Source of the DNA: Flavobacteriaceae bacterium
Lineage (GTDB): Bacteria > Bacteroidota > Bacteroidia > Flavobacteriales > Flavobacteriaceae
Direction of reading: 5' to 3'
Length of the DNA stretch: 32,000 nt
Assembly: GCA_965224465.1 (NCBI GenBank)
Contig: OZ245049.1
Span: 630,001-662,000, forward strand
This document shows positions 1 through 32,000 of this stretch, piece by piece. The position numbers were made by a program, and so were the translations under genes. The first letter of the stretch is position 1; each line of letters begins with the position of its first letter. The notes under the pieces were generated by a model. It was not told the origin of the DNA, ran no database searches, and saw only the letters and a program-made list of their open reading frames with translations.

Positions 1-1827
1 TTTTGCTAAATTTTTCATTAACACAACATTTGAAGCATCAAACACCTGTTCTGCATCAAAGTCCCTGACTTTAAACCGTCCATGTTTGTTTACTTGTTGC
101 CCATCCACATTCACGGTATAACGGTACATCCCAACAGGAACATCGTTCATCACAACACTATACGAATTATCTTGCAAAGCAAAAGGAACATTTTTTTGAT
201 AAGTTCCATGCTCAGATTTCATAGACAGCCACAACTTAGCTGAAGGATCAAACTTAAAATTATGATCGTTTAAGAACGCCGTAATTTCAATCGTTTCATT
301 CTGATTGTAAAACGATTTAGATGTGACCGTAAGCCTCGTTTTTGAACTATTTGAAGATACATACTGAATCAGATTGGCTATATACAAATCAAACTTCAAG
401 AACGATTGCTCTCTTTGATAATAGAACAATCTCCATTTCCAACAACCATCCCCCAACAAAACAGCCGCTTTCTGTCCTTCTTTAGGTGAAAAAGTAAACA
501 ACAATGGTTCTTTGGTAGCCACTGTACCTATTTGTTGAAAAAGTAAGGTTTCAAAACTAGTAGAGATGGTAATTTTCCCAAAAACATCATTTAGAGGAGG
601 CATTCTTGAAAAATCCAAATCTTCTGTTAAAAAAACGGAATAATCCGCATTATAAACAGCTAAATATTCTTCTTTGACCCTTGATAAATTCTTTTTAAAA
701 TAGGATTGGTTGGCATTTAAAAACTGCCAATCTGTAGCAGCCCCTGTCACTATAAGATAATTTAAACTAGATTTTTTAATTTTATCAAATACAGACTTGA
801 ATGCTGCACTAGGTTGGTATAAAATAAGCAAATCATAACTGTCTAAATTTTCTTTTAAGCGATCGATCGGCACTATAGTAACCTTGCGTTGTTTATTGGT
901 TTCTATGCTCCGTTTTAACATCCCTACATCTGGGTGCAAAACCCCTGTAATAATGGCTATTTTGGACTGTTCATCTATAACATCTACCGCAAAATTACGG
1001 CTATTATTTTTTGTGTTTTTCTCTTTTTTAACTTCTTTTACCCGTAGGCTATAAAATTGTTTCCCTACGGTATTTGAAGGCAACTTAAAGTGGATACTTT
1101 TAGAATGTTCCCCTTGTTTAAAAATTAGAGATTCCTTGTAAACAATTCTGTTTTTTTTATAGACAGACACCGTTGTTTGACAACCGTTTTCTCCCGAATA
1201 ATGCACAAAAGCCTCTACAGGGAAATTGTTTTTTAAATACGAATATTTATTCACGTTTAATTTGTGAATACTCAAATCGTTATAATGTACCGTATCTCCT
1301 GTAATCACAGAAAAAACAGGTTTATTTAAGCTTAAAAAATCTACAGAATTACCAACAGTTTGGTTTCCGTCAGAAATTAATAAAAATGCTGCAGGAGTAT
1401 TTTTATACACTTCTTGTAAGCGCGCAAGCGGTGTGTAGATATTAGTTTCTTTTTCCTCAAAATCTAAATGATCCAAGGTCTCTAAATCCTTTCCGAATTT
1501 AAAAAAACTAATTTCAAATTTCTCTTGGATCCCTGTACTTGATTTTAAATTCTCTACCAAGGATTGGATTGCTATTTCTTGTTTTTTAACAGAACTAGAA
1601 TTATCCACCAATACAGCCAATACCGGTTTTTCTATATGTAAAACGGTCGTTTCTATTTGGGGATTGAATAATAGTAATAATAAGGTGAAAATGGCAAGAA
1701 AACGCAAAAAAGCCAATATTATATTGACTTTTTTATACGTTTTTTTATAAAAATAATGGAACCATGCCCCTGCTCCTGCAATAATAAATGATATTATAAG
1801 AAATAGAAACATTTGATTGTTCTGCAT
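1..1827 (-). CDS. Membrane-anchored vWA-like (BatA-type) hypothetical protein, 3' end outside window
   Basis: At both ends, where I translated it, the minus-strand frame is open: from the ATG at 1825-1827 (MQNNQMFLFLIISFIIAGAGAWFHYFYKK...) and down to position 1 (...FDAEQVFDASNVVLMKNLAK); a quick pass through the middle showed no stops. N-terminal TM helices are followed by VLVDNSSS, a DxSxS MIDAS-like motif. It is absent from the supplied ORF track, presumably because it has no stop in the window. Confidence 0.55.
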   Translation of the reverse strand, partial: MQNNQMFLFLIISFIIAGAGAWFHYFYKKTYKKVNIILAFLRFLAIFTLLLLLFNPQIETTVLHIEKPVLAVLVDNSSSVKKQEIAIQSLVENLKSSTGIQEKFEISFFKFGKDLETLDHLDFEEKETNIYTPLARLQEVYKNTPAAFLLISDGNQTVGNSVDFLSLNKPVFSVITGDTVHYNDLSIHKLNVNKYSYLKNNFPVEAFVHYSGENGCQTTVSVYKKNRIVYKESLIFKQGEHSKSIHFKLPSNTVGKQFYSLRVKEVKKEKNTKNNSRNFAVDVIDEQSKIAIITGVLHPDVGMLKRSIETNKQRKVTIVPIDRLKENLDSYDLLILYQPSAAFKSVFDKIKKSSLNYLIVTGAATDWQFLNANQSYFKKNLSRVKEEYLAVYNADYSVFLTEDLDFSRMPPLNDVFGKITISTSFETLLFQQIGTVATKEPLLFTFSPKEGQKAAVLLGDGCWKWRLFYYQREQSFLKFDLYIANLIQYVSSNSSKTRLTVTSKSFYNQNETIEITAFLNDHNFKFDPSAKLWLSMKSEHGTYQKNVPFALQDNSYSVVMNDVPVGMYRYTVNVDGQQVNKHGRFKVRDFDAEQVFDASNVVLMKNLAK

Positions 1828-1861
1828 TATTGTAATTTATTAAGTATGAAATAACATCGAT

Positions 1862-2608
1862 TTAGGTTAACATTCCTCCATCAACATTTAATGTTTGACC
1901 TGTAATATACGCAGACATATCCGAAGCTAAAAATACACACGCATTTGCTACATCTTCTGGAGAGCCTCCACGTTTTAAAGGGATGGCATTTCTCCATTCT
2001 TTTACCATATCTGGATTTAATTTATCGGTCATTTCTGTTTCAATAAACCCTGGTGCAACTGAGTTACAGCGAATATTACGAGATCCCAACTCTAAGGCTA
2101 CAGATTTTGTAAACCCTAAAATACCTGCTTTAGAAGCTGCATAATTTGTTTGACCTGCATTTCCTTTTACACCTACAACAGAACTCATGTTAATAATAGA
2201 CCCAGCACGTTGTTTCATCATAGGACGAATCACTGCTTTTGTTAAATTAAACACAGATTTAAGATTTACTTCTATCACATCATCAAAATCAGCTTCAGAA
2301 ATACGCATCAACAAATTGTCTTTTGTGATCCCCGCATTATTCACTAAAATATCTATGGTTCCAAACTCTTTCAATACATCAGCAGCCAATGTTTGAGCTG
2401 CATCAAAATTTGCTGCATTGGATTGATATCCTTTGGCTTTTATGCCTAAACTTTCCAATTCTTTTACCAATTCTTCTGCCGCTACCGAAGAAGAATTATA
2501 CGTAAACGCAACATCTGCTCCTTGTTTTGCAAATGCCATGGCTATTCCTCTACCTATTCCTCTGGTTGCCCCTGTAATAAGGGCTATTTTATTTTCTAAT
2601 AGTTTCAT
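1862..2608 (-). CDS. fabG: 3-oxoacyl-[acyl-carrier-protein] reductase (SDR family)
   Basis: 248 aa. It has the TGATRGIGRGIA Rossmann motif, NNAG, and the catalytic YAASKAG (YxxxK). Length and end-to-end pattern are typical of FabG. Confidence 0.9.
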   Translation of the reverse strand: MKLLENKIALITGATRGIGRGIAMAFAKQGADVAFTYNSSSVAAEELVKELESLGIKAKGYQSNAANFDAAQTLAADVLKEFGTIDILVNNAGITKDNLLMRISEADFDDVIEVNLKSVFNLTKAVIRPMMKQRAGSIINMSSVVGVKGNAGQTNYAASKAGILGFTKSVALELGSRNIRCNSVAPGFIETEMTDKLNPDMVKEWRNAIPLKRGGSPEDVANACVFLASDMSAYITGQTLNVDGGMLT

Positions 2609-2901
2609 TAATCTATTGATTTCAAATTTAAAACATCAAATATACAGTTTTTTTGTTTGTGTCTGCGATAGAGAAGATGAAAGTACCTTTTACAGTGTTA
2701 AAGGGCTCATACCAATTAAACTTACTAATGTCACATTCTATTATTTATTTTTGATAACCTATTTGTAGAAATTGATTGCCATAACAAAGGCGAAGCTATG
2801 TTAACTTTTATCTTGTGAAAAATAATTCAATATATAGTATAGGGTTTACAAAAACAAATGGGTATTAGATCCGTTACAGCACACAAAAAAATGGCATGAA
2901 A

Positions 2902-2937
2902 ACAAAAAAAAGATCCCTTTGACTAGCTCAGGGATCT
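2902..2937 (-). terminator. Rho-independent terminator downstream of the M16 peptidase gene
   Basis: Stem AGATCCCT (2911-2918) pairs with AGGGATCT (2930-2937) around an 11-nt loop. On the minus strand the hairpin is followed by a T-run (plus-strand A8 at 2903-2910). It lies 19 nt after the stop at 2956. Confidence 0.75.
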
Positions 2938-2955
2938 TTAATTTATAAAATATTT

Positions 2956-5913
2956 TTATTGTTTTACGTCTTCCATTTGATAATTAAAAAGATAGTTTAC
3001 ATCCAATTCTTTGAACTCACCAAGTTTATGTAATTCCTCCATTTTCATATCTTTCTTATTCCCTATAACCAAAGAAGTGTATTGTTTATCTTTTATATTT
3101 TCAACAAAAAATGCTGCCAAATCCTTCATGGTTATCTGTTTCACTTCTTGGTAAATATCTTTTCTGATATCATAATCTATATCCAATTTTTTTAATCGTT
3201 CAAATGACCAGAAAATATTAGATTTTGTAATACGCTCCGCCGCAATTTTCTTTAAAGTAGCTTCTTTTGCAGCATTAAACTGCTCTTGCGCCTCTGGCAT
3301 ATTTCTCATTAAAGCCAACATAGCATCCACTGCTTGTGGCAGTTTATTAGCTTGCGTACCAACGTATGCGTAAATTAAATTTGATTCGTTATTTTTTCTT
3401 GCATTAGAGTAAGATGCAAAAGCAGAATACGCTAAGGATTTAGATTCACGAATTTCTTGAAAAACAATTGATGACAATCCTCTTCCAAAATAGGCATTAA
3501 ACACCCTAGAAAGCGCCATTTTTTTCTTATCGAATTTATCTCCTTTTGCGATAAATAAAATCTCCGACTGTACCATGTCAAAATCTACAAAATACACCTT
3601 CCCTCCTGTTTCTTGTTGGGTGTAAACAACTGGCGTAGGATAGTCTTTTAATACTGATGGGATTTTATGCAATTCATTTAATGCATCCGTAGCAGCAGCG
3701 ACATCTTTTCCATAATAAAAAATACGTTGTTTATAGCTTTTCATCTCTTTTACCAAGGCAATCAATTCCGTTGGATCCATCGCTTTTAATTCTGCCGCTT
3801 TAAAAATATTTCTCAAATCAGAATCTTCTCCGTAGATTCCATAGTTTAAGAGTCCATTGAATAAAATATTGCCTTTTTGTGTTTTCCCATTAGATCTACC
3901 TTTTAATATTTTGGCTACAAATTTGTCATAAGATTCTTGATCTGCCACCGCATTTTCCCATAATTTTTCAAAGAGAGCTAAGCCTGGTTTTAAATTTTCC
4001 TTCAATCCAGAAATATATACATAGGACTTATCGCTCCCTGTACTTACACCATAATCAATACCTAATTTATAAAACTCTTTTTTCAAATCTTCTGCCGACA
4101 TGGTATCGGTGCCTACATAGTCCAAATAACCCACCGCCAATTCTAATTTTTTATTATGATCTTTACCCATATCAAAAATAATATTCAAATTAAACAAATC
4201 GTTGTTATTATTTGTAATATAGGATACTTCTACACCATTATTTAAAGACGTTTTTTTAATTTGTTTTTTATAATCTATAAAAGCAGGAGACAAATCACTT
4301 GAGCTTATCTTAGAGAAATTAGTATTAAATATCGATTTTTTTCCTCGATTTAGTTCCACAGGTGTAATCCCAGGGTTTGCTACCTTAGAAATATTTTTAT
4401 CGATTCCTTTTCGTTTGTAGGTTACTACATAATTTTCTTTATAAAAACGATTGGCAAAGTCCATAATATCTTGTTTGCTGATGGCTCTCAATTGATCCAT
4501 AAAAGCAACTTTACTTGTCCAATTTTCATGATGAATAAACGCATTATAATAAGCGCTAGCCAAGGCAGAGCTATTTTCATATTGACGTGTTTTACTCAAT
4601 TTTAAATCATTGATTACAGCCGTTAACATCCACGCATCAAAATCACCTTTCTTAAGTTTTTCAATTTGTTCCAATAACAAATCCTTTACTTGATCTAGGG
4701 TTTGATTTTGCTTAGGAGAACCTGTAAAATTGTGGTACCCGTAATCATTCAAAAATGTTGGAGAACACCCCGCACGTTGCACCGCTTGTTTTTGATTCAA
4801 ATTCAAATCTATCAAACCAGCACTTCCATTAGATAATAGCATATCTACCATGGTTAATAATTTCTGATCAGAAGATCCTATCCCTGTAGCTCTAAATGCG
4901 ATACTTACAGACTCCGATGTAGGACCAAAAACTTCTTCTACAACAGGTGCTGTAATAGCTACTTCTTTTGGTAAAGTAGGATGCACTACTTCTTTGCGTT
5001 CCATTTTTCCAAAATGAGTGTCTACCAACTTAATGGTATTCTCAAAATCTAAATCTCCAACAAGAACCATTGCCATATTATTAGGTACATAGTATTTGTT
5101 AAAATAGTTATGAATAGCAACCATTGAAGGGTTTTTTAAATGCTCTGCCGTTCCAATAGTTGATTGCTGACCATACGGATGGTTTGGAAACAAGCCCTTT
5201 AACATCGCTGCATACATTTTTCTATAATCGTTGTCCTGACCTCTATTAAACTCTTCAAATACCACTTCCAATTCTGTATGAAACAAACGCAATACCAATT
5301 CGTTAAATCGTTCACTCTCTAAAGTCAACCATTTGTCCAATTCGTTTGCTGGAATTTTATTTTTATAAACAGTTTCTTCAAACCAAGTATGTGCGTTGGT
5401 TCCTGTAGCCCCCATAGAAGAGGTTAGCTTATCATATTCGTTGGCAATAGAAAACTGAGATGCTTTGAACGATTCTTCATCAATTTTTTTATACAATTGA
5501 TTTTTCTTTTCAGGATCTGTTTCATTTTTACGTTGCTCATATAAAGAAGAAATGGTATCTAAAATCACTTTTTCTTTGTCCCAATCTAAGGTTCCCATTT
5601 TTGAAGTCCCTTTAAAAACCATGTGCTCTAAATAATGAGCCAAGCCAGTAGATTCTACAGGATCGTAATTAGACCCAGCTCTTACAGCGATAAACGTTTG
5701 GATTTTTGGTTCGTCAGCATTTTTACTCAAATACACTTTTAAACCATTCTTTAAAGTATATAAACGCAAGCCTGTAGGATCGTTATCCACCGTTTCGTAC
5801 GTATATCCATTCGCGTCTTTATGCTCTTTAACCTCAAAGATTTTTTTATCTGAAGTTTTACAAGCCGACACTATAAGGCTTGCCATTAGTACTAATACAC
5901 TAAGTTTTCTCAT
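2956..5913 (-). CDS. M16 (pitrilysin/insulinase) family zinc peptidase, lipoprotein
   Basis: It carries the inverted zinc motif HYLEHMVFKGT (HxxEH) and two M16-like halves across about 985 aa. I prefer the ATG at 5913 (MRKLSVLVLMASLIVSAC lipobox) over the track start at 5943. Confidence 0.85.
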   Translation of the reverse strand: MRKLSVLVLMASLIVSACKTSDKKIFEVKEHKDANGYTYETVDNDPTGLRLYTLKNGLKVYLSKNADEPKIQTFIAVRAGSNYDPVESTGLAHYLEHMVFKGTSKMGTLDWDKEKVILDTISSLYEQRKNETDPEKKNQLYKKIDEESFKASQFSIANEYDKLTSSMGATGTNAHTWFEETVYKNKIPANELDKWLTLESERFNELVLRLFHTELEVVFEEFNRGQDNDYRKMYAAMLKGLFPNHPYGQQSTIGTAEHLKNPSMVAIHNYFNKYYVPNNMAMVLVGDLDFENTIKLVDTHFGKMERKEVVHPTLPKEVAITAPVVEEVFGPTSESVSIAFRATGIGSSDQKLLTMVDMLLSNGSAGLIDLNLNQKQAVQRAGCSPTFLNDYGYHNFTGSPKQNQTLDQVKDLLLEQIEKLKKGDFDAWMLTAVINDLKLSKTRQYENSSALASAYYNAFIHHENWTSKVAFMDQLRAISKQDIMDFANRFYKENYVVTYKRKGIDKNISKVANPGITPVELNRGKKSIFNTNFSKISSSDLSPAFIDYKKQIKKTSLNNGVEVSYITNNNNDLFNLNIIFDMGKDHNKKLELAVGYLDYVGTDTMSAEDLKKEFYKLGIDYGVSTGSDKSYVYISGLKENLKPGLALFEKLWENAVADQESYDKFVAKILKGRSNGKTQKGNILFNGLLNYGIYGEDSDLRNIFKAAELKAMDPTELIALVKEMKSYKQRIFYYGKDVAAATDALNELHKIPSVLKDYPTPVVYTQQETGGKVYFVDFDMVQSEILFIAKGDKFDKKKMALSRVFNAYFGRGLSSIVFQEIRESKSLAYSAFASYSNARKNNESNLIYAYVGTQANKLPQAVDAMLALMRNMPEAQEQFNAAKEATLKKIAAERITKSNIFWSFERLKKLDIDYDIRKDIYQEVKQITMKDLAAFFVENIKDKQYTSLVIGNKKDMKMEELHKLGEFKELDVNYLFNYQMEDVKQ

Positions 5914-6110
5914 TATTAATAGATTGATTGTTAAATACCACAAATTGTGGCTTTCAAATATACCAACACGTCTAATTATAAGCTACAGAAAACCACATTT
6001 TAAGTTTATTTTAACATTTTTAAACAAAACACTAACCACTTCATTCAAAGACAGTTTAAAGATACTCCCCTGTAAAAACAGCAGAAAACAAATACAATCT
6101 CACAAGAATC

Positions 6111-6866
6111 TTAACGTTTATTTTTCCCGCGTTGTTTTTCGCTATTTTTAACAAAGACTAATTTGTGTCTGCTTTTATGATTGTCCCTACGTTCCAACTC
6201 AAAACTACCAATGGATTTTATCAAAGGAGTTAGTTTTTCAAAACCATAGTTTCTGGAATCAAAATTTGGCTGTTTTTTTTGAAGAAGACTCCCTACATCA
6301 CCAAGAAAGGCCCAACCATCATCATCTGACAAATCGGAAATAGTAGTTGCGATCAATTTGATCACTTTTGGAGTGATTTGATCGATGCTCTCTTTTGATA
6401 TTTCTTTTGCATTTGAATCTGATTTTTCTTCGGATTGACGTCTGATAATTTCTATATAGATGAATTTATCACAAGCCACAATAAAAGGATTTGGTGTCTT
6501 TTTCTCACCTATACCAATAACTTGCATCCCTGCCTCTCTTAACCTGGTTGCAAGCCTTGTGAAATCACTATCGCTAGACACCAAACAAAAGCCATTCACT
6601 TTTTCTGAATATAAAATATCCATGGCATCAATAATCATGGCAGAATCTGTAGCATTTTTACCTGTTGTATAGGCGTATTGTTGGATAGGTGTAATGGCAT
6701 TTTCTAACAATAGGTTTTTCCATTTTGTTAGATGTGGCTTTGTCCAATCTCCATAAATACGTTTGATAGTAGGGTTTCCATACTTGGCAATCTCTTCCAT
6801 CATCTCTTTTACATGTGCCGAAGGAATGTTATCTCCATCTATAAGTACCGCAAGATTTAAATTCAT
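6111..6866 (-). CDS. NYN (LabA-like) domain protein with C-terminal OST-HTH/LOTUS-like domain
   Basis: N-terminal LIDGDN ... SSDSDF acidic motifs are typical of NYN/LabA nucleases. The C-terminal about 70 aa (GWAFLGDVGSLLQKKQPNFDSRNYGFEKLTPLIKS) resembles OST-HTH. Confidence 0.75.
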   Translation of the reverse strand: MNLNLAVLIDGDNIPSAHVKEMMEEIAKYGNPTIKRIYGDWTKPHLTKWKNLLLENAITPIQQYAYTTGKNATDSAMIIDAMDILYSEKVNGFCLVSSDSDFTRLATRLREAGMQVIGIGEKKTPNPFIVACDKFIYIEIIRRQSEEKSDSNAKEISKESIDQITPKVIKLIATTISDLSDDDGWAFLGDVGSLLQKKQPNFDSRNYGFEKLTPLIKSIGSFELERRDNHKSRHKLVFVKNSEKQRGKNKR

Positions 6867-6884
6867 AAGTTCAATTTATTTTAA

Positions 6885-7139
6885 TTTTAAGTGAAGATAC
6901 GAAACTGAAGTCATTAATAGTTTCGATCCATTGATCATTTTTATATTGGGCAGCATATAATCCACCAATTACTTGTATATGCAATTAAAAGAGAAACCTT
7001 TTAACCATATCTGCAACGTTATTATCTACTCTTTTGTTATCTTATACGATTTCCTTGTAAACACATCCATCCAATCCACTACAGTGGCTGTAATAAAATG
7101 TATTTTTTCTTGATCTCGTATAATGTAACTTTCTTTCAT
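6885..7139 (-). pseudogene. Decayed REP-associated tyrosine transposase (RAYT / IS200-Y1 type) remnant
   Basis: The ATG at 7139 gives MKESYIIRDQEKIHFITATVVDWMDVFTRKSYKITKE, then a stop at 7026-7028. This matches the N-terminal pattern of Bacteroidota RAYT/IS200-like transposases (IRDQ..hF.T.tVv.WiDVFtRk.Y). Downstream the same frame continues with in-frame stops (IITLQIWLKGFSFNCIYK*). A REP hairpin lies immediately upstream at 7180-7209. Confidence 0.55.
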
Positions 7140-7179
7140 TTTTTTATTATTTTCCCTTGTAAGTGTGAGCAATATAGTG

Positions 7180-7209
7180 GCGCAAAGTCGGGAGACTTTT
7201 CGCAGCGGG
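7180..7209 (+). repeat. REP-like hairpin, family 1 (GCGCAAAGTC-GGGA-GACTTTGCGC core, then AGCGGG)
   Basis: The sequence gcgcaaagtcgggagacttttcgcagcggg is self-complementary around GGGA. Related copies lie at 11933-11959 (inverted), 12902-12925 (inverted), 13313-13343 and 25332-25363. Confidence 0.8.
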
Positions 7210-7223
7210 TTTTTTCTATCCCC

Positions 7224-9704
7224 TTAATCTAGCAATTCATAGCCCTCTATTTTAACCGATTTCTTATGATAAAAATCAGCGAACTTCATTTCTAAATATA
7301 GGGTCACTTTTTGTTCTGATCTCCCTTTGTTAAGCATCGAAAAGATCTTGGACAATTCCTTGTTTTTAAAATCATTCAACAGTCCTTTATTCGCTATAAC
7401 ATCTTGCAAGCTCATCATTTTTAACTGTTCCTGCATCCATGTATGTGCTTTGTATCTTTTTTCCTTTAGTTGTAGACTTTCTAATTCTTGCTTCGATATT
7501 GGACTCTTATTTTTCTTCGCAGTGTTCACCTTAGCCAAGACTCTTAAATAGTCTGTTTTTACAATTAAATCTAATTGCACAGCATCACTGTATAGCTTTT
7601 TTAAACTTTTTATTGCCAAGCGATGATATATCACTAAAAAATCTTTGTTTTTGTAAAGCTCTTTTAAATATACCAAAGCAGCTTTTTTATAGATTTTATT
7701 TTTTTTGTTTTCTGCAGCGATCATTGTTTTTTCAAGTGATTTTAATTTAAGGACAACAGGTGTTAAATATCGCATTGTACTAAATTGGTCTGTAAGAACA
7801 ACGGCAACTATATCCTTCGTAATTTCAGCATGCGCTCCTTTAAACAGGTGTGATCTAAAACTGAATTTAAATTCTTTTGTCCTTTTCACTTTCGTTAGGC
7901 GCTCCGCTTTCTTTTCTTTTTTTCGTTGTTTCTTTTTCGGTTTTCCAAGATCAAAGGTATAGGCATATCCAAGCGTTATGGTCAATTCACTTACATCATT
8001 TTGAGCTGTAGTACTTTTGAAAATCTGTACCGCATTTAAATTAAAATTATGCTTCTCAGCAATTACTGTTGAAGCATTCATTCGGAAATTAAGAACCTCT
8101 GTACTACTATCCTTACTAGTATTGGTATTGTAAGCCATCCCCAACATAGTGTTCAGTTTTTTCTTAAAAAACTTTTTACTAATGTCAATATTACCACCTA
8201 TCGCATCACTATCGTCTCTCCCTATATCACTGTAATTGTAATTTATTGAAGTGGATATATTGAGTTCCTTTTTTGGGAATCCGATGGTATATACTGCATT
8301 TGCATTGTGAAAATTATTGGCCTGACCTACTCTAATAACTCCTGCTTGTTCGTTGGCAGAGGATGCTAAATTATAGTTTAAGTTAACATTTTGGCTCCTA
8401 TTCTCACCTTCTCCCAACACCCAATTTATTGTTATATTGGCATTTTGAGAGAGCTGTTTATAATCCAACGCCTCCAAATCTTCATCCGTAAGATCACTAT
8501 CATTAATATCATCAAACTGATTTAAGCTTTTATTTGTGTGGGTAGAAAAATTTGAATATACTCCTGTAATCGTAATTTTATCAGTTGCTTTTAAAATGGC
8601 ATTTACCGCTCCAACAATTCTACTAGTAGCTTGTGTTTTTTGATTGGCTAAATTATCTCTTTGATAACCTATGTTAAATGAAAAATCCAATTTCTCATTA
8701 AACAAGGGCCTAGAAGCGTTCAGTGTAATATTTTCAAAATCGTTATTAAAATAATATGCACCCAAAGTTTCATAACCCGGATCTATACGCTCGTAAGCGA
8801 CCCCTACTTTCATATTATCTATATTCATATCCAAATGTGCATTAAATGCATTATAATATTCTGTAGCTCCTCTATTATTAAATAACAAACCAGCCAAACC
8901 ATTGCCTTTTTTATTAGTAAGTTCCGAGCGTAAATCTTGTGTAATAGCTGTAGAAGCAAACGCTGTTCTTAAGGTGTAATTCCCCCATAACTTAAACTCC
9001 CCATTCATACTAATTACCAAGTTTTCCTTTGGATTTATATTTCTTTCTTCTGGCACTGCGGAAATAGAATTGATGGCATCTTTAGCATAAAACCCTATCA
9101 ATCCAATTTTATAAGCTTCTTTCCCCCATTCCAACTTACCTCCGTAACCCATACGTTTAAAGGCAGGAACTGACTGTTCTTTACCATCGTCCTCTGTTGC
9201 TTTTAAAAGCTTCCCTGCCATGGCACTGAAACTAAAACTACCCGCTGGTGTAAGTTCTATTCCTCCTCCTGTAAATTGGTGACCACTTAAGGTATAAGGA
9301 GAAAAGGTCATCGCTATATCTCCAACATGCCCTTGAATCCATTTATACTTAGGACTTAAACTTACCCTATTAAACTTAAAAGGAGTTTGATAGCCCAAAT
9401 TACTTCCTTGATTGGAAAAACTATAGGTCAAAGGCATATTAAACGTAAGCCAACCAATGTTTAAATTTCCCTGTAAAAAATAGGTGAATGGCGCCCTCGA
9501 ACTACGCCCGTTTCCATTATAAAACACGGAATTAGCAGACAGTCCTCCTCTTATTTTTAAGGGACTATTTTTTATCTTATCCACCGTCTTACTACCTATA
9601 TTTTCAAGGTCTTGTCCCAAGATTGTACTTGTATAACCAAAGCACAAGAACAATATAATCATTAAAAAATAAATTTGAGTAAATGAATATCCTCTTGTAA
9701 TCAC
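7224..9704 (-). CDS. Putative outer-membrane beta-barrel protein with lysine-rich linker and alpha-helical C-terminal extension
   Basis: 826-aa ORF with a signal-like N-terminus (MIILFLCFGYTSTILGQ; alternative ATG at 9662). About 590 aa have alternating aromatic/small-residue, G/N/S/T-rich composition typical of beta-barrels. Then comes GKPKKKQRKKEKKAERLTKVKRTKE and about 230 aa rich in K/L/E. No family was recognised. Confidence 0.6.
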   Translation of the reverse strand: MITRGYSFTQIYFLMIILFLCFGYTSTILGQDLENIGSKTVDKIKNSPLKIRGGLSANSVFYNGNGRSSRAPFTYFLQGNLNIGWLTFNMPLTYSFSNQGSNLGYQTPFKFNRVSLSPKYKWIQGHVGDIAMTFSPYTLSGHQFTGGGIELTPAGSFSFSAMAGKLLKATEDDGKEQSVPAFKRMGYGGKLEWGKEAYKIGLIGFYAKDAINSISAVPEERNINPKENLVISMNGEFKLWGNYTLRTAFASTAITQDLRSELTNKKGNGLAGLLFNNRGATEYYNAFNAHLDMNIDNMKVGVAYERIDPGYETLGAYYFNNDFENITLNASRPLFNEKLDFSFNIGYQRDNLANQKTQATSRIVGAVNAILKATDKITITGVYSNFSTHTNKSLNQFDDINDSDLTDEDLEALDYKQLSQNANITINWVLGEGENRSQNVNLNYNLASSANEQAGVIRVGQANNFHNANAVYTIGFPKKELNISTSINYNYSDIGRDDSDAIGGNIDISKKFFKKKLNTMLGMAYNTNTSKDSSTEVLNFRMNASTVIAEKHNFNLNAVQIFKSTTAQNDVSELTITLGYAYTFDLGKPKKKQRKKEKKAERLTKVKRTKEFKFSFRSHLFKGAHAEITKDIVAVVLTDQFSTMRYLTPVVLKLKSLEKTMIAAENKKNKIYKKAALVYLKELYKNKDFLVIYHRLAIKSLKKLYSDAVQLDLIVKTDYLRVLAKVNTAKKNKSPISKQELESLQLKEKRYKAHTWMQEQLKMMSLQDVIANKGLLNDFKNKELSKIFSMLNKGRSEQKVTLYLEMKFADFYHKKSVKIEGYELLD

Positions 9705-9874
9705 GCTTTTATTTTATTTATAAGTTCACTATATTACAAAACATCTGTTCTTAAAACAGGATTAACACCAATTAAAATCCAAAATAACCGATATAAATAG
9801 TTTGTTTTACGTCCTAACGTTGTTGAAAAATAGAACGATAGCTAAGGCTATCCTTAGATTTTCCGCCTAGCTAG

Positions 9875-10026
9875 AACAAAAAATAATTCTATTTCTAAAC
9901 CGCCACTTGGAAATTTAATTGGTATAACAAAAAATAATTCTATTTCTAAACCGCCACTTGGAAATTTAGTTGGTATAACAAAAAATAATTACATTTCTAA
10001 ACCGCAAATGGAAATACATTTGGTAT
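9875..10026. repeat. 51-bp tandem repeat, 3 copies
   Basis: The unit aacaaaaaataattctatttctaaaccgccacttggaaatttaattggtat starts at 9875, 9926 and 9977. Copies 1 and 2 differ by 1 nt; copy 3 is diverged with a 1-nt deletion. It is intergenic, between the stop of 10055-11431 and the start of 7224-9704. Confidence 0.9.
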
Positions 10027-10054
10027 AAATTGTATTTTGGAAGCATGTAAAGTA

Positions 10055-11431
10055 TTACTTACAGTTATTGTATACTGATATAATTTTCTTTAAATCATCC
10101 AATTTTTCCAAATCTATTTCAGCCTGGTTTATACTCTCAGGAAAGATAGAACAGTCCGATAAATATGCGTTGATTTTTTCAAACATCTTTACCGAATAGT
10201 TTTTTATAAATAGAGAAGCAGATTTAATTTTTAAGGCCTTTTTTTTGTCTTTCTTCTTAAAATAATACGTGTTATTAAAAAAATGTGATTTGTACAAACT
10301 TAAGTTATCTGTAATCTGTATTTCCTCGTTAAATTTGGAAGAGAAAGCATCGTTGGCTTTCATCCCTAGAAAACATTTATTAGTGGCATCAATACAAATT
10401 CTCACTCCATTTTTTGCTTTGTAATCCCTGTATTTGAATTTTCCGTTTTCTTTAACCGTCTTTAAAGTAGCCACCCCTCCGTAATTTTTTAAACTCGACA
10501 TTCCCGATTTACTGGCATTTAATTCTTCAAATTCAATCGTGATTTCTCCTTTTATGGTGTTCCCTTCTTCATCTGTAACTGTGGCAGGTTCGTTATAAAT
10601 ATTATTAGAGGATTTTTTATCTACTAAAATAGCATTTTGTTTGTTTTTAATTCGAAGATCTAACTTCTTTGCTTGCATATCTCCTAAAGTATATCCAGCA
10701 ATTATCATACGTTTTATCACCATTCTCGCAATATCGTTTTGAATTCTTGAGAGTGTTCTAAATTTTATACTTTCTCCATCAAACAATACAATACGTCCCA
10801 TTTTGTACGTTGCCGTTAAAAACCCTGTGGCATCATAAATCCAAATTTCTATACGCTCCGGATTCTTTAGGTACTTTATGGCGTAGCTCCCCATAGCCAC
10901 GTCTTCTGATTCCTTTTTTTGAAAAACCCTCTTTTTAACTATTCGCAAATTGTAATCTTCAACCGCCTTATATGCTTTTTTATAAGCCGCTACTTTCTCT
11001 TCCATTTCAGGACTTCGTGGTTGTGATTTTGAGAAAAATTCATCTAGTTTTTCTCTATTTATACCTTTTTCATTTAAAAACTCGTTCTTTTTAATTAAAT
11101 GTCTTAATATTGTTTTTCGTCCACTCAACGAAAATTTCAACCCTTTCAATATATAATCCGAATAGTAAATTTCATCACTCCCTGGCTTGGTAAATTCTAA
11201 AAACCGAAACATTTTCTCCCCTTCTAAGGTCATTCTAGTCTCTACTATATGCTCAATATGTATCGCTTGTTTCCCTTCTAAATCTGAAATATTGTACACA
11301 TTTCGTTTTACTTCCTCAAATTGGCAGATTTCTTTTTTATCTAACAATACCTTGTTCTTTTTAACCTTTACATTTTGTCCATATGTTGCCATTACACATA
11401 GCAAGACACTTAATATTCCAAATTTTTTCAT
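10055..11431 (-). CDS. Secreted hypothetical protein
   Basis: 458-aa ORF with signal peptide MKKFGILSVLLCVMATYGQ. No recognisable motifs. Confidence 0.6.
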   Translation of the reverse strand: MKKFGILSVLLCVMATYGQNVKVKKNKVLLDKKEICQFEEVKRNVYNISDLEGKQAIHIEHIVETRMTLEGEKMFRFLEFTKPGSDEIYYSDYILKGLKFSLSGRKTILRHLIKKNEFLNEKGINREKLDEFFSKSQPRSPEMEEKVAAYKKAYKAVEDYNLRIVKKRVFQKKESEDVAMGSYAIKYLKNPERIEIWIYDATGFLTATYKMGRIVLFDGESIKFRTLSRIQNDIARMVIKRMIIAGYTLGDMQAKKLDLRIKNKQNAILVDKKSSNNIYNEPATVTDEEGNTIKGEITIEFEELNASKSGMSSLKNYGGVATLKTVKENGKFKYRDYKAKNGVRICIDATNKCFLGMKANDAFSSKFNEEIQITDNLSLYKSHFFNNTYYFKKKDKKKALKIKSASLFIKNYSVKMFEKINAYLSDCSIFPESINQAEIDLEKLDDLKKIISVYNNCK

Positions 11432-11517
11432 AGTATTTCTTTTTCCTTTTTCTGAACCCTTATTATAGGCCTGTTGTTCTGTTTTTATGTGAAACCTAGC
11501 GTGGCACTCTTTGTAGG

Positions 11518-11551
11518 TACGGATTGCAAATCCGAGCTATCATGTTGTTGG
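11518..11551 (+). repeat. REP-like hairpin, family 2 (solo copy)
   Basis: gtacggattgcaaatccgagctatcatgttgttgg matches the right half of the 15311-15489 element (gcacggatttaaaatccgcgctatcacgttgttgg). Confidence 0.6.
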
Positions 11552-11941
11552 AATATAATAATCCCTTCAAGTACGTTGTCAATGATTTTACCTAATGCAT
11601 TTAATATGTCACCCCCACATTAGCCAAAACCCCAACACTATTGACTTTGTTTTAAATTTTTAAAAAAACATCGTTTGTACTTAATTTAAAGCTCGATAAA
11701 AAGCTCAACACAACGAATAGCAACACCCTAAAATGCTTATTCACAGACGACGAAGATAGTTATTTTCTTAGATTATCTTTTTCTTCTATTGAAAAAAAAT
11801 AAGGTAAGACTAAACGCTCTATATTTTATGATTATTTCCCTTCCTGTAATCTCTATTTCTAGCAGTCTCCCCTAGGTAATGATTATAAAAAACAAGTGCA
11901 CATCCAAAGGGCTTAAGTAACTCCAATTACAACTCGCTGCG

Positions 11942-12058
11942 CAAAGTCTCCCGACTTTTGAGCATTGTTTTTATGTGTTACTTTTCCAACGCTCATTTTT
12001 ATTCTTGATTCAATCTCTAAATTGTTGATTTTTTAAATACTTCAATTACTGGATTGTC
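11942..12058 (+). repeat. 117-bp direct repeat, copy 1 (includes an inverted family-1 REP half)
   Basis: Near-identical to 12909-13024, with a single 1-nt indel in a T-run. The repeat is caaagtctcccgactttt gagcattgtttttatgtgttacttttccaacgctcatttttattcttgattcaatctctaaattgttgattttttaaatacttcaattactggattgtc. Confidence 0.9.
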
Positions 12059-12242
12059 TACCCAGCTCTCACACGATTGTATCGTGTGACTGTAGCAGCT
12101 TAAGAATTCTTAATATAAACTCTTTTCACCCATAACAATACTATAATAAAAAACAAATAACTGCATGGCTTACTCATAGATCCTACACAATACAATCATG
12201 GCAGCTGTGCAGCGGGTTCGGTTTACACCCTTAGCAGATCGA

Positions 12243-12497
12243 TTAATAATGATATCTACATCCAATAATTACTAATACATCATTTCCAAACGAATATACT
12301 AGTCTGTGTTCACCATCTATTCGCCTTGACCAATACCCTTGTAAATCGTGTTTTAATGACTCTGGATTCCCAATTCCATCAAAAGGATCCCTAAGTGTTG
12401 ACTTTATTAATTCGTTAATTCTTTTTATTTTTTTCTTATCAATAGATTGCCAATAAATATAATCTTTCCAAGCTGTTTTAGTCCAAGTTATTCTCAT
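12243..12497 (-). CDS. yoeB: YoeB/Txe family type II toxin (mRNA interferase)
   Basis: 84 aa. WKDYIYWQ ... GYWSRRIDGEHRLVY ... CRYHY is the canonical YoeB pattern. It overlaps the upstream antitoxin gene by 4 nt. Confidence 0.9.
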   Translation of the reverse strand: MRITWTKTAWKDYIYWQSIDKKKIKRINELIKSTLRDPFDGIGNPESLKHDLQGYWSRRIDGEHRLVYSFGNDVLVIIGCRYHY

Positions 12498-12745
12498 TCT
12501 TCAATTAAGTTATGCATCTCTATCTTTCCTGTTTTAGACTCTTTTATTGACTGTATCAAAACATCTCTGTTTTTACCTGATAATAAATAACTTGTTTCTT
12601 TTAATGAATTGTACTCATCTAAAGAAATTAAAACTAAATCTTTATTGTCTTTTCTTTTAATAATCAATTCTTCAACATCATTAATAACTACATCCATCCA
12701 TTTTTTTAAATTTACTCTTAAGTCTGTATAATTTACTACCCTCAT
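12494..12745 (-). CDS. yefM: Phd/YefM family type II antitoxin
   Basis: 83 aa. The N-terminus YTDLRVNLKKWMDVV ... LISLDEYNSLKETSYLL is typical of Phd/YefM, and the gene is translationally coupled to yoeB. Confidence 0.9.
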   Translation of the reverse strand: MRVVNYTDLRVNLKKWMDVVINDVEELIIKRKDNKDLVLISLDEYNSLKETSYLLSGKNRDVLIQSIKESKTGKIEMHNLIEE

Positions 12746-12908
12746 ACTATTATCTTTTTCACAAATATACTAAAAAAGTACGTAATTAAGTACTTACTAT
12801 AGAAATTTACCCCTTTCAGTGGGTTTGAAACCAACTGCTTCCCCTTATCCGAAACATCTACCCCATAAATAATACACAAATATCTAATACATTTTTTAAT
12901 TCCGCTGA

Positions 12909-13024
12909 CAAAGTCTCCCGACTTTGAGCATTGTTTTTATGTGTTACTTTTCCAACGCTCATTTTTATTCTTGATTCAATCTCTAAATTGTTGATTTTTT
13001 AAATACTTCAATTACTGGATTGTC
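12909..13024 (+). repeat. 117-bp direct repeat, copy 2
   Basis: See copy 1 at 11942-12058. It is followed at 13047-13060 by cccgatcgcgcgga, the terminal motif of the family-2 palindromic element. Confidence 0.9.
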
Positions 13025-13224
13025 CACAAGTGTCACTGGAAGCAATCCCGATCGCGCGGACGTTGTGTTTTGTTTAAGGTTGGCTACTTTAGTAAGTAAA
13101 TCTATATCCGTTTTAAAAATTGCATCTGTACCTCTCGCATTAAATACTATTTTGTAAGCATCCTATTTTTATTTGTTAGCATTTCAAAAGAAGGCTTTAA
13201 ATTGTGTAGAGGTTTTGATGTACG

Positions 13225-13343
13225 AATAAAATGTATCTTTTCTTGATCTCGTATAATGTAACCTTCTTTCATTTTTTTATTCTTTTCCCTTGTTAGTGTG
13301 AGCAATATAGTGGCGCTAAGTCGTGAGACTTTGCGGAGCGGGG
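13225..13343 (-). pseudogene. Second RAYT N-terminal stub plus family-1 REP hairpin (repeat of 7092-7209)
   Basis: An approximately 118-bp block is homologous to 7092-7209. The ATG at 13272 gives MKEGYIIRDQEKIHFI, then similarity to the other copy and to RAYTs is lost. The REP hairpin gcgctaagtcgtgagactttgcggagcgggg lies at 13313-13343. Confidence 0.6.
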
Positions 13344-13452
13344 AAACTTGGTTTAGGGTTAAAACTAGCTCCGTTTTGGAGTAGGTGGCTTGTTCTCCCA
13401 AGAAAAGTGTTAAGAGGAAGATAAATATATATTTTAGTTGTTTTAAAATCAT
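13339..13452 (-). pseudogene. Truncated third copy of the small-toxin leader
   Basis: MILKQLKYIFIFLLTLFLGEQATYSKTELVLTLNQVSP aligns with MNFLNFIKHIFLFLLTFLLGAQTTYAKTVVVLPTNSV of the two intact toxins (about half the residues identical). The similarity ends where the REP/RAYT block begins. The 101-aa track ORF 13147-13452 is therefore a chimera. Confidence 0.6.
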
Positions 13453-13458
13453 TTAATC

Positions 13459-13827
13459 TTAAACAGAAGTTGGGTTAACATCATTATTGTAACCATCTAC
13501 TTCATCTTGTAACTCTTGATCCCAAATATACTCCATTTCTATTTTTCCATCAGAAAATAATGTGAACTTTGCTCTGTTCCAATTTGTATGAATAGGTGGT
13601 TCATTTTGAGTTATATCATACAGTTTATGAATATATTCGTCATCAATCTCAATATTAAAAACATCCAACCATTCTTTTTCTTTATTATCTTTATAATAAT
13701 AACCTGTATATTCTACAACTTTATTCAGTCTCATCATTTCTAAAACAGCACTTAAAAATTTTTCATCTTTAGAGAAAGTTCCAACAATTGACGTAGCTAT
13801 GTGTGTAAATATTTCTATTTGATTCAT
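13459..13827 (-). CDS. Immunity protein for the adjacent nuclease toxin (YezG/DUF600-like, tentative)
   Basis: This 122-aa acidic ORF starts 14 nt after the toxin stop. The pattern (W..V....G.YY ... W....F.L..DGK...EY.WD.E) resembles YezG-type immunity proteins, which pair with YeeF-type nucleases. Confidence 0.6.
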   Translation of the reverse strand: MNQIEIFTHIATSIVGTFSKDEKFLSAVLEMMRLNKVVEYTGYYYKDNKEKEWLDVFNIEIDDEYIHKLYDITQNEPPIHTNWNRAKFTLFSDGKIEMEYIWDQELQDEVDGYNNDVNPTSV

Positions 13828-13841
13828 CTTAAAATATTAAA

Positions 13842-14726
13842 TTAACGATTAAATGGCTGACCATCAATCGTAAATTGAACTTTAAATTTAGAAGGTCTTT
13901 TAGAAGTTCCTTCAAAAATAGCTTTCACTTGAATTTTCACATCCTTACCAGCTACCATTTCTCTTGCCCATAAATTCTCCATATTCTTCCAAGCTCCTTG
14001 GTTCAATACTCCTTTTTGCGAGTACATATTAATTTGCTCTCCTGGCCCAAAAAAACGAGAAGCTACAATGTGCCCTCCCTGATCAGAACCTTTAATACCA
14101 TCTTTAATATCTACTGCCCGTATTTGTTGATTCCCTAAACGAATCCTTGCTATATCATCTAAATCTGCATTCGTTTTTACAACTCTACCTAAATCATCCG
14201 TTTGAAAAATGAAACCATCAACCTCATATTTCATGTTTTTAGCCAATGGGATTTTGTTTAAAATAGGATTACCTCTTGTTCCTATTACTGTTCTACCATT
14301 AGCTACAATTCTATCTTTATAAAACGTACCCCATTTTTTTCCCGTTCCATCAACTATTTCATATGCCTTATCAGCTATTTTATTATACTTCCAATTTGTA
14401 GGGAAATCATTTTTAAAGGTTTTTAATGCCATCTCTAAAACATCATCCACCGTATTAGCCAAGTAACCAACATAGTATTCAGAAAAATCATAGGTGTTTT
14501 GAGCTGAAACACTCTCAGACACTACAAACTTATACTTTTCTTTTAGAAAATCAATATTAGGTTGTTGCTCTTTTTCTAAAGAGTTTACTTTTTGATTATA
14601 ATCAATAGTAAAAATAACAGAATTTGTTGGTAAAACGACCACCGTTTTGGCATACGTGGTTTGTGCTCCTAACAAAAATGTTAGAAGGAATAGAAATATA
14701 TGTTTTATAAAATTAAGAAAGTTCAT
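13842..14726 (-). CDS. Small secreted polymorphic toxin, Endonuclease_NS_2-like (YeeF/YobL-type) nuclease tip
   Basis: The ATG at 14726 gives signal peptide MNFLNFIKHIFLFLLTFLLGAQTTYA. The C-terminus GSDQGGHIVASRFFGPGEQINMYSQKGVLNQGAWKNMENLWAREMVAGKDVKIQVKAIFEGTSKRPSKFKVQF matches the GH-N-N-W-ME-W layout of the PF13930-type DNA/RNA non-specific endonuclease toxin domain. The track start at 14756 is a TTG. Confidence 0.75.
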   Translation of the reverse strand: MNFLNFIKHIFLFLLTFLLGAQTTYAKTVVVLPTNSVIFTIDYNQKVNSLEKEQQPNIDFLKEKYKFVVSESVSAQNTYDFSEYYVGYLANTVDDVLEMALKTFKNDFPTNWKYNKIADKAYEIVDGTGKKWGTFYKDRIVANGRTVIGTRGNPILNKIPLAKNMKYEVDGFIFQTDDLGRVVKTNADLDDIARIRLGNQQIRAVDIKDGIKGSDQGGHIVASRFFGPGEQINMYSQKGVLNQGAWKNMENLWAREMVAGKDVKIQVKAIFEGTSKRPSKFKVQFTIDGQPFNR

Positions 14727-15204
14727 CTTCTTCGAAATAATGTCCTTCTTTATCAAAACGAATTAAAAATTCTTCTAAAGAATCTGCTATTTTTTCATTG
14801 AAATAATAAATATCATTTTTTTCTTCCCGAGCTTCTTTGTCTATAAGTAGATATAATCCTTCGTTTATTTCAAAAAAAATTAACTTATTTTGATATTCTA
14901 AACCATTGTATATCTCTAATTCAGGGTCTTCATCGTAATATCCCTCTCTATTATTAATTATTTTGAAGCTATTCGGGTTCAAAAATGTGTCGTTAGAATA
15001 TATTTTTTTGTGAAAAAAGAAACCATATCCAATTTCAGTATAAAATTTCTTTAATTCCAAAGGAATAGTTAATTCTGTGTCACATTTTTGTATTATGTCT
15101 TCACTTGATTTAAACAGCAAGTGTTTAAAATCATTATATTGACTTCTAATATTCTCATCTGTAGAAGGTAAAATATATTCTTTCAAAAATAAAAAATCAC
15201 TCAT
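14713..15204 (-). CDS. SUKH-1 (SMI1/KNR4) family immunity protein, copy 1
   Basis: 163 aa. TELTIPLELKKFYTEIGYGFFF matches the hallmark LP..lk.Fy...nG motif. Its stop overlaps the next toxin start (ATGAACTTTCTTAA). It differs from the copy at 16786-17277 by one residue. Confidence 0.75.
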   Translation of the reverse strand: MSDFLFLKEYILPSTDENIRSQYNDFKHLLFKSSEDIIQKCDTELTIPLELKKFYTEIGYGFFFHKKIYSNDTFLNPNSFKIINNREGYYDEDPELEIYNGLEYQNKLIFFEINEGLYLLIDKEAREEKNDIYYFNEKIADSLEEFLIRFDKEGHYFEEDELS

Positions 15205-15210
15205 CTTAAT

Positions 15211-15315
15211 TTATTTAAATAATTCTCTAGCTGGTGAACCTGCTCCATGTATCCCTCCTTGATGTTGGTCGGGGAATCTTTCTTGATGTGAATTCCACCA
15301 TTCATGTGGACCCGA
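15211..15315 (-). pseudogene. C-terminal stub of an older (probably HNH/EndoVII-type) toxin, copy 1
   Basis: My translation is SGPHEWWNSHQERFPDQHQGGIHGAGSPARELFK, with the stop (TAA at 15211-15213) 6 nt before the SUKH ATG. This is the position a toxin C-terminus would occupy. The His-rich H..W..H ... H.GG.H pattern is reminiscent of HNH-fold toxin ends. The frame hits a stop about 11 codons further upstream, inside the palindromic element. Confidence 0.45.
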
Positions 15316-15489
15316 TCGCGCGGAATTAAAATCCGTGCGTCCCCTCATACACAACAACTAACCCATAAATAACACACAAATATCTAATGCATATTTTAAG
15401 ATTTGCATGAGCAGCCTTATGTGATGTACTTTGTGGGCACGGATTTAAAATCCGCGCTATCACGTTGTTGGTATGTCCGCGCCATCGGG
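15311..15489. repeat. 179-bp nested-palindrome (MITE/BIME-like) element, REP family 2, copy 1
   Basis: Terminal inverted repeats are cccgatcgcgcgga (15311-15324) and tccgcgccatcggg (15476-15489). Two internal hairpins lie in opposite orientation: gcgcgga-attaaaa-tccgtgc (15318-15338) and gcacgga-tttaaaa-tccgcgc (15437-15457). There is also caacaac (about 15353-15360) against gttgttg (15464-15470). Confidence 0.75.
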
Positions 15490-15522
15490 ATTTTATGTAC
15501 TTTGTTATTTTAATTAATAAAA

Positions 15523-15966
15523 CTATCTACTTTCCATTTTATCATATATCTCCCCTGTATTAACATCCACTACAAAACGAAAACCATCCGCATAAACTTC
15601 AAGTAACTCTTTCCCTTTATATTTTTCAATATACTTTTTGTAATGCTCGGGAGTTATAAAATTTGATTCTTTTTTTTGTTCGGGGAAAATTTGACCAAAC
15701 CCGACAACATTATCATATGGTAATTGCCATTTTAATTTACCAGTAAAATCATAACAAAATAATTGACTTGGATTTGCTAAACACCTTTCTTTCCAAATTT
15801 GATGAGTTTCTAATTTACCCCAATCTAAATCATTCTCTAATGGAGTTGTTTTAAAACAAACGACTTCATTAAAAGATTCTACTTTATCTATAAAAGTAGA
15901 ACTTGGAAAATGAATTTTTTCATTGCCAACTTTTATGCTATTAGAAGATATTAACACGTATTTCAT
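15523..15966 (-). CDS. Putative immunity protein for the adjacent toxin (family not recognised)
   Basis: This 147-aa ORF begins 8 nt after the toxin stop, has no signal peptide, and is unique to this cassette. Confidence 0.55.
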   Translation of the reverse strand: MKYVLISSNSIKVGNEKIHFPSSTFIDKVESFNEVVCFKTTPLENDLDWGKLETHQIWKERCLANPSQLFCYDFTGKLKWQLPYDNVVGFGQIFPEQKKESNFITPEHYKKYIEKYKGKELLEVYADGFRFVVDVNTGEIYDKMESR

Positions 15967-15974
15967 CTATAAAA

Positions 15975-16799
15975 TTAATTTAGGTAATCAGACACGTCAC
16001 CCATTGGCTTGAACCAACTTTGTGGGATTGCAGGATTGTTTCTAATCTCAAATTGAACAGCTCCACCTGGTTGATGTACTTGACCTGGCCAGTCTTGTGG
16101 TCTTGCAACACTTTTTATAACTTTTGTTCCTGCAGGAACTTTCACTATCGATATTTGAGCAGGCTTTACAATATCCCCACTATTATCTAAAATAGGTAAA
16201 GCAAGTTTCTTAATCATATCATCTTGTGATGTAAATTTTTGAAAATCCTCTACCGAAATTAACCAAGGTCTATTAGGGTTCCAAGAATTATGAACCCTCA
16301 CAAACAAAGCTTCTTGTGACAAAACTATATCATCAATAGAATGGGCAAAATTATAAGGATTAACGAAACTGCTACTTGCATTAATTTCAGTCAATATCTC
16401 AGATTGAGAAACTACAGTTTTACTACCTAATGCATCTGTTTTAGAAACTTTTGAATAAAGACTTTTAGCCTCTGTTATTGTTAAGTTATCCCATTTAGCA
16501 ATTAAACTAGGAATATCATCCACCACCTCAGCCAAGTAACCAACATAGTATTCAGAAAAATCATAGGTGTTTTGAGCTGAAACACTCTCAGACACTACAA
16601 ACTTATACTTTTCTTTTAGAAAATCAATATTAGGTTGTTGCTCTTTTTCTAAAGAGTTTACTTTTTGATTATAATCAATAGTAAAAATAACAGAATTTGT
16701 TGGTAAAACGACCACCGTTTTGGCATACGTGGTTTGTGCTCCTAACAAAAATGTTAGAAGGAATAGAAATATATGTTTTATAAAATTAAGAAAGTTCAT
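15975..16799 (-). CDS. Small secreted polymorphic toxin with the same leader and a different tip (possible TNT-like NAD+ glycohydrolase)
   Basis: The first 90 aa from the ATG at 16799 are identical to the toxin at 13842-14726, and the sequence is unrelated after YYVGYLA. The tip LFVRVHN ... KKLALP ... ISIVKVPAGTKVIKSVARPQDWPGQVHQPGGAVQFEI resembles the R...LP...y.V.kp..v..G...PwfGqPGGg.Q layout of the TNT/DUF4237 domain. The family call is tentative. Confidence 0.6.
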   Translation of the reverse strand: MNFLNFIKHIFLFLLTFLLGAQTTYAKTVVVLPTNSVIFTIDYNQKVNSLEKEQQPNIDFLKEKYKFVVSESVSAQNTYDFSEYYVGYLAEVVDDIPSLIAKWDNLTITEAKSLYSKVSKTDALGSKTVVSQSEILTEINASSSFVNPYNFAHSIDDIVLSQEALFVRVHNSWNPNRPWLISVEDFQKFTSQDDMIKKLALPILDNSGDIVKPAQISIVKVPAGTKVIKSVARPQDWPGQVHQPGGAVQFEIRNNPAIPQSWFKPMGDVSDYLN

Positions 16800-17277
16800 C
16801 TTCTTCGAAATAATGTCCTTCTTTATCAAAACGAATTAAAAATTCTTCTAAAGAATCTGCTATTTTTTCATTGAAATAATAAATATCATTTTTTTCTTCC
16901 CGAGCTTCTTTGTCTATAAGTAGATATAATCCTTCGTTTATTTCAAAAAAAATTAACTTATTTTGATATTCTAAACCATTGTATATCTCTAATTCAGGGT
17001 CTTCATCGTAATATCCCTCTCTATTATTAATTATTTTGAAGCTATTCGGGTTCAAAAATGTGTCGTTAGAATATATTTTTTTGTGAAAAAAGAAACCATA
17101 TCCAATTTCAGTATAAAATTTCTTTAATTCCAAAGGAATAGTTAATTCTGTGTCACATTTTTGTATTATGTCTTCACTTGATTTAAACAGCAAGTGTTTA
17201 AAATCATTATATTGACTTCTAATATTCTCATCTGTAGAAGGTAAAATATATTCTTTCAAAAATAAAAAATTACTCAT
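16786..17277 (-). CDS. SUKH-1 (SMI1/KNR4) family immunity protein, copy 2
   Basis: 163 aa, with one substitution (D3N) relative to 14713-15204. It has the same 14-nt overlap with the downstream toxin start. Confidence 0.75.
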   Translation of the reverse strand: MSNFLFLKEYILPSTDENIRSQYNDFKHLLFKSSEDIIQKCDTELTIPLELKKFYTEIGYGFFFHKKIYSNDTFLNPNSFKIINNREGYYDEDPELEIYNGLEYQNKLIFFEINEGLYLLIDKEAREEKNDIYYFNEKIADSLEEFLIRFDKEGHYFEEDELS

Positions 17278-17283
17278 CTTAAT

Positions 17284-17388
17284 TTATTTAAATAATTCTC
17301 TAGCTGGTGAACCTGCTCCATGTATCCCTCCTTGATGTTGGTCGGGGAATCTTTCTTGATGTGAATTCCACCATTCATGTGGACCCGA
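17284..17388 (-). pseudogene. C-terminal stub of an older toxin, copy 2
   Basis: Same sequence as 15211-15315, shifted by 2073 bp. Confidence 0.45.
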
Positions 17389-17550
17389 TCGCGCGGAATT
17401 AAAATCCGTGCGTCCCCTCATACACAACAACTAACACACAAATATCTAATGCCTTTTTTAAGATTTGCATGAGCAGCCTTATGTGATGCACTTTATGGGC
17501 ACGGATTTCAAATCCGCGCTATCACATTGGTGGTATACCCGAGCCAGAGG
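17384..17550. repeat. Nested-palindrome element, REP family 2, copy 2 (12-nt deletion, degraded right end)
   Basis: The left end cccgatcgcgcgga at 17384 is identical to copy 1. The internal hairpin gcacggatttcaaatccgcgc lies at 17499-17519. The right terminus is diverged (acccgagccagagg). Confidence 0.65.
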
Positions 17551-17723
17551 ATTAAGTTAAAAAAAGTGTGAGTTTGCCCTGTCTGCAAAGGTAACAAATA
17601 GGTAATAGCTAAAAATACTTTTAGATTGATTATTTTTCAATAATTACCCTATATTTGCTTACAGAGAAGCAATAATGCGATAAAACAAGCTAATTATATA
17701 CCTTTATAACACTCGGTGAGAAT

Positions 17724-18045
17724 ATGAAAATAGTGAGAATGCAAAAGAAAATGTCACAAGCCGACTTAGCTAAACTTGCTGAAGTGCATCAAAAAAAACA
17801 TTTCTAAGTATGAAAAAGATGGTGTAGTACCATCTGCTTTAGTTTTAAAAGAAATTGCTCGAGCTCTTGGAGTTACTACCTGTTTTTTATTAGGTAGCCA
17901 AAGTGATACTGTAATTAAAGACGTAAAACTGCTAAACTTCTTTAAAGAAATAGACAATATGCCTGATAACCTAAAAGGTTCTTTAGTGCAGGTTATTGAA
18001 GCGTATGTACAAAACCACAAAGCTAAACAGGCTTTTGCTAAATAA
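17724..18045 (+). pseudogene. XRE-family HTH regulator interrupted by a +1 frameshift in an A8 tract
   Basis: The ATG at 17724 gives MKIVRMQKKMSQADLAKLAEVHQKKHF, then a stop. The next frame continues NISKYEKDGVVPSALVLKEIARALGVTTCFLLG... (track ORF 17776-18045). Removing one A from the run at 17791-17798 yields a canonical 106-aa HTH_3 protein. Confidence 0.7.
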
Positions 18046-18047
18046 TT

Positions 18048-18494
18048 ATGGAAAATCAAAAAAATATATTCTCAACTTTAGTTTTGGAACAAAACCCAAG
18101 TTATGTTGAAGAATTAGAAAAGAAATACAATATTCAATTACCTCCTGTATTTAAAGCTTTTTGTGAGGTTTTCGCCTTAACATCTATACAGCCATCTGAT
18201 AATCATTACTTACTTTATCAGGATAAAGAAGTTGGGTTTGAAGAATTTGAACAATCATTAGAAGAACTTATATCTGTTTATATTACACAAGGAGAGTATT
18301 ATCAAAATAACAAAATGCTCCCTATAGCTACATCAGGCATTCATTCAGGTGGAATTTGTATTGGATTAGAAGGAAAAGACCAAGATAAAATATTCGTAGA
18401 CAATGAGTCTTACAATAATAGGTTTCAACCTATTGCTTCTAATATTCTAGATTTTATAAATAAGCTTTACGAAGTGCATTTTGATAATGTTTAG
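18048..18494 (+). CDS. SUKH-1 (SMI1/KNR4) family immunity protein
   Basis: 148 aa. VEELEKKYNIQLPPVFKAFCEVF is the SMI1/KNR4 hallmark. It starts 2 nt after the XRE stop. Its stop TAG (18492-18494) overlaps the stop TAA (18491-18493, opposite strand) of the WHH toxin. Confidence 0.75.
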   Translation: MENQKNIFSTLVLEQNPSYVEELEKKYNIQLPPVFKAFCEVFALTSIQPSDNHYLLYQDKEVGFEEFEQSLEELISVYITQGEYYQNNKMLPIATSGIHSGGICIGLEGKDQDKIFVDNESYNNRFQPIASNILDFINKLYEVHFDNV

Positions 18495-19309
18495 AAACCT
18501 AAAAATTCGAATAACCCCTGTAACTTTTTTGTAATTATAGATTTACCTCCAGAATGAGGAAACCCTCCCAAATTTCCTGTATGTACTTTACTCTTAGCAG
18601 GGAATAGAGTAAATCCATCTTCAACATGATGCCAAGTGTACTTTACCCATTTATTACCTTCAAATAATTCGAACAGAGAAGATATTGGTTTCCAACGATA
18701 ATTACCACTTACTAAAAACCCGTTAGGGTCTTTAGCAGGCCAAGAACTGCCAACTTTTTCTATACCAAATTTCTTTGCCAAAGAAGCATTTGCTTGAGTA
18801 AAATCAGTACTTCCTCCTGTTAAGTTTGGTGATTCAAATTTAAATTTTCCAGCACCCGTACCATCTGTAAAATTCAAGACAGGAGAATAACCTCTTAAAT
18901 CGGGAAGTCCATTTTTATAGGTGATAGAAACAGGGACACCATCTATTGTTTTTGTTGTAGTGTAATTTAATTGACCAGCATAACCTTCTGGGTGTTTTAG
19001 AGTACCATAAAAATCATCTAATTTTTGAAGTTGAGTATTAGTCAATTTGTCCAACTTAGATAAAAATGAAGCATCAGCAACATCATCTAAACTATTTATT
19101 AGTCTTTTTGCGTTAGTTAATTCTCCTAAAGCATCTAATTTTCTTATGATATTCGCTTTCCCCACCTTGTCAGCCAAAAGTCTTTGAGAAGTCTTTGAGA
19201 TATCTTCAACTAATTCATCAGGTAGTTTTTCAGATGCAATCAAGGACTTATTAAATTCTAAAACATCATCTGCACTTCTTTTCAATGCTTTCCCTAATAA
19301 AGCGTCTCC
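18491..19309 (-). pseudogene. Polymorphic toxin B, C-terminal segment with WHH-type HNH/EndoVII nuclease tip (cut off by IS66)
   Basis: The C-terminus KYTWHHVEDGFTLFPAKSKVHTGNLGGFPHSGGKS fits the WHH nuclease toxin pattern (WHH ... H ... H.GG). The frame is open upstream of the track start (a TTG at 19285), right up to the IS66 end at 19318. Confidence 0.75.
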
Positions 19310-19396
19310 ACTTAATGGTAAGCGTACGGAGAACTACATCTTGTAAGAAGTTAAAAATAATCTAATTTTTGCATCTAAACAAAAACGAAAATATAA

Positions 19397-19750
19397 ATGT
19401 TAGGATTAGGTACAGAACACACGTATTATTATCACTTATCTGCAGTTGATATGCGAAAAGGATTTAATGGATTAAGTGGATTAGTTAGTGAGCACATGGA
19501 ACAAGAGCGAGATAGAAATAGTGTTTATGCATTTATCAATAAGCAAAAAAATAAACTAAAACTTCTTCATTGGCGACCTGGAGGATTTGTACTGTATTAT
19601 AAACGATTGGAACGAGGTATTTTTGAGCTTCCAAAATACGACATTGAAGATGGATTAGTAGTTTTGAGTTATACCCAAATGGTTATGGTTTTAGACGGAA
19701 TTAGTATTATAAATACTCAGAAAAACGAACGTTATTTAGAGGCTAAATAA
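19397..19750 (+). CDS. tnpB: IS66 Orf2 (TnpB) protein
   Basis: 117 aa. VDMRKGFNGLSGLV ... FINKQKNKLKLLHWRPGGFVLYYKRLERG is the conserved IS66 Orf2 pattern. Confidence 0.9.
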   Translation: MLGLGTEHTYYYHLSAVDMRKGFNGLSGLVSEHMEQERDRNSVYAFINKQKNKLKLLHWRPGGFVLYYKRLERGIFELPKYDIEDGLVVLSYTQMVMVLDGISIINTQKNERYLEAK

Positions 19751-19793
19751 TTCAATAAAACTGTAGGTTTTACCTGCTATTTAGTCTTGTTTT

Positions 19794-21296
19794 TTGTATA
19801 TTTATAGTGTGGAAAACAATACAATAGACATACAAAAAGAGCTGGTAATTTTAAAGATTGAACTTGAAAAAACAGCTCAAGAACTAGCTGAAATTAAGCA
19901 GCAATACGAGCAGCTTAAAAGAATGGTTTTCGGGTCTAAAAGCGAACGTTTTATCCCTGTTGACACAAATCAATTGTCGCTTTTCGGAAAAATAATAGCT
20001 GAGAAAGAAGAGGCATACAAAAAACATATTGTAATCTACGAAAGAAAACAAAAGAAGAAAGGAAAGAAAAAACCTGTTCGCTCTTCTATACCTGCGCATT
20101 TTCCGCGAGTAGAAGAGATTATAGAGCCTAAGCACATAGAAGAAGGAGCTGTAAAAATAGGAGAAGAAGTTACAGAACTTTTAGAAATAACGCCTCTTTC
20201 CGTTTTTGTAAGACGAATTGTAAGACCTAAATATGCACTTCCGGAAGAAAAAGGCGTTGTTATAGCAGAATTACCAAGCTTACCGATACCTAAAGGAAAT
20301 GCATCAGCAAGTTTATTGGCCTTTATACTTATTTCAAAATTTGTAGACCATTTACCACTTTACAGATTAATTCAAATTTTTAAACGACAAGATTTAAAAG
20401 TAAGTAAATCAACAATTGGAGGATGGGTATCTAAAAGTTCGGAGCTTATCGCTCCTTTATACGATACATTTAAGGCTCAGTTTTTAGAAAATGCCAATTA
20501 TATTCAAGCAGACGAATCTCCTATAAAGGTTTTAGATAAAGACAAGAAAAAATCAACACACAGAGGGTATATGTGGGTGTATCGAAATCCTGTTAAAAAT
20601 TTAGTTCTTTTTGAATACAATAAAGGGAGAGGAAAAGTTGTTCCAGAAGAGTTTTTTAAAGATTTCAATGGGACACTACAGTCCGATGGGTATGCTGCAT
20701 ACCAAAACTTAACAACAAAAGGAGAAATTACTCTTTTAGGTTGCATGGCTCATGCTAGGCGGTATTTTGAGAAGGCGCTGGATAATGATCCTAAAAGAGC
20801 GGATGTTGTTTTGTTGGAAATTCAAAAGCTATACAAGATAGAACGTAAAATAAAAGAACAAGAATTAACTATTGAGCAAACTAAAGCATATAGAGAAAAA
20901 CATGCATCACCTGTTTTAGACGGAATAGAAATTTATCTTACAAAAGAGCGAAAAAACGTACTGCCTAAAAGTGCCATAGGAAAAGCAATTGCTTATACTC
21001 TTAAAATATGGCAAAACCTAAAACTATACATCGATGATGGCAGGTTTGAAATAGACAACAATAATATAGAAAATGCCATAAGACCTTTAGCTATTGGCAG
21101 AAAAAATTATCTCTTTGCTGGCAGTCATGAGTCCGCACAAAACATAGCTCTATTTTATAGCTTTTTTGCTACTTGCAAAAAGAATAACGTAAACCCACAT
21201 ACGTGGCTATGTGATGTCCTTAATAGATTACCAGAACATAAGGCTAATAAACTTTCGGAGTTACTGCCTCAAAATTGGAAGCCTGTTGATAAATAA
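19794..21296 (+). CDS. tnpC: IS66-family transposase (TnpC)
   Basis: About 500 aa. It has an N-terminal coiled coil with LKRMVFGSKSERF, a central HLPLYR and ADESPIKVL, and C-terminal CMAHARRYF and IENAIRPLAIGRKNYLFAGS. All are typical IS66 TnpC blocks. The exact start is uncertain because the track start is a non-ATG codon. Confidence 0.9.
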   Translation: MYIYSVENNTIDIQKELVILKIELEKTAQELAEIKQQYEQLKRMVFGSKSERFIPVDTNQLSLFGKIIAEKEEAYKKHIVIYERKQKKKGKKKPVRSSIPAHFPRVEEIIEPKHIEEGAVKIGEEVTELLEITPLSVFVRRIVRPKYALPEEKGVVIAELPSLPIPKGNASASLLAFILISKFVDHLPLYRLIQIFKRQDLKVSKSTIGGWVSKSSELIAPLYDTFKAQFLENANYIQADESPIKVLDKDKKKSTHRGYMWVYRNPVKNLVLFEYNKGRGKVVPEEFFKDFNGTLQSDGYAAYQNLTTKGEITLLGCMAHARRYFEKALDNDPKRADVVLLEIQKLYKIERKIKEQELTIEQTKAYREKHASPVLDGIEIYLTKERKNVLPKSAIGKAIAYTLKIWQNLKLYIDDGRFEIDNNNIENAIRPLAIGRKNYLFAGSHESAQNIALFYSFFATCKKNNVNPHTWLCDVLNRLPEHKANKLSELLPQNWKPVDK

Positions 21297-21324
21297 TCAA
21301 GGGTGTACTTTACCGTACGCTTAC

Positions 21325-22481
21325 ACTTAATGATACTATTTCTAACACAAACAGATATGTCCGCATCTTTTTACACAAATCTGTGTCACAATCAGAATAT
21401 TCTAAAGCAGTCCCTAAAGTCCCACTTGAAACTTCTACAGCTCCTACAAAAATTTTTAGTGTTTCTAATTTTTTCAGTGTCTTTAGATGCCTTAGGTGAC
21501 GAAGTTTCGCCAAATTCCCAACTCCAGAAAGGGTTGAAATCACATCTATAGTTAAATAAATACCGTTTTCAACATTACTGGTATAATTTTTAGATGCAAT
21601 AGCCTGTAATATGAATAAAGGTAAAACAGGAGATTTATCTGGGAAATTAAAATTAGTATCTATTTCTAGGTAATTAATTAAATTTACAGGTTGATAAATA
21701 CCAAATTCACCTATAAGACTTTCTGTTGTAAATTTATTTGGCATAGCTCCATACATGCCATTTGTTGCACCCCCAACATATTCAGTTTCATTCTTTATAA
21801 CTTTTATCTGAGCCGCGTTCTCGTTTAAATACAACTTATAATCACTTGTATAAAATCCAACTAGTTTGGAACTTGTATATGGGATTACTTCAAGATTTTT
21901 TTCTAAATTATTTTTAACATAATTAGACTCTTTCCAAATATAATACAATGTATGGATGTAAGTGGTGAAATTATCATCTCCTCCCCAATCATCTAACTTC
22001 TCAAATATTTTTCTATAAACAGTTTTTCCTTCAATTTTTTCAGAAAACAACCCATCCAAAAATTTAGTTTCATCCTGTTTTCCAAGTCCTTCAATAATAG
22101 TTAACACCGCCTTTTCTTCGTTAACCAATCGCTCATCAACACCACAAATTAACAAGCCTTTTAATGCATTCCATAACTGTTTATTATTAAACGTATTGGC
22201 AATATGAAAATTTGGGATTTCTGCAAAGTACAAATCGATGTCCCCACAATCAGGTAAGTTATCTGTAATGTAAGGAAGGTATTTTTTATCTAACCAAGAA
22301 ATAATATTCTTAGATACTTTTGTTCTTGAAATACTAGAACCAATAATTACTACTTTATCAAGGTCTATAATATTATCTTTTACATAATCCTCATATGTCA
22401 TGTCGGAGGGGATACCTAACATCTCCTTTGCATCCTCTTCTGTTGCAATATCTTCTTCCTCGATTTCGATATTATCTAAAG
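21325..22481 (-). pseudogene. Polymorphic toxin B, middle segment between the two IS elements
   Basis: The frame of track ORF 21310-22422 is open upstream to 22530 with no start codon (…NITLDNIEIEEEDIATEEDAKEMLGIPSD…), so it is an internal fragment. Its last 7 codons (VSVR*) are read from the IS66 end. Confidence 0.65.
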
Positions 22482-23507
22482 TAATATTATATGCTTGTCC
22501 GCTAGTTTCCCTAATATTTTTGTTGTATTTTCATAAAACATAAATAATCGATATGAGATTAATTGAATTTAGTGAGCACTACCCAGATGAAGCCAGTTGT
22601 AAAGCAGCATTTAAGTCCTATCGCGAAAAAGAAGGGGTTAAGTGTAAAAAGTGTGGAGGAACTACTCATTATTGGAAAAAGAAACGAGAACAGTGGGAAT
22701 GTAAAAACTGTACTCACAGAACAACGTTGAAAAGCGGTACTGTTATGCAAAGCAGTAAATTACCTTTTAAGTATTGGTTTATAGCTATGCATTTAATAAC
22801 AAGCACAAAAAAATCATTTTCGGCTAAAGAGATTCAACGTCAGATAGGTCATAAAAGATATGAGCCTATTTGGGCAATGGTTCATAAGTTAAGATGCGTT
22901 ATGGGGTTAAGAGACGATGAATATCAGCTTAGTGATGAGGTTGAATTGGATGATGGGTTTTTTGAAACCGTTTCAATAACAAGAGATAAAACAGCACCTT
23001 TAAAAAGGGGGCGAGGAAGTCAAAGACAATCAATAGTATTAGTAAGTATAGAGTCTAAACTAGAATCAGAACACTATAACAGCAAGAAACACAGGGTGAA
23101 TAAGAGAGTGAAATTCCTAAAGATGAAAGTAATCAGTTCTTTAAAGAAAGAAGAGGTAGCTCAAACTGTAAATCAAATGGTTGAAGGAGGTAGCAAAATA
23201 ATTTCCGATGGATCAAATAGCTTTAATGACTTGACTAAGGATTTTGAACTAGTCTCTAATGTTGTGCCAAAGAAAAATATCAATTCTATTTTACCTTGGG
23301 TTCACAAAGCAATTAGTAACGCCAAAAGGCTATTACTGGATGTCCATCATAGAATAGATGATGATTTTCTTCAAAATTACTTGAACGAGTACTGCTACAA
23401 ATTCAATAGGAGAACATTTAATAACTTATTCGACAGGCTTATGATTGCAGCGGTATCATATAGATGGAATTATCTTGGGGAAGTTAACGGATAAGCATAT
23501 AATATTA
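22482..23507 (+). mobile_element. IS1595-family insertion sequence (1,026 bp)
   Basis: The terminal inverted repeats are TAATATTATATGCTTGTCCGCTA (from 22482) and TAACGGATAAGCATATAATATTA (ending 23507), matching at about 21 of 23 positions. It holds a single transposase ORF. I could not find a target-site duplication. Confidence 0.75.
22553..23494 (+). CDS. IS1595-family (ISXO2-like) transposase with N-terminal zinc ribbon
   Basis: 313 aa. It has the zinc-ribbon cysteines CKKCGG ... CKNCTH and a DDE-type body. The C-terminal NYLNEYCYKFNRR is typical of IS1595/ISXO2-like transposases. Confidence 0.85.
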   Translation: MRLIEFSEHYPDEASCKAAFKSYREKEGVKCKKCGGTTHYWKKKREQWECKNCTHRTTLKSGTVMQSSKLPFKYWFIAMHLITSTKKSFSAKEIQRQIGHKRYEPIWAMVHKLRCVMGLRDDEYQLSDEVELDDGFFETVSITRDKTAPLKRGRGSQRQSIVLVSIESKLESEHYNSKKHRVNKRVKFLKMKVISSLKKEEVAQTVNQMVEGGSKIISDGSNSFNDLTKDFELVSNVVPKKNINSILPWVHKAISNAKRLLLDVHHRIDDDFLQNYLNEYCYKFNRRTFNNLFDRLMIAAVSYRWNYLGEVNG

Positions 23508-25291
23508 TCACCATTTATCCCTAGTGTTTTACAAAAATTTTCTATATCATCGTGATGGTCAAATTGAAATACAAATTTATTACCCAACCCATCGGATAAT
23601 TCAAGTTTATAGAATATATCAAAAACATTGAACAGAAATAAAAACCTACTCTTCTTTACTTTTAAAGACTCTGATTTATTATCTATACTAATTTGTGCTA
23701 TATTTCCACTAGGTTGCTGGACAAGATTAAAATTTAAACCTGTACTCTCAAATATATGATGATAATAACCACGAAGATTACATGGAATAGAACCATTTAC
23801 TTTAGAAGAACTACATTTTTTAATTTGATCTTTCCATTCTAGATTAGTTTTTTCTCCTGCATAAGTTTTTTTAATATGGTTCAGAATCCGATCCATTTGT
23901 TCCTTTTTATAAGAACTTGAAATACTTTCCCCTTCACCATCCCCATCAAAAATCCCAATCCTCAATTTCGGATTGTGTATGGCTTTCCAATGTACATAAG
24001 GTAAATGCTCTCCATTGTTATAATCTAGTAACCAATTGGTACTTCCTGTAGCATATTTATAACTATGAGAAGAAAACGGGTGTTTTAGTTGGAATGCACC
24101 GTGGGCGAGTTCGTGTGCTACGGTTATCCCCCCAGCCCCAAAAGGGGGAGAATTTGCGGTAAAAATATAACCGAATTGTCTGCCTAGTGGCATGAGTCCT
24201 TTTTCTCCTGCGGAGCTTGGCTGTTTGTCTGTTAAGATTAAATAATAAGCTTCAGGGTTAAAGTTACCATGCTCTTTTAATGCCTTATTTATACTACGCT
24301 GTTGCTCCGTGTATTGCGCTGCAAAGCCACTTTCTCCACTTTTTATAGTGCCGTCTGGTGTTAGACTGTTTAGGGTCGCTGTAAAATCGTTAATTACAGA
24401 AATATTTAGACTAACTGCTGCTTGTTGGTAAATAGCTTTTAGTTTTTTTGTAATGGCACTTGTATTCGCATTTGAAGTATTTACCAATACTACGACCACT
24501 TCCTTTATGGCAATTTGGTATTGCATAAAAGCCCCTGCTATTTGGTATTTATCGCCTTGTTTTACTAAGGCTTGGGTTTCTATATCGGCATCGCTTAGCG
24601 TTCCTTTTAATTTTAAGGTGTAAGAAGTACTAGTACTATCTACTTTTTTCAGTCCTACACCATCTTTGGTTTTAAAAATAATGTCTTGAGGTTTTATACT
24701 ATCGTTGGTAATTTTAAAATTGGCAACAATAAATTCTATCGTTCCTTTAGCTACCGCTTTGTAAGGCATGTAATAAGCTGTTCCTAACTTTTTGTACAAG
24801 TCCTTGGTTTGTGGCTGGCTTGAGTTGTAGGCGTCGAATCCAGTAGGCAGTGTTGCAGTAGGCAGTTGGGTGAACGTTACGGTGACACCTTGTGCGGTGA
24901 TGTTGATGGCTTCTCCTTTGCTGTTTACGCCTGTGGTGTTTTCCACAGTGGTAGTACCGCCTTCGGCTTGTGGACCTAATTCGGTTACATTTCCTTGTTC
25001 GTCTACATGGTGTTTTTTTGGTAGTACTGGTGGTTTTGCTTTGGAATCTCCGCTATCGGTTATTATATAGTCCTCTCCTCCAGATAATTCTACAATAGGT
25101 GCACCGCCTTTTCCTACTAATAATATATCTCCGTTGCTTGGGTCTACTAGGATTTCTGCTATTTGGAAGTTCACCTGTTTTACTACATACGTTCCCTGCT
25201 GTTTTTGGATAGGGTTCTGCTGTGCTACTGCTATTTGAAAAAAGCAGGAACATAGGAATAGTAGGATTGTATGTAGGTTTTTATGTGGCAA
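23508..25291 (-). pseudogene. Polymorphic toxin B, N-terminal segment (signal peptide + HExxH zincin-like region), cut off by IS1595
   Basis: The TTG start gives MPHKNLHTILLFLCSCFFQIAVAQQ (signal peptide), and the segment contains ITVAHELAHGAFQLKH. Region 23927-25156 is about 95-98% identical to 30771-32000. The last 12 codons of the track ORF (…LSVNFPKIIPSI*) are IS1595 sequence. Confidence 0.75.
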
Positions 25292-25331
25292 TATTTAGTT
25301 GTTTATCATTTTTTTTTGTTCTATTTGCATC

Positions 25332-25363
25332 GCCGCTAAGTCGGGAGACTTTGCGCAGCGGGT
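25332..25363 (+). repeat. REP-like hairpin, family 1
   Basis: gccgctaagtcgggagactttgcgcagcggg lies between the start of toxin B and the stop of the beta-propeller gene. Confidence 0.75.
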
Positions 25364-25432
25364 TTTTATAATTCCTAATAATTCATCCGTTAAGCCTAGT
25401 TTATCTTTTACTGCTTTTGGTAACTTTCTAGT

Positions 25433-26449
25433 TTAAACTACAATGTTATTTTCTTCTTTTTCAAAAATATGGAGAGTGTTATCTTGGGTCTGAATATAAA
25501 TGCGATTAGCATTCACATGAATACTCCCAATACCTCCATTTTCTGGTATAAATTCATGTTTAAAAACTAGGTTTTTAGAATTCATATCTAAAACCCCAAC
25601 TTTTGATTTATTATCTCCTAGTGTTTGTGTAAAATAGAAACAATCGTTTTTTACTGCACATCTATGGTCATGAATAGAATCAAAACCATTTTCTTTAATA
25701 AGGATATTAACATCCCATTCTTCTATTTCATTAGTAATAACATTGACTTTACATAAGATATTTTCAAATTTTGTGGTATAGATAAAATTGTTGTCTTTAA
25801 AAATACTAAATCCAAATCCATTATGCTTATATAGAACCTTTCCCGAATGCGCATCTAAACAAAATAAAGCGCCTTGCTCGTCTCCTGATACTGTAAAATA
25901 AATTTTATCAGATAATTCCAATATTTTACTACTTAAATAGGCTTTTTCTGAGTTAATTAAATCAGAAAAATCGTGTTTCCAAGTTACACCCCTTGATTCA
26001 AAGCTATTAAACACGATTAAACCAGTATTATATCTGGAATCACCCGCTTGTACAACACCATAATTAGTAAATAATTTTTGTCCTCCATTTTGAAGGATAG
26101 GGATCTCTATAATTTTATCTGATTTAAAGATAATTTTATCACTTTCTTCTAATGATACGTAGGCACTGAATTGAGAATTTATCTTATAATAAAATCTTCC
26201 ATCTTTTATTTCATCTACAATTCCATTAAAAGAATGAAAATATGTCTTTTTATCTTGGAAGTAATATATTCCATTTTCATATTTCCCTACGTTATTAGTT
26301 CCTTTTAACAATTCAAGTGTAAGAAGTTTTTTATAACATGGATAAAACTGATAAACATCTAAAAATTGTTTATCTCTTTTAATACAAATTATTTCACTGT
26401 CCTTATAAAGAACTCCACCTAATATTTTATTAATTATGTAATTCATCAT
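25433..26449 (-). CDS. Beta-propeller-like (PQQ-like repeat) putative immunity protein of the orphan toxin tip
   Basis: 338 aa. It shows recurrent blades of the form h-Y-F/I-x-T/S-x-D/G ... G-K/N-x-h-a-K/W (IYFTVSGDEQGALFCLDAHSGKVLYKH; CFYFTQTLGDNKSKVGVLDMNSKNLVFKH; RIYIQTQDNTLHIFE). Its ATG overlaps the orphan toxin stop (ATGA at 26446-26449). Confidence 0.55.
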   Translation of the reverse strand: MMNYIINKILGGVLYKDSEIICIKRDKQFLDVYQFYPCYKKLLTLELLKGTNNVGKYENGIYYFQDKKTYFHSFNGIVDEIKDGRFYYKINSQFSAYVSLEESDKIIFKSDKIIEIPILQNGGQKLFTNYGVVQAGDSRYNTGLIVFNSFESRGVTWKHDFSDLINSEKAYLSSKILELSDKIYFTVSGDEQGALFCLDAHSGKVLYKHNGFGFSIFKDNNFIYTTKFENILCKVNVITNEIEEWDVNILIKENGFDSIHDHRCAVKNDCFYFTQTLGDNKSKVGVLDMNSKNLVFKHEFIPENGGIGSIHVNANRIYIQTQDNTLHIFEKEENNIVV

Positions 26450-27262
26450 TTAAAAATCATGTTATAGTTAGTATCTACAAAATCCTCTATATAATTACTT
26501 GTAATCACATCTTCAAAATCTTTCATTTTAAAGAATTTTTTAAAGTTTGAAGCTTTTTCTGCATTATCTCCTTTAATTATTTTATTTATTGAACCCTTAT
26601 TCTCTTTCAACCAGGTCTTTAACTTTTCCGCAGTCATTTCTGTTTTATCCATACGATATTGAATTTCATTTAAATTATCCGCGTTAAACAAATCTCGTTC
26701 AATAAATTGCTCTTTTATAGTTTTACTAGATATACTTCCTGGTCCACTTTTGTATTCTGTTTTTAAATTTCCGGGTGTACAATTAACACAAAACAAATCA
26801 ATACTCGAATCATTATTAGTAGCTCTTGCATTGGGTACAGAATGCTCAAACCTAAGCTTTTTCCCTGCAAACTCTTTCCCGTTTGCATTTAAATCCCTTA
26901 AAACCCAATGTGCTCCTTGCTTTTGATTGTTGGTACCATTTTTAAAGGTACTTACTATTTTATCAAATTATCTATGGTTGTGTTTGGGTTCTGATGTACG
27001 AATTGACCAAACTTATTTAAATCGTTTAACACATCGGCATAAGATGCAGAAAGTGTTCCCGTTTTATATCCATTTAAAGACGCTAAAACTTCATCACTCA
27101 AACCAAGGGGTTCGAATGCAGGGCTTTTTCGTATGTCTGCCAAGGCCTGTATAGCATCCGTATTTCTTGTTAAGCCTATTGCTGGGTTATTCCCTCCTGT
27201 TCTTTTATTTATGTGTAATAACTGCCAACTCTCTGCCAATTCAAGTTTCTGAGCGGGTTCAA
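26446..27262 (-). pseudogene. Orphan polymorphic-toxin C-terminal module, frameshifted
   Basis: It begins with PAQKLELAESWQLLH; the 30 nt at 27225-27254 are identical to 28812-28841 inside toxin A. It has no own start and follows the upstream stop directly. Frame 1 stops at 26955-26957 (…NPNTTIDNLIK*). Another frame continues without a start as IVSTFKNGTNNQKQGAHWVLRDL…, joining track ORF 26446-26796. The shift must lie in ttgataaaatag (about 26955-26966). Confidence 0.7.
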
Positions 27263-27275
27263 TAATTATAAAACG

Positions 27276-28004
27276 TTATAAAACTGAACCATCTATTTGT
27301 AAAACACTACCATCAGAAATATTATATTTACTAGTCATAACCAATAATTTCTTCTTTAGTTTGGTGTAATACGGATGCCATTCAGTTAATCCTTCTTCTT
27401 CATCAAACATCAATGAATCTACCCATTTCAATCTTCTTTCAAACTCTGGATCATTACATAGTTTTGAGATAATCAATAATCTAAAAAGCCATGCTGCCCC
27501 ACCTGCTATAATTTCATGCCCATATTTCCCATCTACTTCTAATTGATTTACCTTTGCTAAAATATTCGGTAAAAAACTGTAATGTTCTACAAATTTAAAC
27601 CCCGACTTTTCTAAATAATTTACTAGCCAATCAGCAAATTCTTCAACCTCCTCCTTCTTTTTAAAGAAATTGTACATGTATTTATTTTTGAATAAAGTCT
27701 TAAAACTAAAATCTTTTACAGAGTTTAAAAAAAGTTCATCTTTAGGCTTATAACTAATTAGCGTATTTGTTGGTATCCCAATGTTCAGAATAACATCTTC
27801 TACTTCAAAAATTGAAGGCATTAAAGAACTAGCTCCAATAGTTCCATTTTCATTAAAATTAAACACACAAAAATAAACCTTGTCATCAAACCTTTTGAGA
27901 TAGCTTAGACCTGGTCTAGAATTTAATAATTTATAACTTCTTTCTAATAACAAGAAATTTAACCTATCAAATATAATTTTTTTTCTTACTTTTTTTTCAA
28001 TCAT
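27276..28004 (-). CDS. Putative immunity protein of toxin A (family not recognised)
   Basis: This 242-aa cytoplasmic-looking ORF starts 12 nt after the toxin A stop and sits between the toxin and the orphan module. Confidence 0.55.
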   Translation of the reverse strand: MIEKKVRKKIIFDRLNFLLLERSYKLLNSRPGLSYLKRFDDKVYFCVFNFNENGTIGASSLMPSIFEVEDVILNIGIPTNTLISYKPKDELFLNSVKDFSFKTLFKNKYMYNFFKKKEEVEEFADWLVNYLEKSGFKFVEHYSFLPNILAKVNQLEVDGKYGHEIIAGGAAWLFRLLIISKLCNDPEFERRLKWVDSLMFDEEEGLTEWHPYYTKLKKKLLVMTSKYNISDGSVLQIDGSVL

Positions 28005-28016
28005 TTAATTTACTTT

Positions 28017-31000
28017 TTAAATTAGTTCAATTGTTAAATTATCTATATCGTTTGCTGAGCCATGATCTGCAATTTTAAATATTTTTTGGTTAGATACCTT
28101 AAGAATATCATTTTCATTAAGATCAAATTCTAATTTAGTGTACTTCAATTTCATCTCAGTTTGTCCATTAATAATAGCTCCAAAACCTTCTTTTTGTCGA
28201 ATAGTAAATCCTGTTTTTTGACTCAATTTATTTTCAATGATAATAACATCTATAATTTCATTTGTAGATTTACTTCTTTTTATTAGTACAATATCTGCTT
28301 TCATAAATCCATTTTTAGTTATTAATGGTATTTCCGTCAAAACTTGATAATCTTCTAGTCTCTTAATTCCAATACTATTTGTTAACTTAGCAATAAATGA
28401 AGGATTACTTTTATCGTTTATAAGTGTAACAATATTTTCTCCCAATTTCCTTCCTTCTGCAGAATAATGTTGAAATCGTTCAATATTCTTACTGCGTTTA
28501 ATCCAATTTGACAGTTTAGTATCTTCATTTCGTCTTAATACTTCACCAATGATATCAAACTCATCAATACTAAGGTTCGCCCCTTTATGTGAGGTGATTC
28601 CTTTAACATATACTATATTTTCTTCTTTATTTAAAAGATTTAAAAACTCTTCATCACAATCATCAATAAACTTAGATAAAGTAGATTTACCATCTACATC
28701 TGTTAATCTTTTTATCAAATTTTGATTACTCTTATTTAATTTACTGAATTTCTCAATTTTAATAGGGTCGGTTTTGACAAAAGATTTTGGATTAAATTTA
28801 TGTAATACTTTCCAACTCTCTGCCAATTCAAGTTTCTGAGCAGGACTTTTACCATCAAACAAGATACGTAAACCGCTATTTATATCGGTTTTTAAGGCCT
28901 TTTTTAATTCGTCCGTAAAAGAGATAGGTAAATCGGATAAAAAGTTGAGTAAGTTGTCTATTTTCTCCAATGGTAAACCATCAACTCTAGCCCATTGCTT
29001 AGCCTCATCCAAATTAGCACTCATGGAGGATGAAAAATGTTTTTCACCTTTGCTTAGATCTACAATATAATTAGGATCATGTATCGAAAAATGAGTTATA
29101 ATCTTGCTATTATCTGTATGTGATATAATTTTAAATCGTTTGGCAGATTTTAATGCAAATACGCCGTATTGTGTTACTCCAACCGCTACAACACTAACAC
29201 CATACATACTAGCCTCTACGTAATCTCGTTCTTTGATTGCATAGATTATACCTATAGCGTCGGGTATAAAATCTAAGCCTGTTGGGGCGAGCATTAAGGA
29301 AGCTACATCAATTTTATCGTACACCAATTGTTTTTCATCAACAACTTTATACAGATGTTCATTTGTTAATGCGAAATACTGCCCATCGGCAAATTTTACA
29401 TTTGCCATATAATTTGATAAAAAATCCGATTTGTATTTATCAAAATGGAATTTTGCATAACTAATTCCTATATGTTCTAAACCTGCCTTTTTTACACTTG
29501 CGATATAAGGTTCTCTTAAATTTACAGGGTTATTATCTACAGGTAGATAATAATTCTCAGACTTATTTACAAAAGCTAATCTATCATTTTCAATTGCTTT
29601 TTTAAGTTCCTGTTCATACCCCTCTTTCCAAATCCTGTACTTTTCAATATATTCGGGTCGTAATATAATACCGTATCCATCACCAGTTTTAACGCTTTTA
29701 AAAGGATTTGGTCTCTTTGCTTCTATTCTTTTTACTGCATCAAAAGAGGGACTTTTTAATAATACCAAATGATTGATAAATGGATAGCCCTTTACATGTG
29801 TATTATTTGCTTTATAGATAGATTTTATTTCTCCCGATGCATTAAAAATTACAAATTGTAATTGTACAGGCTTTGGAATTTCTTTGTAGAAATTTAAAAA
29901 ATCACTATTAAAACTCTCTTTCTCTTTAAAATTAAACGATACCGATTCAAGTTCACCATTTCCATAACCACTACTATTATAACAATCAGTTGTATAATCG
30001 GTAAATAAAAAATTCTGTTCATAGCTACGGGATACTAAAATAAGCCCTGTATTTATGACTCCTGCCTTATCAATAGCTGTTTTAGCCATTGTTTGTAATT
30101 GAACATCGTTATATAAAGTATTAGTACCGGTTTTAAGAAAAATAACCAATACCTTATTCCCTGTATGATACTGTAATAACCGTAGTTTATCTTCGTATAC
30201 CTGAAGTTTAGATGCTTCTAATAGTGAATTATTTCCTATAAAACCAAAATGTTTAATCTCTCTATTTGGCGGGTATTCCGTTGCACTGTCATTTATTTCA
30301 CTATATAACAAGGCAAACTTCTCATTAACGGCATTTTGATGTGTTTCTAATATGGAGTCATAGTATGTAAATTGTTTGCATTTGTTCCCTTTAGGTTTTT
30401 CTTTACAGTTTACAGCTATCGTTTTAGTTATAATTTTTGAAGTAGAATCAATTTTCTTTCCTTTATGTTTTTTTGCCTCTTTCCATGTTGTTTGGTATAA
30501 TTTATTATTACATGGAGCTATATAGTGAAACCAATATACCTTTTTACTTTCATCAGATAAATCCACCAATTTAATCGGTAATTTTTCACCTCCAAAAACA
30601 TAATCATTTCCATTTGCTACATATTCTTTTCCTTTAAAATTAATCCCCCTTACCGCACCTTGCGGGATGTTAGTAGCATTGGGAACAGAACTTATAGAAG
30701 AATACGTAATAGAATTATTAACAAATGTAAAAGGCTGCCAATTAGCAGTTAAAAATACACGCTTTGATAATTCCCCTTCACTATCCCCATCAAAAACCCC
30801 AATCCTCAATTTCGGATTGTGTATGGCTTTCCAATGTACATAAGGTAAATGCTCTCCTTTGTTATAATCTAGTAACCAATTGGTACTTCCTGTAGCATAT
30901 TTATAACTATGAGAAGAAAACGGGTGTTTTAGCTGGAAGGCACCGTGGGCGAGTTCGTGTGCTACGGTTATCCCCCCAGCCCCCGAAGGGGGAGAATTTG

Positions 31001-32000
31001 CGGTAAAAATATAACCGAATTGTCTGCCTAATGGCATGAGTCCTTTTTCTCCTGCGGTGCTGGGCTGTTTGTCTGTTAAGATTAAATAATAAGCTTCAGG
31101 GTTAAAGTTACCATGCTCTTTTAATGCCTTATTTATACTACGCTGTTGCTCTGTGTATTGCGCTGCAAAGCCACTTTCTCCACTTTTTATAGTGCCGTCT
31201 GGTGTTAAACTGTTTAGGGTCGCTGTAAAATCGTTAATTACAGAAATATTTAGGCTAACTGCTGCTTGTTGGTAAATAGCTTTTAGTTTTTTTGTAATGG
31301 CACTTGTATTCGCTTTTGAAGTATTTACCAATACTACGACCACTTCCTTTATGGCAATTTGGTATTGCATAAAAGCCCCTGCTATTTGGTATTTATCGCC
31401 TTGTTTTACTAAGGCTTGGGTTTCTATATCGGCATCGCTTAGCGTTCCTTTTAATTTCAACGTATAGGAAGTACTAGTACTATCTACTTTTTTCAGTCCT
31501 ACACCATCTTTGGTTTTAAAAATAATGTCTTGAGGTTTTATACTATCGTTGGTAATTTTAAAATTGGCAACAATAAATTCTACCGTCCCTTTAGCTACCG
31601 CTTTGTAAGGCATGTAATAAGCTGACCCTAACTTTTTGTACAAGTCCTTGGTTTGTGGCTGGCTTGGGCTGTAGGCGTCGAATCCAGTAGGCAGTGTTGC
31701 AGTAGGCAGTTGGGTGAACGTTACGGTGACACCTTGTGCGGTGATGTTGGTGGCTTCTCCTTTGCTGTTTACGCCTGTGGTATTTTCCACAGTGGTAGTA
31801 CCGCCTTCGGCTTGTGGACCTAATTCGGTTACATTTCCTTGTTCGTCTACATGGTATTTTTTTGGTAGTACTGGTGGTTTTGCTTTAGGGTCTCCGCTGT
31901 CGGTTATTATATAGTCCTCGCCTCCAGATAATTCTACAATAGGTGCACCGCCTTTTCCTACTAATAATATATCTCCGTTGCTAGGGTCTACTAGGATTTC
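28017..32000 (-). CDS. Large polymorphic toxin A: zincin-like HExxH N-terminal region, long central region, PD-(D/E)xK (restriction-endonuclease-fold) nuclease-like tip; 5' end outside window
   Basis: The frame is open from 28017 to the window end. The track start at 31790 is an internal GTG, because 31791-32000 still aligns with toxin B codons (the B start would map about 135 nt beyond the window). It contains ITVAHELAHGAFQLKH. The C-terminus KADIVLIKRSKSTNEIIDVIIIENKLSQKTGFTIRQ fits a D ... ExK ... Q nuclease core. Confidence 0.8.
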   Translation of the reverse strand, partial: EILVDPSNGDILLVGKGGAPIVELSGGEDYIITDSGDPKAKPPVLPKKYHVDEQGNVTELGPQAEGGTTTVENTTGVNSKGEATNITAQGVTVTFTQLPTATLPTGFDAYSPSQPQTKDLYKKLGSAYYMPYKAVAKGTVEFIVANFKITNDSIKPQDIIFKTKDGVGLKKVDSTSTSYTLKLKGTLSDADIETQALVKQGDKYQIAGAFMQYQIAIKEVVVVLVNTSKANTSAITKKLKAIYQQAAVSLNISVINDFTATLNSLTPDGTIKSGESGFAAQYTEQQRSINKALKEHGNFNPEAYYLILTDKQPSTAGEKGLMPLGRQFGYIFTANSPPSGAGGITVAHELAHGAFQLKHPFSSHSYKYATGSTNWLLDYNKGEHLPYVHWKAIHNPKLRIGVFDGDSEGELSKRVFLTANWQPFTFVNNSITYSSISSVPNATNIPQGAVRGINFKGKEYVANGNDYVFGGEKLPIKLVDLSDESKKVYWFHYIAPCNNKLYQTTWKEAKKHKGKKIDSTSKIITKTIAVNCKEKPKGNKCKQFTYYDSILETHQNAVNEKFALLYSEINDSATEYPPNREIKHFGFIGNNSLLEASKLQVYEDKLRLLQYHTGNKVLVIFLKTGTNTLYNDVQLQTMAKTAIDKAGVINTGLILVSRSYEQNFLFTDYTTDCYNSSGYGNGELESVSFNFKEKESFNSDFLNFYKEIPKPVQLQFVIFNASGEIKSIYKANNTHVKGYPFINHLVLLKSPSFDAVKRIEAKRPNPFKSVKTGDGYGIILRPEYIEKYRIWKEGYEQELKKAIENDRLAFVNKSENYYLPVDNNPVNLREPYIASVKKAGLEHIGISYAKFHFDKYKSDFLSNYMANVKFADGQYFALTNEHLYKVVDEKQLVYDKIDVASLMLAPTGLDFIPDAIGIIYAIKERDYVEASMYGVSVVAVGVTQYGVFALKSAKRFKIISHTDNSKIITHFSIHDPNYIVDLSKGEKHFSSSMSANLDEAKQWARVDGLPLEKIDNLLNFLSDLPISFTDELKKALKTDINSGLRILFDGKSPAQKLELAESWKVLHKFNPKSFVKTDPIKIEKFSKLNKSNQNLIKRLTDVDGKSTLSKFIDDCDEEFLNLLNKEENIVYVKGITSHKGANLSIDEFDIIGEVLRRNEDTKLSNWIKRSKNIERFQHYSAEGRKLGENIVTLINDKSNPSFIAKLTNSIGIKRLEDYQVLTEIPLITKNGFMKADIVLIKRSKSTNEIIDVIIIENKLSQKTGFTIRQKEGFGAIINGQTEMKLKYTKLEFDLNENDILKVSNQKIFKIADHGSANDIDNLTIELI

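Follow-up and report, generated by a model that had tools for sequence, protein, structure and literature searches.

Nuclease colicins and S-type pyocins are soluble toxins with a tightly linked immunity gene; they are not known to have Sec signals, lysis sets them free, and large domains serve receptor binding and translocation. In myxobacteria, which are diderms, the SitA proteins are small polymorphic toxins that begin with a signal peptide and a short 'escort' region; their paralogous cassettes are numerous, and immunity is encoded by sitI genes. SitA proteins are lipoproteins, with a lipobox Cys, and are moved by TraAB outer-membrane exchange. Polymorphic toxins with only a Sec signal have already been recognised as a 'T2SS' class, in which a signal peptide precedes interchangeable C-terminal toxins (HNH-fold nucleases and others), with downstream immunity genes (SUKH among them) and tandem cassettes (Zhang et al. 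2012, PMC3482391). In Bacteroidota, an N-terminal toxin module on proteins without a T9SS C-terminal sorting domain (CTD) has a precedent in TANFOR (PMC7073777; TIGR02542), a folded domain of ~147 residues that opens very large Fn3-rich proteins. MafB of Neisseria has a signal peptide, a conserved N-terminus with DUF1020, a variable toxin C-terminus and a downstream immunity gene, with several cassettes per island and the partner gene mafA (PMC4287609).

The locus described here lies in a window of 32,000 nucleotides from a Flavobacteriaceae bacterium (GCA_965224465.1 OZ245049.1:630001-662000), and is probably a tandem array of self-contained compact polymorphic toxins, each with a Sec leader, a swappable tip and cognate immunity, the leader segment possibly being the trafficking part. 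All features of the array are on the minus strand. Toxin 2 (274 aa; 15975..16799) consists of a leader, comprising signal peptide and conserved segment (16530-16799), and a tip with a predicted NADase-toxin-like fold (15975-16529); immunity candidate 2 (147 aa; 15523..15966) follows after a gap of 8 nt. Toxin 1 (294 aa; 13842..14726) joins its leader (14457-14726) to an Endonuclea_NS_2 nuclease tip (13842-14456), and is followed after 14 nt by immunity candidate 1 (122 aa; 13459..13827). Residues 1-90 of the two toxins are identical (MNFLNF...VGYLA) and the proteins are unrelated beyond them; neither immunity candidate has a signal peptide. ORF analysis thus reproduced the original prediction of identical leaders, diverging tips and a small signal-peptide-free ORF 8-14 nt downstream. 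A third, diverged leader (13342..13452; DNA 79% identical to the other two) is broken off after ~38 codons and is recognised by the leader HMM (E 4e-10; 13342-13449, model positions 3-38 only). It had been proposed to be cut by a REP/RAYT stub, and the element that cuts it (13225..13342) is indeed a repeated one, a REP-like palindrome with a transposase-like stub, 93% identical to 7092-7209; an inverted-repeat arm at 13318-13340 pairs with 11935-11957. The host of the array appears Flavobacteriia-like, with a GC content of ~32%, and a YoeB/YefM pair adjoins the array.

Upstream of each intact leader lies a SUKH immunity gene. Copy 1 (14713..15204) matches PF14568 (3e-9) and PF09346 (9e-9), while copy 2 (163 aa; 16786..17277) differs from it by one residue and overlaps the start of toxin 2 with its 3' end. 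Each is preceded by the C-terminal stub of an HNH-superfamily toxin (copy 1, 15211..15312; copy 2, 17284..17385, 33 codons plus stop). The true frame of this toxin tail is a 48-aa ORF (15211-15357, also 17284-17430), the last 33 residues of which match the HNH-type toxin of another locus, L005: the stub GPHEWWNSHQERFPDQHQGGIHGAGSPARELFK aligns with the C-terminus (...GPHEWWNAHPARFPDQHQGGIHGAGSPARELFK) of an intact leader-HNH toxin there. In L005 the ancestral order HNH toxin-SUKH-leader is intact, with the same SUKH/leader overlap, and the SUKH protein after that toxin is 78% identical to copy 1. The SUKH gene is therefore best assigned, from sequence, as the putative immunity gene of the HNH toxin that came before it and is now truncated, and not as part of the leader cassette. 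The HNH-type toxin gene is truncated by a palindromic REP/MITE-like element, whose upstream copy (17373..17553) has inverted 25-nt arms at 17387-17411 and 17499-17523, and whose downstream copy (15300..15492) has arms at 15314-15338 and 15437-15461 that are 88% complementary. The two copies are 89-91% identical, a third, incomplete copy is at 12836-12899, and an Rfam search with the element matched no family.

The 90-residue leader is carried by Tenacibaculum maritimum, by Cytophagales and Flavobacteriales MAGs, and in marine metagenomes. An exhaustive HMMER search yielded about 20 representative clusters with unrelated C-termini; the leader HMM scores toxin 2 at E 1e-45, and no Pfam or NCBIfam model matched the leader. 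In the fetched loci, 35 leader ORFs fall into 18 tip clusters, with further tips among the database representatives. Tips recognised by Pfam are WHH, AHH, TNT, Col-Pyo DNase and RES-like, and one family member, P0102, carries a colicin/pyocin DNase domain (E 3e-42). Confinement of the leader to one C-terminus, which would have refuted the original prediction, is decisively contradicted: it stands before at least 18 tips, and this is the mark of a polymorphic toxin, a conserved N-terminal trafficking part on many unrelated toxin domains (PMC3482391). Between loci, dN/dS for the mature leader is 0.08-0.77 at dS 0.35-1.45; it is therefore conserved at the protein level and not merely copied recently. 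Many database copies are truncated stubs of 57-148 aa, so part of the family is decaying.

Within the leader, Q22 is nearly invariant and lies just past the hydrophobic core of the signal peptide. In Sec/SPI substrates of Bacteroidetes the +1 residue, just past the signal peptide, is Gln (the Q-rule; PMC5837995); Q22 takes this place in the leader, and cleavage probably occurs before it. There follows a conserved segment of ~65-70 aa (consensus KTELVLPQNQVSFSIEQNQSFKSLEKEVQPNIGFLKEK..FV.SEGVSAQN..FSE..V.YLA), separated from the tip by a short Gly/Asp-rich junction. In AF2 models the signal-peptide helix is confident and the mature leader has no confident fold (pLDDT 30-60), on shallow alignments of 18 and 36 sequences; the low pLDDT may stem from this shallowness instead of from disorder.

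Tip 1 matches PF13930 (E 2.4e-26; residues 164-288 of toxin 1), as had been guessed, and its homologues end hundreds of proteins 200-2500 aa long. It is a predicted non-specific nuclease and would as such be toxic. Tip 2 had been expected to match PF14021, an expectation that was not borne out: neither single sequences nor a profile matched this family or solved NADase toxins, and sequence searches of Pfam and PDB with the tip matched nothing. The resemblance to NADase toxins is one of predicted fold. The AF2 model (core pLDDT 65-90, mean pLDDT 60) has as its best Foldseek matches only NADase toxins (Tse6, Rhs1-CT, Tne2 and a fungal NADase), with probabilities of 0.47-0.99 (at least 0.75 for the bacterial toxins), weak E-values of 0.008-0.3 and TM-scores of 0.32-0.54 when normalised by target length. 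On this fold search, tip 2 is a probable NAD(P)+ glycohydrolase.

Both tip/immunity pairs are found together in unrelated contigs with other leaders in front. Immunity candidate 1 is 46% identical (E 2e-39) to the ORF right behind a tip-1 homologue with a different leader (L016). Homologues of tip 2 occur behind at least five distinct short leaders, and ORFs homologous to immunity candidate 2 follow them in L005, L008 and L006, again with differing leaders (BLASTP against the L006 ORF, 38% identity, E 3e-18). The private immunity gene proposed for each tip is thereby upheld as a gene that travels with that tip and would neutralise it. Co-inheritance of a tip-specific downstream immunity gene is the other hallmark of polymorphic toxins (PMC3482391), and is seen also in the SUKH gene after the HNH toxin. 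Tandem leader-toxin-immunity arrays are present in L001, L002, L005 (four in a row), L008, L019, L020 and L026 as well. The reading of the locus as a polymorphic toxin/immunity array, made in the original prediction, is supported by the modularity of leader and tip together with the co-inheritance of tip and immunity gene.

In its pairing of a soluble toxin with a tightly linked immunity gene the leader family resembles nuclease colicins and S-type pyocins, and P0102 shares their DNase domain, but homology to them is found only in this tip; the predicted lack of a confident fold in the leader is reminiscent of colicin translocation domains. The leader differs from SitA in having no Cys or lipobox, and in the phylum of its host. 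All of the features listed above for the 'T2SS' class (PMC3482391) recur here. That class, however, is a catch-all defined by the signal peptide only, whereas the leader family is set by a specific post-signal segment, and its proteins are unusually small, without repeats or a releasing peptidase. With TANFOR toxins (PMC7073777) it shares the phylum, a Sec signal with an N-terminal module, the lack of a T9SS CTD, and overlapping tips (for example AHH and WHH) and immunity (SUKH). In contrast to the TANFOR domain, the leader is shorter, has no confidently predicted fold, and is borne on proteins of 200-470 aa; TIGR02542 had no NCBIfam match in toxins 1 and 2. The likeness to MafB (PMC4287609) extends to the diderm host, the signal peptide, the conserved N-terminus with a variable toxin C-terminus, the downstream immunity gene and the several cassettes per island, but neither DUF1020 nor mafA is detectable in the array, which has no sequence similarity to MafB: no DUF1020/MafB Pfam model matched toxins 1 and 2, and the upstream gene is SUKH. 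A T9SS CTD had been thought unlikely, and no such model (Por_Secre_tail, type A or type B) matched the window toxins or 20 other leader proteins; the C-terminus is taken by the toxin domain. The trafficking modules said at the outset to be missing were likewise not detected, Rhs/YD, LXG, PAAR and CdiA/haemagglutinin domains having no Pfam or NCBIfam match in toxins 1 and 2, which are too short for them.

The two identical leaders lie within a DNA repeat (14439-15492 and 16512-17553), in which 1025 of 1041 positions agree (98.5%; 16 substitutions). The repeat holds the leader, the SUKH gene, the toxin-tail stub and the inverted repeat with 25-nt arms. A repeat of ~1.04 kb with these contents and a period of 2073 had been reported, and is real; the single indel, past which the period becomes 2062, is of 11 nt and not 12. 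A core of 902 nt (14457-15358) has one mismatch, while identity falls to 91% in the palindromic part (15367-15484). A block of ~0.9-1.04 kb, made up of palindromic element, HNH toxin tail, SUKH gene and next leader, would have been duplicated or recombined to give this pattern, its ends lying at the leader/tip junction and within the repeated palindromic element. Perfect leader identity is probably a by-product of the recent ~0.9-kb segmental duplication of HNH stub, SUKH gene and leader, and not a designed constant region; the description of the leader as "constant" does not stand, paralogues at other loci being ~55-70% identical. It is very unlikely that faulty assembly created the 2,073-bp repeat out of a single stub-SUKH-leader block. 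The one difference in the core would fit such an artefact, and a search for an independent assembly of the genome found none, but the copies have distinct unique flanks on either side, besides their 16 substitutions and the indel. An unrelated 253-kb contig (L026) likewise has near-identical leaders on neighbouring cassettes whose tips differ, and the HExxH large toxins of the window repeat the pattern (340 aa at 96%, then diverging). Even an artefact would leave the leader family and its modularity intact.

The cassettes are not stand-alone oddities, but typically lie within toxin islands, downstream of giant toxins that are either of the fn3 type, some of them TANFOR-like, or of the HExxH type. 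In L010, L013 and L015 a giant fn3 toxin and the immunity gene that goes with it are directly followed by leader copies; TIGR02542 matches the giant toxin in L010 (T. maritimum) below threshold, and those in L013 and L015 had no TANFOR match. In the window, the array is downstream of large HExxH toxins on the same strand. This placing, and the frequency of truncated stubs, are what orphan or reserve modules would show, kept behind a main large toxin mainly as a recombination reservoir (cf. CDI or Rhs orphans) and not deployed independently. Such a role is improbable, however: every intact cassette begins with a start codon and signal peptide of its own and carries the leader in full, the leader is constrained at the protein level, and arrays in L005 and L026 have no large toxin in view. 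Moreover, a leader HMM search of the large toxins found no leader-like segment in any of them, which leaves no stretch of homology through which tips could be swapped into these proteins. Somewhat less improbable, though still unlikely, is that the small toxins are cargo on a neighbouring giant toxin or T9SS-linked surface protein, the leader then being a peptide that binds an adaptor rather than a self-sufficient export signal. Separately encoded toxins near TANFOR genes, with a proposed TANFOR interaction, are on record (PMC7073777), SprB and Por_Secre_tail genes lie next to the giant toxin and leader stub in L013, and structure prediction gives the leader no independent fold, as expected of a peptide that folds on binding. 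Against this, the giant neighbours are not all of one type (fn3 in L010, L013 and L015; HExxH in the window and L006), or are absent from view. An intracellular role for the pairs, as toxin-antitoxin or anti-phage modules instead of secreted weapons, is extremely improbable; the pairing of small toxin with small antidote and the adjacent YoeB/YefM pair would suit it, but all of the toxins and none of the antidotes have the conserved N-terminal Sec signal, the tips match the inter-bacterial polymorphic toxin repertoire, and there are neither PADLOC matches nor phage copies.

On the preferred reading, that of secreted compact polymorphic toxins, each gene (about 200-470 aa) would encode a Sec signal peptide, the conserved segment and an interchangeable C-terminal toxin, and the following gene the matching immunity protein for that tip, which would be cytoplasmic. 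The genes overlap or are set close together, which makes co-transcription and translational coupling of the array probable. Since the immunity proteins have no signal peptides and the tips have cytoplasmic targets, the toxins would have to exit the producer and reach a competitor's cytoplasm. The genomic contexts at hand revealed no conserved gene that could act as a partner in outer-membrane export. Nothing but the conserved leader segment is shared among the toxins, and we infer that it may carry the information for outer-membrane crossing, target entry, or both. The suggestion of an undescribed delivery or toxin family therefore holds for the leader, which has no Pfam or NCBIfam model, but not for the kind of system, which the Sec-signal-only class (PMC3482391) and TANFOR (PMC7073777) precede. 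The logic of polymorphic toxins is already well known; what is new here is the leader module, a previously unannotated 90-residue N-terminus.

In the window, two toxin genes on the minus strand, toxin 1 (13842-14726; 294 aa from its ATG) and toxin 2 (15975-16799; 274 aa), encode proteins that are identical over residues 1–90 (MNFLNFIKHIFLFLLTFLLGAQTTYAKT...FSEYYVGYLA) and unrelated over the remainder. Each is followed on the same strand by a small ORF without a signal peptide: imm1 (13459-13827; 122 aa) lies 14 nt past toxin 1 and imm2 (15523-15966; 147 aa) 8 nt past toxin 2. The ORF list and local alignment therefore confirm, with small numerical corrections, the original prediction of two ORFs with one leader, divergent tips and adjacent small ORFs. 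The common leader (leader A) forms part of a DNA repeat in which 14439-15492 matches 16512-17553 at 1025 of 1041 positions, with one 11-nt indel; the repeat core (14457-15358) has only one mismatch, and the part formed by a palindromic element is ~91% identical. The repeat contains this element, a toxin-tail stub, a SUKH gene (matching PF14568 and PF09346 in a Pfam scan), the start of the toxin gene and the entire leader, and the 3' end of the SUKH gene overlaps the toxin gene start by 14 nt. The identical leaders probably reflect recent duplication or recombination of the block element–HNH stub–SUKH–leader. One boundary of the duplication falls exactly at the leader/tip junction and the other inside the palindromic element, where identity drops from 99.9% to 91% (local alignment). 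A third leader (13342-13452) starts 6 nt past the last immunity ORF and is broken off after ~38 codons by a repeated element that recurs at 7092-7209.

Leader A belongs to a family. A word-indexed protein search with the window leader as query returned one relative only, a misleading result, as exhaustive HMMER and profile searches recovered the rest. Among the top 150 matches of the exhaustive HMMER search, ~20 representative clusters carry the leader; profile searching found 33 more, including hypothetical proteins of Tenacibaculum maritimum. Leader loci were also obtained from a genome scan (3, in Roseivirgaceae, Cytophagales and Flavobacteriales MAGs) and a metagenome scan (21), and a scan of viral contigs yielded no relative. 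The database protein P0040 (1996 aa, 21 matched stretches) was discarded as a low-complexity repeat protein. Common to all members are the signal peptide and the segment KTELVLPQNQVSFSIEQNQSFKSLEKEVQPNIGFLKEK.KFV.SEGVSAQN...FSE..V.YLA, beyond which the sequences are unrelated; mean column identity of the leader is 72% among sequences drawn from 50%-identity representative clusters. The original prediction hinged on the leader being fused to other C-termini, and this is clearly so: in the fetched loci, 35 leader ORFs carry 18 tip clusters (tips of 80 aa or more). Tips recognised by Pfam include WHH, AHH, TNT, colicin/pyocin DNase (E 3e-42) and, weakly, RES, and about half have no Pfam match. 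Tandem arrays of leader, toxin and immunity gene are the rule (L001, L002, L005 with four in a row, L008, L019, L020 and L026, all loci from other genomes or metagenomes).

Tip 1 belongs to the DNA/RNA non-specific endonucleases (PF13930, E 2.4e-26; Pfam scan), and it accounts for most of the 2397 matches that exhaustive HMMER search found among 1.84 billion representatives. Its homologues are C-terminal in proteins of 200–2500 aa, behind many different N-termini, as is characteristic of polymorphic toxin tips. Searches of Pfam, NCBIfam and PDB gave tip 2 no sequence match; no significant match was obtained with its profile against PDB sequences, by hhalign against a TNT tip, or when 9 tip-2 homologues were scanned with Pfam. 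It is nevertheless a conserved domain, which occurs with five or more distinct short signal-peptide leaders in front of it. In the AlphaFold model of toxin 2 (mean pLDDT 60, tip core 65–90), the best Foldseek matches of tip 2 are all NAD(P)+ glycohydrolase toxins—Tse6, Rhs1-CT, Tne2 and a fungal NADase—at weak E-values of 0.008–0.3. Judged by fold only, tip 2 is probably an NADase-type toxin.

Neither imm1 nor imm2 belongs to a known family in Pfam, NCBIfam or PADLOC scans, which took in both toxins, both immunity ORFs and SUKH. However, imm1 is 46% identical to an ORF after a tip-1 homologue with a different leader in L016, and homologues of imm2 come after tip 2 in L005, L008 and L006. In each case the homologue directly follows its own tip in unrelated contigs, where that tip has a different leader. 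Such co-inheritance of tip and downstream ORF is expected of cognate immunity genes, a role that imm1 and imm2 would fit for tips 1 and 2. The toxin-tail stub makes most sense in the frame of a 48-aa ORF, whose final 33 residues (GPHEWWNSHQERFPDQHQGGIHGAGSPARELFK) match the C-terminal end of a leader–HNH toxin that is intact in metagenome contig L005. After this HNH toxin come a SUKH protein, 78% identical to that of the window, and another leader, which overlaps it in the same way. The gene order in L005 assigns SUKH not to the leader cassette but to the preceding HNH toxin, of which the window SUKH is the predicted immunity gene, the toxin being truncated here by the palindromic element.

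Gln22 is nearly invariant across the leader family, in agreement with the Bacteroidetes Q-rule for substrates of signal peptidase I (PMC5837995). Together these suggest that the signal peptide is cleaved before Q22, which would leave a mature constant part of 69 aa. The core of the post-signal segment (~70 aa) is F-S-[IL]-E...PN[IL]GFLKEK. AlphaFold is confident only of a helix in the signal peptide; it models the mature leader as coil with two short helices, at pLDDT ~30 in the full-length model and 52–61 with a 36-sequence alignment (pTM 0.24). In these models, both built on shallow alignments, the leader resembles an extended peptide module rather than a folded domain. A reading of 'KTELVLP' as a TonB-box-like element is speculation. 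A double-glycine (C39 peptidase) leader, prompted by a '..LANAGG' junction, was rejected: the GG is not conserved (NTVDD and EVVDD in the window), the spacing is wrong for it and there is a Sec signal.

Leader A shares arrays with other short leaders, namely types B, C and D and a minimal one. By eye, an F-S-[IL]-x-x-x-Q core seems common to types A, D and the minimal leader; hhalign relates type A to type B at 76% probability, which is only suggestive, the aligned stretch taking in the signal peptide. A tandem array in L026 (2334-9556; contig Ga0209295_1000040, 253 kb) has three cassettes headed by another short leader (MKKNYILI...NHGKDSTTVAKKTRSFKNLDAQLDANFFSLNNQSQKF...). Of the three, two have leaders near-identical over at least 120 aa and different tips, a leader-A cassette comes after them, and the 'FFSLNNQSQ' stretch of their leader resembles 'VSFSIEQNQS' of leader A. 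A third short type, consisting of a signal peptide and ...CPL[EV]IL...NFESW.LL.KA...DEI.K.GGY.KW, occurs in L010 (11175-12590; T. maritimum CP170088.1), in the database protein P0002 and in L016 (4001-4918); it heads a 471-aa two-toxin protein (TNT and EndoU) and a 305-aa tip-1 homologue.

The palindromic element (~190 nt, with 25-nt inverted arms, GATCGCGCGGAATTAAAATCCGTGC) is present in two and a half copies (15300-15492, 17373-17553 and 12836-12899), cuts the HNH toxin gene and marks one duplication end; it has no Rfam match and is possibly a mobile element of the MITE or REP-like kind. Upstream of the array, a WHH-nuclease toxin ORF (18491-19285, minus strand) lacks the leader and starts at a junction-like 'SADDVLE'. 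Convergent with it, in the expected position of its immunity gene, is a SUKH gene (18048-18494, plus strand) preceded by an HTH gene (17776-18045, plus strand). An IS66 element (TnpB, TnpC; 19397-21296, plus strand) lies ~110 bp from the start of the WHH toxin, which it may have truncated, and an IS1595 element (22553-23494, plus strand) lies further upstream. A YefM/YoeB pair (12243-12745) is bracketed by ~120-nt direct repeats (11942-12061 and 12909-13027; 98% identical, 966 nt apart), which suggests a small repeat-flanked insert right beside the toxin array. Elsewhere, two independent metagenome contigs (L001 1688-1921 and L008 2630-2863) carry a truncated leader ORF (135 aa, ending ...YWTCIIILDTKLRYICIN) followed by the same small GIY-YIG-like ORF, so a GIY-YIG element may have inserted into a leader toxin gene. 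In L020 (4245-7850) the leader array is followed by a primase-like ORF (CHC2 zinc finger, 884 aa) and a tyrosine-recombinase-like ORF (283 aa), both called by reading N-terminal sequences only, and in L016 the toxin comes after a gene matching PF10136 SpecificRecomb. Some arrays may ride on integrative mobile elements. Scans of the window with Rfam and for tRNAs found nothing.

The cassettes are, with good probability, self-contained, Sec-exported, bacteriocin-like polymorphic toxins. The targets of their tips would be cytoplasmic, and the immunity proteins have no signal peptides, so the toxin would have to leave its producer and reach the cytoplasm of a competitor. As the only shared element, the ~70-aa leader could mediate outer-membrane export, target entry or both, a role held with less confidence than the cassette logic. 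In function the cassettes are comparable to polymorphic toxins with a signal peptide only, a recognised class (PMC3482391), and they resemble MafB and, in the same phylum, TANFOR toxins (PMC7073777), giant proteins named for their N-terminal domain. No Pfam or NCBIfam model covers the leader, and the predicted lack of a known trafficking module held: Pfam and NCBIfam scans gave no TANFOR, MafB, RHS, LXG, PAAR or T9SS-CTD (C-terminal sorting domain) signal. None of the features that define TANFOR, MafB, T9SS cargo, Rhs, LXG, PAAR or CdiA was found in the leader toxins. Given the likeness to a known class, what is new is thus the N-terminal module, together with its unannotated tips and immunities, in a kind of system already known.

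In three loci, giant fn3 toxins with their immunity genes are immediately followed by leader cassettes or stubs: L010 (T. maritimum; a 1252-aa protein whose TANFOR match falls below threshold), L013 (an 1829-aa fn3...AHH toxin adjoining a SprB/Por_Secre_tail gene) and L015 (a 1618-aa fn3 toxin with Imm49). In T. maritimum an intact leader toxin lies at about 2,819,725-2,820,699 of CP170088.1, adjacent to the TANFOR-like giant toxin. In L006 an HExxH toxin, related to those of the window, is upstream of a type-B cassette. The window itself has two large signal-peptide/HExxH (HELAHGAFQLKH) toxins upstream of the array and on its strand (23456-25291 and 28017-32000, minus; the larger ORF continues past the window end). 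With 340 aa at 96% identity in common, then complete divergence, they repeat the pattern of constant N-terminus and swapped C-terminus at a larger scale; neither matches Pfam or NCBIfam. That the small toxins are piggy-back cargo of such giants is conceivable, if rather improbable. No conserved candidate export gene emerged from the locus contexts available. Downstream of the array, on the same strand, are two signal-peptide proteins without Pfam or NCBIfam match, of 826 aa (7224-9704, minus) and 458 aa (10055-11431, minus); judged by eye, the former resembles an outer-membrane beta-barrel that carries a Lys-rich extension at its C-terminus.

In scans, sigma-70 promoters, terminators and the Bacteroidetes promoter motif TTTG-N17-23-TAnnTTTG were no more numerous than chance would give. 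It is unlikely that the cassettes are a silent orphan reservoir; between loci the mature leader has dS of 0.35–1.45 and dN/dS of 0.08–0.77 (noisy values, from only 62 codons compared), which indicates that it is conserved as a protein, not through recent DNA copying alone. An assembly artefact is a very improbable source of the repeat. Its pattern is found again in L026, with another leader type, and in the window's large toxins, which argues that junction-targeted recombination is the general way in which these islands diversify. The leader has no PADLOC match, and it is scarcely credible that the cassettes are intracellular TA or defence modules.

As polymorphic toxins, the cassettes bear on how Bacteroidota export antibacterial toxins without a T9SS C-terminal domain, a question raised explicitly for TANFOR toxins. 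The window also illustrates clearly how recombination at the leader/tip junction remodels an island, and the family brings numerous toxin and immunity domains that lack annotation. At 200–470 aa, with all but the ~70-aa leader interchangeable, its members offer a minimal, tractable handle on export, and they are present in a cultivable fish pathogen, T. maritimum, in which the route could be identified directly. Only tentatively can the post-signal segment be proposed as a new autonomous N-terminal export or delivery signal for outer-membrane crossing, target entry or both; if true, the route would be distinct from T9SS CTD recognition and possibly common to the TANFOR/Fn3 giant toxins. Proof of autonomous export or import signalling by the leader would add to the significance of the family.

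Follow-up and report, generated by a model that had tools for sequence, protein, structure and literature searches.

In the 32,000-nucleotide stretch of Flavobacteriaceae DNA analysed here (the window), a Flavobacteriia polymorphic toxin locus probably harbours an orphan toxin/immunity module, consisting of a displaced and decaying toxin tip whose immunity gene has been retained. All features are encoded on the minus strand, in the order toxin A, a 242-aa gene, the orphan tip and a 338-aa gene. A first-pass annotation of the window had recognised this as an orphan-CT arrangement, and that reading is supported by the preserved junction, by full-length carriers of the same tip in other genomes, by the confirmed frameshift and by pairing with the partner gene in 12/12 loci. 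The arrangement is of a known kind, and a tip that is displaced and decays while its immunity gene is kept is otherwise an ordinary case. It carries the orphan-cassette logic known from CDI and Rhs over to a toxin superfamily of Flavobacteriia that has no known secretion route or annotated domains, and provides an unannotated tip family (208 cluster representatives, with a confident structure model).

Toxin A and its presumed immunity gene

The toxin A gene (28017–32000, minus strand) has its 5' end beyond the window edge. The complete protein, P0008 (1,372 aa), carries a signal peptide and, near residue ~393, a HELAH metallopeptidase-like module. No Pfam or NCBIfam match was obtained for toxin A. 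A Pfam search combined with a motif check of P0008 revealed none of the TPS secretion domain, FHA repeats or VENN (DUF638) of CdiA proteins, and neither YD repeats nor the PxxxxDPxGL core end (DPxGL motif) of Rhs proteins. The C-terminal tip of toxin A (tip A, 28017–28811, minus strand) consists of 264 aa past a short junction sequence (the handle, described below) plus the stop codon. Its invariant residues are E206, D219 and E239-N-K241, with Q252 also located in an invariant RQKEGFG stretch.

The 242-aa gene (27276–28004, minus strand) is presumed to encode the immunity protein for tip A, as a 42%-identical homologue of its product is found in Galbibacter directly 3' of the tip A homologue P0246. 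The 242-aa protein itself has no Pfam or NCBIfam match. IS1595 and IS66 insertions constitute further damage at the toxin A locus. A promoter/terminator scan of 25200–28200 gave a result no better than shuffles.

A short direct repeat joins toxin A and the orphan

There are exactly two copies of the 30-mer GCTCAGAAACTTGAATTGGCAGAGAGTTGG, one at 28812–28841 within toxin A, where it encodes AQKLELAESW, and one at 27225–27254, where it forms the 5' end of the orphan (both minus strand). The spacing is 1,587 bp, and the expected count of the 30-mer in shuffled sequence is 0 (100 shuffles). The 30-nt direct repeat proposed in the first-pass annotation is hence confirmed as exact and non-random. A repeat search revealed an extended form of 53 nt with 85% identity and the same 1,587 spacing (28792–28844 and 27205–27257). 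Identity is lost abruptly on either side of the handle, and the orphan is truncated exactly where the handle identity starts. All ten handle codons (10/10) are identical between the copies. With the codon usage of the window, the probability of this for identical amino acids is ~2.6e-4; three of the codons (CTT, CAG, GAG) are rare. The coding sequence flanking the handle is merely ~25–30% identical as protein. A metagenome scan with the 18-mer encoding ELAESW returned 36 matches, none of which was toxin-like, and all were discarded as chance matches.

The handle corresponds to the final helix of a conserved ~45-aa adaptor located ahead of both tip families, and ELxxxW is the conserved start motif of both families across many genomes. 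The handle is not peculiar to the toxin A locus: ELxxxW is present at the tip boundary of homologous full-length toxins, including P0009, P0101, P0113, P0146, L005, L007 and L008, in agreement with the orphan-tip reading of the first-pass annotation. By analogy, the handle takes the role of VENN in CdiA, because this adaptor is conserved ahead of both tip families, and the conserved adaptor helix would serve as a marker of the tip exchange site.

The conservation of ELxxxW across many genomes as the opening motif of either tip family also raises the question of whether selection on the peptide helix alone produced the 30 identical nucleotides, with no recombination linking the two copies. We consider this extremely improbable. 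Other members differ at the ELxxxW site in both peptide and length (ELVDAW, LIDSW, ELLDGW and others), whereas the two copies here share every codon including the rare ones, are embedded in poorly conserved coding sequence and begin exactly at the orphan truncation point.

The orphan tip is interrupted by a frameshift

The orphan opens with RFIIIEPAQKLELAESW directly past the stop codon of the 242-aa gene and in the same frame, in agreement with the original description of a start-less module behind an immunity gene. It contains no ATG, an internal TTG at 27239 being the sole candidate start. Its 5' part is in frame A (26955–27260, minus strand), corresponds to a predicted helical subdomain without signal peptide, and terminates at a premature stop (26955–26957). 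The 3' part in frame B (26446–26967, minus strand) is open from 26967 to 26446 and encodes the predicted catalytic core with E139, D155, E169-x-K171 and Q185 (repaired numbering). The frameshift is therefore confined to the 13 nt between the frame A stop and the frame B opening (26955–26967).

Five homologues cross this site in a single frame. The family HMM matches frame A with positions 44–131 and frame B with positions 131–294, thus no part of the orphan tip is missing, and we read the module as a single toxin domain broken by a 1-nt frameshift. As the homologues display LENFDKIV at the site, the lesion is most likely the loss of one T from aatTTTgat (26965–26967). An alternative repair within the A run, leading to …NLIKIV…, was dropped in favour of the T run since the homologues have NFDKIV. 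The frameshift placed near 26955–26966 by the first-pass annotation does exist in this sequence, but is located at the edge of the indicated stretch, in the TTT run rather than the A run. It could represent an assembly artefact within this short T run. Following repair, the orphan tip is 259 aa compared to 264 aa for tip A (both counted past the W), in line with the ~260 aa initially estimated for each.

Carriers of the orphan tip and recombination between the handles

The orphan tip family contains 208 cluster representatives, many of which form the C-terminus of 1,000–2,656-aa proteins that have the HExxH module of toxin A. Relatives of the orphan tip terminate 1,800–2,650-aa toxins belonging to the superfamily of toxin A. 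Full-length toxins with this tip, which the first-pass annotation suggested looking for in related genomes, were found: L005 (1,907 aa), L007 (1,832 aa) and L008 (1,837 aa) carry an orphan-type tip, as do P0101, P0102, P0103 and P0113, while the same-genome paralogue P0009 has one following GELAESWQLL. Orphans of this family are degraded in other loci too, with L013 frameshifted and L006, L009 and L011 cut deep into the tip.

Recombination between the two handles today would fuse the orphan to toxin A in frame, as originally proposed, with the product terminating 94 residues past the handle, so that the orphan is not a usable spare at present. RecA-dependent exchange has its lower limit close to 30 nt. 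With only 30 identical bases, the handle more likely represents a remnant of an earlier exchange than an efficient switch.

It is nevertheless conceivable that the orphan is a live spare, with the frameshift an assembly error and the handle kept for tip swapping, in which tip A and its immunity gene would be lost and toxin A armed with the orphan tip. The in-frame fusion, the recent DNA exchange shown by the identical codons and the location of the lesion within a homopolymer run all fit such a scenario. There is also precedent, as recombination between an Rhs main gene and its orphan was demonstrated experimentally in Salmonella (Koskiniemi et al. 2014, PMC3967940), and a natural deletion fusing an orphan to cdiA is on record (Poole et al. 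2011, PMC3150448). However, homology at the toxin A locus amounts to 30 identical nt (53 nt with 85% identity), compared to 522 bp at 95% in Salmonella, other orphans of the tip family (L013, L006, L009, L011) are likewise degraded, and the locus is damaged by IS1595 and IS66. On balance, we consider a live spare unlikely, and a displaced, decaying tip remains the preferred reading.

Predicted fold and activity of the tips

The AlphaFold2 model of the orphan tip (pLDDT 95.4) displays an alpha-beta-beta-beta-alpha-beta core (H111–126, E135–143, E151–158, E166–172, H179–193, E200–205), preceded by what would be a ~100-aa helical subdomain. E139, D155 and E169-x-K171 are located on three consecutive strands of this predicted core; D155 is invariant, and E139, E169 and K171 are each conserved in ≥90% of the sequences compared (n = 56). 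Neither the orphan tip nor tip A has a Pfam or NCBIfam match. An hhalign comparison of the two families gave a probability of 97% (E 7e-11) with the E, D and ExK residues paired, which identifies the two tips as remote homologues. The earlier statement that everything downstream of the handle differs hence applies to the DNA but not to the proteins, in each of which an alpha-beta-beta-beta-alpha-beta core bears the residues E, D, ExK and Q.

Foldseek searches of the PDB with both tip models gave no match at E ≤0.001 (known nucleases at E ≥0.6), and a PDB sequence search using the tip profile returned nothing under E 0.2. In BFVD, PD-(D/E)xK proteins were found at ranks 2–4, 14 and 16 (E 0.3–4, none significant), and much of the remainder of the named matches in the top 40 likewise consists of PD-(D/E)xK proteins (E 0.3–4). 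Predicted fold and residue conservation point to the tip being a PD-(D/E)xK nuclease, with no significant fold-search match to a known nuclease. The weak PD-(D/E)xK core suggested by the first-pass annotation is thereby strengthened as regards its D...ExK residues, which coincide with conserved family positions, but is not accompanied by a significant fold match. The orphan tip would most likely be a Mg-dependent enzyme of the PD-(D/E)xK type, active in the target cytoplasm.

The conserved E, D, ExK and Q residues of the orphan tip are also those of Tox-REase-1 (Zhang et al. 2012, PMC3482391), and as in Tox-REase polymorphic toxins the tip family is found at the C-terminus of multidomain secreted proteins, followed by an immunity gene. 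In contrast to these, the orphan tip matches no Pfam Tox-REase model, and its partner is beta-propeller-like as opposed to the Imm-PA2201 or Imm49 immunity proteins of REase-1 toxins (PMC3482391).

The beta-propeller-like partner gene

The 338-aa gene (25433–26449, minus strand) is intact, as first annotated, and its ATG overlaps the stop of the orphan tip (ATGA). A homologue is located 3' of the tip in 12/12 independent loci, with a stop/start overlap in 11, and the overlap pattern is the same behind full-length toxins and behind orphans. The gene is full-length despite a truncated or frameshifted tip in the window and in L006, L009, L011 and L013. Pfam and NCBIfam searches gave sub-threshold matches alone (PQQ_2, ACSF4-propeller, BamB). 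PQQ_2 is matched by 11/13 members of the family, with a best E of 4e-5 and 0.008 for the window protein (below the Pfam cut-off), and BamB chains in the PDB match the 338-aa protein with E ~0.45. On the basis of these sub-threshold PQQ_2 and BamB matches we describe the protein as beta-propeller-like. A candidate for a further tip remnant past this gene (LGLTDELLGIIK, ~25360–25400) was rejected as not significant (E 0.37).

From the conserved gene pairing, the 338-aa protein is presumed to be the cognate immunity protein, which would bind and block the tip, and may belong to a novel class of immunity proteins against nucleases. Alternatively, it could be an accessory factor transferred together with the tip, such as a chaperone or a delivery or receptor-binding partner of the tip: beta-propellers are common binding platforms, the family is absent from Pfam immunity families, and the immunity role is assigned from sequence. 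This is a rather improbable alternative, given that the gene occupies the usual immunity position 3' of the tip (with the stop/start overlap in 11/12 loci), that its product has no signal peptide, and that it is intact beside a dead toxin, which suits protection but is unsuited to a helper of that toxin. As an immunity gene, it was presumably retained as a guard against neighbours that deploy the orphan tip family.

Proposed history of the locus

We propose that the present orphan tip was formerly the C-terminus of toxin A or of an ancestor of it, with the beta-propeller-like gene as the corresponding immunity gene. A cassette carrying tip A together with its immunity gene would then have arrived by recombination within the conserved adaptor helix (PAQKLELAESW), duplicating ~33 nt upon entry and shifting the old tip and immunity gene 1,587 bp downstream. 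The displaced tip would have been left with neither start codon nor export signal, and later loss of one base would have cut off the catalytic half. Tip A homologues were found to be short proteins in all cases (41/41, 149–377 aa), and wherever the N-terminus is visible, a signal peptide is present along with the same adaptor, which fits tip A as the incoming part. A single genome does not give the order of events, and a later arrival of the orphan would be just as compatible with the layout.

The layout closely resembles orphan cdiA-CT/cdiI modules (PMC3150448). In both, a start-less tip fragment is located directly behind the immunity gene of the main toxin, keeps the main gene's junction motif and precedes an immunity gene of its own. 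Both also display an abrupt drop in identity past the junction, junction-to-junction cassettes, IS elements within the array, and related tips on full-length toxins elsewhere. Unlike CdiA, toxin A has no TPS domain, filamentous haemagglutinin repeats or VENN; its junction is an ELxxxW helix in a ~45-aa adaptor, and the homology kept is very short (30 nt). As in orphan Rhs-CT/RhsI modules (PMC3967940), the orphan has no initiation or export signals and might be armed through shared upstream sequence. Toxin A differs from Rhs in having neither YD repeats nor a DPxGL motif, and the homology spans 30–53 nt here but 522 bp there; furthermore, with the present orphan frameshifted, the fusion would be inactive.

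The domain databases searched list none of the tip, junction and immunity domains. A broader model, offered tentatively and with less confidence than the displacement itself, is that the ~45-aa adaptor represents an undescribed Bacteroidota pre-toxin junction domain. It would act as a common splice point for junction-to-junction ~1.6-kb cassettes of a REase-like tip and its immunity gene, which long HExxH/fn3 toxins would exchange with small signal-peptide toxins, perhaps via excised circles that re-integrate by single crossover. The orphan tip and its propeller would then form a new pair, in which the propeller blocks the nuclease.

The orphan module lies in a minus-strand toxin array

Toxin A, the 242-aa gene presumed to encode immunity to its C-terminal toxin domain (tip A), the orphan frame, the 338-aa gene and a second toxin gene (toxin B) all lie on the minus strand. 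The toxin A gene (32000-28017) extends past the window edge; the complete protein (P0008, 1,372 aa) carries a HELAH motif at residue 393 in addition to its signal peptide. It is followed by the 242-aa gene (28004-27276), the start-less orphan frame (from 27275), the 338-aa gene of the presumed immunity partner (26449-25433) and toxin B (25291-23456). An IS1595-type transposase gene on the plus strand (22553-23494) overlaps the 3' end of toxin B, which is therefore probably disrupted by this element.

As the first-pass annotation had proposed, the arrangement resembles orphan modules of CDI and Rhs loci. It agrees point for point with orphan cdiA-CT/cdiI modules (PMC3150448), sharing the start-less frame, a retained junction motif, abrupt loss of identity, junction-to-junction cassettes and IS elements nearby, and it agrees with Rhs orphans as well (PMC3967940). 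Toxin A itself is, judged by its sequence, neither CdiA nor Rhs. Zhang et al. 2012 (PMC3482391) describe stand-alone cassette recombination as general to polymorphic toxins, and Bacteroidetes are named there among the lineages with many toxin and immunity families. The orphan toxin/immunity arrangement is of an already known kind, to which this locus adds an example.

A coding repeat marks the tip junction

The handle, a 30-mer (GCTCAGAAACTTGAATTGGCAGAGAGTTGG) encoding AQKLELAESW, occurs exactly twice, at the orphan's 5' end (27225-27254) and inside toxin A (28812-28841); no shuffle of the sequence contained a 30-mer match. The extended repeat spans 53 nt at 85% identity with a spacing of 1,587. 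DNA alignment of both copies shows that identity begins at the Pro codon and fades within ~20 nt past the Trp codon, with no similarity beyond these limits. Ten identical residues are written in ten identical codons, minority codons CTT, CAG and GAG among them, for which the window's own codon usage gives a chance of ~2.6e-4. Given this improbability, the two copies must have recent DNA ancestry in common; peptide-level selection alone leaves the identical codons unexplained.

Alignments reveal that both tip families possess a common N-terminal adaptor of ~45 aa, (A/L)LxxD(I/L)...F...(E/D)LxxxW/YxxL..G, located behind the body in long toxins and behind a signal peptide and Cys in short forms. 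Since the adaptor is common to both families, the handle corresponds to VENN in CdiA or DPxGL in Rhs, a conserved boundary where different tips attach. The orphan keeps just the last 11 adaptor codons, its 5' cut falling exactly where identity with toxin A starts. All 41 tip A homologues found are short proteins (149-377 aa), and the only one checked in its genome, P0246 from Galbibacter, has behind it a gene 42% identical to the 242-aa gene.

Repeats at junctions were also observed in two other orphan arrays. In that of Myroides sp. WP-1 (L006) a 60-nt repeat occurs three times (85-100%), and in Hymenobacter montanus BT664 (L009) repeats of 60 nt and 42 nt lie both in the 3' part of the main PT-HINT toxin gene and just past the beta-propeller-like gene. 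It therefore seems that such arrays generally contain handle-type repeats.

The orphan tip is frameshifted and its partner is intact

The orphan reads as EPAQKLELAESWQLLHINK...TTIDNLIK in frame A, with a stop at 26955-26957, and as FDKIVSTFKNG...NYNMIFK in frame B, open from 26967 to a stop at 26446-26448. A search with the joined sequence returned seven homologues, five of which span the junction in one frame, and the family HMM matches positions 44-131 in frame A and 131-294 in frame B with neither loss nor duplication. The annotated frameshift is thereby borne out, with its placement near 26955-26966 refined: because homologues read LENFDKIV at the site, the simplest lesion would be a single T missing from aatTTTgat at 26965-26967. 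It is possible that this frameshift is an assembly error.

Among 1.84 billion representatives, a profile search detected 208 relatives of the orphan tip, many of which make up the C-terminal 270-300 residues of proteins 1,000-2,656 aa long. Scanning one genome per species identified ten loci with the family; in three (L005 from Aggregatimonas, 1,907 aa; L007, 1,832 aa; L008, 1,837 aa) the tip is the C-terminus of a full-length toxin with a signal peptide, and in the rest it is a start-less fragment or short secreted form. The HExxH module of toxin A is common to all tested full-length carriers. A full-length toxin with such a tip behind the ELAESW handle, which the annotation had proposed to look for in related genomes, was found in the window's own genome: P0009 (1,392 aa), with a body 50% identical to toxin A, carries an orphan-family tip after GELAESWQLL.

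A homologue of the 338-aa gene follows the tip in all 12 independent loci (the ten from the species scan plus L001 and L004, duplicates removed), and the tip stop overlaps the partner start in 11. The partner keeps its full length also in the loci with a shortened (L006, L009, L011) or frameshifted tip (L013, the window), in line with the earlier description of an intact gene beside a broken tip. The 338-aa protein is likely beta-propeller-like: 11 of 13 family members match Pfam PQQ_2 below threshold, and the top PDB match of the family is BamB (non-significant). The protein has no signal peptide. The pattern is as expected for a cytoplasmic protein, presumably conferring immunity, that outlasts its toxin.

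Predicted fold of the two tips

The AlphaFold2 model of the orphan tip (56-sequence alignment; pLDDT 95.4, pTM 0.89; numbering of the repaired protein) comprises a helical region (residues 1-130) and then a core of H111-126, E135-143, E151-158, E166-172, H179-193 and E200-205. Within the family D155 is invariant, and E139, E169 and K171 show conservation of 90% or more; these four residues sit on three consecutive strands. Tip A (model pLDDT 90.2) displays the same residue pattern, with E206, D219 and E239-N-K241 invariant and Q252 inside an invariant RQKEGFG stretch. Zhang et al. 2012 (PMC3482391) list REase-fold tips whose signature is E, D, ExK, Q. Comparison by hhalign shows the two families to be related (97% probability, E 7e-11, 183 columns); in the alignment, which also covers the adaptor, the E, D and ExK positions of one tip fall opposite those of the other.

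In Foldseek searches, neither tip model had a significant match in PDB. Against BFVD, the sole significant match of the orphan-tip model was a fragment labelled 'M12 metallopeptidase' (918 aa), itself a toxin of this type; lower-ranked matches were mostly PD-(D/E)xK nucleases (E 0.3-4, non-significant). On topology and motif, we consider a PD-(D/E)xK nuclease a likely assignment for the orphan tip. The 918-aa protein (A0A8S5LH46) covers the whole model (E 6.5e-10, TM 0.59) and is recorded as viral ('Siphoviridae sp.'); it appears to be a toxin from the orphan-tip family, carried by a phage or by a misassigned bacterial contig.

Proposed history of the locus

One recombination event inside the adaptor helix, whether a cassette was inserted or a circle with one handle integrated, would account for the handle's duplication, the unit of 1,587 bp between its copies and the orphan's truncated 5' end. 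The presence of orphan-family tips on P0009 and many long toxins suggests that, of the two tips, the orphan was the earlier resident. The annotated handle-to-handle recombination would still give an in-frame fusion, but given the frameshift its product would end 94 residues past the handle. In the Salmonella Rhs case recombination used 522 bp at 95% (PMC3967940), far more than the thirty identical bases here. With so short a homology and product, we take the handle to be mainly a scar.

Neighbouring toxin genes

The first 455 residues of toxin B (23456-25291), containing the signal peptide and HELAH module, are 96-98% identical to toxin A (block at 30300-32000) and P0009, and the block also matches the paralogue P0010 at 579-1000. 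The remaining bodies of toxin A and P0009 are just ~50% identical, a mosaic pointing to gene conversion or to a recent swap of the N-terminal module. Between the beta-propeller-like gene and toxin B (~25360-25400, minus strand), one frame reads KLGLTDELLGIIK, reminiscent of the LGLTDE motif in the helical subdomain of the tip; this might be a remnant of a further orphan, and its match to the orphan-tip HMM is non-significant (E 0.37).

Beyond the IS1595-type gene lies an IS66 unit (TnpB and transposase; 19397-21296, plus strand). Between the two IS elements is a 370-406-aa open frame without known domains (21310-22530, minus strand), and after them comes a 264-aa fragment with a WHH/HNH nuclease tip at its end (18491-19285, minus strand); the two may derive from a single disrupted toxin gene. 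A SUKH/SMI1 immunity-type gene (18048-18494, plus strand) lies tail to tail with this fragment, the ends overlapping by 4 nt; toxin and immunity genes are not usually oriented in this way. At 13842-17277 (minus strand) are two small toxin units in tandem, in each of which a gene for a near-identical 163-aa SUKH/SMI1 protein overlaps one for a signal-peptide protein, with a small unannotated gene coming next. Over their first ~100 residues the signal-peptide proteins of the two units agree, and beyond that they differ: one has a DNA/RNA non-specific endonuclease domain at its end (E 2.6e-26), and the tip of the other has no known domain. Unrelated to the orphan module, the gene at 6111-6866 (minus strand) encodes a fusion of an NYN ribonuclease domain with an OST-HTH/LOTUS domain.
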